A DNA stretch of 64,000 nucleotides, taken from contig CDROCS010000745.1 in assembly GCA_977020255.1 (NCBI GenBank), positions 682,001 to 746,000 on the forward strand. The letters are read 5' to 3'. Below are positions 1 through 64,000 of the stretch, one piece after another. Position numbers and translations under genes: made by a program. This DNA comes from Obrimoposthia wandeli (taxonomy: Eukaryota). How positions within the stretch are numbered: the stretch's first letter is position 1; each line of letters begins with the position of its first letter. The notes under the pieces are model-generated. The model saw only the letters and a list, made by a program, of their open reading frames with translations. It ran no database searches and was not told the DNA's origin.

Positions 1-1
1 A

Positions 2-142
2 TGTTTCCAATTGACGGAACGAACGAGCCAACCTCACGAAGTCAAACAAGGAATAAATGAAGCGATGTATTTGATCGAGAATGTATTACAGAGACGAATT
101 GACGAAAACGGAGGTTGGGCAAAATTAAGCGACTACGCTAAA
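2..142 (+). CDS. C-terminal part (alpha5/alpha6-BH2) of a Bcl-2-like domain; frame open to the window edge
   Basis: CFQLTERTSQPHEVKQGINEAMYLIENVLQRRIDENGGWAKLSDY resembles Bcl-xL C...[23 protein letters not shown] in motif and spacing. No stop upstream within the window; BH1 is not visible. Confidence 0.6.
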
Positions 143-244
143 ACCATTGTGGAAATGAATGAAGACGATGACGAACAATGTCATGAGAATCGTCAAAAGG
201 AAAATAAACAATACCGTCCGAAAGAGAGAAACAATCAACCAAAT

Positions 245-2100
245 ATGTCCACAACAATGATGATGATGATGTTAGTAATGTTTATGGGAATGCAACAGGC
301 ATCAGGATTGATAGCATATGACTGTAGCATACCAAAGATGGGACAAAAGTATTCACTGCTTGACAGCGAAGACTGTCCAGAATCACAACCGTCAAAACTA
401 GAAGTTCAAGGTGTTGAAAACTACTTTATGTATCAGGATGTTGATAAAGTACAAGTAGAAGTGAAAGAATGTTCAATCCATTCAAGTTATCACGAATTCT
501 ATTGTGGCCATAGAAGTTTTATGTCAGAAATCACACCTACCACACCGTACAAGGCACATAAGGTTTTGCCGAGAGATTGCGAAGACGCATTTCGAACGGG
601 AACAATAGAGGTAGACAAGAATTACAAACCTGAAGTAAAAATTGGAGTGAGACGATACGAAACAGTCACGAGAGTCGGACAACGATGGGCTGATGGATCT
701 TGTGACGGAGAAACAAAAAACGTGCGTGGAACCAAAGTATCTGAGTTAGTAATGGATGTAACTTACAAAATCGAATTAAAAACATGGACCGCCAATTTTG
801 ATAAAAAGACACAACTAATGATGAAGTATCCAGAATGTAAAATGACAGATACATCTTGTTTTACAGGTGAATCCACAATTGTGTATCACATAAATCCGAA
901 GCAATGCTCTTTAGTATTTTTGAAAGAGATTAGCTTTAATAAAATAAAAGGATTCCTGTATAATAAAGATGGAGAAGGGTTCCTGTATAATAAAGTAGGA
1001 AAAGGATTGCTAAATGAAACAAGACCAATTCCAATGACAAAAACACCTACACTGTTAATGGCAACATCAATAGAAGAAGGATTGATATTTATTAAAAAGA
1101 GAAACAAAGCGCGATGCGGAATGACTGTTAGTACTACAAACTATCCAGGAATAGTTTTGTCTAAAGAAGCAATAGCATTGGCAGAAACCAAGCTAAAACC
1201 AAAAGATATGCAGCTACACACGTATTTTAATAATAAAATTGATTTCTATTATCATAAAGGATTGATGCAGATGGAACAGTTATATCGGATGATGATCGAA
1301 AGAGATTGCCAGCTAAACAAAGAGATCGTAAGAACAAAATTAGCATTAGCTATTACGAATCCAGACATGGTAGCACCATTATTACCCTTGGATGAAGGAG
1401 TATTTGCTAAAACCATGGGAGAAGTATTGTATACTTACAAGTGTAATAAAGTAGAGGTACAGTTGAGAAAAACAGATCGATGTACGAGCGAATTGGCAGT
1501 AACGTATAATTTAAAAGATCTTTTTGTTGAACCAATCACGAGAATGTTACTTCCAAAAGACACTCCAACTAAAGAAATCAGCTGCTCTAATATAATGGCA
1601 CCTGAATATCAGATGACGAATAATCTATGGATAACGTTACCTGATCGGAAGCCAACGACAACCCCAGCGATGATAAGAATGACGAATCTTAAAGGTAAAA
1701 TGAAATTCCAAGCGGTGGAAAATATGGAGAACGCAGGATTGTACAATGAAAAAGATTTAAAAGCGGCGTGGAACGAAATAATGTTTCCAGTAAGAAGAGC
1801 CAGAGTACTTACGGAGATGGTACATCGAGCATTACCGCCAGGAGCGAGATATGCGAATTTCGATATGTTATTATCGCCAAGTCATTTCAAGGAAGCAGCA
1901 CATCAGACACTTAGAAAGATGTGGGGAAATTCCTTGTTTTAGGACAATTATTTTCGGGTATCATAGGTATTTATGTTATAATTAAATTTGTGCAGGTAAT
2001 TATAGCCCAGGTGTTGTCTACGTATAGTTTATACAGGATAACCGGAATCACCTGGCAACTTATAATTGGATGTTTTCCATTTTTAGCAAAATATCTAATG
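245..2100 (+). CDS. Env-like glycoprotein of the chuvirus (Jingchuvirales) / gB-like class III fusion type; ectodomain in ORF 11..1942, TM anchor in ORF 1921..7338
   Basis: Signal peptide MSTTMMMMMLVMFMGMQQASG, then LIAYDC..SLLDSEDC, DGSCDG, DCQLNKEIV..LAITNPD..GEVLYTYKCNKVEVQL, and WG(K)FLVLGQLFSGIIGIYVII TM after a -1 shift. These match the chuvirus glycoprotein pattern as I recall it. Confidence 0.8.
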
Positions 2101-5100
2101 CACCATCATCACGAGAACGAGTTGCGAGCCCTCAAGAAGGAACAACACCAAACGAGAACCATGATGCGAGAACCAAGAAACTATCGAGACGACAACGACG
2201 ACGATAATGATAGTCCAGGAGTATATGCAAAGATACCAGGAAAACCAAAGATTCCGTTACCAGACAAGGAAGAAGTAGCGTTAAACCTATATCCAATGAA
2301 GGAACTAAAGGAGGAAAAGGAAAAGTTCAAGAGAGGCATCTTAATGATAAGATGGCCTAAAGTGAGCTACAGTGAAATTCCACAAGCAGAGGAAAAAGAC
2401 AAAAAAGATAATTCCAGAAGAATTCTGAAGTCTAGGATATCCAATGAGAATCCAAATGCTCCACCACAAGTAGCAGTAACATTGAACGGAAGAGAATATC
2501 TTGCCGAAGTTGATACCGGATCAGCAGTATCAGTGCTAAGTAAAGAAATCTTGTCATCAAAAGAATTAAGAGAAGTATGTCCTAGAAAACAGACATTTGT
2601 TAACGTGAATGGTACAGATGTAGTGTCGGAAGGAACACTGAAATGTACATTGAATATCGATGGAAGAGCATTACAGTTAAATGCTAGAATATTCACAGAT
2701 TGCGGTAGTCCAGTCATGATTGGGATGGACGTAATACGAATGTTTGAAGGAATAATTATACTACCAAACAACAAGAATTATAAGAATGACAGTTCAGTGA
2801 GAGAGATAAAAATGTTGAGAGGACCTATAGTCGAAAAGGAAAAATGCACTACGTTCCGTATGGGAGGTTCGTACCCAGACAGAAAACAGGAAGCGCTAGC
2901 AAAGTCGATACTTCACTACAAAAATGTAAATTTCGGACCACAAGATACGACGAGGAGAAAAATAACATATGTAAATCTGTCAGAAAGGGATCCCATGAGA
3001 TTCGAGAGAAAGAGACGAAACATATTAGAACAGTACTATTCAAAAGGAATGGCACGTAAAATGGCAAGATCAGGTTTAGAAATGTTAAACGCAACAAGCA
3101 GTTATGGTCAGGAGATAGTAGTACGATGCGTATGGTGTAGAGTAAAGTTTAGAGAATGGGAACAGAATGAAAACCCAATGAGACGTCATAAAAGAGATGC
3201 ACCAAATTGTCCATTTCTTTTGAAACTGAAAACGTCAAACGTACCAGAAATCCAAACGGGAAAAGCACCCGATTTCGATTACAGTAACGGGATTCCAAAA
3301 GGAGAATCAGCTCTAATAACAGGAAGAGTAATAACGAATAGTCGAATTGAAGATATATTCGAAGTTATGCGAGAAGTGAACGAATGTGACGAACAATATC
3401 GAGAAGTAACTTTCGAAGATCCAAGACTTAAAAAATTGGCAAAAAAGGGACTTTTTGCTATAAAAAAGGATGGTAAAGACGTAATTAAATGCCACAAGTG
3501 TAAAAAAGAACGAATCATCGACAGATATACTCTTGAGCTACCTAAGAAAATTTTACATCATGAATTTTGCGAATTTTGTATTTTTAAAAACAAAATAAAG
3601 CAAAAAGAACAGAAAACCGAATGTATAATCGAATACCAGATCACACGGAAAGAGATTTTGGCTCAACAAGACACACCGGTAGTGTCATTCGTGAGAAGGT
3701 TATATCCAAAAGAAGCAGAAAGAATCAGAGAATTGGTAGAATTAAAAATAAAAACTACGCGAAACGGATACGGATCGATTTTTGAATTACTGCGAGATAA
3801 AGATGACAGTACAATTGAAACAAAAGAGAAAGAGTACATAAATGAACTAGAATACGTACTAGAAGATCCGGAATGCGCAGTTTGCATGGTCAACAAAATA
3901 GAAGTTGCCTTTCTACCATGCGGACATGTAAGAACATGTCGGAGATGTGCAAACGAAATGGTATCATGTCCAATTTGTCGAAGAATAATAGATCGACAAG
4001 TGAGAAACATTAGATTTCACTATCCAAACATAGGAAGTGGACTGACAGAGTGTAATAATTCGATAAATACAATATACCACATGGGAAACATAAATGGAGC
4101 ACAGCGACCAGCAGCTATCATTAGAGTAAATAATTTAAGAGTAAAAGCCTTAATTGATACAGGTGCTGTAGCTTCGATAGTAAGTGAAGACTGTTTGACA
4201 GAGGAACAGAAACGAACAATGGCAGAGCCGGATGAGTTCTTGGTATCGGTCAATGGAGACCCTGTTAAAGTGACGGGAATATTACCATGTACATTTATAA
4301 TTGGACGTAATACGATCACTATACCAGTTAGAATCATGAAAGAATGTCCTGAACCTACAATTTTAGGAATGGATGTACTATCACAACTTAAAGGGATAAG
4401 TATTGATTTACAAGATCCAAGATTGAAGGATAGCACATCAAACAGAAAAATAAACCAAATTGACGTAATTATAGAGAATCCTATAAAAATCGGTAAAAGA
4501 TCACAATTTCTCATTCAAGGTCACACATTATCAGAAGATAAAGGACCAGTTGTGTTCGAACCATCACGAGATTTCATAGAGAAATACGAATTACCAGTTG
4601 TGAGTACAGTATGCCTGATCGAAAACCACAAAATACCAGTTAGACTGATGAATACAACCAACAATGACATTCTATTATTGACATTCTATTATAGAGGAAT
4701 GAGGTTGGGAAAGATAGCACAGATGGAGAATCCCACCGTGTGTGCTATGAAACTCGATAAAGATACGAACGATTACGAAGAAATAGTAATCCAATCAGAA
4801 AGACTGACAACTAGAGAAAAGAAACAATTACTTGATCTAATACATAAATTTCCGAAAGTAATTGCAAAAAATCCATATGACATAGGAGAAACACCTGTCA
4901 TAAAACATACAATACCACTGACAGAAGACAAAGTAGTCAGAAGAAGACCATATCGAGTACCATTACAATTACAAGATGAAGTAAAAAGTCAGATTGAAGA
5001 TATGTCTAAAACAGGAGTAATTAGACCGAGTTTTTCGCCATTCTCAGCACCTGTGGTGTTGGTAAAAAAGAAGGATGGGAAAATGAGATTCTGTATAGAT

Positions 5101-7338
5101 TTCAGAGAACTGAACAAGATCACAAGAAAAGATGTGTATCCATTACCTAGAATCGAAGAGATGCTCGATAAATTGGGTAATTCAGATTATTTTACGACAT
5201 TGGATTTGCAGAGTGGATACTGGCAAATCGAGATAGAGGAAGAGGATAAACACAAAACAGCCTTTTCCTGCGGAGATGGATTATACGAATGCGAAAAAAT
5301 GCCATTCGGACTGACAGGAGCTCCAGCAACATTTCAGCGTTGCATGAATTTTGTACTCGCATCGTGTGCAAACACGATGGTTTATATCGATGACATAATA
5401 ATATTTTCGAAAACGTTCGAAGAACATTTAAAAAATCTTGAAGTTGTATTTAAAAGACTGGAAAATGATAAATTAAAAGTTAAACCTACAAAATGCGAAT
5501 GGGCTAAAGAGCGAGTAACATTTTTAGGACATATAGTATCGAAAGAAGGCATTCGACCTGATCCGGCAAAGATCGAGAAAGTAAAAGCGCATTTAGCACC
5601 AAAGACCGTTAAGGAGATACAAAGTTTTTTAGGTCTTGCGAATTATTATAGACGATTTGTTGAACATTTTTCAGATATAGCAACACCATTGAGAAAGTTG
5701 ACGAGAAAAGATGAGAAGTTCATATGGGGAGAAGAAGCCCAACAAGCGTTCGAGCATTTAAAAGAAAGACTGATAAAAGCACCAATATTAGCGTTTCCAG
5801 ATATAAACCGACAATTCATACTCATGACAGATGCAAGTAACTATGCTGTAGGAGCAGTATTGGGACAAGAGGATGACGAAGGAAGAGAACACGTCATTGC
5901 GTATGCAAGTAGAGGATTAAACAGAGCCGAAAGAGGATACTCTGTTATCGAAAAGGAATGTCTAGCCATAGTGTATTCATGTAGACAGTACAGACACTAT
6001 TTGCTAGGACAAAAAGTATTCCTGTATACAGATCACAAACCACTACAGTTCTTATATAAACATAGAGATGAGATGAGTAGATTAAACAGATGGTTTCTAA
6101 AATTGGCCGAATTCGATCTAGAAATCCGTTATAGAACCGGAAAGTCGAACGGCAACGCAGATTGTTTATCGAGATTGACAAATGTAGACGAGAAAGGAAA
6201 CATAATTCCAGAAGAAGATGAAACCAATGACCAAAAAGGAGAAGCAAATCTACTGACGATTTTGCTAAAGACGGGTAAAATAGACAAAGAGATCATCAAA
6301 GAACAGAAAGAAGATGAAGAACTGAGTCTAATTAAAGAATTGCTGGTGAAAGGAGATCTAAACGATGAAATGACGAAAAAATACTCGATAAAAGAAGGAA
6401 TCTTGTATATTGTCAATAATGTCGGAAAGATAGTAGTAGTAATTCCGAAGTCATTGAAAACAGCAGTGATGATCCAGTATCACGACGGAACACTAGGAGG
6501 ACATCTGTCAGGGCGAAAGACAATAGCCAGAATCAAAGAAAGGTACCATTGGGATGGTATGGAAGACGACATAAAACAATGGTGTAAACAATGTAAAGTA
6601 TGTTTAACCAGAAAAGACACCGGAACTCGTACTAAAGTTCCACTGAAACCAATGCCAGTTCCCTTGGCACCAATGGAATTCACAGCAATGGATATATTGG
6701 GACCATTGAGAGAATCAAGTAAAGGAAACAAGTACGTCATAGTATTTACAGACTATATGACGAGATGGGTAGAAGCATATCCCATGCAGAACCAGAAAGC
6801 TGAAACAATAGCACAAATCTTAGTGGAAGAGATAATATTTCGATATGGAGTGCCTAGAAAGTTGTTAACGGATCAAGGTAAGAACTTCACTGGAGAAGTC
6901 ATAAAAGCAGTATCGAAGATATTCGGAATCATGAAGTTACAAACTTCACCATATCACCCACAGACAGATGGTCTGGTAGAAAGGTTTAATAAAACTTTAT
7001 GTATGATGGTACAATCCTATTGCTCGGACAAGCAAGAGGATTGGGATAAATATTTACCTTCATGTTTATATGCTTACAGGAATTCAGTTCGAGAGGCGAC
7101 GGGTCACACACCATTCTATCTGATGTATCTCAGACAGAACAATATGCCGATGGATCTGGAGTGGACCGAGCCAACATCTCAGTACCTAGAAACTGAACAA
7201 TACATTGTCGTCATGAAGGAAAGGTTACAAGATGCTTGGACCAAAGCCGGATTGAAGTTGAAATTCAATCAAGAAGGTTACAAGGAACAATACGACAAAA
7301 AGCAAAACCACATGAATTTAGAGTCGGAGATCAAGTGA
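1921..7338 (+). CDS. pol: Polyprotein: env TM/tail - aspartic protease 1 - BIR - degenerate BIR - RING - aspartic protease 2 - RT - RNase H - integrase
   Basis: AEVDTGS (~2512); CVWC..WEQNENPMRRHKRDAPNCPF (BIR, ~3050-3220); CHKC..HHEFC (~3420-3580); CAVC..FLPCGHV.TC..C...CPICR (IAP-type RING, ~3870-3995); LIDTGA (~4156); LDLQSGYWQI, MPFGL, YIDD; TDASNYAVGAVL; HDGTLGGH..CKQC; AMDILGP, TDQG, GLVERFN. Confidence 0.95.
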   Translation: MGKFLVLGQLFSGIIGIYVIIKFVQVIIAQVLSTYSLYRITGITWQLIIGCFPFLAKYLMHHHHENELRALKKEQHQTRTMMREPRNYRDDNDDDNDSPGVYAKIPGKPKIPLPDKEEVALNLYPMKELKEEKEKFKRGILMIRWPKVSYSEIPQAEEKDKKDNSRRILKSRISNENPNAPPQVAVTLNGREYLAEVDTGSAVSVLSKEILSSKELREVCPRKQTFVNVNGTDVVSEGTLKCTLNIDGRALQLNARIFTDCGSPVMIGMDVIRMFEGIIILPNNKNYKNDSSVREIKMLRGPIVEKEKCTTFRMGGSYPDRKQEALAKSILHYKNVNFGPQDTTRRKITYVNLSERDPMRFERKRRNILEQYYSKGMARKMARSGLEMLNATSSYGQEIVVRCVWCRVKFREWEQNENPMRRHKRDAPNCPFLLKLKTSNVPEIQTGKAPDFDYSNGIPKGESALITGRVITNSRIEDIFEVMREVNECDEQYREVTFEDPRLKKLAKKGLFAIKKDGKDVIKCHKCKKERIIDRYTLELPKKILHHEFCEFCIFKNKIKQKEQKTECIIEYQITRKEILAQQDTPVVSFVRRLYPKEAERIRELVELKIKTTRNGYGSIFELLRDKDDSTIETKEKEYINELEYVLEDPECAVCMVNKIEVAFLPCGHVRTCRRCANEMVSCPICRRIIDRQVRNIRFHYPNIGSGLTECNNSINTIYHMGNINGAQRPAAIIRVNNLRVKALIDTGAVASIVSEDCLTEEQKRTMAEPDEFLVSVNGDPVKVTGILPCTFIIGRNTITIPVRIMKECPEPTILGMDVLSQLKGISIDLQDPRLKDSTSNRKINQIDVIIENPIKIGKRSQFLIQGHTLSEDKGPVVFEPSRDFIEKYELPVVSTVCLIENHKIPVRLMNTTNNDILLLTFYYRGMRLGKIAQMENPTVCAMKLDKDTNDYEEIVIQSERLTTREKKQLLDLIHKFPKVIAKNPYDIGETPVIKHTIPLTEDKVVRRRPYRVPLQLQDEVKSQIEDMSKTGVIRPSFSPFSAPVVLVKKKDGKMRFCIDFRELNKITRKDVYPLPRIEEMLDKLGNSDYFTTLDLQSGYWQIEIEEEDKHKTAFSCGDGLYECEKMPFGLTGAPATFQRCMNFVLASCANTMVYIDDIIIFSKTFEEHLKNLEVVFKRLENDKLKVKPTKCEWAKERVTFLGHIVSKEGIRPDPAKIEKVKAHLAPKTVKEIQSFLGLANYYRRFVEHFSDIATPLRKLTRKDEKFIWGEEAQQAFEHLKERLIKAPILAFPDINRQFILMTDASNYAVGAVLGQEDDEGREHVIAYASRGLNRAERGYSVIEKECLAIVYSCRQYRHYLLGQKVFLYTDHKPLQFLYKHRDEMSRLNRWFLKLAEFDLEIRYRTGKSNGNADCLSRLTNVDEKGNIIPEEDETNDQKGEANLLTILLKTGKIDKEIIKEQKEDEELSLIKELLVKGDLNDEMTKKYSIKEGILYIVNNVGKIVVVIPKSLKTAVMIQYHDGTLGGHLSGRKTIARIKERYHWDGMEDDIKQWCKQCKVCLTRKDTGTRTKVPLKPMPVPLAPMEFTAMDILGPLRESSKGNKYVIVFTDYMTRWVEAYPMQNQKAETIAQILVEEIIFRYGVPRKLLTDQGKNFTGEVIKAVSKIFGIMKLQTSPYHPQTDGLVERFNKTLCMMVQSYCSDKQEDWDKYLPSCLYAYRNSVREATGHTPFYLMYLRQNNMPMDLEWTEPTSQYLETEQYIVVMKERLQDAWTKAGLKLKFNQEGYKEQYDKKQNHMNLESEIK

Positions 7339-7907
7339 TGATATTTTATCCAGTCATCGAACCAGGTCTATCGTTTAAACTTCATAGACCATACAAAGGA
7401 CCATACAAGGTGATCCAGACAACCTCAACAAATTTGAAAGTAATCAACGAGGAGAATCGGAACAAGGAGCCGATGATTGTACATGCAAATCGATGCAAAT
7501 TAGTACCAAATAAAGATAATGCGTCACGATATGAGTTAAGATCACAGAAATCGAAATCGAATACCAATACCATTAAACTTACACGAATGGTAAGTGATCG
7601 GAACTACATAAACATGATGACGAGTGGTAGCGAGGAAAAACCAGCGAGAATTGGTATGCTCAGAATGAAGTACCAAGAGGAAAAGGAAGTAATCCGACAC
7701 ATCGCACCACAAGAGATATTAGAAGAAGACGAAGAGATAATAGTTGTTTTCGAAAAAACACAACCAACAGATGTGGCGAAAGAAGTCATTGTGAAAGATG
7801 CACTGACAAACGAATTTCTGTGCGAACTTAGAGTGTCATACTACGACGGAAATACATTAGTCCAGCACTTTATCAAAATTCCAATGTGTTTACGACTGAG
7901 AAAGTGA
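7236..7907 (+). CDS. Integrase C-terminal (GPY/F-type) region plus first TIG/IPT-like repeat; frameshifted continuation of pol
   Basis: FRVGDQVMI..KLHRPYKGPYKVI..VHANRCK is a typical Gypsy IN C-terminus. Adding one A to the A5 run at ~7287-7291 joins it to pol as YDKKAKPHEF. Confidence 0.85.
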   Translation: MDQSRIEVEIQSRRLQGTIRQKAKPHEFRVGDQVMIFYPVIEPGLSFKLHRPYKGPYKVIQTTSTNLKVINEENRNKEPMIVHANRCKLVPNKDNASRYELRSQKSKSNTNTIKLTRMVSDRNYINMMTSGSEEKPARIGMLRMKYQEEKEVIRHIAPQEILEEDEEIIVVFEKTQPTDVAKEVIVKDALTNEFLCELRVSYYDGNTLVQHFIKIPMCLRLRK

Positions 7908-10900
7908 TAATCGAAATCACATTGACACCAAACATAGTTGCATGGCAGAACTATGACAGTACTGAAGCAGGACTAGCCAGTCAGGAAGAAAAAGAACCGG
8001 CCGGTGGTCACATACTGCATGGTACACCAAAAAGACTCAAACAAGAATACCACGATGTAATAATGGTATTACGTAATTCACATGGGAAAAGAGATATCAT
8101 GAGAGTCCATTTAATCGACGCTGACACTGAAAAGATAATTTGTCAGATGGACACCAAATACTTTGATGGAAAGACAATTGTATGTTGTATACCAGAATCT
8201 CACCGGTTAGACACGGATCAAACGGAAGTATCTGTAAGGTTGAGCGTAATAGAAGGATTCCATTCGCCAACCCATCCGGAAGTGACTAACAATAAAATCA
8301 TCAAAGCAACGGCAGAGTTACGCATTGACAGCGGATACCGGAAGTGGGAAGCTAAAAATAAAAAACCACAAAGAATCAATATGATCCGAGAACAAGTAAC
8401 AACTTCAAACCAGCCAAAATATCATGCCGAAATAGTATCATCCGCACCAAGTGTAATTACATCGATAAACGACGAAATTATAATTTTACTAAAAAATCGA
8501 TGGCCGTCATCAACTGAGATACGAGTAAACTTAATTAATTATGCGAAGACACCGATATCTAAGCTGAATGTTACCTATTTTGATGGATTGTCCATCATGG
8601 GTAAATTGGAAACAATTGTCATGTGCTATGGAGCACAGTTCCAAGTTGAGATACTTAAAGATAGTGTGATACCGTATCCGATTCACAAATATGAAGGGGA
8701 AATCAATCCAATTATTCTAACCCCTTCATTAATTTCAGTCCAGACAGACATACCAGAATACCCTTCGAGCGAGTCTAGTGAAGACAGCGAACCGGAAAGT
8801 AACGATACAGAATCAACAGAATCCGAAGATAACATAATAGAGCGATTCGGAAGAACCATGGAGGTTGAATTCGCTAAAGAGAGCAGAAAAAGACAAAACA
8901 TAGAATTCGTGAAACAGAATATACAAGAAAGACGAATTAAATCTGCAGAAGAGACCGAGTCGGAAGAAGACTCAACAAAGGAACAGACATCAGAGACAAA
9001 GATGAATATCTCTCCAGCAATACGAATGCTGAGAGGAAAGAAACTGGCGAAACTATCCAACATCGACGAACAGATAGAGAAGAGATTAGAAAGACTAAAA
9101 CTTGAAGAGTCAGAATTAATGCCACCAATGAGTGAGATCATTCCAGGTAAGTTATACCTCGGAAATGTGGAGGATGCAACAGATGAAAAGAAACTGTTGG
9201 AACAAGGGATAACATATGTGATCAACGTTACAATGAATCACAAATCGCAATATCAGACGATCAGAGCTATGACATTAAGAGTAAAAGACTCAATGGACGC
9301 TAATCTTCTCGAATGGTTCGTAGAAACAAACGAAATACTTCACAGAGAACTCCGGAACCGAGGAAAAGTGTTGGTACATTGTCAGAAAGGAATTTCTCGA
9401 TCAGCAACTCTAGTATTAGCATACCTAATAAAGACTAGACGAATGCAGGTACTAGAAGCGTTAAAATACCTACAGGAGAGAAGAAGTATTGCAAACCCAA
9501 ATCTTAATTTTTTGGGGCAGTTGGCAAATTACCAACTTCTGTTGCAAGAACAAAGACGGATGGACGACATTCCTGAGGACCCAAAGGAAAAGAATTTCCT
9601 CCAAGCATTATCATTGACCGGGTTATTCTTAGCCGGAGTCGACAAAATTACACAAATAATGCCAAAAGTATTTTTATGTCATCCAGGAGATATAGATACT
9701 GCTGGATTAAAATTCCATAGTATCAACCGAGTAATCAACATTGTTGAAGTCGGAAACGAGATAATTAGTCTGTGTCAAAATACTGAAGATGACACCACTC
9801 GATACATACATGCTTCCAATCGAGAAATAAACGATGCACAACAACATCTGACGAAATTGACTCAAACCATCCAAGCTGAAGTCACAGAAGGAAACGGCGT
9901 TCTGATATATCAGAAAAAAGGTACAATGTTAGCGCCTACCATAGGTGTATCCTTGTTGGTAGAGTACCATGGTCACACGCCAGAAGAAGCGATGGTCTAC
10001 ATAAAACAGAATAGACCAAATACGGAATTCAAACCGTTACTCGTTCGAGAAATAGAGAAATACACCGAAAAGAGGAAGCAACAACGAGAAATAAATGAAG
10101 CTACAACAACAGTGCCCAGCTTTCAATACCAAAGATTGTTAGCAATAGGCTTGTTAAGTTGTCTAATGCCGATAACGGGAGCACAGGAGATAGGCTCCAA
10201 CCACGGAAATAGTTCCTGGTTCAACGAAATCCACAATTACACCATACAGTACCATACACCGGCACTGATGATGCTATTAGTGTTGTTAGGACTAATTGAT
10301 GTGTGGATCATCCGAAAATGTCTTCGATCTATGAGAACCGACAGTAAAAGATTTCAGTTTGTAAAGATGAAAAGACCAAATGGACCAACGAACAAAGTGC
10401 TTGTGTATCTAGACGAAAGGATCGAAGACAACATAGTAAATGAAGCGATATTTTACCCACAAAACAGAATACTGAATCAATTTCGAATAGATTATGAAGC
10501 TGACCGACAGCACACACTTGACCGAATATCAACAACATTCGCCGGATGCAAGCGGAGAAAACGAGTTGTAAAGGAAATACAAAAAGATGCTGATACAAAA
10601 GGACCAACGTATATATTCAACGGCGATGTCATCAAAACACGTGAGTATGGAAGTAAGAGAGTGATAATTGAAACAATGGAAGGACATAAAACATGCTTGT
10701 CCGCCAAAAATGGATTCGGAAAGTTGACGATACAAGGTAAACCAGTACAGTTGATTATCGGACGAGATGGAATCGAGGAGATGTCAAAACAACGACAGAC
10801 AACAAAACGAACCAATCAGAAACAGATATCTCTCAAACGATTGATAATTAAAACCCTTTGCAAAAGGTCAGTCAAGGCCCTGTGCACCGTTGCACAAGGA

Positions 10901-12799
10901 TTGATCTATGGAGTAGTAATTGGATTGGTACTGCAAGCCATGCCAACCAGTAAAGCCGAATTGATGACACTATCCGAATATAATTTACATTTGAGAAATC
11001 TAGACAACACCCTAGAAATAATCAAGACATCCCACAGTAGAGCCGTGATGATCATGTGTGTAAAAGGATGTCCAGGACGAATGTGTATAGTCCCAGCGAC
11101 CGAAATGATAACACTTAATGGACATTATGGAGTTAGTGTTGTCACATGTGAAGACTACATATTTGGACAAACTAAAATAGTGCTTCTCAGTGACATGTCC
11201 AACCAAAGTGCACACAAATTTAAAATATTAACCATCAAGAGTAAAGGAATACCAGCAGTACGTTACGGTATTCTAGAATTGGTTAATCCAATACTCGCAC
11301 TGATCATTGGATTTATAATATTAATATTGCTCATCTTGTTTTGTTGTACAAAGTTAGAGTTGAGATCAAAAAAGAAACGGCATGATCTCGCAAGACGAAC
11401 AGGTCAAATGAACTTACAAAAATTCAACACAATTATACCAAGTCCACCATTTCTAGATGAACCAGCACCAGAATACCAGCCAACGATATATGAACACATC
11501 GAGGAAAGACCGTACTATATGAGTAATTTGACTTGTTTCATTGAAGTTCCTGAGTTTAGGAATCGAACGATCATAGGAATCATGCTGATCATACAAATCA
11601 CCACTACCAAGGCTAGTTATGAGATCATGATCAGTAAATGGAGACAAGACGTAATACGGGCAGTATACATAGAAATCCCCCTACTAAAAACAAATCACGT
11701 AGTAGACATTCATCTACAGACGTCAGCAACTGACAATATCGATCAGAAATTGTATGTCATCCGACAGGTCAGAATAAAAATCGACCAAAATACACCCGTT
11801 TACAATTTAATATTATTGTATCATGAAAGAGTGTTATACCTACGGATAACAATATCAAAGAGGAAGCGGATTATCCAAAGTATCCGAACAAAGTCATTAA
11901 TATTGCCTAGAGATGAGCGCATCTGGAAAATTGTCGACAGGATTATGATCACAGGCAGACGACGTAAAACCGTATGGAATTCCGTTAGAATATTTTTCAG
12001 ATTGTTAGAAACTGACAGGGTGACAGTAATGTGTCCCAACCCAGATGGCGGAATCAGATTCGAAATCCAAAGCCAAATGTTAGTACCACATTTTAACACA
12101 GAATGTCTGTGTAATCGAATTGCCAGTAATACTACAGAGACCTCGACCATAATCATGATAATAACAGGTGAAATATTCTACATAACTCTAAGATACCAGA
12201 ACCGTCGATTTCGTAAATCCGGTATAAGTATCAAACCCAGGAAAATCATTCCCAAAAGACCAATCCTAGTCAAAAAGAAGGCAAAGGTAATCGAAAGTAA
12301 ACGCCATTCCAAAAAACCGACAGTGATCAGAACAAAGACAGAAGCGAAAGAAAAAGAGCTAAATCCCAGAAACCAAAGTACAATTATTAAGAGGACAAGA
12401 GTGAGGGGAACGATCCCACTAGATCCCAAACATCATTTCCAATCCAAAATAATAATACCTGTTCCATCAGAAACAAAACACCCAAATCCCCGAATTTTTA
12501 GAAAATCGGACATAATACATGGAAACCGATCAAAACCCATGGAAATGTCATTCGAACCGACAAACAACAAAATGAAGTACGATTATAAATCATCAGACAG
12601 CGGAATAACAGCGGTCAATGCCCTAATTGGAATGGCCGTAGTGTCAACAGCAGTGGTTTTATTGACAATCGTGTGCGTAAAAGGCAGTCAAGTATGCCCA
12701 GGAATACGACGAAAATGCGAAGGATTGCGATGCTGTGACACACCCACCATGGAGGAAGTGGAATTGCGACTCCTACCTCCGCCTCCCATCAAGATATGA
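7886..12799 (+). CDS. Accessory polyprotein: TIG/IPT-like repeats, acidic linker, dual-specificity phosphatase, pseudo-phosphatase, degenerate protease-like domain, three signal-peptide/TM units
   Basis: 1637-aa ORF. VLVHCQKGISRSATLVLAYLI (9377-9403) and NPNLNFLGQL form the MKP/DSP signature; a second DSP-like copy lacks HCx5R; several hydrophobic segments of 17-20 aa. Confidence 0.88.
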   Translation: MFTTEKVIIEITLTPNIVAWQNYDSTEAGLASQEEKEPAGGHILHGTPKRLKQEYHDVIMVLRNSHGKRDIMRVHLIDADTEKIICQMDTKYFDGKTIVCCIPESHRLDTDQTEVSVRLSVIEGFHSPTHPEVTNNKIIKATAELRIDSGYRKWEAKNKKPQRINMIREQVTTSNQPKYHAEIVSSAPSVITSINDEIIILLKNRWPSSTEIRVNLINYAKTPISKLNVTYFDGLSIMGKLETIVMCYGAQFQVEILKDSVIPYPIHKYEGEINPIILTPSLISVQTDIPEYPSSESSEDSEPESNDTESTESEDNIIERFGRTMEVEFAKESRKRQNIEFVKQNIQERRIKSAEETESEEDSTKEQTSETKMNISPAIRMLRGKKLAKLSNIDEQIEKRLERLKLEESELMPPMSEIIPGKLYLGNVEDATDEKKLLEQGITYVINVTMNHKSQYQTIRAMTLRVKDSMDANLLEWFVETNEILHRELRNRGKVLVHCQKGISRSATLVLAYLIKTRRMQVLEALKYLQERRSIANPNLNFLGQLANYQLLLQEQRRMDDIPEDPKEKNFLQALSLTGLFLAGVDKITQIMPKVFLCHPGDIDTAGLKFHSINRVINIVEVGNEIISLCQNTEDDTTRYIHASNREINDAQQHLTKLTQTIQAEVTEGNGVLIYQKKGTMLAPTIGVSLLVEYHGHTPEEAMVYIKQNRPNTEFKPLLVREIEKYTEKRKQQREINEATTTVPSFQYQRLLAIGLLSCLMPITGAQEIGSNHGNSSWFNEIHNYTIQYHTPALMMLLVLLGLIDVWIIRKCLRSMRTDSKRFQFVKMKRPNGPTNKVLVYLDERIEDNIVNEAIFYPQNRILNQFRIDYEADRQHTLDRISTTFAGCKRRKRVVKEIQKDADTKGPTYIFNGDVIKTREYGSKRVIIETMEGHKTCLSAKNGFGKLTIQGKPVQLIIGRDGIEEMSKQRQTTKRTNQKQISLKRLIIKTLCKRSVKALCTVAQGLIYGVVIGLVLQAMPTSKAELMTLSEYNLHLRNLDNTLEIIKTSHSRAVMIMCVKGCPGRMCIVPATEMITLNGHYGVSVVTCEDYIFGQTKIVLLSDMSNQSAHKFKILTIKSKGIPAVRYGILELVNPILALIIGFIILILLILFCCTKLELRSKKKRHDLARRTGQMNLQKFNTIIPSPPFLDEPAPEYQPTIYEHIEERPYYMSNLTCFIEVPEFRNRTIIGIMLIIQITTTKASYEIMISKWRQDVIRAVYIEIPLLKTNHVVDIHLQTSATDNIDQKLYVIRQVRIKIDQNTPVYNLILLYHERVLYLRITISKRKRIIQSIRTKSLILPRDERIWKIVDRIMITGRRRKTVWNSVRIFFRLLETDRVTVMCPNPDGGIRFEIQSQMLVPHFNTECLCNRIASNTTETSTIIMIITGEIFYITLRYQNRRFRKSGISIKPRKIIPKRPILVKKKAKVIESKRHSKKPTVIRTKTEAKEKELNPRNQSTIIKRTRVRGTIPLDPKHHFQSKIIIPVPSETKHPNPRIFRKSDIIHGNRSKPMEMSFEPTNNKMKYDYKSSDSGITAVNALIGMAVVSTAVVLLTIVCVKGSQVCPGIRRKCEGLRCCDTPTMEEVELRLLPPPPIKI

Positions 12800-12922
12800 T
12801 GAGTCAGAGGAGGTTGTAGATAAATTAGTGTGTGAAATATGTAGAAATATCTAGAAGTGATTGTACAAATAGTAGAAATATATAAAACTCATGTAGAAAT
12901 TAATCATCATCATGTATTTAGA

Positions 12923-13222
12923 ATGTCCGAAGAATGCCCAATATGTTTGGAAGATCTAACCGAACGAAGAACAAGACCCGAAACCTGCAACCATTTACAC
13001 CACGAGGAATGTTTATCGACATGGATCAGAACTTATGGACAGTTCGGACATCCAACATACCCTTGTTGCCCTGTATGCAGAAGACAATTCGCAAGATTCA
13101 TCATGTTAGAAACCAACCAAGAGGATGTATATGTACAGGTGGTATTCTGTTGGAAGAATTTCGGAGAGTGTTGGTGTTATTACTGTTTGTCAGATCGACA
13201 AAATCAGACCACTTTTGTGTAA
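12923..13222 (+). CDS. Small RING-H2 E3-ligase-like protein 1
   Basis: MSEECPICLEDL..CNHLHHEECLSTW..CCPVCR, plus a C-terminal CW..xCWCYYC motif. Confidence 0.85.
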   Translation: MSEECPICLEDLTERRTRPETCNHLHHEECLSTWIRTYGQFGHPTYPCCPVCRRQFARFIMLETNQEDVYVQVVFCWKNFGECWCYYCLSDRQNQTTFV

Positions 13223-13282
13223 ACATCACACAACCACCAGTCCTCAATCGAGCCCAAATTCAACATCAACCCTCCCACAGTA

Positions 13283-13588
13283 ATGTCTGGAGAATGTTCC
13301 ATCTGCTACGAGAGCATCGTGGACTTCTACACCAAGCCCAACAACTGCGACCACCTTTTCCACGTCGAATGCCTCGAGACGTGGATCCCCATCGCAAACA
13401 GCAACAATCCCCTCGACTTCCCAACCTGCCCGATGTGCAGAGCGACCTTCTCAGTACACTACGTGTACAACCAAGACAGCCTCCAAGCAGTGGTACCCAT
13501 CGTACACTGCTGGAAAACCATCTGCGATTGCTGGTGCTCGTTCTGCGTGGAGGAGCGAAGCACAGGCCAGCCCAATTCCCAACAATAA
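13283..13588 (+). CDS. Small RING-H2 E3-ligase-like protein 2 (paralog)
   Basis: MSGECSICYESI..CDHLFHVECLETW..TCPMCR, plus a C-terminal CW..CDCWCSFC motif. Confidence 0.85.
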   Translation: MSGECSICYESIVDFYTKPNNCDHLFHVECLETWIPIANSNNPLDFPTCPMCRATFSVHYVYNQDSLQAVVPIVHCWKTICDCWCSFCVEERSTGQPNSQQ

Positions 13589-13923
13589 TCGAAGGTAACT
13601 TTCTGACTTGAACGTGACATCATGAACTACCCTGTGTATCGCATACCGCGATAAATTAGCTACCATAATTGTAATCATAATTATATAATCTTGTGAACTG
13701 TAAATTGACCATTACCATTTTTATGTATGATGTTTAACTGAAATTGTAATTATTATACTGAATTTCTAAAAAAGACAATTTTTTATGCTTAGTGTGAATG
13801 CGTAAACATGCCTAAAATCGAAACAAAACTCGGTAGGATTAGATAACTAAGGATTCGTTTTGAAATAAAATTTAAATTAACGATGAGAACGGTGAACCCC
13901 AAATTGAAAGGAGTTATTTTCTT

Positions 13924-14459
13924 ATGCAGATGAAGTGCTCTGTATGCATGGAGAAGATTTGGGCGGTATCAGCATCCCCTGTCGGCTGCCGTCACAAATT
14001 CCACGAGGAGTGCCTCTATTTGTGGGCCAAGGCTCGACCCCCGGCCATATCACATGTCCACTGTGCCGGACACCCTTTGGCAAATGGACGCTCCAGAGCC
14101 GTGGAAGGCACAAGGGCACCCGATCGCCTGCCAGCTGCATTGGTGGCATACATTGCCAATGCTACGTGTGTCTCGCACGCCGGCGCGACACACAACTGGG
14201 CATCCGCGAGAGATGGCGGTCTAGTCGAGACTGCCACTCGTGGTTCCAGGCCAGACGTCTCTGGATAGAAAATCACGCGATGAACGGGCAGTATTTCGAC
14301 CTGTTTGTCGAGAGCCCACACCTAACCCGGAGCCAACAACTACACCTGTACAACGGGGACAGTCCGTCCTTTCCCGACCTACCCCTGGAGCAGGTTCTGC
14401 GCTACCTGGCCAGTCGGAACCAGCCGACAATTACAATTGACCTAACTTATGACAATTGA
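13924..14459 (+). CDS. RING-H2 protein 3, split by a 1-nt frameshift in a C-run (~14038-14042)
   Basis: MQMKCSVCMEKI..GCRHKFHEECLYLWAKARP joins (P)GHITCPLCRTPFGKW..CIGGIHCQCYVC in the next frame. Confidence 0.8.
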
Positions 14460-15598
14460 TCCTTTCCTCCCTTCTTTCCTTCCTAATCCTTGGTTATGCA
14501 TGTAGTTTTGTGTATAGATAATAATGTATAGTCTGAGACTTGCTCCAAATTATACATTATGTTTCCCACTAAAAACCGGGATTTTGAGAAATTTTGTTTT
14601 GGGCATGTTTGTTGAAGTTGAATGATTGATTTTGTAGGGATGAACCTAAAATCAACAGCCAGAGGCTTGTTTAAGTAAAATCGATACGTTCCGGGGACGT
14701 AACTTTTTTGGAACCCCCGAGGTATGTTAGGTTTGAGAATTAAGAAATTTAAATATTTTAGTCGATTAAATACTAAAATAAAAATCCTTGAAAGCAAGGT
14801 TGAAAATTAAATTAAATATTAATTTTAGTTTTAGAATTGAAATTAGTGGAATTTAGGGAAAAAATTAGGAGGACCACGAAGGTCGTGTATAATGTGAAAT
14901 GTATAAAAGTTAGATTAATTAACCCAAAAGTGCAACAAAAAGACACATTAACTAAGCAAAGAAGAAAAAAGGGAACAATATCGAACGTCAATCAAAATCG
15001 AACGTCAATCAAGGTAAGCACATTTTCGTGCAGTTAAATTGGAGTGTTTAAACTTAATTTTCAGCTGCCGCAAAAGACTCCAGTTGAAACCGCTGTCGAC
15101 ATTGCTGACTGACAGACAGGAGTTGCAGAATCGACTATAAAAGTCGTCGACAAGAAAACGAAATACACAACCGGAAAAAGCAATATCCCAATCTACCGAG
15201 AAATAGACCACAAAAAACCAAGGAAAACCAACATTGTCCCTAGCAGCAACCAGGTGGTTTTGTGATAGACTTGGAGATTTAATTATTGATTTAGCAAACT
15301 AACTGATTGGGAAATTCTCACGTTTCGTCACACAAGACTTAAAGATCAATCTATCACGGATTTGGGCAACGTCGTAACAGCGACATACAAATCGATTCTA
15401 TTCAACCGAACTCGATCTATCACGGAGCAGAGCTTGTGAACCAGTTCAATTGTTGTTCCAGTCAGCACTATATCAGCGAATTTTCATTCGGCAATTCAAA
15501 TTCAGTCAGCCGATCGGTTTTTGTGTTCGATCTCAGTATATTCCGGAACGCTTCAGGATATCTCAACCTCGAGACAAAAAACGTAAGAGAGATTACTA

Positions 15599-15857
15599 AA
15601 AATTGTCTCAATTGTCCTAAAGTTATCATAAAGTTTGACACTAAAATTGTCTAAATTGTCCTAAAGTTGTCATAAAGTTTGACACTAAAATTGTCTAAAT
15701 TGTCCTAAAGTTGTCATAAAGTTTGACACTAAAATTGTCTAAATTGTCCTAAAGTTGTCATAAAGTTTGACACTAAAATTGTCTAAATTGTCCTAAAGTT
15801 GTCATAAAGTTTGACACTAAAATTGTCTAAATTGTCCTAAAGTTGTCATAAAGTTTG
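15599..15857 (+). repeat. 44-bp tandem array (~6 copies) in LTR
   Basis: Unit AAAATTGTCTAAATTGTCCTAAAGTTGTCATAAAGTTTGACACT, nearly exact copies. Confidence 0.95.
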
Positions 15858-16205
15858 AAGAGAAGTTTTGTCTAAATTGACATAAAAGTTTGAAGAGAAG
15901 TTTTTGTCTAAATTGCCATAAAAGTTTGAAGAGAAGTTTTGTCTAAAATTGACATAAAAGTTTGAAGAGAAGTTTTTGTCTAAATTGCCATAAAAGTTTG
16001 AAGAGAAGTTTTGTCTAAAATTGCCATAAAAGTTTGAAGAGAAGTTTTTGTCTAAATTGCCATAAAAGTTTGAAGAGAAGTTTTGTCTAAATTGCCATAA
16101 AAGTTTGAAGAGAAGTTTTTGTCTAAATTGCCATAAAAGTTTGAAGAGAAGTTTTTGTCTAAATTGCCATAAAAGTTTGAAGAGAAGTTTTGTCTAAATT
16201 GCCAT
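15851..16205 (+). repeat. 35-37-bp tandem array (~9-10 copies) in LTR
   Basis: Unit approx. AAAGTTTGAAGAGAAGTTTT(T)GTCTAAATTGCCATA, with homopolymer length variation. Confidence 0.95.
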
Positions 16206-16576
16206 AGTTTTGGTATAAAGATAAAAGTTTGCCATTAAAGTTAAATTGGGAATTAAAGTTAGAGTTTGACATAAAAGTCACATTAATTTGAAAATCTATA
16301 ACTTGAGCTTATTCGCGAGTTAGAGGAACGACTCTAAAAACTCGATCACCCTTAACATAAAATCGATACGTGGTTCATCCCCACTTGTTGTAGAGACTTA
16401 CAGAAGTCTTAGGAGTTTTTACTATACTTTTTAGAAAATACGTACATAAACGTATTGTTGTGTTTTAGTTTCGTGAATTACAAATAAACAATTTCCTACA
16501 TTAGAACAAGTTGTTTTTTGCACCCTTCAGAATAAGAGACATCAAATCAAATACCTTCAGATAGTACAAGAGATAG

Positions 16577-18136
16577 GCAACCATAACACTAAGTAGGCCA
16601 CGACCAACTTTAAGACCTGCTTCTAATCGAACTCACGTTGGGGCCCTCCGCACTCAAGAGGCTCTATACCAAGTTTCGTATAGAAACCCCAACAAAATAA
16701 CTAAATACATTAGTACAAACGAAGTACCAACAGATGAAAAATTAAGAAAACATTTAAAAATTCACGAATCACGATACAAATATAGTAATGAAATATTATA
16801 TTATTTAAATGACAAAAATCTATATTCACTAGTTATTCCTAAAGAAATTCAGTGTCAATTACTTCTTCAATATCATAATGGAGCCCTAGGAGGACATTTA
16901 TCATCAAAAAAGACACATTCACGATTAAATTTAAAATACTATTGGATTGACATGAAAGAAGATGTAAAAAATTGGTGTAAAACATGTGAAATATGTCTTA
17001 AACGGAAAAATACTTTACGTACCACAAAAATACCTTTAAAGCCAATACCTTATTCATCAGCCCCTATGGAAACTGTTGCCATGGATGTAATGGGACCATT
17101 ACCTGAAACACCCCGAGGAAATCGATATATAATAGTATTTTCTGATTATTTTACAAGATGGCCAGAGGCTTTTCCAACACATGATCATAAGGCTGAAACC
17201 ATCGTGAAGGTTTTAGTCGAAAAAATTATTTTTACTTTCGGTGCACCCCGAAAATTATTAACCGACAAAGGTCCTGAATTTATAAATAATGTATTAGCGT
17301 CAATAGCTGAAATTTTTCACATAAAAAAGATCAATACAACACCATATCACCCTCAAACTGACGGGTTAGTAGAAAGATTTAATAGAACCCTCGAAGATAT
17401 GATGGCATCATACACAAACAACAACCAAACAGATTGGGATTTACACATACCTCCATGCCTTTTTGCATATAGAACATCAGTACATACATCCACAGGAGAA
17501 ACACCTTTTTATCTTATGTTCCTCAGAGATTCTCAAATGCCTATTGACCTAACATTACTACAACCTACTACACAATATTTAGAAATACCTGAATATAAAA
17601 TAGAAATTAGAGAAAGAATAAAACTAGCATTCGAAAAAGCTAAACTATTTGTAAAAAACATACAAGAAAATTACAAAGAATATTATGATAGAAGAACTAA
17701 GCCATCAAATATAAAAAGCGGAAGTAAAGTGATGATTCACAATCCACAAATTAATGTAGGATTGTCTCACAAATTATCAAAACCATACAAAGGACCATAT
17801 ACAGTCATTAGTACCAACGGAACCAACATAACAGCTAAACTAGATAATGAACCAAAATCAAAAGAAATAAGAGCACATATAAACAGATGTCGAGAAATAC
17901 CTGAGGAGAATACAAAAGTAAAAAGTCACAAATATAACTTAAGATCAACTAATGATAATACAGTTCTACAAATGTTGACAATAAAAAACTCACAAAAACA
18001 AAATAAAACTATTTTGAGTCATCAAACCAGAAATACAATAAAAATATCAATAAAAGAAATTGGTAAAATAATGATGTTATTGATAATATATTTTATAATA
18101 AAATATAACCTACTGAAAGTAAAGCAACAAACATAA
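16577..18136 (+). CDS. Gypsy integrase (HHCC, core, C-terminal) of element B; frame open from 16577, upstream of the tracked ATG at 16952
   Basis: YHNGALGGHLSSKKT..CKTCEIC; AMDVMGPL; TDKGPEF; GLVERFN; KPYKGPYTVI. Confidence 0.92.
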   Translation, partial: ATITLSRPRPTLRPASNRTHVGALRTQEALYQVSYRNPNKITKYISTNEVPTDEKLRKHLKIHESRYKYSNEILYYLNDKNLYSLVIPKEIQCQLLLQYHNGALGGHLSSKKTHSRLNLKYYWIDMKEDVKNWCKTCEICLKRKNTLRTTKIPLKPIPYSSAPMETVAMDVMGPLPETPRGNRYIIVFSDYFTRWPEAFPTHDHKAETIVKVLVEKIIFTFGAPRKLLTDKGPEFINNVLASIAEIFHIKKINTTPYHPQTDGLVERFNRTLEDMMASYTNNNQTDWDLHIPPCLFAYRTSVHTSTGETPFYLMFLRDSQMPIDLTLLQPTTQYLEIPEYKIEIRERIKLAFEKAKLFVKNIQENYKEYYDRRTKPSNIKSGSKVMIHNPQINVGLSHKLSKPYKGPYTVISTNGTNITAKLDNEPKSKEIRAHINRCREIPEENTKVKSHKYNLRSTNDNTVLQMLTIKNSQKQNKTILSHQTRNTIKISIKEIGKIMMLLIIYFIIKYNLLKVKQQT

Positions 18137-18838
18137 ATGACAATCAATCAATCATACAACAACAAACTAATAAAATTCGACTCAACAACTCATCTCATAA
18201 AAAATTTTGGATTAATAACAATAATACCTGAAATCACATCAATAAAGTTAAAAATTTCTCTTCTTACAAACAAAACAGGAAATGTGCAAATCACACAAAC
18301 AGATAGAAAACAAAATATAATTATTTCAGGAATAAAATCACAAAAATATACAATACCATTTTTAAGAACAGAAACACAATATAAAATAAGAATTAAGTCG
18401 AAATTAAAAAATATAACACTCTATGAAAGAATTATAGAAACTCACATATACCTAGCATCAATATTAAAAACAACAGCAAAATATATATCAAAACATAAAA
18501 TAATGATAAAATGGGAATTTCAACTAAAAATAGATGACTTAGATAAAGCCCTCATTAGAATTAGATATAGAGGACATAATGCTAATTTTTGGAAAGACTC
18601 AGAAAAACAATTAGAAAATACACAAACTAAAACAAATTTAACCATAGAAAATATAAGATATCCAGAGAAAATAATAATAGACAATAGAGAATGCGTAATC
18701 ACTAATAAACCAATAATGTACAGACAATGGAGTCAAAAGTTTGAAAGTTATAAAAATCTAACAAAATTAACAATTTTAGGAAATAAGATATCCAAACTAT
18801 ATCAACCTACAATTTTTGTGGTCGTTGGTCAGCAGTAA
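18137..18838 (+). CDS. Post-integrase accessory ORF with two fibronectin-III-like beta-sandwich segments
   Basis: YTIPFLRTETQYKIRIKS and HKIMIKWE..IRIRYRGHNANFW..LTIENI resemble FN3 motifs. It is in frame with integrase, immediately after TAA. Confidence 0.45.
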   Translation: MTINQSYNNKLIKFDSTTHLIKNFGLITIIPEITSIKLKISLLTNKTGNVQITQTDRKQNIIISGIKSQKYTIPFLRTETQYKIRIKSKLKNITLYERIIETHIYLASILKTTAKYISKHKIMIKWEFQLKIDDLDKALIRIRYRGHNANFWKDSEKQLENTQTKTNLTIENIRYPEKIIIDNRECVITNKPIMYRQWSQKFESYKNLTKLTILGNKISKLYQPTIFVVVGQQ

Positions 18839-19465
18839 AAATTAAGAAATATGTTAAAGAAATAACCACAAAACAATTGCTACATACCACAACATTTACA
18901 TCAAAAATTTACAGAGTTACAAATCAAGTTGAAATTACGGAAAAAATAAGAATTAAATTAAAATTAAAAACAACAGAAATAATATCCTATAAATCATTTA
19001 ATGAAAGTTTAAAAATGCACTATGGTAAACAAGAACATTCAAGGAATGAAGATAAAAAAGAACTTATAATAATAGTTATAGTAATCGAAATAATTACATT
19101 TATAAATCAAATATCATGGAAAATGTTAATTTTAAAAACATACAAAAATGATAGAAACAAAACAACGAAAACACTTTTGTGGGCCCCCAGGCCCTTTTAC
19201 TATTTATATTATTCAGAATTATCCATAAATACTGTAATAGAAAATAGAAAAAGAAATATAACACAATAATCAAATCCTTTTTAAAATAAAACCGTTTAAG
19301 TAACAAAAAATGTTAGTACTATTATGTAAATCTAAATTAATTAGGAAATAGAATAAAAATTTGATATATATATATTTTTAAAGACGATTTAATGAAATAA
19401 TATTAAAATAAAATCACCAGGAAACGCATCCTGAAATTTAATAATGGTTATTTTTAGATATAAAA

Positions 19466-19861
19466 ATGAACAGATTGGCAAAAGTTTGTAAAAAATGCAA
19501 AAAATTAGAGAAAAAGATTCGAGATGTTTCCAGACAGCATGACGACTACTATATAAAGATCACAACTCAAAATGAATCACTGAAACAGTTAATAAAACAA
19601 AGTGTGGAAGAAAAATTGAATAATGATTTAACAATTGACGAACTAGAAGGGAGATTGACACATAGTTTTGGCAGAATAGACAATTTAATACAACAAACTT
19701 TAAGTCAACGATCAACTATAGCCTCATTAAGAAGACAAATGATGACCTATAGCGACATGATAAACTTTTATATGACCATTAATCCTACTATCCCAACTAA
19801 TACAACACTTGATGATGGATATGACTCGGATATGAACATTGGTGAACAAAATTCTGGTTAA
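19466..19861 (+). CDS. Small coiled-coil protein of unknown function (element B accessory)
   Basis: 131-aa ATG ORF in AT-rich context with heptad-like composition; no family recognised. Confidence 0.4.
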   Translation: MNRLAKVCKKCKKLEKKIRDVSRQHDDYYIKITTQNESLKQLIKQSVEEKLNNDLTIDELEGRLTHSFGRIDNLIQQTLSQRSTIASLRRQMMTYSDMINFYMTINPTIPTNTTLDDGYDSDMNIGEQNSG

Positions 19862-20028
19862 ACTATAACCATACATCCTTCTTTTGTACAAATTGTCTAA
19901 CTTTTGTTAATAAGTTAATTTTCATGACAAATCCCACATACTGCATGGATAAGACTGATATTTTTATAACTTTAAGACTGTGAAATAATTATATTATTTT
20001 ATTCAACTTACAAATTGATTAAAGCAGA

Positions 20029-21197
20029 ATGGATAACAATCACCTGGATACGACTCCAGACCAGCTCACTCGGTCAGATCAAACAAAAAGCACAGCAAAA
20101 ATAGAAAGAGGAAAAACGGAAAATATGCCAGAAAGGTGGTTTTTAGCAAAATTCCTGTATCAAAAGATGCGTCAGTTTAGCATTGCATACTTTAGAAACA
20201 ACGGAGGAAGAAAAATGTTTTCAAATCAAACATTTCTTCCTAATAAGTTAAAAATTACCACAGAAGAAAGAACTAGCGCACTTATTTTTTCCAATGAAAA
20301 AAGACCAACCCATATGGCTCTCAGTGAAATATTCCCCAACATTAATTGTGAAAAAATAGATATTCACGTGGCACTAGGAGTAGCCCATTTAAAAACCAAA
20401 TCAGATAAGACATTAAACTTTCTGATGATAGGAAATCACACCTACACCTTACAAGCAGCTCAATTAGAAAATCAATATAGCATAAAAATAGGAAGAGGAC
20501 CAAATCTATTATTTATAGAAAAAATAAGAAAAGCAGAAGAACCTCAACAAATAGCCCTTTTTGAATTAAAAAACGCACAGAAACCAGCAATTTTATTCCT
20601 CGATTGCGAAATGGTGATATCAGTAGATAAACAGCCAGTTTTAGCAAGTGTTTCTATAATAAATTACATAGGTAACGTAATTATAGATACACTGTGCGTA
20701 ACTAGAGACAGAGTAAGAAATTACGTTACTAGAATAACTGGACTGTCAGATAGAAAGTTACAAGGATGTAGAGATGCTGATGAAGTAATTGAGGAAGTAA
20801 AAACATTGTGTATGGTAACATCATCGTAGGTGTGGGACTAACAAACGATTTAAAAGCTTTACGCCTACAGAAATGGATGTTATTCAACATTGTTGATTTA
20901 GGAATATCCAAAAGCATAAAATCAGAACTAAATCACAATCACCCAAATATTGGACTCGCCAACATGGTTCGGAAATACTTAAATATATAAACACAAAAAG
21001 GAGTCCACACTAGCATGGAAGATGCAAATCACACCCGAAAAATTTTCATAATGAAGGAGGAAATGTTGAATAGAGAGTTTGATTTGACCGAGGTGATGAA
21101 TCCACCATCTAGCGAGAACAACCCCTGTTCATCGTTCTCACATAAGACCGGAAACTCGGAGTCCGGTACACAAAACTCCCCGATTTTGTTGGATTAA
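20029..21197 (+). pseudogene. DEDDh 3'-5' exonuclease (REX4/ISG20-like) with N-terminal extension; frameshift ~20810 and stop at 20988
   Basis: FLDCEMV..LASVSII..YVTRITGL / GNIIVGVGLTNDLKAL..IVDLG..GLANMVRKYLNI*TQKGVHTSMEDA correspond to ExoI, ExoII and ExoIII motifs. Confidence 0.82.
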
Positions 21198-21489
21198 GGT
21201 AGTATTGTTATTATTTTATTTTGTTTTCATTCTTGTCTAAATTTTTAACGATATTTAACTTGACATGATTGTGATTAATAAAACATTGATCAGTTATAAC
21301 ATACAAACAACACTAGGTAACAATAGAAACAAGACAAAATAGTTTTACTAATAATTAAAATAAAAATTATAATTCTGAGAACAGAGACTTTTATGACCCG
21401 GAGGATTGTTGGGAAAATATATTAGCTATTTGTTTTAAAAAGAAAAATAAAAATATAAAAATTTTTAAAAAAATAAAAGGTAAAAAGGA

Positions 21490-22430
21490 ATTAATTAACT
21501 GAAAATTAATTGGGAACTTTCCTTAATTAGGGAAAAGTTCTGATTTTTAAAATGTGCACTTTGGCATTTTGTCTCGGGATAATCAATCTCCGACGGGAAA
21601 AAAGCCCGTTTCGCCCTGCCGGGCTCATCAGGGAGATGGCTTGTTATCTCTGACTTCGCGGTGGATTCCGCGAAGCCAGAGATAACAATAATAAAGTCAG
21701 GGAAAAGAGGGAAAGATTCCCCTTTCATGTGCCGACGAATATCGTCGACATATGTTGTTGGTGTGCAAAAGTACACATTTCAATACACACACTCACACAG
21801 CAGACATCACTCAACTCATTCACTCTCACTACTCACTCAATCGCTCACTCAATCACTTATTCACTCACTCTCCCTACTCACTCACTCACCTATCCATTGT
21901 GCACATGTGTGTGTGAGTATGGGACATAAATAATAATAATGTAATTTCTCTCTGCCCAGATTTGTTGCCGATGTTTGAACAGCCGGTGTGTATGCTGTTT
22001 TTGGACTGGGCGACAGACAGAGATTCTGCACAAAAAATCAATCTAGTATGTGTGCAGCATTGGCAGAATAATAATAATGTTTGCACAAAAAAACAGTTTT
22101 ATTATTATTTTCCCCATTTAACTGTGTATGTGTGCACTTATCAGAATTATTATTATTTTTCCCCATTTAACTGTGTATGTGTGCACTTTTGCACAAAAAC
22201 AGTTTTATTATTATTTTCCCCATTTTAACAGTGTATGTGTGCGATAAATTTTCCCTCTATGCTAAAAATTGCTGCCAGGAATCGGATCAGCACCAATGTA
22301 TGCGTGCTCTGGATTTTTTATCGCCTTCCATTCTCTTCTCCATGTCTTCCCCACTCTACGCCAAATGTTGTCTATAAGCGTGTAAGCTTGCGATATTTCA
22401 TCTATTGCGATCCCAACTCTCTCTAAGTAT
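21490..22430 (-). mobile_element. Non-coding hammerhead-bearing interspersed element (Penelope-like pLTR / retrozyme-like), copy 1
   Basis: GC-richer island with the ribozyme, a 21-bp hairpin (21641-21688), an ACTC microsatellite and internal repeats; related to 25500-26150. Confidence 0.55.
21586..21637 (-). ncRNA. Type I hammerhead ribozyme (intact core)
   Basis: Minus strand AUCUCC-CUGAUGA-GCCC(GGCA)GGGC-GAAA-CGGG(CUUUUUU)CCCG-UC^-GGAGAU. All three stems pair; canonical core; GUC cleavage triplet. Confidence 0.92.
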
Positions 22431-22571
22431 TTAAGGCAGCTAATTTTACAAAATATGCAGAATTATTACTATTATTGCTTTTCAGAATATAACAACAAAA
22501 ATGCAATCTACCTATGATTATTAATTTGATTTTGCCAGAAATTAACCAATTTTTAGAAAGCTGAAAACACA

Positions 22572-22722
22572 GAATATTTATTTTATCATATATTTATCCG
22601 CAAAGAATATTTATTTTATCATATTGATATCCGCAAAGAATATTTATTTTATCATATTGATATCCGCAAAGAATATTTATCCGCAAAGAATATTTATTTT
22701 ATCATATTGTTATCCGCAAAGA
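22572..22722. repeat. 33-bp tandem array (~5 copies, some partial)
   Basis: Unit ATATTTATTTTATCATATTGATATCCGCAAAGA. Confidence 0.85.
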
Positions 22723-22835
22723 AAATTTATTGACAAGATTGGATAAGTGTTTGTGAATATATATTGGACTTTGCTTCTTCTCGTTTATTAACATAAGACC
22801 AAGGAAGGAAAGGTATTTTAACCAACACACCACTA

Positions 22836-23019
22836 ATGCAGATTGCTGTGTTCAGTTTTTCTCAATAAGCTCCGAGGCATATCAGCGATTCCCCAAGGTA
22901 TTGGTTACCGGTTCCATGAAGGGCATCGGTACACCTGGGCCAAATACCGGCCAGTTGGCACACCCTGCCCTATGTGTCGAGCTCCTTTCGAGCACTGGAC
23001 GGTCCAATGTTGTGACTAG
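22836..23019 (+). pseudogene. Degenerate homolog of RING-H2 protein 3
   Basis: MQI/CSVFLNKLRGISAIPQGIGYRFHEGHRYTWAKYRPVGTPCPMCRAPFEHWTVQ aligns with MQMKCSVCMEKIWAVSASPVGCRHKFHEECLYLWAKARP.GHITCPLCRTPFGKWTLQ. Several zinc ligands are lost. It is not in the ORF track. Confidence 0.8.
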
Positions 23020-23446
23020 GGGAAATTAGCAACATCGGTTGACTTCCACGGTGAGTGGATATATATTTAGGATTCTAAATTGATATTACAGTTATAGATT
23101 GAATCGTACAATCAGTTGTCGCGACATAGGAAGAAAAATCGACTCAGTTTACGAAATCAGTGGAAAATAGATTCCAAAAAATCAGCAGCCGCGAAATCAC
23201 AACTGAAGAAGCAGACGAAGGTGAATTCAACTATAAGCGTATTAAATAAGGGATACAAAATTCAGAAACAAGCCTAACAAGACAAGCGAAGTACTAGTGG
23301 AGAAATTTTAGACGAGTCTCGGAACCAATTGAACTGAAGTCGACCGTGTCGGACTCCAGCTAACGAACATGAGACAGAACAAGGAACGAAGAATCGAGCC
23401 ACCGGGACCATCAGGATTATCGATGAGGAGGGCCTGAATTAATTTG

Positions 23447-23803
23447 AATATTGAATTTTAAGAATCGTTTTAGAATTAAAGTAAACGTTATGTTACTAAA
23501 CAATATTATACTTGATTTGAATATTGACATTTAAGAATCGTTTTAGAATTAAGTAAACGTTGTGTTACTAAACAATATTGTACTTGATTTGAATATTGAA
23601 ATTTAAGAATCGTTTTAGAATTAAGTAAACGTTGTGTTACTTAACAATATTGTACTTGATTTGAATATTGAAATTTAAGAATCGTTTTAGAATTAAAGTA
23701 AACGTTGTGTTGTTAAACAATATTGTACTTGATTTGAATATTGGAATTTAAGAATCGTTTTAGAATTAAAGAAAATGTTGTGTGGTTAAACAATATTGTA
23801 CTT
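23447..23803. repeat. ~72-73-bp tandem array (5 copies)
   Basis: Unit approx. GAATATTGAAATTTAAGAATCGTTTTAGAATTAAGTAAACGTTGTGTTACTAAACAATATTGTACTTGATTT. Confidence 0.92.
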
Positions 23804-25030
23804 GTACATTTATGCTGGACATTTTTGTAAATATCCTTAAAATCATTTTATATATAGTTATAATTTATAATAGAAATGGAACTACAATGTATATTTGCCA
23901 ATAATGTATTTGTAAAACATATAAAATACAAATTTTAATGAATTAGTTTTTAAAATGTGGTATAGACAACATAGGAAATCTTAAAATTAAATCAATTCAA
24001 AGCAATTATATTTTTAAAGTGATACACAGACATTTAGGAATTCAGTGTTATATTTATGAATTCCTAAATACGACTGATTGAGATTAATTTATAAAACCAG
24101 TAATATTTAACAAATACTAAAGATAAAATATAATTTATAAAAATGCGCCCAATATAAGTTGTATTTAATAAGTAATATTTGTCTACTTTATTTTTTTAAA
24201 TTAAAATATATATAAAATTTGGCACATTTTTAAGAATTATCCATTTTTAAAACATAAAATGATTTATGCCTAATTAAACATTTTATGTAGTAATTTAAAT
24301 TCTCTAACAACGCACAAGGTAAAAACGTTATAAAAAAATCAAATTTAAACGATTACATGAATTGAAATAAACTACTAAAAATTCAATTTTATTTTATATA
24401 TAATTACATAATTTTATTTTATATATGTATATTTTAATACAACTTTATTTAAATAATTAACAAATCATATAGTATTTAAATAATTTGTAAAGTAAAATAG
24501 TATAAAATCTATAAAACTTAAATGCTAACTGACATAATTATCTATTGAAATTATTACATAAATATTTAATTATATTTGTATTTTAAAAGAAACTTATCAT
24601 AAATCACATATTATTTATTAAACCAAATTTTCACATTAAATCTTAGTCTTTAAATGTTCCTTCTATTCTACGTCTAAAAATAAAAAGCGTCATGTAGTTT
24701 ATTCAGACAAAAAGATGTAGCATGATATGAGAATTCTTGAGTAATATGATTTTTCCGTTAACTGGAATAATAAATCAATAATTAATTTTAAAAGCATAAA
24801 TTCACTCAATTATGTAATAGATGACACCTGAAATATTAAATGAATATCAGAACATAATGTTTTATTAAAACTTATATGCAATCTGAACTTTGTAGTGAAT
24901 TCAAACTGACAATTGGGAATATTTTCAATATTCCGTGATACATTAGTCTTTCTAATGAAAATGAACAACTTGAAAACACATTTCTTAGCATTTTTAGATA
25001 TCGGTAACTAATATTGAAAACATTGTTAGA

Positions 25031-25491
25031 ATTAAAAAAAACTAACACTACGTAGAAATGTCGACAAATTAATACTTCAATTGAATTTTCATATGGGGAA
25101 TATAAAAACGAAATTAAGGATTTTATTTTATGAATTATATATAATATATTTTGATTATTTCAAAGATTATTTGTTTTATGAAAAGAGGAAATTAATTTTG
25201 GAATTTTTTAAACTATTGTTGGGAATGAGAAAGTATTTGGATTATTGAATTTTTATATTGGATTAAAAAAAACTAACACTACGTAGAAATGTCGACAAAT
25301 TAATACTTCAATTGAATTTTCATATGGGGAATATAAAAACGAAATTAAGGATTTTATTTTATGAATTATATATAATATATTTTGATTATTTCAAAGATTA
25401 TTTGTCTTATGAAAAGAGGAAATTAATTTTGGAATTTTTTAAACTATTGTTGGGAATGAGAAAGTATTTGGATTATTGAATTTTTATATTG
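25031..25491. repeat. 231-bp near-perfect tandem duplication
   Basis: ATTAAAAAAAACTAACACTACGTAG.. starts at 25031 and again at 25262. Confidence 0.92.
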
Positions 25492-25599
25492 GGTTGTTTT
25501 TGAGAAAATATTGGTTAATTGTTCCCTTAATTTAAAAGCGTTTAAAGTAATTTTTAGTTTTATGATGCACTTTGGCATTTTGTTGTTTCTTGTCCTTCA

Positions 25600-25649
25600 G
25601 TCCCCAACCGGCTTAACTGGTTTCGCCCTGCTGGGCTCGTCCGGGGGAC
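25600..25649 (-). ncRNA. Type I hammerhead ribozyme, degenerate (U4G in core, stem III mismatch), within element 25500-26150
   Basis: Minus strand GUCCCC-CGGACGA-GCCC(AGCA)GGGC-GAAA-CCAG(UUAAG)CCGG-UU^-GGGGAC; stem I covaries with copy 1. Confidence 0.75.
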
Positions 25650-28212
25650 GGCAGATTTATTTCTGGCTTCGCGGTGGGCGAAAATGCCCGCGAAGTCAGA
25701 TATAAAAAAGGAAAAAATAGATAAAACACACATACCTGCACAAAGTCGTCCAGGTTGTACAGAGCCACCCTCGACTATCGTGATCTGCCTCCGGACTTAC
25801 TTCCACACCTCCTCAGACTGCCTTCCCTGGATGCAGTTTATCAGCAGCGGCAGTTTTCTGCGGGTTTGTGTGTACACAGAGACACATGGCTGGCGGAGAG
25901 ACTGGATCAATCATCTCTATCTATCAGGCCATCGTACTGCTGACATGCCCATAAAATTTCCCGGCTGCACATGTATGTGTGTGCAGAGCCAGGAAATACC
26001 AGTTTCTCTGGCCAGTCGCTGATGCTGTGCAGCTGTTGTTAGTAATGTAGCCAGTGCTATCTCTCCTATCCTGGCATTTCGTCTCTCTGGAAAAACTTCG
26101 CCCTCTCTCCCCTAACTCTCCATATGCACTCTCTACAGAACTATAACTGTGACAGATTTGAAAATCAGTCAGTAGTTTTCAGCCTTTAACAATTTCACAA
26201 ATACGAATATTGAATTTTACAAACTTTTTGTCTTATGAATTAAAATTTTTGTTCTCATTTTAAACGTGTTTAAATGATGTAAACATCGCTATTTATTTTA
26301 TTTCGCTGTCTTTTAATAAAACAATAATTAAAACAACAAAAGTTATCTTACTATACTTTATTTTTCATTAAATTTTAAAAATAAATATTTCAACACAAAC
26401 AGTAGTTTAAGAAATTGTGGATATTTTACGATAACTGGTCTTTTAAAAAAATGTGATCACTTGAAAAGTAAATATTTTTTATTTTCTTTAAGGATAGTAA
26501 AGTTTTTTGATTCACAATAGCTGCTGATCAAAAATCCCCAAATTGCTTTATAATAACTTAAAAAGTAGATCATAAAATTGTATAAATCAACGGTTAGATC
26601 AGCTTCTTTCTGTTGGCTGTTTCAATTTGTTTCTCTTTTTTTCAAAAGAATTTAGAATAATACTTTTTAAACTTCCCTTTTTGTTGTATTACAACTCGTC
26701 CGTGAAATTGCAAAGAAAAATATAGTTGTGTGTTTTTATTTATTGCATATTTTTATGTGGATCACGAAGTTAGACCGACCACACACACACAAACAAATGA
26801 ACCGCAAACAATTATGTGTTGTTAGACTGGTATGTCTTCTTTTATAGTTTTTCAACAAAACTGCACGTGCAAAAATTACACAGATAGTGTTTTAGAAATG
26901 ATTCATAACATCATCATTAAAATCATCACTCGAGCAGCACACACACACACAAAGAAGTAAATTTCAAAACGGAAAGGTAGAGTAAAATAGCGAAGTTTGT
27001 GTTCATGTATGTGTCGGCTTTTAAGTATATGTTTATGAGAAATGAACTTTACGATGGATGTCAGTTGATTTTGAGCAGCACGGCAGCACACACACAAGCG
27101 AGAGGCAAAACCACTGGACCAATTTGATCAGTTATTCCTCGCCAACAAAATACTGATAGAGAGGAGAGATGTGGAGAAGAAGTGCAAATTCCGTCCGCTT
27201 TCCCGAGATTGGCTGGAGAGATCAATTGTAATTGGCCAAGACTGAAACAGGTGAGTCCTGAAAGGCACTTTGATGGTCTATCATTATTTTTTCTCTCTTG
27301 TATAAATTCTTATATCTGATTCTACAAGCAATGTTTTTACCGCGAAGTTAGAGATAAAGCCACCTCCTTGAAGGACTCATTGCAGGGTGAAACATTTTTT
27401 TCCAGTCAGAGGTTGAAATTAGCTTACCTTCTAGATTGCTGGAATTTCTTGTTAATAAAATATTATTTTTGGTTTTATTTTTTATTTATTTAATTCCCAA
27501 CAATATGAAATTTATAAAAAACAACTAATTGTTTCAAATTAATTACCACATTTTTAAAGAATGAGAATCAAAGATTTTTTAAATTATTTTCTTATTGATT
27601 TTACAATTGCGACTTTATTAAAACTTTAAAAGCACTTTACCTGAACATTTGTAGTAAATTCATTACTTTTTCTGACTATTTGTAATATATTAGCATTGTA
27701 AATATTAAAATTTTGTTTACAATTTATTTTTAACTTTAATTACCAGTTTGTAATTTCTAAATAATTTATTTATGAAAATCAGTCACGCTGTTCCGATTTT
27801 ATTTGGTGTCAAAATTTATAGAAAACTATTAAAATAACTATTTGAAAAGTTAAAAATATCAAATTAATGGAAAATAAAAATTTAATTAAACTTTACACTT
27901 ACATGTCTAATTCTTCTAAGCCAGTTTATTTTGTTATATTTTTCAGAATTTAAATTCGTATTGATAGTTTTAATCTTTATTCTAATATATAAATATTTTT
28001 TTGATCAATTTTATATTTAACATTTGTTAAGGACATTTCTATTTTTGTATTTTAATTTTTCCATTTTGCTTAATATTGTACTATTTGACATATTTATCAC
28101 ATTTTAAATATCAATGTTTAGATAGTTACATATTTTTTTAGAAAATATCCTTAAAATGGTTTGAAAATGATTTGAAGTTTAGTGAAAATATTTTATCCTG
28201 TTTAATTTCTAG

Positions 28213-31200
28213 GCTAACCAATATGAATCCATTTTGAATGATTTGGAGATATATTTTAACAACGAAAAGGAGTGTAGTTTGAAGGGTAATGCATTTCATA
28301 TTTATGTTTCACGGAAAATTTAGATTTCCGATTGATTGAGGATGTATTACATTCTCCGTTATTTGAGGGACGCAATATCACAGTTGATGAAGTCATAGAG
28401 AGTGTTCACGCCGATTCAAACATTAGATTCAGCGTTAGAGGCTGCAAGATCCGTGTGAAGCCAGCAGAACTTAATGTAAGAGATATTTAAAGTTTCTGGG
28501 ATAATTTTTCTTATTTATACTTCAATAGTAATTTAATTTAATTGTTTAACAATTATTATTTCGTAAATGAATTGTTCAATAAAATTATCATTATGTGTTG
28601 ATGTAAGAAAAATAAGTAAAACTAAATTAATAAAATTATTAATGTCCATGTTTTTATTTGTTTGCAATCAAATGTCTTAGCAATGTTAAAAACATAATTT
28701 TGATTTAAAAAATAATTGGTATTTGAAAGATTTCCTGATTATGTCCCTGTTCAATGAAAGATTTCCTGATTATGTCCCTGTTCAATGAAAGATTTCCTGA
28801 TTATGTCCCTGTTCTCCAACAGGCTGTCCAGAACTGATGTGGAAAGAGGGATATTGTATACTGAAATTGTCAATTACCATTTTAATGTCTTTCTTTGCTC
28901 CTTTTGCTGCTACCTTTATGCTCTGTTCGCATTATTCCAGAGGTTCTGTATATACAATGTTTTAAGCAGTATGTAGTTCCCAATTTCAATCCATATGGCA
29001 GCTAAATCTAGATGTTTCTTCTCTGTTGCCGCCTATGCCAAAATTTTTATAGCATTATATACAGTTATCTATCGATATTGCAAACAACAAAGACGTGTCC
29101 AGCTTGTTTTCATTAGGCGTTGCTCGCCATATCGATAGCTAACTGTTATTAGAAATTATAAATATATAGAAGAATTACAGATTAAATTGTAAACTGTTCA
29201 TTTACTTGTAAATATTAATGATGTAATACAATGTCTTTGACAGCAATGCAATCCTTTTTACATTGGAATTCTCACAAACATGTAAATAACTTTGCTGTTT
29301 TCCGCTTCCCTAAAGATTGGAATACGGTGATTTTTACCTCTTTTTTGTCTTTCCTGGAATTGTTTCTTTCAGCTGAAACCTCAAAATTATCGTATTGTAA
29401 CTGAACTTCATAGATAGGCTGTTGTAAATATTATCTGGGAGACTTCAACTTAGAGTTACTTAGTCCAATAAATTGGGTTTTTGGGTGAAATTTGTCCACG
29501 TTCCCATAGATTATGTGACCGGGATTGTACCTTAGTTATGAATATATCGTTTGTCTATTCTGAATGGTAATTTGAAATTGTATTAGAAAAGGAAGAAGTG
29601 TTAATTGACATTTATTGCAATGAAGATAACCAAATATTCAAACACTCAACTTGAACTCATTGAAATTTAGCAAACGAATTTATTTTATATTTTCAAACAA
29701 AAATGACTGGTTTTTCAATGTCTAATTCTACCCTTTTTCGGCGTTTTTAAGTGTTTTTCGCTTCAATATCTATATGGTAAATCGAAAAGTATACGAGGAA
29801 GATATATATATATATATTTAAGCGCATAAACCTAGAAGATGTACACAACTGCTATTCAAAACCGCCATCATATCATAATTCTATATGAGACTTAACCTGT
29901 CACTTAGAGATTTGTATATTGGAATTTTCACAAATTTCTTTTATTTCAGTTGTTTCTCAATTGTTTTGTAGTCTGAATCTCATATTCTGTTATTAGATCA
30001 CATAGATGTGTACGCTGTTTCTTTAACAAACACTTCTTTACAATTACCATTATTTTACAGTTTATTTCTTCTTTAACAGATATCAAGTAACATTCTGGAG
30101 AATCGTGTAAAGCGAATTTTGAAATTTTAGTTTAGTCGATAAAATACTTTGTGTATTTAATATTGTTTGTTCTGACCAATATTTTCTTATTTCCCATATT
30201 TTAGTCAACTCGTAATTGCATCTTTTTACTCATTTGTTTGAGTGGTCAACGAATTTGATACCTGATTTAATGACCTTAGAATATACTTTATTAGTTGTAT
30301 TAGTAATTCTATATACACGAACTTCGTACAGGAAGTATAGTACAATCGCACTGATTCACATGTGGAGTCATCAAATTTTAGAATTGGTTGTTAGAACCAT
30401 CAATATTTATCAAATTTCGCTTCCTGTTGAAAGGCACTAAATTCACAGAATCACAGATTATTATTTACATTTCATTAAAATAGCGTACATTCCTTACTAA
30501 TTATTAAACAATTTTTGTCAAAGAAACTTGAAATAAAAAGTCATTTTTTGTGCAATCTCGAAAAGTGGGGTGAATCCTTTTCTTAAAGTGCGATTGTCAA
30601 AGGCATCGTTAGCTATAAAAACAAACAATGTTTCCTTCCCGTCATCCGATTAATACAAAATGTTTACTTCATAAACTTTCTAAATCGTAAAGATTTTCAA
30701 AATTACCTTATAATAGAACTTAAATAAAAACTCCAGGAATTTTTGTTGTAAATATGGGTTGACTAATTTCCTTAAACATTCTTCAACTTTCATGACTATT
30801 TCCCAAATCGCGGGTAACATGTATATTTCTGTACTCTGTACAATGCTCACTCACATTTTGATTTCTCTAAATGCTACACCGCGTCCATTATCGCATTGTG
30901 GGATTTCGCTAGGCCGAACTAAGGTTGATAAGCGAAGCCAAACGTCAAAGGTTAAAGACATTATATCACTAATAGTCCTAGTTGCGAGCAACGTCGACAG
31001 CATTATCATAAGATCGAAAACACTCGTGAGATTCCGAATCAATTTGAATAGGTCCAAAGAATGTTGTCCATTAGATAGCCTTGCATCTTAGACCCAAAGT
31101 CCAATGGTCAAATTTAAAAGGACAAGTAAACTAATTAATACCAATGTGTTTTAGTACTTAATTATAAGTACAATCAAACTCATCTAAATTTCAAATTAGA

Positions 31201-34200
31201 GACAATGTATTAAAATGTGGGGCCAAAGAAAATAAATTTATTAAGATAGATATTTCCTTACTTGAACATTACAAAATTTAATTGCATCTTTTATCTTATC
31301 GAAATTCTAGAAAATAAAACTAAATAACGTTTAAATTAATTTACATTTTTTTGAGAATTTCCAATGTATGTATAATATACATTGTATATGTAATAGGACG
31401 TAAAATTAACACAATTATTATCACAATGTTTCACAGTGTATTTTAAATGTGAGGTGAAAAATAATAACCATATAAAGTGATAGGAGATTTGGATAGTATC
31501 ACCTGCATGATTTCCCGTGCATATTAAAATATCGTAACTGGATATTTTATACTACTCGCTGATTAACTACTATGTTGAAGCAAGAATAGTTAGAAAATGG
31601 TGTCTGAATAAATTCAATTTCTATGCTGAGTATTAATAATGGACCCTACTATTATAAAGTATAAACTTTACACGTGATCAATACATCTTCTTCGGATATG
31701 GTTCATTATAAACAGTTAAAGTATACTTCTGTTTTTGTTAAAACAGATGAAACATTAATGAATTATTATCTTATTATATATTATATTTTAAACTAACAAA
31801 TACAATTATACAAGAAAATATACAAAAAGGAGGAAAAACTCTAGTATGTAGACATCATGGAACACATACTGCTGTAGGTATTGTTATCGCATACTTATCT
31901 CTTTCTATGCCTGTTAGTACTGCTTCTTATCTTGTAAAAACTAAGCGTAGTGTCGAAAGTATGTGTACTCAAATCCATATTTTTAATAGTTTCTCACGTT
32001 AATAAGATTAGACGTATTATTATGACTACCAATAAAAATAAAAATCTGAAATTATCTGTACATATTTAATCAATATTAACAAGTATATTTTGCCTTCTCT
32101 CGAAATGTTGTAAACACATTCGCAAGTAGATATGCATCCATTTTGAGATATAGCATCCACTCGTACCAAACTTTCTCCGCCGACTCATATTGGTCAATTT
32201 TGATATTCTCATCCTATTTTGGTATATATATAACCTCATATGTTAAGATGGTAAAGAAACGTATTCCAAAAATAGCAGTAGGCTTTATTTTGGTCATATT
32301 TACATGTAAAACATTGATAATTTTATAGATTATGCATTATATAATGTAAGGCAAGATTAACATTTATTCTACAGGCAGTAAAATATACTTAAAACACCGT
32401 TGTAAATTAATTTCTAAGACACGTAAACTTTACTCTTATCAATATTATCTGTTTTCACATTTAGGCTATTGTATTATATTGGTGTATTTAAACAAAACTC
32501 CTGATTTTAAAATAATATATAGTACGCTTAAATAAAATATACTATATTATGTAATAGTACAATCAAACATCCATCAGCTTGCACCATCTTATATTATTAT
32601 TTAAGTAAAGGAGAACAAGAAATTACAGAGAAAAAATTAAACATATTTTCTAAGTCGAAAACAGGTTAATATTCCTTAAGAGGGATGGTGGTGCGTGTAT
32701 TCACTTGTCATAATTTCTTTGAGCATTTCTTGTTTTTTATCTTCTAACATAATAATGAATTATTTCTAAAATGATTTCCTTTAAAACTCTCCTTGAACTA
32801 TATAATTGGTGAAGCAAATACACAGACATTGACATTTAATTACATAATTTACATGCTATACACATAAAAGTCAGGGTACACACTAATTATTTGGCAGTTA
32901 TTTCGTATTCTCTTTGAACCAAATTACTAAAATGAAACGAGAAGAAATAATGTTTATTAACAAAAACATCTTGATTCAAGGCTAAAAACTACCATCAGAA
33001 TTATTTGGAATATTATCATCAAAATGATAATCTTCATCACTTCATAATTATTAAAATCGCTGATATAATCATCACTATCATAATTACTGTAACTTATTGA
33101 TGAAGTTTAATCTTTATCAAATTCCATTAAAAAAACATTTATTTAAACTATTGAAACTAAAATTTCTGAAAATTGTACTAAAATTTCATTAATCTGCAAA
33201 CTACTCAGTAAATTTATCTATTTGTCAACAAAAAACAGTGTTAAAATATAGAAAATATATAATGCTTAGTTCGAACAGTAAATATTGGTAGAAGTGTAAA
33301 TTGTCGGTTCCAAAACAAAAGCACTCAAAGAACTACGCCCTCTCCCCCGAACAAGGAACGAAGAACAAAGTACATCTAGAATTCGCTTAGTCATTCAGAT
33401 GTTCTTTGTTCCTTTTTTGGGGTGAGAGGGGGAGGAGTAGTTATTTGTGTGCTATTGTTTTTGAACGGACACTTTATGTATTCAATCCTGATTGGTCTTA
33501 TGTGTCATTTACGATTATGTAGTTTAATTTTCTGTAGACATTAAGTATATAATTCTAATTACCGTAGAGATTCAAGTTAACGTAGACATTTTGTATGTAC
33601 ATAAAATTTTGCGTAGATTTTAAATTTATTCCAGTAGATACATTTAAAAATTAAAAATTTAGAAATTAACAATTTTAAAATTAAACACAATTGACCGTCC
33701 AAGTTTTTATTTACAATTATTTAATTTACTGCGACCCCATTCCAGGAGTTAGACTACCCCGCATTACCGGACAGCTATCGCAGTTTTAATCTTGAAAAGG
33801 TTATTGTTTATATTAGGAGTCTAGTAAAAAAGTATATGTTTATACATGATTATATGATTAAGAAAGAAATTGTTTATAAGCAAAGTAACATCGATAGAAT
33901 ATATATTAGCACAATCATAAGCAAACTTGTCCATCAGTAATTTTACAGATTGGTTTCTGGAGACCTGTATAGTTGATTTTGTAGGTCTGTATTAAAATGA
34001 CGATCATCCACTTGAGTCCAGTTCTCATCTTGTCAACATTAAAGTCATGATCTCGCTGGAAGAGATTAGGATCAGCTCGAATGATTATATGATTCCCAAC
34101 TATGATGTTGAGATGCATCGACGCAAAATTTTTGTTGAGATCATCAATATCTGACGGATTTAATCAATGTATCTTGAAATCATATTTTGACTTATTCAGA

Positions 34201-37200
34201 GCCACCGGAAACATGAATCCATATGTGATTGGTTATCGACTTTGTTGCCCGTCAAGCTTTCCTTTGTAATAAGCAATATTTGATTGATTCATTTCAAGAT
34301 GCTACAACAAACCCTCACGGATACTTGTTTTTAGATTTTACACAGGAATGTTCATATGATTTACGCGTGAGAACCGATATTTTCAATAATTATTTTGTAT
34401 ATAAACAAATGAAAAGCATATCTACCTGTTAATCATTTCATTTATGAAAGAAACAATGCCTAGTGGGGTTGGACCTAAATGGAGACCGGGTGATACATTA
34501 CACGATAATGATAACAAGTTGATGCTAAAGAAGAATGCTCATATTAAAAATCTTATTAAATCAGTGATTCATCAACGTAAAGTAGTCGATTAATCATTAA
34601 AGAAATTGGTCAAGACAGTAACAAGGAAACCATTAAAAAAGAAGAAGAAACCTGTTAAGAAAACAGTTGAAAAGTCGGTTAAGAAGTCGGATAAAAAGTG
34701 TGTAAATAAACTAGTTTATAAATGGATTAAACTATAAACAATATTGCAAATAGTTTAATTCATTAAATATGATATCAAAATCTGTACTTCCCTACTTTCA
34801 GGTTTTAATCAAGGCTCCAAGCACATATAGAGCACGTATTCTCAAGTCATGTCTTCCCTTTGTTATTGATAAGTTGGTTGAAGTGTTGTTTAATATTACA
34901 AAAGGTACGGTAAAAATCAGTAATCATAAACATAACCTGAGAAAACATCAAAAAGGTTTACTTGATTTAGTGAATACTAAAGGCAAAACTGGTAAACGTA
35001 GAGTAATTCTAACACAAAAAGGTTGTTTAATCGGTGCATTAATACCTATAATTGCTACTTTAGTATCTCCTTTGATTGCAAACAAAATAAGTAATACCAT
35101 ACCAAACATCGATTTGAAATTCACTTGTTGTAATGGAAACGCTATGGTACTATCCCGAAAACCCAGCTGGGCACAGCGGCATTCGCAAACTATCATCAAA
35201 AAGTCAAAAGAAAACTCAGAAATGGCTGAACAATCAGCTAGCATACAGTCTAAACAAGCCAATGAAACGAAGGTTTCCGACTCGAGCATACAGAACAGGC
35301 GGTTCTAACGATTTATGGCAGGCCGATTGGATGGAAATGATACCATATGCAAGTATCAATGCTGGTAACAAGTATATTTTAAAGTGTATTGACAGAACAG
35401 GCGGTCCTAACGATTTATGGCAGGCCGATTGGATGGAAATGATATGCAACTATCAATGATGGTAACAAGTATATTTTAAAATGTATTGATGTGTTTACAA
35501 GGTATGCGCGTGCATTACCTGTAAAATCTAAATCAGGTAAGGATATAGAGGCTGCTCTAAGTATAATGATTGATAAAACTGTTCCCATACATGTGCAAAC
35601 CGACAAGGGTAAATAGTTTTACAACAAAAATGTAGGTAGTTTATTTAAGAAATTAAATATTGAACATTACTCTGTAGTTTCACAATTCAAAGCTGCAGTA
35701 GTTGAAAGATTTAATAGAACACTGAGAGATCGATTGAAAATATATTTTATTGCACAAGGCAATAAAAGATGGGTTGACGTTTTACCAAAAGTAATGACTT
35801 CATACAGTCACAGTAAGCCTAGAGGTTTAGACAGATTGAGTTCTGTTGATATAACCAACAAAAACGTAATATAAATTTGGTTGAGTTGCAATCAAGTCGG
35901 TAAAGTTAAGAAACCTAAACATAAAACTGGTGATTATGTTCGGATATCAAAGTTTAGTGGTAGCCTCTTCACTAAAAACTTTAATCAGAATATGAGTGAT
36001 GAGGTGTTTAGGATAGAGAAAACAGACAAACATGCAAATCCTGTAATAGTTGATGACTGTAATGTAATAACAGGGAAATTTTATGAACCTGAATTACAAG
36101 TAATTGATAAACCTACACTTTTCCGTATCCAAGAAGTCGTAAAATCTAAAGGCCGCGGTAAGAATAAACAATATCTCGTAAAGTGGCATGGATATTCTGA
36201 ATCAACATAGATCAAAGCAAGCCAGATATAGACTTCTATATGATTTTACCGAGTAATAGTTGAACGAAAACTCAACCTAATAATATGGCTTCATTATTCA
36301 CTGTAGATTGGGAGAATCCAATTACGTAAAATGGTAAATGGGAGGCGGCATTAACTGAATTTACGTATACAAGTGTTCAGAGTTAAATACAAAGTCTAGT
36401 TCTTTGCGTTTTCATTGAAGGGTCAAATCAAATCGCTCATCTGAGCAGTGGATGTTGCCTGAGGAAAACTATGTATAAGAATAGTCTGGGCACCTTAAAA
36501 TATTCTCAAATTCAAGTCCTCGACATTGGTACAATTTCAAGTCTTATCGGAGTGCACCATATTTTAGTGCTTGTGTTGCTATTTTTGCATCTAGAGAGCG
36601 TAAAAGCTTAAGAAAATATCATTGACATAAAATTAATATGTAACTGCTTTGTACAATATTGCAAGTTTCTTGTTCCATCAACCAATACAGAGGGGAATTC
36701 TCTGTTTGATCCTGTCCACTGACTGCTTCTGTACAATTGCAGAAAATGAAGTGATGATTGATTTTCATGGAATCCTGTGCAGTTACTGATATAATTGAAA
36801 ATGATTTAATAATTGGTAAGAGACCAAACTTGTTGGTGGCATCGGAGTTATTGAATTTCTCAAAGTTGAAAGATAATTGTGCTGTTGAAGACATTGAAGT
36901 TGTAAAATAGGAAAATACAACTTATCTGTGAGTGTATTGTGTTTCATTTTTGGTGGCTGTAGGAGTTATTTACTGTCCATCAGTTACTGAAATTGGCTGT
37001 TCAGATACTGTTTCTATTTCCTATTTGTACGTATATTGCTTCCTAAATTAGCCCACTGTTGACCCCCATATTAACATTGTCTATTATTTATATTCCATTT
37101 CAAAACCATTTTAGATCAAAGTTATTCTATTAAAATTTACTCTTTTTTTCTATCCAAAGTTTTTTATACATATTCGACTTTTATTCAAATTTGGATGTTT

Positions 37201-40200
37201 TGGGCACCTCACTAGGGAAACCAAAAATATTGCAACTTTTGAAGAATTGCGTTAATTTTATATTACTGTGGTTGGGTAGTCGATGGTACAGAGAGCGATA
37301 AGAATTAAAAAGGCAAGAGGTAAGAACAACTTGAGATTTATTGATTTAACAATCGATCCCCTAATTAATTAATCATCATAAAATTTAACTTTCAGAATAT
37401 ATAAACTACAGCACATTAACACTCACATAAAAACACAAAGTGATGCTGTGATGAAAGAGGAAGAGAGAAAGGATAAGGTCACAAAAATGACATATATTTA
37501 CTAATATTTCACCTGAATACCACTGTCAATTAGCATATATTTTAAGGAATATCCTCAGGATGGTTTCAGGATTGTTTCTGGGATATGCTCAGTATGCTTC
37601 TCAATTTCCTTATTTACATTGAAGTCTAATCTTTCCACAGCTTCTCTACCAAATATATAGATCATTTCCTTCAGGGCTTATTCAATTTCCAGATAAATAT
37701 ATGAAATGACCTCAAATTAAATACAAATTTGACTCTTCTTCTTCTTCTTCTAAAATATTCACTTTTCAGAGTTAGTCAAAATCAAAAAATATATTTGTTT
37801 TTACTATTTTAGATAATGATTTTAAAACAAAATTACAAATGAAACAACGATTTTTTAATTTAATAAAGGGAATGAATAATTTTAAAAATATAAAAAATTA
37901 TCAATTTTAAATACTTTGCTTTATAAGTTAATTTAAGTAGTTCTGTTAAACAAATATAAGTATAAGTATTTTCCTTTACTACACACACAAGGCCAATATA
38001 GTCAAAACAAAAATACATTACTTTTATACATAGTTTTCAAATACTCTATTTAGTTGAAAACAAAAAACTGTGACCTTGATTTTAATGGGCACATATTGTT
38101 AGTTACATTTACATTGGCTTTGATGAAATTTCTGTAAACCACAAAAATAATTTTACTTTTAGAGTGATCCTGTGACCATCCTTTCCAAGAAACTAGCAGC
38201 TGTTCTCAGACATAGTTTATTCACATGCGGAATAGAAGTTATACAAGGTAACTGATTTGTAGGTATGTAGCATTAGAATATATAAGACTTTCACTCAACG
38301 TGGTATTGACATTATTAAAACAAAATTATACAACAAAAATGTCCGAATTCTGGAATTAGCAATATTCAAACAAAACACACTACATCCCTACTTGAACTGT
38401 ATGTTCACACATCACATTCTCTTTACCTGTTTCTTATTTCTAGTATATGTTCTCTGGAAATTCTGTTCACCGGGGTCTTCTGTATCAGACTGCCTCTGCT
38501 GACTCATCACTGCTTGATCCTTCGCGATCTTCATCATGTGTGTCTTCATCGTTGCACTCTATCTCTAGACTCCTGTAGCTTCTTCTGACATATTGAATGT
38601 GGCGTGGAATACTATCGACTTCGATGCATAACGGACTGACTATCTTTGTAATCATACCACGGTTCCACTTCTCTATGCATCGGACATGCTGCCTTGGCTT
38701 GACGAAAAACACATCACCCACGGACCATTCGGAACCACCCATACAGATTTCCTCATTATTTTTCTCATCAGATAATTTTACTGTATGCGCATAGATAATT
38801 TCAGCAGGAACACATTTTTCAACACCTTCCCCACGAAGTGATACATTATACCAGAAATTTGCCTTCAAATTGGAATCTTTGACCGTGCTGCAATTCGTTT
38901 TACAGTTCGGTGACACCTTTCAATTATTCCATTTGTAGCTGTCTGATGTACATCTAAAACAAATAATTACCCCATTCTTTGCACATGTCATGAAATTCTC
39001 AGCTTCTAAATGCCAACCCGTTGTCTACCCAAACCTCTTCAGGTGGCCCTCTCTCAGAAAACAGTAATTGGCATTGCTCTACTAATTGATGTAATCCTTC
39101 TGTTAGCACCTTCCTCCAAACTGTGAATCTGCTTGGCCCACAATCAATCATTGACATAAAGAGATTCATCATAATGTACGTAATCCAATGCTAATCTTTT
39201 CCAAGTTTCGTCAACACTTATTTTTCCACTTCGCATATTCTTCGGCGCTGGATCTATACTGTTACATTCTTCGCAATTATTCTCTTTACGTCATCATTTT
39301 TCGCACTTTTTCCGCTTCTGTATAAGATTCATAGTTATTTTTACTCCTCCGTAATGCTTCTCATGCTGCTTTTATATTTCTTCTGCGTCTAACTCCCCTG
39401 CATGCCCAGCGTAACAACTTACCTTTGATGTACCCAGGACTGTTTGACTCTTGTCATTTTGTCAGCAATGTTATTTTTAGAACTTACCCATTTAACACAC
39501 CAATCTATATCATTTTCTTTTAAGGTGTTTTCTATAGTATGTAGCCTTTTTCTCACTAACATTATGCTGGACCCAGTCACTTTAATTTTTTATCTATATT
39601 TAACAAAGCTGTCATCCATCCATGTACCACTCTAGAATCTGTAATTATCTGAATCGTTTTCGGACTCATTTAGTGCCATATTTAAACCTTTTATTACAGC
39701 CTCCAGCTCAGCTACGTTGATCATCATTTTCCGGCTCCAGGCAACTTCCATCTTCCATAATTTCCTCATCAAATTCGACAACACAACCACAAGCTATTTT
39801 GCTCACATCACATCATAATTTACACTTTTTAAAACTTGTAGTATTCCACACACCTTTCACTGGATCATCAATTTTCACACGATGCATAACATATTTTAGC
39901 ATCAATATTACATTTTCCGGAGCGGTTTGATTCCTTGTAATATGATTACACTGTCGCTTTATATAGCTGCAGGCAACTCTCATCCATCCACCTAGAGGTT
40001 AGTGCACTATCAGTTTTCCACATATTGAATATACAGCTTTCTTACTCAACTTAGCTTCGATATTCGGTATACAGCTGCTCCTTATCCATACTAATTGATT
40101 CCCATTAGCATAATTTTCAGCTCTAACACTCGCACATCACGGATATTTTCAGGTTCTTTACAGATTAATCCATATTGTCTTAAATGTTCGCGCACTTCAT

Positions 40201-43200
40201 TAGCCGTCACAATATTCTCATCAACTAATATATCGTCTACATGCACCTTACTAGCACCTTCGTTTATCTTTGCATCTTTTTTCAATACTGTTTCCAATAT
40301 TTTTGACATTATTTTTGGTGCTAATGCTAAACCAAGACCCAATTGGGTTAACTCATAACATTTTTCTTTGATCATCACTCTGATATTTCCACAATTCACT
40401 ATCAACGTGTAACTGAAGATAAGTGTCTTTTAAGTCTAGCATTCTACACTTGTTAGATTTCATTTGCTACTCTCGAAGGACTTGATCAATTGTTCGTTTG
40501 TCCTATGTATGGGAATTTACATATTGATTTAGTTCTCTATAGTCCATCGCGGACCTTATTTTTTACCTATGCTTCTTGTTTCACACACAAAAGAGGTATC
40601 GTACCTTTCGATTCGTTTGAGTCAGACGGTTTTACCAACCCATTTTGTATCCATTCCATGAGTTCCGCATCATAAGCTTCTTCAATGTATGTTGGTACGT
40701 TATATTGTGTGATACAATTTTCCAAAATCGGTTTATCTCCCTTCCACTTCCATTTAAATGTCTATCTTTGTCCACCAAACTTTGCATAAAAATCATCGTC
40801 ATTAATAACCACTGATACCATTTTTCTTTCCATCTTTAGTGAATTTGTAGAACAATCCCCGACATAATTCTCAACATTTGCACAACATATATCTTTAATC
40901 CATTTTACATATCCTTTACAGTTTATAGTCACTCCACCAACACACAAAATAACATACATACATATTATCATATCAACACCTTCAGCTCATTACCAAACAT
41001 TCTATTTCTACGATCACTTAATCATTTATTTTCAAACTTACGTTTGCTTTACCATCATTAATTGCTCTAATATATCCGATTCCACTTATACTCCCATATT
41101 GGCCATAGCTACCTCCATTACACAATCTATTTGTAATTATGGTCACGATACTTCCTGTGTCTACCAATGCTCGAGCCACTTTCCCATTTACTACCATACC
41201 GATTACAGGCTGCGCAAAGCATTTAGGAGAGTTAGTGGCGCTTACTGCTCTCCTAAGTAGTTTAAAACTGCTGAACAATTATAATCCATGTGACCACTTT
41301 TACTGCACTTGAAACATCTTGTTAATCTTCTTTCCTTCGTACATTCTTTTGAATAATGACCCTTTTCGTTACAGTTGTATCACGCAATACTTTGACGGTT
41401 AACGGTTTGTGAATTAACTGTCTTTACGGATACCGTGACTTGAAAACTATTGTCTTACAATATTCTCGATTTCTCAAGTAATTGGGTCATTTCCACTTTA
41501 TCCGTTTCTATCATTGTTCGCAGTTGCATTTATACCTGCATTGGTAAGCTTGTTAAAAAAAACACTTACACAGCTCATTATTATCAGGAAATCCAGCTTT
41601 CTTGCATAGTCTTCTTATTTCTCCAAACAGCTCATCCATATTGTCACCAACTTTCCATTATTTCGCTCTCAACTTTTCAAAAGCATCAATTCCCTTTTCC
41701 CAAAATAACGAGTCCAGGGATTTTTCTATCTCGCTTAGATCCTTCTTCTTCAGACCTAGGTTATCACAAACCTGATATGCTAGGCCATCCAATAGTTTGA
41801 CATCGCGGTACATAAATCCTCTTTCGATACTGCAGCAATAACTTTGGCTCTCTCCATTCATTCTGTAAAATACTTTCCCTTCCCTCTGAATGTACCTGCT
41901 GCTTTCATCAAATTTCTCATTTTCGTTTTCCAGTAATATTTTGCCAAAATAGCTTGTAGGATAAGAATATATTAAACTTTCATGCAACGTTGTATTGGCA
42001 TTATTAAAACAAACTTATACAACAAAAATGTCCGAATTCTGGAATTAGCAATATTCAAACAAAAACACACTACAAGATAATCACGGGGCATAATGGATTT
42101 GTGACGAGTGGATTGAATGAGAGAGTTATAGAAAAATGCAGGAAAATACAGTATAAATTATTTGGAAAGAAAGGTTGAAAATATAAGACTGGCAATTCAA
42201 ATATATAAATCGAAGAAAATCTTTATTTAAGTTTGCCGATAGCAGAAATGAAAGTGTAATAATATTGTAGAATTCTGAAGACACGACTTTCCTGTTTAGA
42301 AGATGCTGTAGTTAACTACTCAAATATACGATTTGTAGAGCGCCTTCCCACAATTTTAAAGAAATATGTAATTTATAAAATATACATGATGTGATCCAAA
42401 ATGTCCCGGACTAATTAAGAAAGAAGAAAGGAATTTAAAAACAAATATATATTTAATTCAATATATGAACCGTTAACATCAAATATTTTATTCCAACGAT
42501 CCTGGAAGTATTTTGAAAAGAAAGCTTCGTCTTGAGAGTCAAACCAGGTGGTAACTGCTTCCTTGATCTTTTAAGAATCACTAAACATAGTACCTCTAAG
42601 AATCTTTTTCATCCGTTGGAATATATAAAAGTCGCTAGGAGCTATATCTGGGCTATATGGAGGATGTGGTAGTAATTCAAATTTACAGTTGACTATTATT
42701 TCTAAGTTTTCTTAACCGTATGGATTGGTGCATTATCATGCAATAACTACAAAGGAACATTTTTTTCTTGTACACTTTCGAGCTTCCTTTAAGATCATAC
42801 AATAATATTCAGCATTAATTGTAATCTAATTCTATGTTTGTAAGTACCCTAAATAAACGAAATTTTATTGGAAATTGGCGATGCGCATTTTTCACGGAGG
42901 AGTCAAAAACATCAGCTATATTGCATATTTTGATCTCTCCAATACTTATAAAAATGCAGTTGTATATTCCAAAATAGGTGTTCGATTATTTTAATGAGAA
43001 AAAAATACTTGTATGTGTATATAGCGTATATTGATAATTTTTTAAATGTCTAAGTTTAAAAGCTGTATTTTGAAATTCATCTGATGTCACAATGTAAGGA
43101 CACAAATCAGTGTTTTCGAAACTGTTCTTTTTGCCCAGGTTCGTTTTTGCGCATATCGGATATTCTCAGTACACCATCCTTCGCTGGGTTCACCCGGAAA

Positions 43201-46200
43201 GACATTATAAATGTTGTCAAAGACAACGACAAGAAGCGGTATGAGACGGTGATGGACCCCAAAGACGGAGAACTCATTCGGGCCGTCCAAGGTCACACTG
43301 TCCAGGTGTGTGGGTCACTGTTACTATTGCAAAGATCCTAAAATCATCGAGAAGAGTTTCAAAATATCAAAAAGGGTCACATTAAACTTTACAATTTAGA
43401 AGGGTGTGTACTATATATTGCCCGCAGAACACCTCACGCACGACATTAATAATCTGAAATGATCCCGAAAATAACGAAATCAATCAAATATTAGTATAGA
43501 ATAGAAAAGGTTCATCGTTAGAATCAAAATGTACACTCTGTGTAACAATGATAAAACAGTAAATGTAAAGTTTCGTACTACTTTTATATGTATTACTATT
43601 ACTAAATTAACAGTCTTATTAACTGTTCTATAAATATATTTTTGTTTTGTCATTTTTTCATACTCCCAAAACAATTTTGATATCGGACTAACGTTAAAAC
43701 TTTTAATCACTTACTTTGTTCGTATTTGCAAACAAATTCTCTGAAATAATAATTCAAAATAGAAAGTTGGTTAACATAATTGTAAATGAAATGCTACCTT
43801 TGAAATTCGTATCTGTATTATATGCAGAATACATTTTGTTGAAGAAGGATGCCTCAAAATATAAACTGTCATAAATGTACTATAAAGGGTTTAATTTTAG
43901 ATATTACTGACATGGACTTTGAAAAGAGAAATGTATAATCTTTACTTCAAAATGAACTCCAGGATTTCTGTTGTAACTTCTAAATGAAGCATTTTGATGA
44001 AGACAACAATGGATTCATTAAACTTGTACTGGAATGTTGAATGACGTACCTATACTTAAGTCACTATCATTCAACAAGATAACTTTTCAGCTAAAAATAC
44101 TTTGGGATGGTTTTGTGAGAAAAATATTTTGGAAGAATTGATTCAAATCAAAATGCCAATTCACAAGTTTATGAAAATAAAACTGAACTCTTTAGAAGTA
44201 CATTATTTTTTAATCAGTTTTGTTTTCGTATCGTTTTAATTAATTTGTCTCTTTTTGTACTTCAAATTATTGGGTTAGTTCTAAAATGGTGAAACACTTT
44301 TGTAACATGAAATTTAAAAATGGTTTTATAACTATTAAATATTGTTTGTCATTTAATCATTTTGTTTGAAATAAGACTAATAAAATGGGTCTTTATTTAT
44401 CTACCTTATGCTCTGGGGGTTTAAAACGTTATAGCGGCTAGATGAATGGTATGTTTTTTCCTTCTGATTATAGAAAAGAAACAATTTTTTGTTATTTTAT
44501 TGATTGTATGCCAGATTAATTGAACATTTCAAAATAAAAATATATAGAACAGGAAATTTGTCGAAAATCTAGCTTCTTTTTAAATTATAAAATTGTAGAA
44601 AAAATATATATGAAAGATTATTGAATGATTTTTTCATTTTAAACTAAACACAGATAGATTTGAAAGAGAAAATAAATTATGCAATGCAAAGAATCCAAAA
44701 AACGGTCAAAATGTTTTTAGTAATAAATAAGAATAACTTTCGTAAACATTCTGTGCGGCTTTCTAAATTAGTTGCATTTAAATGTTTTATCTGATCTGGC
44801 TTTTCTTAATTTATACTTCTATAAATATTATTTTCTCCAAATCATTTATATAATGCACTTTGTCTTCTTCTGGACATCTGATAAAATTTCCCAATATATC
44901 TGGAGATGTTGATGGTGAATGTCATAATTTTGCACCTTCACTTTTAGAAAATCTGTTAGCATGCATTCTGTAAATATCTCATAAGAGTGTAATATTTGTA
45001 TGCATACTTAGATTCATATATCCTGTTTTCGCGCTACTAGCCGCATCACGTTATTTACGTCGCGGCTAATTATCGAGTAAAATTATCATGTTTTTGTTAT
45101 AGTTTTTAATTTATTTTAATTATGAATTTGTCTATAGATTTAAATTAATGATATCTACGAATTGTAAAAATGAATTTAAATATACATAGTAATTTTTTTA
45201 TTTTTCTGTAATAAATAGTTTTATTGTCATGTAGTGCAGTGCGAGAAAATAATATATAATACTATATTAGCCGCACCCTTGTAAGCCGTACCCATTTAAT
45301 AAGTCTGTTTTAAAACAATTTTTTGTTCTAATAAGCCGCGGCTAGTAGCGCGAAAAGAGGGTATTTCACAACGCTGTTCTTTAGCAAGGCTTTATAATTA
45401 CCTCCTCCACATTTTCACCACTGATTAATAAAACTAAACTCTTTCTTCATGCATGTGGACCAATTATCTGGTCCATCTAAACTGTAATGCTTTTCGGCTG
45501 TGAATATCGTACTTTTAAAATGGTTCTCCTCTTGTATCCACTGATTTATACATTATATTCTTTTATTTTTTGTTTTTCAGACAGATTTTTTTTCTATAGA
45601 AGCTTCCAATTTTTTTACAAATTGGCACATTATACGATTTGCTGTTGCTTTTGTTGATTATCTAATACTAAACATATTTTTCGTCCATCTCCTTTCGTGA
45701 GTTTTTCAACACATTTTACTGATATATCCACAACGGGAGTGATTTTTCAAAGTTTCTTTTCATTTCTTAAATGTATAATGATACATCTAAGGTTTTTGTC
45801 AAGGTTCCAAAATATAATTACGAAAAAAGATTTCTTACTGAGTTCATTTTCGTTTTATTGAAATTTTATTTACACAATTCAATGTGTATTGTTTTTTTAT
45901 AATTATGATTAATTTAGCAATATTAAAAATCGAAAATAGTGTAAGATGATTTTGATTGTCATTTCTATTATCAGAGATTAGGTTACGCACATACAAGTTC
46001 AATGATATAGTTATATAAATTTATTCCCGAAGCCATGGTCATTGTAGTCTAATTACAGCAGCAAACAAATAAAATATTGTAATTATTCCTTATTGTTAGA
46101 TTTTCTTCCATAAAGTTTAAGGAAGAGTAAGAATTAATTATTGTAACTAACAAGGGTCGTTAACGAATTTGAAAATAACAGACTTTTGAAATAGTTTCAA

Positions 46201-49200
46201 ATTTACTTATTTATCCTCAAACAATTTATTATAGCAAAATATTTTCTCCCCATATCCATTATTTTAAAATCTATTTTTATTTTTAACTAGTTATTTGTTT
46301 GTTTAAGTTTAAATGGTAACAAATGTCACTGTATTTTAAATTTAATATTATTAAACACTTATTATTTAATAACCATTTCTAGATAATTATTTCATCCTTT
46401 GCTTATTTTGAGGATTTTTACATTTTTTTTTCAACTTTACTCTACACCAAATGACTTCATTGTACATACATGCTTTCATTTTAAAATAGTTTTAAATACA
46501 TAAATCTATGAAGTCCTTAGCAACGTAGCATTGGAACAGTATTATATCTATAGAGTTTATAATTTATCTATATTTATGGAAATATTTTTTGGAGCTTTAT
46601 TTTAAATATCTTTCCGACAATTATTTTGAAGAATGTGTCAATAAAGTCCGATTGAATCTGAAAATACACAATTCTCCTCTATTCTTATATATTTATTTTT
46701 ATCAATGCTCCGAAACTAGATATAAACTAATTTATATCGCGGGGGAATGGTAAAAATGAACCAGATGAAGGTTCGTTAAAATCGAATATTCACTTTTACG
46801 TCTTAGTAAATATAGAACATGAGATATGAAATTAGTTCGTTTTGAGGGGATTATACTCTACATACAAACGATCTTTTCGCAGGTGGAAAATGTGGAGTTG
46901 CGGCTGGTGAAGAAGCCGGAGGACATGAAGAAGGCCTTCCACGCTACCTTCTACAGCAACTGGGATTCTATCGTAAAGCACGGCCTGCAGCGGAAGGGCC
47001 GTAACCATATCCATTTGTACACCAGCAACTTCAAAGACACCATCCGGGACTCCGCCGAACTGGTCATCGAGATCAACACGCTGCAGGCAATCAGAGGTCC
47101 AGTTAAGCCCACTTCCATGTCTATTGGACACTCGGATTATATATTTCCTGGACATGTCCCACACTACTACGTTGCCTTCCATTAGGGTTGTGCATTATAT
47201 TTAATACATTTCTTAAAATAAAGTCTACTACAGATGTTTAGTGATGAGCTGTTATCTAATATTTAAAACCACGGATGTAAATGTTCTGGAGACAGTAATT
47301 AAATCAATTAACCTTATCCTTGTACTTTCGCTAAATTATCGCTAATTTGTTTGAAGAAGTTGAAAGTGAATACCGAGAAATAATAATCTCCCATCATATT
47401 ATCTGTTGGTTAAGTTGAGGAACTGTTTCAATTAAAATCGTTTAATAAATGAAATCAAAGTTTTTGTGAACCAAAAGTCAGCTTCTTTCTAATAACACAC
47501 CCGATCCACATGCAAGTTGAGTTTGAGAGAATGAACTAAGTTGGACATCGATTGTTCGAACAAATTTTTCTGTAATACAATACCGCCAGATTTGGTCATC
47601 GGTGAAGTGTGTAAACAACTGAATATAATGCAGGCTACATCTAGTAAGTTTTCGATACGATTGAGGAAAATAGTGACGATTGAAACCTTTGTGTATTTTG
47701 AATTTCTGTATTTGAATACACTAGCAGAAATTCTGTACCATCAAGTTTGATAGGATTTATTTGAAACACTTTTGTATATATTTCAACAATTTGACTATTA
47801 AAAATTATTCGACAGCTTATCGAATCGCTTAGTCATCAATTCTTATGTATATACTAATTTTCCCTGGAATAATTTTTTAGCAATATTTTTTATTGATCGT
47901 TTACTGTAAATTAATATATTTATAATAAAGATTTTTTTACTTTCTTATGTGAAATATCTGAAGGGTTTGTAAAAGTATTTTTGTTAAATGTAAATAACAA
48001 TAATATGTCTCTAATATCTAAAAAATCTATGACAGTACTCAAAAGTCCTGTTTTCTATTATTCTTCAAAATATATTCTAAATAGTTAAGTCTTCAGCTGC
48101 TTCTGAAATTTTTAGACATTACAGTATCTTGAAATGATTCGAATGATAAATTTCAAATATTCCATTGTTCCTAAGATGCATACAGTAATTATTCACCTGT
48201 AAGGGTATTCATTAAAACATGTTTTTGATAGAGACCGACACCGAATCACTTATAGATGCATTATTTAAAAGCTTGGAAAGGTACTATTATAGGTGAAGCG
48301 TGAAATTTTCGGTGACCGGACACCCTTATAGGTGGGACCCCTTATAGGTGAATAATTACTGTAAACGTTCATTTCACAAGGCTTCGAAAGATCATATAAA
48401 TATTTGGCCTTTTGTGAGAGAATGCATGTTTTGACATAAGTAAAATCCTGAATTATAAACAAGCATTGATCGATAGTCAATGGAGATACACTACGTTTTC
48501 ACTCCTACCAGCACGTTTCTTTAATTTGATTATAATTCTGACATCTTTTTCAGTAAGCATTTATAAGCTAGAATATGAAGAATTTTAAAAATCAAGTCTT
48601 GTTATAATCGCATTCGTTAACATTGTAGTTATTTCCGTAGTAAGGTATTATTTTCTAAGATAAATCATTTTTGATATGACTGTTATTTGTTCTTATCACT
48701 TTATTAATTTTACAATTCATTCAACTGTTTTCATCAAGGACACAACTATTATTCTTTCTTTTATTTTTTAAATTAATAATATTTTCAGCGACATGTATGC
48801 AACTTTTTTTTTGAATACGGTTGATATTATTATTAAATCCAAATAAATTAGCCTCAATTTTATTTTCATTCATGGATTGTCTTGATTTTAACCTTATAGC
48901 TATTTCACCATTAAGAATTTCCATTTCAGAAAATGTGATATTATAGTTTTTAGAATAAAAATTAACATACAGTTTTGTATCATCAGCAAAATTGTTAAAA
49001 TAACTATTATATTTCTTAATAATCGCAACGATTGAAGAAGTATAAATCAAAAATATGATTGGACCAGGAATTAAAACCCGAGGAAGACAGCATTTAAAGT
49101 ATTCGAGATCTGAGACAGTTTCATCAATTATAACCGATTGTTTGCGATAAAGTAAATAACGTTTAAACCAATTAAGTTTCTTTCCATTAGTTACAATATC

Positions 49201-52053
49201 ATTAATTTTTTTTAAATAAAATTTCATTTTAACCTGATAACAGCTGCAGAAAGGTCTAGAACTATCTTAATCACACATTTGTTGGGTAGTCTATTTCACC
49301 ATATATAAGTTTACTTAATCCTTATATTTTCTAGTGAGTAGAAAAATGTTGTATTTTAATTTACATGATATAACTTACACATAAGTTGCAATTTGATTTT
49401 ATCGATTTTTAACCGTGGTCAAGTAATTTAATGTAAAGAAAAACGGTATTCGTTAGATCTTTAAATGGTTCTATTTCAGTAGTAATGCTACTCGGATATG
49501 TAAGGGTTTGTCTAGTAGAACTAATGGTTATCTATAATTTTTTTGTTTTGGTTCATTTTTGGTTCCCTTGCTCTATCTTCATTATTATTATTCATAATTT
49601 TCAAATCCATATTATATATATATTGGTATTGTTTATAAGATTTGCTTTATAAGAGTCGACATCCTGATCATCGCACACTAGATCCTGTTTAATATTAATG
49701 AGGTCTTCCTCACTTAGAGCATTATCATGAGACGGGAGCAATTCTTGTACACCTGCACCATCTATTTCAGTTAATCCTAGGTCTAATCAAAGGTCGGTTT
49801 GACATCAATTTGGTATCAAATATAATTTTACATTTTATTGTTAAATTCATTTAAATTATAACTAGTTTAGCTAAGCATTAAGTGTATTTTTATTAGATAT
49901 ACACTAAAAAATGATAGACAACCGGAAAATATTTACAAATAAATAATTTTATGTTTTTATGGTGCAATTATATTAAAATTGTAGATTTGTTAGTCATATG
50001 TTTTTTGATCATTGGACCTAATTTTCTGTTTAGACGGGATCAAATTCTTTCTGTCAAAAAACAATGTGGTTCTGAGTGAGGGCTTAAATGGAGTAATCCC
50101 GGTCTTTTATTTCACTTCAGCGTGGGATATCAAGACAAGTAAGTGGATTTTTTGCTCTCCTTTGTGAATCTATTTGTGTTTGACCAAAGATTTTTTTACA
50201 TTTTTTAAAACATTTTTAGCTTTAAACGAATAATTCAAATAATTCAAATATAAGAAAGATAGGTATTTATTTTAATATTTGTAACATTATCTGTCATCCT
50301 GATGTTATATTAATTATCTGGAATAATTGGCGTAACACAGCATTTTTGTATGCCGACAACTTTAGCTAAATATCGAAGTTTATTAATGATATTGAGAATG
50401 ACGGATCCAGCTCTATTTTTTTTAAATCTAAATTTCTTTTAAGTAAACCCGAATTACAAAATCTGTTATACGTGGTTTATTTATACAAGTTTCAGTCTAA
50501 TTTTATCATGAAGTTGGAAGAACATTCACTTTATTTTAGATTAACAGTCACAAATGTTAACAGAAGTGAAGAATAATTTATTCAATATTAAATATTTTTA
50601 AGAAATTAGAAGGATCTATAAAAAAATCCGGATTTGGGAAGATTAAGTACCATGATAGGGATAGAAAAATCAAATTATGGTTTCTTCCACTAACTACAGC
50701 TGACGTGGAAAGATCATAGGCATATATCATTGAATCTAAAATTTCTAAATTGTTCATACAATATAATACATTCAATTTTGCTAATTATTCCAATTTGGCT
50801 ACAAAATAATCGCAAGTAATACCAAAAAATTCGTCTCAACGAGATGAAAAAAGAATATATGATTAACTTTGATAGATTCAAAGTATTCTTTGAGTAATTC
50901 AAGAAAAGGATATATATCTATAATTAATTTGGTGAATAACTGATTTTGAAGGGGTTTGAAGGCTCAAAATAAAATTTGAGGTAGGACATTTTGTAATGTT
51001 TATATCAAAAAGGTATATGTACACTTCCAATTTACCAAAGGCTCTACTAATTGTACAGCCGACTGATCTCAATGGTGTCGTTAGTCAAATCGATGATTAT
51101 GTTGATATTTGTAGTATTTTTGTTACAAAATAAAAAGCTGTTTTTTGACGAAGTTTATTTTAATATTTTATGTTAATTAATTTATTGTTAAAGCATATTC
51201 TTGTCTTCCACATTTTGTCCTAAATATCCGTATATTCAGGATGATTTTTTTTCATTTACACAGAAATTTCCTTTCAATGAAATATAAGATAGCTCCATTA
51301 TATCTTTTAAAAAAACAAGTATATCCTAAAAAGATTAATAATTTTTAGAAAGTAAAAATGAGGCTTGTATTGTCAGTTTTAGAAGTAATTATATATTTTC
51401 TATTATTTCACTTTGAAAGAAAATTTCTTCTCAACTATAAGTATTATGAATCTAAGTTTTTGGATACAAACTTCATTTTGTTCATCAACATAAATACAAT
51501 ATTTGGTTCCTACACATATTCGTTTTCATGCTAGTACAACATTTGGCACAAAATATCGATTAATAAAGCGACTAAAAATGTGCATAATTTACTCTAAATG
51601 ATTTGAAATACGAAGTACAAATTTATATATATATATATTAAAAACCAAAATGAAATTTGTTCTTCGTATTTCAAATAATTTACCGTAAATTTAGCACACT
51701 TTTTATTGCTTTATTAATCGATTTATATATATAAACTGCTTGCACAATTCCTTTTGTTCTTAGTGCTGTATGTGGCGTTAACTTAAGGTTCCCAATTTAA
51801 ACTATTCTAGTAAGCTTTTGTCTTGAATTTGTTTTTGACTTGAAATTAATATACTTTTTTCATTTTAAAACTACAAAGAGATCTAGTGACTACAAAAATC
51901 TAACATCGCCTTTTTAACAAAATCATGCTTAGGACTTTGCACTTAGTAGAAAAGATATTGTACATGGGAAAATTGATTTATTTATAAGTTTATGTAAAAA
52001 TTGAATGTATTTTATTTTTTTCAGAAAAGATTTTCTATCACAAATCAAGATGA
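28213..52053 (+). CDS. TRPT1: tRNA 2'-phosphotransferase (Tpt1/KptA family) host gene with extra N-terminal winged-helix-like domain; 5' exon(s) not identified
   Basis: Exons 28213-28285, 28324-28475, 38163-38247, 43139-43305, 46883-47096, 50034-50138 and 52025-52053 have AG/GT boundaries and compatible phases. They give LSKKLAAVLRH, KKRY, IRAVQGHT, FHATF, GRNHIHL and DGIKFFLSKNNVVLSEG. The last exon and the first two are less certain. Confidence 0.85.
28724..28813. repeat. 31-bp tandem repeat (3 copies)
   Basis: Unit TGAAAGATTTCCTGATTATGTCCCTGTTCAA. Confidence 0.9.
33292..33474. mobile_element. Foldback/MITE-like imperfect palindrome (~180 bp)
   Basis: Left arm AAGTGT..CAAAACAAAAGCAC..AACTAC..CTCTCCCC..AAGGAAC..AGAACA is the reverse complement of the right arm TGTTCTTTGTTCCTT..GAGAGGG..GTAGTT..GTGCTATTGTTTTTG..ACACTT. 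Confidence 0.6.
33960..36390 (+). mobile_element. Decayed Polinton/Maverick fragment: packaging ATPase C-terminus, small conserved ORF, c-integrase with chromodomain, start of minor-capsid-like ORF
   Basis: VARQ..DATTNPHGYLFLDF..RVRTDIF (ATPase); QKGCLIGALIP; DLWQADW..YILKCIDVFTRYA..QTDKG..VVERFNRTL; YLVKWHGY (chromo); YMILPSNS..GKWEAALTEF. Many stops, and a ~100-bp internal duplication at 35290-35490. Confidence 0.82.
38295..42074 (-). mobile_element. Decayed compact Gypsy LTR element with ~90-bp LTRs, in an intron of the TRPT1-like gene
   Basis: Direct repeats 38295-38384 and 41983-42074 (TGTAGTGTG start on minus; PPT AAGTAGGGA). Remnants of gag, CCHC knuckle, ALVDTGS protease, VHVDDILV RT and the integrase C-terminus. 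Confidence 0.82.
42385..42800 (-). pseudogene. Mariner (DD34D) transposase 3' remnant
   Basis: LLHDNAPIH, ELLPHPPYSPDIAPSDFYIFQ and RWNKIFDVNGSYIE on the minus strand. Confidence 0.8.
45021..45361. mobile_element. Tc1/mariner-superfamily (Tc2-like) MITE with TA flanks
   Basis: TIRs TCCTGTTTTCGCGCTACTAGCCGC / GCGGCTAGTAGCGCGAAAAGAGGG, TA on both sides, internal TAAGCCGC motifs. Confidence 0.8.
45380..45830 (-). pseudogene. Tc1/Tc3-like transposase remnant
   Basis: TIFTAEKHYSLDGPDNW resembles IFSDEKKFNLDGPDG; otherwise heavily decayed. Confidence 0.5.
48721..49227 (-). pseudogene. Non-LTR (CR1/L2-like) reverse transcriptase remnant
   Basis: WFKRYLLYRKQSV..PGPIIFLIYT..FADDTKLY. Confidence 0.8.
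49650..49790 (-). pseudogene. Pogo/Tigger-like transposase C-terminal remnant
   Basis: EIDGAGVQELLPSHDNALSEEDL resembles the Tigger tail; short match only. Confidence 0.4.
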
Positions 52054-54265
52054 AAAGAATCCGTAACTCAGATATTTTAATGATGGGGATATTTCTTGGA
52101 TCTGAATGGTATCAGTAACTTATCCAAACCAATATCACACTTAATCCCTACCATATCTCGTTGTTGAACTAATCCGATTATCACTTTATCAACAATGACT
52201 ATATATTATTTTCTCATCATTTCTTTACTATATCTGTATATTGTTCCTGCTCTTTTGTGCAATTAACTACAAGTTAAAAGATTTACAGAACACCATTGAT
52301 GATCCAAAAATAAAAATTCCTAAAAATTTAAAACCCAATGAAATAATTGCTACTTCTATTTTCAATATTTGTCTACAACAATTTGATACGTATTTGCTAC
52401 GGGAGCATGTTCTTTCAAACTTTGGATTAGGGTTTTTGATGGTTGACTGCGTATGAGCACGGAATTGAAACATGTTTTCCCAGTGACGTTGCTCGAGAAT
52501 AGGACATTTCCTCTCTTAATATACACAGATCAAAATTACCCGATCTTGTATTGGATATATTTGATATAATTTACATCAGCCTCCATTTAAACTGAATAAA
52601 TTATTGCTACAAATATAATACTGATTATCTGTAAGTAGATTTGGGTTTAAATATTGTTGGATACAAATTAATCATTTTTAATGAAAACTTATTCAGAATT
52701 CATGGAGTTAGAAATTTTAGTACCCGGAGTGATAGGAACTGTTGATATCTTGATTGTTTATTTTACATCTTGTATTTTACTTGTATTTTCTTTAATTTTA
52801 CATCTTTACTTTGATGTCTATAAATGATTTTGATTATCTCCAAGGACAGATGATGAGAATTGTATGTGATATATGGCTTTGGCGTGTCGAAAATCTTCCC
52901 CTCGAATTGCATAACTGTTTTTTATAACTTTCGAAAAAACATATCAAAGTAAAATTCAAACAAAATCTCAACAAAATATTTATTTTTATAAGAATAAAAA
53001 TGTTATACGGACAATTTTTTTCTCACTAAAAGTTTATTTTAAATTTAGTAAAATTAGAATACAGATAATTTTTAAAGTGTGAATTCTAAATATTAAATGT
53101 ATGTTCAATTTTAATGATAGTTCAAAACAAAATCCATAATTTTTTTTTATTATTTTCAAATTTTCAAAGATTTTTGGTATATATATATTGAATAGGAAAG
53201 AATGGATATGCGGCGACAACTACAATTTAAATATCTCAATCTGTGATGTTATAAAGTTCTTTTAATTTGAAATGTTTCTGTTGGTTTTAAATAAAAATAA
53301 ATGTGATTTTTTTTAATTGTTACACAGCATAGAAATAGTTTAAATAATGAATTTATATTCCACCAAGATAATTTACGTCGGTGTGTTTATTTCAATTTGA
53401 TAATTTGAAGATTTTCGACACGTTTGAGATTTTGATTTAGCGCTGTTTCTGAAAGTGTTGCACATAAATAAATGACGATTTATTTTGTACATAATGATAA
53501 CAAATTACCTTCGAAAACTATTTCAGCAACGATTTGCTCATCAAAGAAACTTTTTTCCGCATTGATTTCAATTGTAAGATTTGTGTCATTATTCTTCGTT
53601 AATATTAAGTTTTGGGCGAAGGAGGACTTTTTGATTGTTTTATCTTCGAGGAGCCTTCTGTAACCTCTACTCATGCGTGGGACGATTGGTTCATTGATAT
53701 TGCACTTTGTGTATCTCTATTTATCTTGAATATGTACCTGAACAATAATCATGTGTATATCTTTTGTTTGGGGAACTTTGATAAATGTTTGCGCTATCTC
53801 TTCGCATTATAGTGGCATATTCGTGTGTGCGCATACCCGTAACCTCATTACCTTAATATTTTGTGTAGCTTATTCCAATTTATCTGAGATTTTCTGATAT
53901 ATTAAACTATAAAGTTAGCATAAGTCCATTTTAACAATAGAAACCATTCTGTTATCAGAAAAGTTTTTTATTTGTATTTATACGTAAATTCTTTTCTCAG
54001 GTATGTTCAATGTTTGACAAGATTTTCAATTTGATAGTTTGGAGAACCAGGGATCTGATACTCCTGAGTTGGTGCAGTAAGAATGCTAAAATTGGAATCC
54101 ATCATACCAAAGTGAACCCTAATATTTCCATGTTTCCTAGGACTAAAAGCCACTTCACCTCTTGTAAAAATTACAATTAATACATGTTTAGGGTAAACTG
54201 TACTTACACTTTTATTCATTTGCTAACACATTGTTTAAGTCAATAAGATAAATATTGGATTTTTA

Positions 54266-54478
54266 TTAAGTACATTGACCTATTTTGTTTCTAACATGTA
54301 TTAAGTACATTGACCTATTTTGTTTCTAACATGTATTAAGTACATTGACCTATTTTGTTTCTAACATGTATTAAGTACATTGACCTATTTTGTTTCTAAC
54401 ATGTATTAAGTACATTGACCTATTTTGTTTCTAACATGTATTAAGTACATTGACCTATTTTGTTTCTAACATGTATTA
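54266..54478. repeat. 35-bp exact tandem repeat (6 copies)
   Basis: Unit TTAAGTACATTGACCTATTTTGTTTCTAACATGTA, no spacers. Confidence 0.95.
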
Positions 54479-55222
54479 AAGTTAATGATGGCTCAGAAAA
54501 ATATGGATAACAGTTTCTACGGGGAAACATTTTTAGTCAATCAAGATTATTTTTAGAACAATATATTTCAAAACAATGGATAACTTGTTTTAATCAACCA
54601 TCGAGTTTTATATAATATAATTATTCAAATGAAAAAATGTTTAAAGGTACCAAAATAATCAGGAAGGCTCATAATATTAGTAAGATTTAAATTATGCTTT
54701 ATTAGTCAAAGAGTTCAGTACATCTATCTTATATAGTCGCGACATAACTGGATTAGCTGAAGGAATCGGATCTATAAAATGTTTAGAATTAAGGTATAGC
54801 TAATAAGAAAAAAAATATTATTTTCAATGCTGGTACTTGTAGATAAAGAAATAAAGTAAGCATGAACAAGTATGGTATTTTCTCGCTATTATTATCGTCA
54901 GAAATATTGTTTTAGTGTCTTTGATATTTTTCAACCGATCATAATTATTGGCCTAGTGATTTACTGTATATAACTTTATGTTTTAAATTGTTTAAAGTAT
55001 AGATTGTTAAAATTCTAGGAAATAAATATGTGGATCGTATATTCATTCAAAATGTTTTCATGGTGGAACAAACGCATTAAAAATCAAGTTTGGGTCAATA
55101 TGTAATTAAAAAAGAGAATAAAGAGTACAGTTTATTATGTTTGTATTAGAAGTCTTGTTTTGTAAACATATTTTCAATAAATTTTCGTTCGAGCGGTTCC
55201 TCTATGTGTTAATTTGGATGGG

Positions 55223-56344
55223 TTATTGGAGTAGGTCAAGGTGGTCTTTTCGTACATGATTTATAGGCCGACAAACAAGTTTCTGACACAGGGCGCACGA
55301 GAATGCCCGAACTCGATGATCAGGGTTCTTGGGTCGCAAGCTGAAAATCTTCAGGGCACATAGGAATTCCAGGCACTGCTCTGCAGGGTGCTTCTTTTGG
55401 AAATGCTTCTTGGCATGTATGGAGCTGACTCGATCATGGCAGAAGGGGCACTTGTAGTTCATTCGCCTCTTGTTACCCACGATCCTAATGTCGAATGGGC
55501 TCAGGTCAACCTCGGTTCCCTTGAAGATCACCTTCTTCCCAGACTGGCACCCCAGACCGACAATGTGAACATCATCTCCAACCTTGCGTTTGGACCAATT
55601 AAATCGCTGTATCTTTTCTATCGTCAATTTTTCCACCTGAACAACCTTCTCGATTTCTTGGCAGTTCAATCCAATTGCTTCACTTGGCAAATTATTTCTC
55701 TCTCCGTTTATCATCGACTGATCTTCTATGGACAATACGGATTCAGAACATTGTTCAAAGTTAAGCTTTAAAACATCAAATGTGGTATCTTTTTTCATTG
55801 CTTCATCTGAATTGCTTATGTTTTCCAGATTGCTTTCAGTATTCCCCATTAGTTGACCTTCTTTGACATTCTCATCACATTCAACTGTTTCTTTTTCTTT
55901 AACATGCTGCTCTTCCTTAACCAATGGAATCTCGATATTTTGCTCACAACTCGTTGTAATCAAATCAAATATTTTCTCGACTACCACTGGCTCATTTTCA
56001 TTAACCAAAGGCGCCGAATCCAATTGTACTACTTCAACACTGTGCCTATCCGCATTGGAGACGTCCACGAAGCCACTGCTCTTTTCACTATCGGAGTGGT
56101 CACTGGATTCCCTCTTGGTAGTCTTGCAGTGGACCTGAAATGGCCGCATCACCAAATACCGGAAGCTATCTTCGTCAACCAGACACTGCTCACACTGCAA
56201 CTCCAAATCGCTATTGCTCGCCAGACCGAGCTTAGATTGAATCTCTGCTAGAAACCCGGCCCAGTTGATACAGCGGTTTACAATTACAAAATGGCCCTTC
56301 GGTTCTTTGTGGAATATCTTAAACACCAGTTTTTCCTCACTCAT
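55223..56344 (-). CDS. Intronless 373-aa protein: N-terminal PB1/ubiquitin-like-fold candidate, acidic linker, two C2H2-like zinc fingers
   Basis: YKCPFCHDRVSSIHAKKHFQKKH and FSCALCQKLVCRPINHVRKDH; long intact ORF, GC-richer than its flanks. Confidence 0.65.
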   Translation of the reverse strand: MSEEKLVFKIFHKEPKGHFVIVNRCINWAGFLAEIQSKLGLASNSDLELQCEQCLVDEDSFRYLVMRPFQVHCKTTKRESSDHSDSEKSSGFVDVSNADRHSVEVVQLDSAPLVNENEPVVVEKIFDLITTSCEQNIEIPLVKEEQHVKEKETVECDENVKEGQLMGNTESNLENISNSDEAMKKDTTFDVLKLNFEQCSESVLSIEDQSMINGERNNLPSEAIGLNCQEIEKVVQVEKLTIEKIQRFNWSKRKVGDDVHIVGLGCQSGKKVIFKGTEVDLSPFDIRIVGNKRRMNYKCPFCHDRVSSIHAKKHFQKKHPAEQCLEFLCALKIFSLRPKNPDHRVRAFSCALCQKLVCRPINHVRKDHLDLLQ

Positions 56345-56699
56345 ACTGATTAAGATTGAGATTATTGAACCATTCTTAATGCAAAATTACATCAACATCT
56401 GAAAAATTTAAAGAAACCATTTACAGTATTTATATTGGTCAGAAAATATTTTATCCAAATTAGTCATTCTGATTAATTATCTCAAATAAAAATATCCCTC
56501 TAGATAAAAGAGTACAAAAATTCTGATATTTCATACGATAAATAAACAGTAGAAAAATATTTGTGAAATGTTTGGTGTTTTGGGTCATATGAATTTATAT
56601 GACTGTATGATGGAGCACATGAGGTTGATTGTAAGTAGTATATCATGTAGTATATAAATTTGTAAACGAGAATTTTAGTTATGTCAGAAGAATCAAAAA

Positions 56700-57770
56700 T
56701 TCACGAATTACAAAAGTTTTCAAAATAGATATTTAATATCAGAAAACAGATAGACAATAATGAAAACTGTGAATTCAGTATTAATTTTGGTATTATTTAT
56801 CGTAATGGGAAAATTTACATCCCTTTTGTCAGGTTTTGTTGGTCAATTGCACAAAGATTTATATCATGCTGGCACAAAGAAAGTGTTATGTCAGATTAAA
56901 AATAGTTTTTATATGAAAGATTTGGAAAATAGGACCAGAAGCATAGTTAAATTATGTACGATTTGTCAGAAAATAAAGACTTATACAGGACGTACAAAAG
57001 AAAAAGTTATAAAATTATCTGCCAATGAGCCATACGAAAGTTTTTATATAGATTTGTGTGGCCCATTTAAGACTACAGTCAAGGGAAAAACATATTTTGG
57101 CTATAATAGATCAATTTTCTAAATATATTGCATTTGAGTCAGTTCGAAATCAAGATGAAAATACTGTTATAAATATATTAGTAAATAAATGGATACCGAA
57201 GTTTGGTGATATGAAGAAAATTAACGTAGATAGGGAAAAGTGTTTTGAATCCAAATTATTGTTAGACCTGTTGAAGAAATGTAATTTTATAATCAATTAT
57301 TCAAGTCCATATGACCACCAAACCAATGGTCAAGTAGAACGTCAATTTAGAACTATTAAAGACTGGATTGCATGTTGTTTAGAAGAGAAGCTTTATAGAA
57401 ATTAGGAAGAGGCCCTACCGAATATTGAATATATATTGAACTCTACAATGCAATCGTCAATTAACCAGAGTCCTGCTGAAATTGCTTTTGGAAGAAAAAT
57501 AAATAAATGTTTATTCACAGACAGCAGTGATAGTAATAAAAATTGGAAAGATCACATGAAAGTAAAAAGCAATTTCAGAAATTTTGAAACAGATGATAAT
57601 GTTTTCGTAAAAACTGACATTAGAAATAAACAAGATATGAGATATGAAGTACCATGTAAAATCACAAAGAAATTACATCATAGAAGTTTTGAATTAACAG
57701 ATGAAAATGGATATACGAAAATAAGAAATATTGAATGGCTAAAACTTTTAAGGTGAGGGAGATGTTAGGT
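56700..57770 (+). pseudogene. Gypsy integrase pseudogene ending in PPT and LTR start
   Basis: HKDLYHAG..CTICQK; YIDLCGPF; GQVERQFRTI across three frames; AAGGTGAGGGAGA followed by TGTTAGG at 57763. Confidence 0.8.
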
Positions 57771-58113
57771 AAATAATTATAATTATAATCTCACAATAAA
57801 CTAATTAATTGAATGTTTGTACCTGTATGATTGCATAACTAATTGTCTTCAATTTATTGCACAACTATTTAAAAGAGCAACATAACGAGGACGGAAGATT
57901 TGCTGTTTAATACATTTTGAATTATTATACAGACTTAACAACTATTATTATTACTACTATTTAGGCTCATACAGGATTATAAGTTGCTAACAACCAATCA
58001 AACATGTTCAAAATATAGAAATTTAACGTATTTAATCTCTAAGTATCCTAGTGAATATCAGCAAGAAGGTTAATTTATTTAAGGTATCGGTGAAAATGGG
58101 AAGAATTTGAATT

Positions 58114-59140
58114 TTTGAGACTGAATTGTTTCCAGCACTCAGAATTTTAAAGTTTAATCCTCTATGTGTTAATGTATTTACTAGTGAAAAAGTGATTATT
58201 CATGGTATTAAAGATTTTGATTATCAGTGTCATGTTGAGTCTAATGTATTTTTTCTTGAAAAAATCTTATAAACAAATATATATTTTTATATTTGAAAAT
58301 ACTTCATTATACGACTGTTAATAATGTTTTAGTTAAACTAAAAATAGAATATCCTGCAATGAAAGTTTTACATGTGAAATATAGACATAAAAGTGTAAGA
58401 TTGAAATCGTTATTTATAAATTTGTTACAATATAAAAGTGATTTTGCTACAGCCGGATTTTATAAACATTATGAAGATTCAACCGATAAAGTAAAATGCA
58501 TATACTGTCAAGGTGCATTATCCGATTGGGAATGGTATCTGAAACCAATGAAACAACACATTGAAATTTTTTTCCTAAATTAAATGTTTAAAATGTACCA
58601 ATAATTGAAACTAGTGATATGAAAATTAATTTTGATACATCACCATTGATCGGAAAAGTATATGTAGTTGCTTTAAAATGTTTTGATGATAAAAGGAAAT
58701 GGGTTAGTGAGAATAAAAGACTTGCTTATGGTCATTTTAGTTTAACTTACTAATTTTTAAATAAAATATATAGTTTTATTGTTGTTATTTGACTTTTATA
58801 CTTATTGTATATTATCATTTATAAACATATTCATTCATTTATATATAGTTATAAAACTTTTGTGTTTAATAACTTTATTTATCATATAGGATTAATTTGA
58901 TTAGTTGAACAATTATATTGAAGTTAGCTTTTTATATAATCTAAACACTTTTGTTTTAAAATCATTTCATCATTATGGTATTAAGTACTTTAAACATGTT
59001 ATGTGCTCTTCGTATCAACCTAAAAGAAGACATTTTCAAACTATATACATCAAAATATTTTTCAATATATTATTCTCCGGAACTTTTCGAAGCAAGGACA
59101 GTAGAACTTTTTTATTACCAGCAAAGGAAAGTGTTTTTTT
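58114..59140 (+). pseudogene. Decayed DNA-virus/Polinton-like cluster: TBP-like repeat, BIR domain, family B polymerase C-terminus, second TBP-like fragment
   Basis: FETELFPALRILKFNPLCVNVFTSEKVIIHGIK (58114-58212); FATAGFY..DKVKCIYCQGALSDWE..PMKQH (~58430-58570); ALKCFDDKRKW..LAYGH (~58670-58735); YSPELFEA (59071). Confidence 0.55.
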
Positions 59141-59289
59141 TAAATGTAATATACATTTAATAGCTATGGAATATATTCAATATTGTATTACCATGAAACG
59201 CGATATTGTGATTACATTGTTGGGACCAGAGTTTAAATGTACTTCTTATGGAAGCCTCTGGTGCGTGAGTTCTTTAGAATGATAGGTCT

Positions 59290-61320
59290 TATGTCCACAT
59301 GGTAAAAAGTCAACTTATATTTTGTTGATCATGCAAACTGCACATTCCAGATCTTCCAGGATGTAATCTAGTTCATTTAAGTACTCTTTCTCCGGTGGTT
59401 CAATTGTACTGAAATTTTTATCTCGTAATAACTCAAAAATTGATCCGTATCCATTTCGTGTAGTTTTTATTTTTAATGCTACCAATTCTCTGAATCTGTC
59501 TTCTTCTTTTGGATATAATCTTTTCACGAATGACACTACTGGTGTGTCTTGTTGAGCCAAAATCTCTTTCCGTGTGATTTGGTATTCGATTATACATTCT
59601 GTTTTTGGTTCTTTTTAGTTCTTTTTGTTTTTAAAATTGCAAAACTCACAAAATTCGTGATGTAAACTTTTCTTAGTTAACTCAAGAGTATATCTATCAA
59701 TAATTCGTTCCTTTTTACACTTGTGGCATTTAATTACGTCTTTACTATTGTTTATCGACTCTTATTAATTTGTCAGACAGTAAAGGCCTTATTAATACAT
59801 ATTTAATTATTTTTTAATTAAGTATTGAAAAGTCATTACTGTTTGAGACTCCTTGGCAGTCAATGATGACAAAGATTTCAAAAATTTAAATTTAAAATGT
59901 TATCGATGGATCGATTGTTATAGAATAAAGTTTGCTGCCGAATTATGTTTTATTTTGTTTTTATGATTAAGATAAATGTGAAAAAACCATCCTTTGACCA
60001 AGTTGTTCGTCGCCTATTTAGATGTTCTTACCTGTCTCAATTTCCAATCTGAAGGTTCTGTTTTCAATCGGAGTTGTGGATATGTTCTGACTTAATTGCA
60101 AGGGTTAGTTCAAGACAACACTATCTAATGTAGGAAATCTTTATTTTCTAAACTCACACTTACTAGGTTCCTAAAAATTACAACAATTAGTCCTAAATAC
60201 GTATTTAAAATTCACACAATGGGGATGTCTTACGTATCGATTTTAATCGGCCTAATAATTTGATAAGTTCTATGTCCGGTGAGATTTGCTTAATTCACAC
60301 TCTTTTATCAACTTTAACACTGAAAAATATGGGACAAATTTAACTTTAATGTAAACTCTTTTCAATACAAAATATGGGACAATTTAACTTTAATGTAGAC
60401 TCTTTTCAATACAAAATATGGGACAATTTAACTTTAATGTAGACTCTTTTAATACAAAATCTTTTTCACCTTTATCGTTCCTTCTTGAATGACAGGAGTT
60501 TTCCGTCAAATAGTAATGGTAGTCCGGTCCTTGTTTCTCTTCTTCATCCTGGATAACTGGAATTAATGGTGCTGCGATCCAATAACTTAATCACCTCTTT
60601 CTCTTTATCCTGGACAACTCACTTTTCTGCAATTGAACACTTTCACAGATACTTCGAATTTTCTCGGTTGCTTTGTCGAGATGCTCAATTTATTTACGTG
60701 CTAATTTCTGCATTTGCAAACTATCTGTAGCCGTATTTATATTCGCTGACTGCAACGGGATAATCTATCACTGCTTACCTGTTTCTGCAAATGGAATGGG
60801 TTTAATTAAAAAACACTCAACTCTAATCGACTCGAAATGGAGAAACTCCCCAAGCCACTTAAGTCAATGTCTAGATTTACCTGACTAAGTGCTCCTACTC
60901 CTAAATTGCTGGCAAAGCTTGCTTGTTTCGCTGAGTGTAGTTCACTGCAGCAACAGATTTCTCCTTGTGATAATTAGTCTTCCCGTGTATCGCTACTCTC
61001 TTCCCGTTCTTGACTGTTGTTTTTTCTTTAGCCTTCTTGTTGTTGTTTATACTTTTCGCTAGTTCTATATTTTGTGGGGCTTCTTGATAGTTGTAATTTT
61101 TTTGGGCCCTTTTAATAGATTTAATATCCAATATATACTACACATCACACACCTGACCTCCTCAAGGTCCTAAGATACTTTTTTGATTTTATTATATTTT
61201 ATTTCCATTCTATTTTTAACCTTGCTTCTAAGGATTCATTTTGCTATATAATAAATAATTATTTTTGAAAATTATTAAATCCTAATCCTAACAAGTTCGT
61301 CGGGTTAACAATGAATAATC
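59290..61320 (-). mobile_element. Element C: deleted relative of element A (LTR 60129 to >=61320, short leader, BIR2-RING fragment)
   Basis: 59290-59745 is highly similar at DNA level to A 3474-3930. The LTR end matches 16491-16500, followed by TTAGA. It shares AAAATCGATACGT..CATCCCC and AATCCTT..AAGCAAGGTT motifs with A's LTR. Confidence 0.85.
60324..60458. repeat. 44-45-bp tandem repeat (3 copies) in element C LTR
   Basis: Unit AAAATATGGGACAATTTAACTTTAATGTAGACTCTTTTCAATAC. Confidence 0.9.
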
Positions 61321-61655
61321 TTTTCATATTTTAATTCTGCATAATATGCTGTCTTTATGTTTTCTACGTATTTCATTAAATGAGAAACTGTTATTTTTTA
61401 TACGTTAATAATTTTAAAAAAAAGTTTTTAATGCTTTTTTTAAATCATATTTTAAAAAAAAAATTAAAAGAACATTTTAACAGCCTTAAATATTATTTAG
61501 CATTTCTAACAATAAAAGTATTTCTTTAAAATTAAAATTTGAAAGACGATCTCTAATCCAGTATTTATTTTCATATGTAAACAATCGTTTATGTCAATCC
61601 CTTTTCAGCTTAAAAAAATTGAATAAAGTCAATAAACTTGTATTAAGCCTCTATC

Positions 61656-62912
61656 TTATTGTGAGTCGTCACATCTTTCATAGACATGTATGTAGCATCT
61701 ACATGAATATTCAATATTCTTGAACGATCTTATTGGTCCATTCTCGTCATCACTGATCCAGAACCATTGATCATAGATACGAATGTGGTTGTAGTAGTGT
61801 CCGCTGTGTGCCGACCGACCCATGTGGTTGATGACTGCTTGTAATCGGTACCAGACATGGCCGTCCTCTGTCTCCATGAAGACGTACTCCTCTAGCCTTA
61901 TGACGCTCTTGATTTTGCCAGCCTGCGTGACCCGACCTACCGATGCGACCAGGAATTCCGGGGCATTCTTTAATTTTATCGTACTTCGAGCGACTGTCTT
62001 CTTTTGACAATATTCACAGCTGTTTTCTTCGTTGACCGTCACGGAACTGTTCAGCATATCTTGAAAGGTTTCCTGAAAAGATAGCAACAGCATATTGGTG
62101 CTCATCAGATTCTCTTCTGCATTGTTGCTGCGATTGCATTCGTCACAGAAGAGCCTCATGTCATACTTAATCTCCAACTGTAGGCCACTGCAGTCGTCCC
62201 TCTTCATTTCCTCGTCCAGACGCTCCAGAAAGCCACCAACAAACTCCATCGTGTCTTCTTGTTCGCCGTACTCAAACTGATCGGAGAAATATTTCAGGAA
62301 ATCTAAATGCTCGATGAATTGGTAGGCTTTCACTTCAATATTATTCTCGTATGATAAGTGTAAATATTTGGTCAGTGCCAATGCATATTTTTTCTCATCT
62401 ATTAAGGTAATCATTTCCTCATCAATTTGTAAATTATTCAAAATAACAAATAGCGCTTGTAAAGAGGAATTAATATAGCAACTGACACCATTGCTGTTTC
62501 TTATACTAAGTATAAGTGAGAAATGTTCGCTATCTTCTTCTATGCATTCAATATTCGATACTACATTTCTTTCGACCTCTGAAGTTGTTTCCAATTTCGC
62601 AACAAAAACTAACGCTATCCGTCGTTTACAAATGTTTGTAGTTTCACAAAGTAGGTCTTCGTTTAATTTTCCTTTAAACCGATATTGAAATTTTGCTGAA
62701 ATAATTCTTGATCTGATCTTTTCTTTCTCATTTTTCATTGCGTCTTCAGTTTCGATTCGTCTTTCTGAAACTGTATCTAATTCTTTCATTTCTTTAACCT
62801 CCGAACTATTTTGAGATAACTTAATTATTTTCCTGTCAACAATATCACTATCATCGGTATCGATTGTTCGTTTGTTGATATTCGTATTTGTTTCTAATTG
62901 TTCAACAGCCAT
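61656..62912 (-). CDS. Intronless ubiquitin-specific protease (peptidase C19)
   Basis: Cys box IRNSNGVSCYINSSLQAL; EQEDTMEF; CDEC/CEYC zinc ribbon; His box YRLQAVINHMGRSAHSGHYY..WFWISDD. Confidence 0.92.
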   Translation of the reverse strand: MAVEQLETNTNINKRTIDTDDSDIVDRKIIKLSQNSSEVKEMKELDTVSERRIETEDAMKNEKEKIRSRIISAKFQYRFKGKLNEDLLCETTNICKRRIALVFVAKLETTSEVERNVVSNIECIEEDSEHFSLILSIRNSNGVSCYINSSLQALFVILNNLQIDEEMITLIDEKKYALALTKYLHLSYENNIEVKAYQFIEHLDFLKYFSDQFEYGEQEDTMEFVGGFLERLDEEMKRDDCSGLQLEIKYDMRLFCDECNRSNNAEENLMSTNMLLLSFQETFQDMLNSSVTVNEENSCEYCQKKTVARSTIKLKNAPEFLVASVGRVTQAGKIKSVIRLEEYVFMETEDGHVWYRLQAVINHMGRSAHSGHYYNHIRIYDQWFWISDDENGPIRSFKNIEYSCRCYIHVYERCDDSQ

Positions 62913-64000
62913 TTTTTTATTTTATGTTATTTAATTTTGAATACGTAAACAAATTTTTCATACACGAAAACTAACATTATTTTCACCAGCAAACTAGAAG
63001 TTAAGTCGTTTTGGGTAAAAATGAAGAAAAATAAAAATTATATTGATCTTAAATAAATTCAAATGCATTAAATTAATTTTTTTAAAAATACCAATCAAAA
63101 TAAAATGTGTATTTGTTCATACTTAAACAAAGAGATTAAAAATATTTTCTACATCCATTTTGTTAAATTGTACATTTCAATTACGTAAATTTTATCATAA
63201 ATTTAAAGTAGGTTCCTGTCGACTATAAAAGTTTAAATTTCGTTAATATTTCGAATTTAATAAACATTTATGATATGAAACAAACTTCAGAATTTTATTT
63301 AAAATGTATTTCAAGTAAAAATAATTTCTAAGAAAAGACATTGTTTTCTACATATAGATCTGAAACAATAAATATTTATAGTTAAATTTATTGGTATTTC
63401 TTATATCAATATAATTATTTCAACAGTAAAATAAAATATGAAACAAAAAGCACATCTTTATTTAGTTAATCAATATGCCCTAGTCACTTTCTTTTCATTA
63501 ATTTAAGAGGTTTTGCACAAGTTTCAGATACATTTTTTAAAAACTACTTGAAGTTCTATTTCTTTCAGTTGTAGCTTACATAACCGTTATGATGAGTTAA
63601 AGTAATAATAATATATTTAATATAGCGCTAATATCTGATAAATTTATAATTCCTAACTTAAAGTGCTTCCTGTTTTCCCTTTTTCTTTGTAATATTTTTG
63701 GGACAAAGACATCGCATATCCATTGTATATATAACATTGAGTCCTCCAACATTTAAATAGTGTGTATGTTCTGACTTTTTGTAGGATTGTATACCATGTT
63801 TAGGCGTTCAAGGTTCAACCTTCAAAGGTTAAAAGTTCAATCAATAAAAATAATCTTATTTTTTGTTTCAATTTAAAAATATTTGGGCACACAAAATGTT
63901 AAAGTACTTTAAATACTTGTGGATCATTTTGGTTAAATTTTTTGTACATAAAATAATTTACTTTGGAAATTTTTCCCTAAATTTTCCAAAACCTTTTTGA

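Follow-up and report, generated by a model that had tools for sequence, protein, structure and literature searches.

The window, a stretch of 64,000 nucleotides from Obrimoposthia wandeli (assembly GCA_977020255.1, contig CDROCS010000745.1, positions 682,001 to 746,000, forward strand), opens inside a Ty3/gypsy LTR element of 23,727 bp, and for this reason the upstream DNA was drawn from the window's own 1.35-Gb genome. The 5′ LTR (2,236 bp) begins 7,033 bases upstream of the window, the 3′ LTR measures 1,970 bp, and the two, of the form TG...CA, are 94–98% identical in two blocks, with a 4-bp target duplication at the element's ends. The order protease, reverse transcriptase, RNase H and integrase, the LTRs and the target-site duplication are all present as in a Ty3/gypsy LTR element, and the whole sits nested in another env-bearing Ty3 element. 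In order, the element encodes gag, a ubiquitin-like domain (Pfam E 0.004, below the cut-off), an acidic linker, a Bcl-2-like domain, a signal, env (a Monjiviricetes-type fusion glycoprotein, PF24664, E 1.7e-77), a protease, a BIR-BIR-RING cassette, a second protease, reverse transcriptase, RNase H, integrase, two phosphatase domains and three RING ORFs. Natural open frames of 4,985–5,478 codons run through the Bcl-2-like domain, and a length of up to 5,478 codons implies one polyprotein that continues past the integrase; in the window copy this single frame is disrupted. The features within the window are as follows.

2–142, + strand: C-terminal part of a Bcl-2-like domain of ~135 aa (equivalents of the end of helix 5, helix 6, BH2 and helix 8); the remainder lies upstream of the window, past a frameshift in the window copy
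92–127, + strand: BH2-like motif; the first Trp is Arg here and is kept as Trp in sister family C
143–244, + strand: acidic, then basic polar linker, 34 aa
245–307, + strand: putative internal env signal peptide, starting with Met and with a Met-rich core from an ATG run; probable cleavage before LIAYDC, placed by eye
308–2200, + strand: env, Monjiviricetes-type fusion glycoprotein with C-terminal transmembrane segment (TM); frameshifted near 1915–1942 in the window copy
2470–2733, + strand: aspartic protease 1
3049–3996, + strand: IAP cassette (BIR, a second, weaker BIR, and RING)
4102–4395, + strand: aspartic protease 2
5062–6114, + strand: reverse transcriptase and RNase H
6442–7907, + strand: integrase (zinc finger, core and C-terminal part); frame break near 7200–7340 in the window copy
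9152–10054, + strand: a pair of dual-specificity phosphatase domains, of which the second is weaker, within ORF 7832–12799
12845–14268, + strand: three small RING-finger ORFs
14725–16694, + strand: 3′ LTR, 1,970 bp, TG...CA

The two aspartic protease domains of the one polyprotein (2470–2733 and 4102–4395) flank the IAP cassette. Downstream of the integrase (7832–14268) the first phosphatase has an intact-looking catalytic motif, and several hydrophobic segments are found.

Sequence and Structure of the Bcl-2-like Domain

A sequence-only reading of the window had proposed a captured Bcl-2 family gene fused in frame upstream of the env signal peptide. Its positions hold: RRIDENGGWAKLSDY lies at 92–136 of the + strand and is preceded by YLIENVL at 68–88, and a BH2-like word of the same form occurs once in the 127,996 six-frame codons of the window. 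The continuity that it described is borne out as well, with frame 2–1942 running uninterrupted from the window edge through the polar linker and the hydrophobic signal (245–307) into env. Upstream of the motif the window copy has only 42 open codons, a frameshift falling ~25–30 bases before position 1, within the Bcl-2-like domain, and the frame upstream of this break encodes gag with one CCHC knuckle and the ubiquitin-like domain. Most copies are open here: more than 120 open codons precede the motif in 18 of 20 close copies, and in 12 of the 20 the frame is open to the locus edge. Less durable was the argument from the spacing between a Cys and BH2, likened to that of Bcl-xL. The distance from this Cys to the final Trp is 38, and since the same Cys is Met in all five sister-family (C) copies inspected, the spacing carries no weight and was dropped.

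Comparison with the Pfam Bcl-2 model (PF00452), one of the checks proposed with that reading, gave a match in each of five queries, all of them weak (E 0.022–0.17; 12.9–15.7 bits against a cut-off of 31.4); for the young family, A, E values were 0.095–0.13. An HMM built from host Bcl-2 gives 5.8 bits for family A, as much as is reached by 30 of 4,936 shuffles, and hhalign of family A with a host Bcl-2 profile returns 9%, which still ranks first among 33 tiles and exceeds every one of 150 shuffles. A pattern search of the genome, with 202 matches against 2 in the control, revealed an older subfamily B (~80% identical) and the decayed sister family C, which accounts for 59 among the 150 matches listed and has a longest open frame of 285 codons. 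Families A and C align without gaps over 134 residues at 38% identity, and BH2, of which family A has lost the first Trp, is complete in family C. When a profile of 10 host Bcl-2 exons is aligned with one family-C copy, hhalign returns 89.9% (E 1.7e-6, score 41.1), the best of 120 shuffles scoring 19.5; five of seven family-C copies reach 78–90% with the host profile and the other two score poorly. Deletion of BH2 abolishes the signal (0.3% and 0.1%). With a family-C query against PDB sequences the best 60 matches are all Bcl-2 or Bcl-xL, at a best E of 0.16 and thus none significant.

Of the further motifs that the sequence-only reading had suggested looking for upstream, the signatures of neither BH1 (NWGR-like) nor BH3 are found in families A and C. 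Asn-Lys-Lys stands where most host genes carry Trp-Gly-Arg, and the BH3 signature Leu-x3-Gly-Asp is missing, its Gly-Asp absent whichever of two possible registers is taken. The BH1 site lies 49 residues from BH2 in the element domain and 51–52 in host genes; for these motif measurements locus L035 was left out as a pattern mis-hit, and locus L037 (62) carries an insertion. An N-terminal stretch of family C presumably resembles BH4. With its BH1 signature missing the domain is degenerate, in the manner of motif-poor viral Bcl-2s. When the genome was searched for other families that keep the whole BH2, only family C, host genes and noise came up, and none of the 15 PF00452 matches in the genome lies within a long element frame. 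Family A retrieved nothing relevant among PDB sequences, and an ESM Atlas search with it named no Bcl-2 and gave low recognition scores. Relatives outside the genome itself were found neither in protein collections nor among 1.84 billion representatives nor in viral and metagenome contigs, collections from which such genomes may be missing. A host Bcl-2 gene that merely adjoins an element was considered as a source of the motif and rejected.

Structure prediction followed by Foldseek had also been proposed, and recovers a Bcl-2 fold only when host sequences are supplied. Modelled from the single sequence, without alignment, the domain reaches pLDDT 40 and finds no structural match. With a host-seeded alignment (10 host Bcl-2 rows of 12) pLDDT rises to 72 and the top 29 structural matches are all of Bcl-2 fold, led by the domain-swapped deerpox protein DPV022 (rmsd 4.4, 115 aligned) at a Z of 10.0, which falls below the tool's caution mark for helical bundles; A52, N1L and A46 rank lower (Z 6.0–6.7) than BH3 binders. 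This model has a short helix 1–2 link, a trait common to it and motif-poor viral Bcl-2s. The host rows impose the fold, so that the confident model is circular and shows compatibility only. We nevertheless consider it highly probable that the domain has the Bcl-2 fold, an estimate made because of family C, the BH1–BH2 spacing and an independent published call in Burro elements.

Copies, Selection and the Signal Peptide

Domain matches number 11,670 candidates in the genome, and the 150 matches that were scored are all 100% identical in protein. In-frame stops in all copies, which the sequence-only reading had named as evidence against itself, are not seen: 39 of 50 sampled copies are without stop or frameshift across domain and signal, a share that is biased upward because the 50 are the best-scoring matches. 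The break at the env end of the window copy recurs in 6 of 20 copies, so that certain breaks may stem from misassembly or from hot spots. Across 50 young copies pN/pS of the domain is 0.11 (95% interval 0.07–0.17), with 0.10 from a second method; in the same copies the ubiquitin-like domain has 0.08, the acidic linker 0.26 and the N-terminal part of env 0.21, and values of 0.14 and 0.07 are obtained for the linker between domain and signal and for the signal. The Bcl-2-like domain is under purifying selection and among the most constrained parts measured, which shows that the replicating element needs the domain's protein. As selection is strong over the whole ORF, the constraint concerns the protein and does not show an anti-death role. 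The dS between families A and C is saturated and was left unused.

Sister family C (L229, L230; G000:C433:34500-50000) also has gag, ubiquitin-like domain, Bcl-2-like domain, env and both proteases, with no BIR-RING between the proteases in the one copy examined. The module would thus be older than the IAP at its site, and the IAP may be a later gain.

The sequence-only reading further held that the env signal could double as the C-terminal membrane anchor of the Bcl-2-like domain. In viral polyproteins, whatever precedes an internal signal remains in the cytosol, tethered until it is cut. The flavivirus C-prM junction, the HCV core-E1 junction and the foamy-virus Env leader each have a cytosolic module directly before a glycoprotein signal, tethered at least transiently; in these, a capsid or leader protein takes the upstream place, and a second cut often removes the anchor. 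The signal stretch of the present element, which lies ~40 residues past BH2 and has, judged by eye, a signal-peptidase-like end, could tether the Bcl-2-like domain to the ER in the same manner, and to this extent the topology allows the proposal. Its hydropathy (Kyte-Doolittle mean over 19 residues) is 1.45 against 2.32 for the env TM, the family-C signal having 2.13. The arrangement of signal then AYDC is also found in the enclosing element, directly after gag and with no Bcl-2-like match between gag and env; being present in a relative that lacks the domain, the signal is an env feature independent of the Bcl-2-like module. Judged from these features, stretch 245–307 is an ordinary env signal peptide. 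The linker before it is only 28% identical between families A and C. The hydrophobic core of the signal is an ATG repeat, of 5 codons in 39 of the 40 copies parsed and of more than 20 in L087. That Bcl-2 proteins need a membrane anchor was too strong a premise, as many, not all, carry a TM in the passages of PMC7022251 and PMC11209288 cited here. Our literature search, which was not aimed at the anchor idea, found no proposal of an env signal as Bcl-2 anchor; Grohme 2018 and Lee 2026 may treat it.

Discussion

The closest counterparts are the Burro elements of planarians, in which a ubiquitin/SUMO-like domain precedes a BCL-2 motif and env lies in frame between BCL2 and protease (PMC6431247). 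With these giant Ty3/gypsy elements (Burro/GYPSM1), as far as the cited sections describe them, the present element has in common a polyprotein of ~5,000 residues, a Gag with CCHC, BIR, a very high copy number, a ubiquitin/SUMO-like and a BCL-2-like domain, and a mononegavirus-type env in frame between gag and pol. Mitochondrial code 9 in the host is a probable further trait in common: with this code, that of flatworms and echinoderms, a mitochondrial-type COX1 of the present assembly gives the better reading, judged by eye at the one of two loci that is readable, and the genome is AT-rich. The architecture, a Bcl-2-like module in a Burro-type giant element, is therefore already published, and the locus described here is a further member. 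At 23.7 kb with ~2-kb LTRs, the element differs from Burro of S. mediterranea, which exceeds 30 kb (Burro size and expression in Schmidtea are supported by PMC11410931 and PMC8532177), and a length of 23,727 bp makes it Burro-type rather than one of Burro1–4 themselves. One CCHC was found here and 2–3 are given for Burro; two proteases flank BIR-RING in the present element, and the two phosphatase domains and three RING ORFs downstream of its integrase are absent from the Burro section of PMC6431247. These differences in size, knuckle number and phosphatase and RING cargo set the element apart, by description, as a separate family of the Burro kind. MATH, ankyrin and dUTPase-like domains gave no Pfam match in the frames scanned; the calls in the literature were made with more sensitive tools and differ from species to species.

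PMC6431247 suggests, in its Burro section, that these elements meddle with host apoptosis, and the BIR-RING IAP of Burro1 (B-IAP) is reported to protect stem cells (Lee et al. 2026, Dev Cell, as cited in PMC13465017). The present element, like Burro1 and being of one kind with it, bears an anti-apoptotic cargo of BIR-RING type; the study concerns the IAP. We found no test of the Burro Bcl-2-like domain in the literature searched, and Grohme 2018 and Lee 2026 may cover it. For the role of a Bcl-2 fold that has lost its motifs, poxviral proteins are informative. Recognisable BH motifs are lost from deerpox DPV022, vaccinia F1L, myxoma M11L and orf ORFV125, as they are from the element domain, and viral Bcl-2s without such motifs (DPV022, M11L) still bind Bak/Bax, whereas other viral Bcl-2 folds act outside the groove (PMC7022251, PMC11209288). 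The viral Bcl-2s treated in the cited parts of these two reviews all come from DNA viruses, and the four named are free-standing genes of large DNA viruses, in contrast to the retroelement polyprotein module described here, which is known from sequence and which, unlike them, has no dedicated tail anchor.

We put at about one half the probability that the stretch forms the C-terminal end of a motif-poor module of Bcl-2 fold, derived from a host and carried in a giant Burro-type polyprotein, most likely damping host cell death beside the element's IAP. A pro-survival role, the fold being granted, is slightly favoured. Settled are the place of the module between ubiquitin-like domain and env, its being in frame in most copies, its gap-free conservation in two families and the purifying selection on it; the domain order, which agrees with the one published for Burro elements (Ubi/SUMO-like, BCL-2, env, PR), also counts for this reading. 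The internal signal peptide would take env into the ER and then be cleaved, so that Gag, the ubiquitin-like domain and the Bcl-2-like module would stay cytosolic; the env TM would bring the chain back to the cytosol, where the element's aspartic proteases would separate the modules. The freed module would then most likely act as do poxviral Bcl-2s without BH motifs and, alongside the BIR-RING IAP, restrain the death of host cells, so that those expressing the element survive. The hydrophobic stretch would be env's signal first, and any tethering of the module a by-product, maybe a transient one. As to the capture of a Bcl-2-family domain, joined in frame ahead of env, the sequence-only reading was probably right and anticipated by the Burro literature; the BH1 and BH3 signatures that it suggested looking for are absent.

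The same fold might instead have a closed or repurposed groove, like that of vaccinia A52, A46 and N1, and serve as a scaffold in signalling or immunity, or in particle assembly beside Gag, with no binding of BH3 peptides. The loss of the BH1 Trp-Gly-Arg and the BH3 Gly-Asp in families A and C, and in family A of the first BH2 Trp also, is what such a groove would lead one to expect, the neighbouring cargo (ubiquitin-like domain, RINGs, phosphatases) is of a signalling type, and viral Bcl-2 folds with roles outside the groove are known (PMC7022251, PMC11209288). Motif loss is no obstacle to BH3 binding in DPV022, F1L and M11L, however, according to the same sources, and the A52-type proteins trail the BH3 binders in the host-seeded model, biased as it is; we regard this alternative as unlikely. 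The proposal of the sequence-only reading, that the cleaved signal peptide stays attached as a lasting ER anchor and gives the module the topology of tail-anchored Bcl-2s, agrees with the in-frame order and the topology, with the constraint on linker and signal and with the more hydrophobic family-C signal. It appears quite improbable given that the family-A core is short and weak, that the signal occupies the same position in the relative without a Bcl-2-like domain, that the poorly conserved linker could be a protease site, and that the signal, having an initial Met, could belong to a separate env message.

Least probable, and in our estimate very much so, is a helical domain of some other origin in which the BH2-like word arose by chance. 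All sequence signal does depend on BH2, and the unbiased fold and Atlas tests were blank; against this stand the full BH2 of family C with what we take to be a BH4-like N-terminal stretch, and a BH1–BH2 spacing close to that of the host. The independent published identification of a BCL2-like domain at the corresponding position of Burro elements likewise argues for the Bcl-2 fold (PMC6431247).

A more ambitious version of the preferred reading, the host-derived module that damps cell death, can be put forward as a doubtful conjecture: a viral-type Bcl-2 without BH1 and BH3, held at the ER by the env signal and possibly a helix-1-swapped dimer, would block host Bak upstream of the IAP. One polyprotein would then carry a two-tier anti-death system, and a Maverick/Polinton virus found in this genome would share its IAP and phosphatase parts. 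The locus adds test material, namely a constrained Bcl-2-like module whose family counts thousands of candidate copies. Binding of the module to host Bak or BH3 proteins would make it a viral-type Bcl-2 borne by a retroelement, and would give Burro-type elements a second means of keeping their host cells alive.

Other Mobile Elements

A high-copy Maverick/Polinton-like element (L239, L240, G000:C777:599000-615500; also L106, L121 and L107) encodes an integrase, an A32-type ATPase and an adenain protease. Its long inverted ends carry a BIR-RING IAP of 341 aa that is 33% identical over 345 residues to the IAP cassette of the Ty3 element (E 6e-53), together with a phosphatase 30% identical to the first DSP domain of the Ty3 element, plus a TBP-like ORF. 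From these similarities, the Maverick/Polinton-like and Burro-type elements may have exchanged cargo. The Ty3 element that encloses the one described here (window 16695–22794, L021:1-2867, L022) has env between gag and protease and is without a Bcl-2-like domain; its LTR (window 19725–22794) holds an ORF at 20023–20829 that has no Pfam match and whose end resembles, by eye, a DEDD exonuclease. Many stop-free bacterial-type COX1 genes occur in the assembly, in which bacterial contigs appear to be included. Elsewhere in the window, 34754–35308 resembles a Maverick ORF by eye, and an intronless ubiquitin hydrolase ORF at 61656–62921 on the − strand (PF00443, E 2.5e-20) is possibly mobile-element cargo.

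Follow-up and report, generated by a model that had tools for sequence, protein, structure and literature searches.

A predicted chuvirus-type fusion glycoprotein between Gag and Pol in a Burro-like Ty3/gypsy element, most likely from a flatworm

The element and its host

The window, the whole 64,000-nucleotide stretch analysed here, carries part of a 23,727 bp LTR retrotransposon with an internal part of 19,521 bp. All features described below lie on the plus strand. The 5' LTR is located upstream of the window (L032:2968-5203), and the 3' LTR, which contains internal tandem repeats, spans 14725..16694. The LTRs have TG...CA ends and are accompanied by a 4-bp target-site duplication (16695-16698) and a tRNA-Met primer site. 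Outside the tandem repeats the two LTRs are identical at 830/830 and 479/480 sites. Because the start of the polyprotein lies some 3.7 kb before the window, the methionine at 245 is internal.

The best PDB match of the reverse transcriptase is Ty3 RT (E 5.8e-96), followed by a caulimovirus enzyme (2e-54). Pol has the order PR-RT-RH-IN with a gypsy-type RT, and no Pao marker domain was found among the Pfam matches of the window and of a second copy, C454. On these sequence matches the element is Ty3/gypsy, the assignment made by the first-pass annotation.

Gag, a Bcl-2 fold, the envelope (env), protease 1, a BIR-RING module, protease 2, RT, RNase H and integrase, together with a MAPK-type phosphatase and several membrane segments, share a single frame about 5,300 codons long. 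In C454 the frame is unbroken between Gag and RNase H, env included. A third copy, C76, has a 5,301-codon frame with one internal stop, and its post-integrase part is in frame with RT-IN. None of the copies examined is free of breaks.

The C-terminal part of the Bcl-2-fold domain precedes env at 1..160; the domain starts about 265 nt before the window and is frame-broken there in this copy. With a model of the region from C454, the top Foldseek matches all belong to the Bcl-2 family (VIA Z 12.9, rmsd 3.3, 147 aligned). Sequence searches with it gave no significant match; the fold search alone found Bcl-2. Of 15 genomic Bcl-2 matches 10 were retrieved, and no link of these 10 to the element was found. 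Downstream of env are aspartyl protease 1 (2470..2733, PF13650) and an IAP-like module (3049..3996) composed of a BIR (3049-3219, PF00653) and a RING (3865-3996, PF13920), with cIAP, XIAP and NAIP chains as best PDB matches. Aspartyl protease 2 (4102..4395, PF00077 and PF13975) follows, and then reverse transcriptase along with RNase H and integrase (5062..7499, Pfam), with a frame break near 7300 in this copy. The post-integrase part (7832..12799) was delimited by PF00782, hydropathy and the frame in C76. It contains a dual-specificity phosphatase domain (9152-9535) with an intact HCX5R motif and best PDB matches to DUSP10, DUSP4 and DUSP1, a second, weaker DSP-like stretch and four transmembrane segments. 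Three small RING-finger ORFs follow at 12923-13222, 13283-13588 and 13924-14268 (Pfam, the third under the cut-off). We found no account of a MAPK-phosphatase domain after integrase in the literature searched. Grohme 2018 or Lee 2026 (Dev Cell) may describe it, and may already describe the double protease.

The element is inserted in the integrase gene of another gag-env-pol element, which belongs to a different family and whose right half lies at 16695..22794. This insertion target has the same env-then-protease order. A junction motif of the first element has 4,965 matches in the assembly, and these roughly 5,000 near-identical matches would make up at most about 9% of it, supposing every one to be full length. 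Multiplication of the family is recent.

A flatworm is the probable host, judged from the mitochondrial code in the assembly. AAA encodes Asn and ATA encodes Ile, as in rhabditophoran flatworms, but code 9 is used by echinoderms too. A search for the host family by 18S found three full-length types with 88-96% identity, in a mixed assembly containing bacteria and the mitochondrion of a second animal as well.

The envelope glycoprotein and its relatives

Env opens with a hydrophobic segment resembling an internal signal peptide (245..307, from translation and hydropathy), whose A-x-G end suggests cleavage. The ectodomain (about 308..1918) contains 14 cysteines and one N-glycan sequon and matches PF24664 (Monjiviricetes_fusion) with E 1.1e-77 in Pfam. 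It is followed by a hydrophobic membrane-proximal and transmembrane region (about 1930..2100; hydropathy peak 2.3, PF24664 positions 541-632). Near the end of the cytoplasmic tail is LYPMKEL (2287..2307), an LYPx3L motif resembling a late domain, found in the sequence and supported by enrichment tests. The first-pass annotation described a full ectodomain with a conserved cysteine pattern, then an anchor, a tail with this motif and protease 1, and our analysis recovered all of them in that order.

The AF2 model of the ectodomain has a pLDDT of 92.8. Foldseek matched it to gB (E 4e-13) and to chu-like G (E 8e-39). Chu-like virus glycoproteins are the best structural matches, with TM-scores of 0.67-0.76 to the best chu-like models. 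Identity is 16-20% to chu-like or named viral glycoproteins and about 12% to gB. A PDB search with the single ectodomain sequence gave no match, a profile-based search reached gB at E 0.02, and two word-indexed protein searches found 1 and 2 relatives. On the predicted structure, env is confidently a class III (gB-like) fold and a chuvirus-type fusogen, in agreement with the earlier proposal. The copies also reveal purifying selection on env, with a pN/pS of 0.17 among 30 older copies, a biased value since these were picked by Pfam score and share one reference.

The same env-protease order occurs in 12 relatives, and a compact relative lacking cargo (P0021) keeps it. Another relative, P0158, has ankyrins. 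Env is also present in other members of the family, such as C454. The first-pass annotation proposed an independent env capture by a Gypsy lineage. A recent capture of this kind would fit the chu-like viral glycoproteins being the best structural matches, and no single POL clade unites the GAG-ENV-POL elements in the sections of PMC13524379 drawn on here, suggesting several origins across phyla. However, identity to named viral glycoproteins is 16-20%, against 27-43% to the env of other env-before-pol elements. In the G tree, all 9 env-before-protease relatives that were kept group with the window env in one long-stemmed clade (13 tips, support 0.988). RT and env identities co-vary (rho 0.73, 21 pairs, which are not independent). 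These results largely refute a recent independent capture, which we consider highly improbable. The sequences indicate that the env-before-protease relatives are one old clade rather than a fresh capture. Since the tree, from which a length filter dropped 29 of 151 sequences including P0009 and P0014, has no named viral tips, it does not fix the donor family. The proposed separation from Pao-linked glycoproteins held: the Pao-linked relative P0032, with DUF5641 before G and G after integrase, has 24% identity and falls outside the env clade.

In the window copy the frame is broken at the boundary between ectodomain and anchor (1915..1942), at a mononucleotide run near 1920-1930. The ectodomain lies in an ORF (2-1942) that stops there, and the anchor, tail and Pol lie in another (1915-7338). 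Env and Pol sharing one polyprotein, as first claimed, is correct for the family, with a single frame across the junction in 88 of the first 100 matches listed and in C454, and incorrect for the frame-broken window copy. This copy has three more breaks, one some 20 nt ahead of the first position of the window and two others near 7300 and 7860.

The junction break would be a slippage mutation or an assembly error rather than design. Its spacing is common to 629 of 4,965 matches (12.7%), compared with breakage of 2-6% at A5/A6 runs, and error alone may not explain this frequency. The variant, which resembles a slippery heptamer, could instead be a regulated frameshift yielding secreted ectodomain and little full-length protein. 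This is very unlikely: most copies are in frame, and so are the relatives. In a tree of 60 loci broken and open copies are intermixed, the broken ones not being monophyletic, and the same loci contain 277 other frame-breaking indels, indicating an indel-rich assembly. In an independent sequencing run the one contig spanning the site keeps the frame, although one-base differences in runs are undercounted in such contigs and a break in integrase shows a similarly low share. No stable RNA structure was found downstream of the break (z -0.82). We rejected a programmed frameshift on this last result and because the broken copies are not a clade.

The tail motif and the possible fate of the envelope

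The tail motif is conserved across the glycoprotein family. Close to the end of the tail, 11 of 12 env-before-protease polyproteins and 47 of 91 stand-alone relatives (5.8 expected) have a hydrophobic-Tyr-Pro sequence. YP is present in 11/12 polyprotein tails (3.96 expected), the tail of P0018 having none, and YPx(1-3)L in 7/12 (1.15 expected) and before 0/15 later proteases. Strict LYPx(1-3)L occurs in only 3/12. Among the stand-alone relatives the tail-motif test gave 30/91 (6.8 expected), and P[TS]AP is present in 16/91 (0.8 expected). Reversed motifs and ectodomain controls are near chance. A late domain, as first suggested, is consistent with this motif, which is predicted to lie in a cytosolic segment and exceeds its controls. 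The enrichment of YP and P[TS]AP suggests that the envelope itself recruits ESCRT.

Instead of an ESCRT motif, the tail Tyr-Pro could be where the element's own protease cuts, or a signal for endocytosis. Retroviral proteases cut aromatic-Pro bonds, YP is better kept (11/12) than the full late-domain pattern (7/12), and YP also precedes protease 2 in the window element. However, the stand-alone relatives have no protease and still carry the motif, at a median distance of 16 aa from the C-terminus; L/I/V/M stands before the motif and L/I/V after it, and P[TS]AP is abundant in these relatives. Of 15 later proteases, only 3 have YP before them. We regard cleavage or endocytosis as rather unlikely, with perhaps one chance in a few of being right. 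The motif may be new; we found no description of it in the literature searched, and Grohme 2018 or Lee 2026 (Dev Cell) may have it. PMC6394706, in the parts used here, places late domains in ORFs other than G and is not relevant here.

In the mechanism we propose, the internal signal segment would take the ectodomain into the ER, with Gag and Pol remaining cytosolic. Signal peptidase would free the N-terminus of env, and the Bcl-2 domain would retain the signal segment as its tail anchor. A cut by the element's protease some 15-20 residues past LYPMKEL would release the env tail, and this motif would bind ALIX and help enveloped particles bud. We assign this budding role to LYPMKEL because the Gag part of C454 (first 1,310 aa) contains no such motif. 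More broadly, we tentatively suggest that ESCRT late domains (hydrophobic-YPxL and P[TS]AP) are built into chuvirus-type glycoproteins at the tail end and were brought with env into gag-env-pol gypsy elements. On this view the family would be a giant enveloped retrovirus, actively spreading in a flatworm that may be marine and outside the known Burro hosts, with env rather than Gag driving budding, the signal segment doubling as a Bcl-2 membrane anchor, and the captured MAPK phosphatase damping host stress signalling. Taken jointly, these proposals are possible, but the odds are against all of them holding.

Alternatively, env may no longer make infectious particles and may persist because it serves fusion or membrane traffic within the host, or because it blocks related viruses, the element moving within the cell and paying with anti-apoptotic cargo. 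Expressed in frame, env is made in equimolar amounts with Gag and Pol, which differs from retroviruses. The cargo of the window element comprises Bcl-2, IAP, phosphatase and RING, and the BIR-RING of Burro1 protects stem cells, as cited in the part of PMC13465017 used here. On the other hand, relatives of only 27-43% identity all retain the signal segment, the complete ectodomain, the anchor and the tail motif, and compact cargo-free relatives (P0021) keep the order. An intracellular role is conceivable, but less likely than not. The tail motif could explain, in a way open to testing, how budding works in chu-like viruses and gB-type retroelements. With its abundant near-identical matches and LTR pairs that are still identical, the family is a good natural system for testing whether Burro-like elements make infectious particles, and for asking what apoptosis and MAPK cargo does.

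Comparison with known systems

A class III fold is common to env, Jingchuvirales G and herpesvirus gB, and the window env differs in being embedded in a retroelement polyprotein. Anakin, a BEL/Pao element of mosquitoes with chuvirus G, represents capture of the same glycoprotein family by an LTR element, as described in the parts of PMC7642597 and PMC10084718 used here. In Anakin, however, the element is Pao and G follows integrase, whereas the window element is gypsy with env before pol. The sections of PMC12440569 (Troyka) considered are not relevant.

The closest published elements are those of PMC13524379 and Burro. As far as the sections of PMC13524379 drawn on here go, it reports gag-env-pol gypsy elements with chuvirus-like env in flatworms, bryozoans and nematodes, nine flatworm and ten bryozoan elements being listed. 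Like the window element, these have a Ty3/gypsy Pol, a gB-type env similar to Chuviridae G and equipped with a signal segment and an anchor, the order gag, env, pol, multiple copies, LTRs and a primer site. Cargo domains, which the window element has, are not treated in those sections. The survey left out LTR distances above 14 kb, and its main text makes no mention of a late domain, ESCRT, a polyprotein or in-frame expression.

Burro (GYPSM1) comprises giant gypsy elements of dugesiid planarians (PMC6431247), which we compared by description rather than by sequence. Burro has a huge ORF with Gag, a zinc knuckle, Bcl-2, an in-frame env between Bcl-2 and protease, BIR and Pol; its env matches mononegaviral fusion proteins, and it has thousands of copies (PMC6431247). 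Its single ORF is about 5,000 aa, close to the C76 frame, and BIR and RING (B-IAP) are found in both. The env-pol order, first thought unusual, is thus already published (PMC6431247, and PMC13524379 in the sections used here). Some strict features of Burro differ. MATH_TRAF and ankyrin gave no Pfam match in the window element or C454, although the ORF1 of the D. tigrina Burro element also lacks MATH (PMC6431247). For a dUTPase-like domain between PR and RT the Pfam search of the window gave no match, and for the ubiquitin/SUMO-like domain before Bcl-2 it gave only a marginal one in C454 (PF00240, E 0.12). The window element has one zinc knuckle, unlike Burro, and two proteases around the IAP module, where Burro differs. 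The Burro section of PMC6431247 names no phosphatase, membrane segments or RING ORFs downstream of integrase, all of which the window element has. The strict host range of Burro is Dugesiidae or Geoplanidae. Burro exceeds 30 kb, and because the window element, at 23,727 bp, is below this length, we classify it as Burro-like rather than Burro. PMC6431247 leaves open whether Burro-like elements make infectious particles.

We conclude that the glycoprotein probably belongs, as env, to a giant Burro-like LTR retrotransposon of the Ty3/gypsy group, one of the GAG-ENV-POL elements of gB type that are already known, and that a flatworm is its most likely host. The gag-env-pol arrangement is not new, and the element adds an example to it, not a principle.

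Glycoprotein region and the frame break in the window copy

In translation, a hydrophobic segment opens at ATG 245 on the forward strand. It is followed by an ectodomain with 14 cysteines that matches Pfam PF24664 (E 1.1e-77). Past the ectodomain come a membrane anchor, a tail with the motif LYPMKEL (2287-2307, forward strand) and protease 1. The first-pass annotation had described a full chuvirus-type ectodomain with a conserved cysteine pattern, anchor and tail running into protease 1, and this order is confirmed. It had also placed env and pol in the same polyprotein, which holds for the family but not for the window copy. In the window, the ectodomain frame ends by a stop at 1942 and the remainder is in the frame 1915-7338, a break absent from that description. 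Env is present in other family members, and a copy on another contig (C454) keeps Gag, env and the downstream parts as far as RNase H in one frame.

The motif pair bracketing the break has 4,965 matches in the assembly, 629 with the spacing seen in the window. A single frame is kept in 88 of the 100 first-listed matches. We compared 60 loci, 30 chosen by likeness to the broken frame and 30 by Pfam score. Among them 27 broken copies are interspersed with six open ones, and 277 further frame-breaking indels are found. No stable RNA structure was found downstream of the break site. The break in the window copy is likely caused by slippage or an assembly error.

Fold, relatives and age of the glycoprotein

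The predicted ectodomain model has a pLDDT of 92.8 (alignment of 73 rows). Its best matches among solved structures are herpesvirus gB (E 4e-13), and among viral models chu-like glycoproteins (E 8e-39, TM 0.67-0.76, 16-20% identity). The proposed comparison with gB and class III fusogens thus favors the chuvirus-type assignment.

A wide search gave 1,163 representative relatives, and the results on relatives below rest on the best 150 of these. Env followed by protease is found in 11 of 17 scanned relatives, five of which also contain RT. The glycoprotein tree includes 122 of 151 sequences. One clade (support 0.988) holds all nine retained env-before-protease proteins (9/9), the window env and three fragments; the Pao-linked protein P0032 falls outside it. 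RT and env identities co-vary (rho 0.73, seven elements), and the RT and env trees disagree on the placement of the window's element family. The pN/pS is 0.17 in a biased sample of 30 older copies compared with one reference. The clade, the pN/pS and the co-variation indicate that env is old in this lineage and still under constraint.

Two relatives, P0158 and P0011, contain many protease copies within a single polyprotein. P0158 has eight D[TS]G motifs and six Pfam protease stretches, together with ankyrins and C2H2 fingers. P0013, a database protein whose label assigns it to a Flavobacteriaceae genome, proves to be a retroelement polyprotein and is therefore probably a binning contaminant.

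Tail motifs and a possible role in budding

Among 12 env-protease polyproteins, YP is found in 11 tails (3.96 expected from shuffles), YPx(1-3)L in seven (1.15 expected) and LYPx(1-3)L in three (0.11 expected). Ahead of 15 later proteases, used as a control, the counts are 3, 0 and 0. The second element described below has YPDL at the equivalent position. Stand-alone relatives (P0030-P0156, viral and endogenous mixed) have a tail in 91 of 93 cases. Of these 91, 30 have YPx(1-3)L in the tail (6.8 expected), 47 have [LIMV]YP (5.8), 16 have P[TS]AP (0.8) and eight have PPxY (2.7), and the median distance from YP to the C-terminus is 16 residues. Controls are near chance, with 2 and 1 for reversed motifs and 5, 10, 0 and 2 for equal-length ectodomain segments. 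Since the sequences are related and of mixed origin, these counts show conservation, not independent events. None of these motifs is found in the Gag part of the element.

The tail Tyr-Pro could instead be a site for the element's own protease. This explanation is weakened because Tyr-Pro is also present in relatives without a protease. We take the YPxL-type and P[TS]AP motifs to be ALIX and TSG101 motifs, with predicted binding. The accessible text of PMC6394706 supports this reading of such motifs. No report of late domains in this glycoprotein family was found in a literature search that covered few subscription papers.

In the proposed mechanism, the internal signal segment would be the point at which a single polyprotein is threaded through the ER. 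Signal peptidase would free the env N-terminus, leaving the Bcl-2 fold tail-anchored, and the element's protease would free Pol just past the tail motif. With their late domains exposed, env trimers could then bring in ESCRT and form buds around the Gag cores. We regard env-driven budding of infectious particles as possible but rather doubtful. The main rival is that env has a cellular or antiviral role and the element moves intracellularly.

Architecture, host and known systems

The LTR pair is located at 2968-5203 of L032, upstream of the window, and at 14725-16694 of the window. It starts with TG, ends with CA and is flanked by a 4-bp duplication; the element measures 23,727 bp. The non-tandem parts of the LTRs are identical at 830/830 and 479/480 sites, which makes this a very recent insertion. 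The encoded parts run in the order Gag, zinc knuckle, ubiquitin-like domain (weak match), Bcl-2 fold, env, protease 1, BIR, RING, protease 2, RT, RNase H, integrase, phosphatase and four membrane segments. In a copy on contig C76, a frame of 5,301 codons, interrupted by a single internal stop, extends from Gag to beyond integrase and phosphatase. Among solved structures, Ty3 is nearest to the RT-RNase H. The MAPK-phosphatase-like domain (9152-9535) is in frame past integrase with HCX5R intact, and the region beyond it reaches 12799. None of the four relatives that extend far beyond integrase (P0010, P0013, P0020, P0158) has this domain, and no report of it in planarian gypsy elements was found in a search covering few subscription papers. 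Downstream of the polyprotein, three small RING ORFs (12923-14268) precede the 3' LTR.

The integrase gene into which the element has inserted belongs to a second gag-env-pol family (L031 and L032:1-2967 upstream, window 16695-22794). The two are 40-43% identical in env and ~64% in RT. The outer element has one protease and an LTR of at least 3.3 kb, in which an ORF (20023-20829) weakly matches a DEDDh exonuclease (PF00929, E 0.026). The reverse strand of the window carries a 387-codon ORF ending in Cys/His pairs (55223-56386), an isolated, inverted fragment of the BIR-RING region (59291-59753, 88% identical) and an intronless ubiquitin-hydrolase ORF (61656-62921; PF00443, E 2.5e-20).

The primer site matches tRNA-Met genes of the host. 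Tandem tRNA-Met arrays matching it, spaced by ~284 bp, are found on contigs C2252 and C2837 of the assembly. In a multicopy cox1, AAA is opposite Asn in five of eight places and never Lys, and ATA aligns with Ile/Val/Leu or Thr in all 10 of its places, never with Met. Flatworms and echinoderms use this code. A cox1 copy of similar score is located on a contig also bearing the element. Given the known range of such elements, a flatworm is the likelier host. Bacterial cox1 genes are also numerous in the assembly, which contains one more animal mitochondrion, this one using the common invertebrate code. X5, a marine metagenome from a separate study, contains fragments of the element, most of them 95-99% alike, which hints that the host is marine.

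For planarian Burro elements, PMC6431247 places an in-frame env after gag and ahead of pol. The accessible text of PMC13524379 describes GAG-ENV-POL gypsy elements from Nematoda, Bryozoa and Platyhelminthes (nine in flatworms) whose env is gB-type and Chuviridae-like. On gypsy capture it supersedes PMC10084718, whose accessible part reports no clear case in arthropods. The initial finding holds for the family, is broken in the window copy and, as an arrangement, has been published before; the element adds a further member. Three features deserve follow-up: the tail with its conserved late-domain-like motif, the phosphatase carried as cargo and a host that may be marine. A BIR-RING function of Burro1 is cited in the accessible text of PMC13465017. 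The element resembles Burro but lacks its size and its MATH/ankyrin features, and for this reason is not filed as Burro itself. In its gB-type env and in the order gag, env, pol it agrees with the GAG-ENV-POL group.
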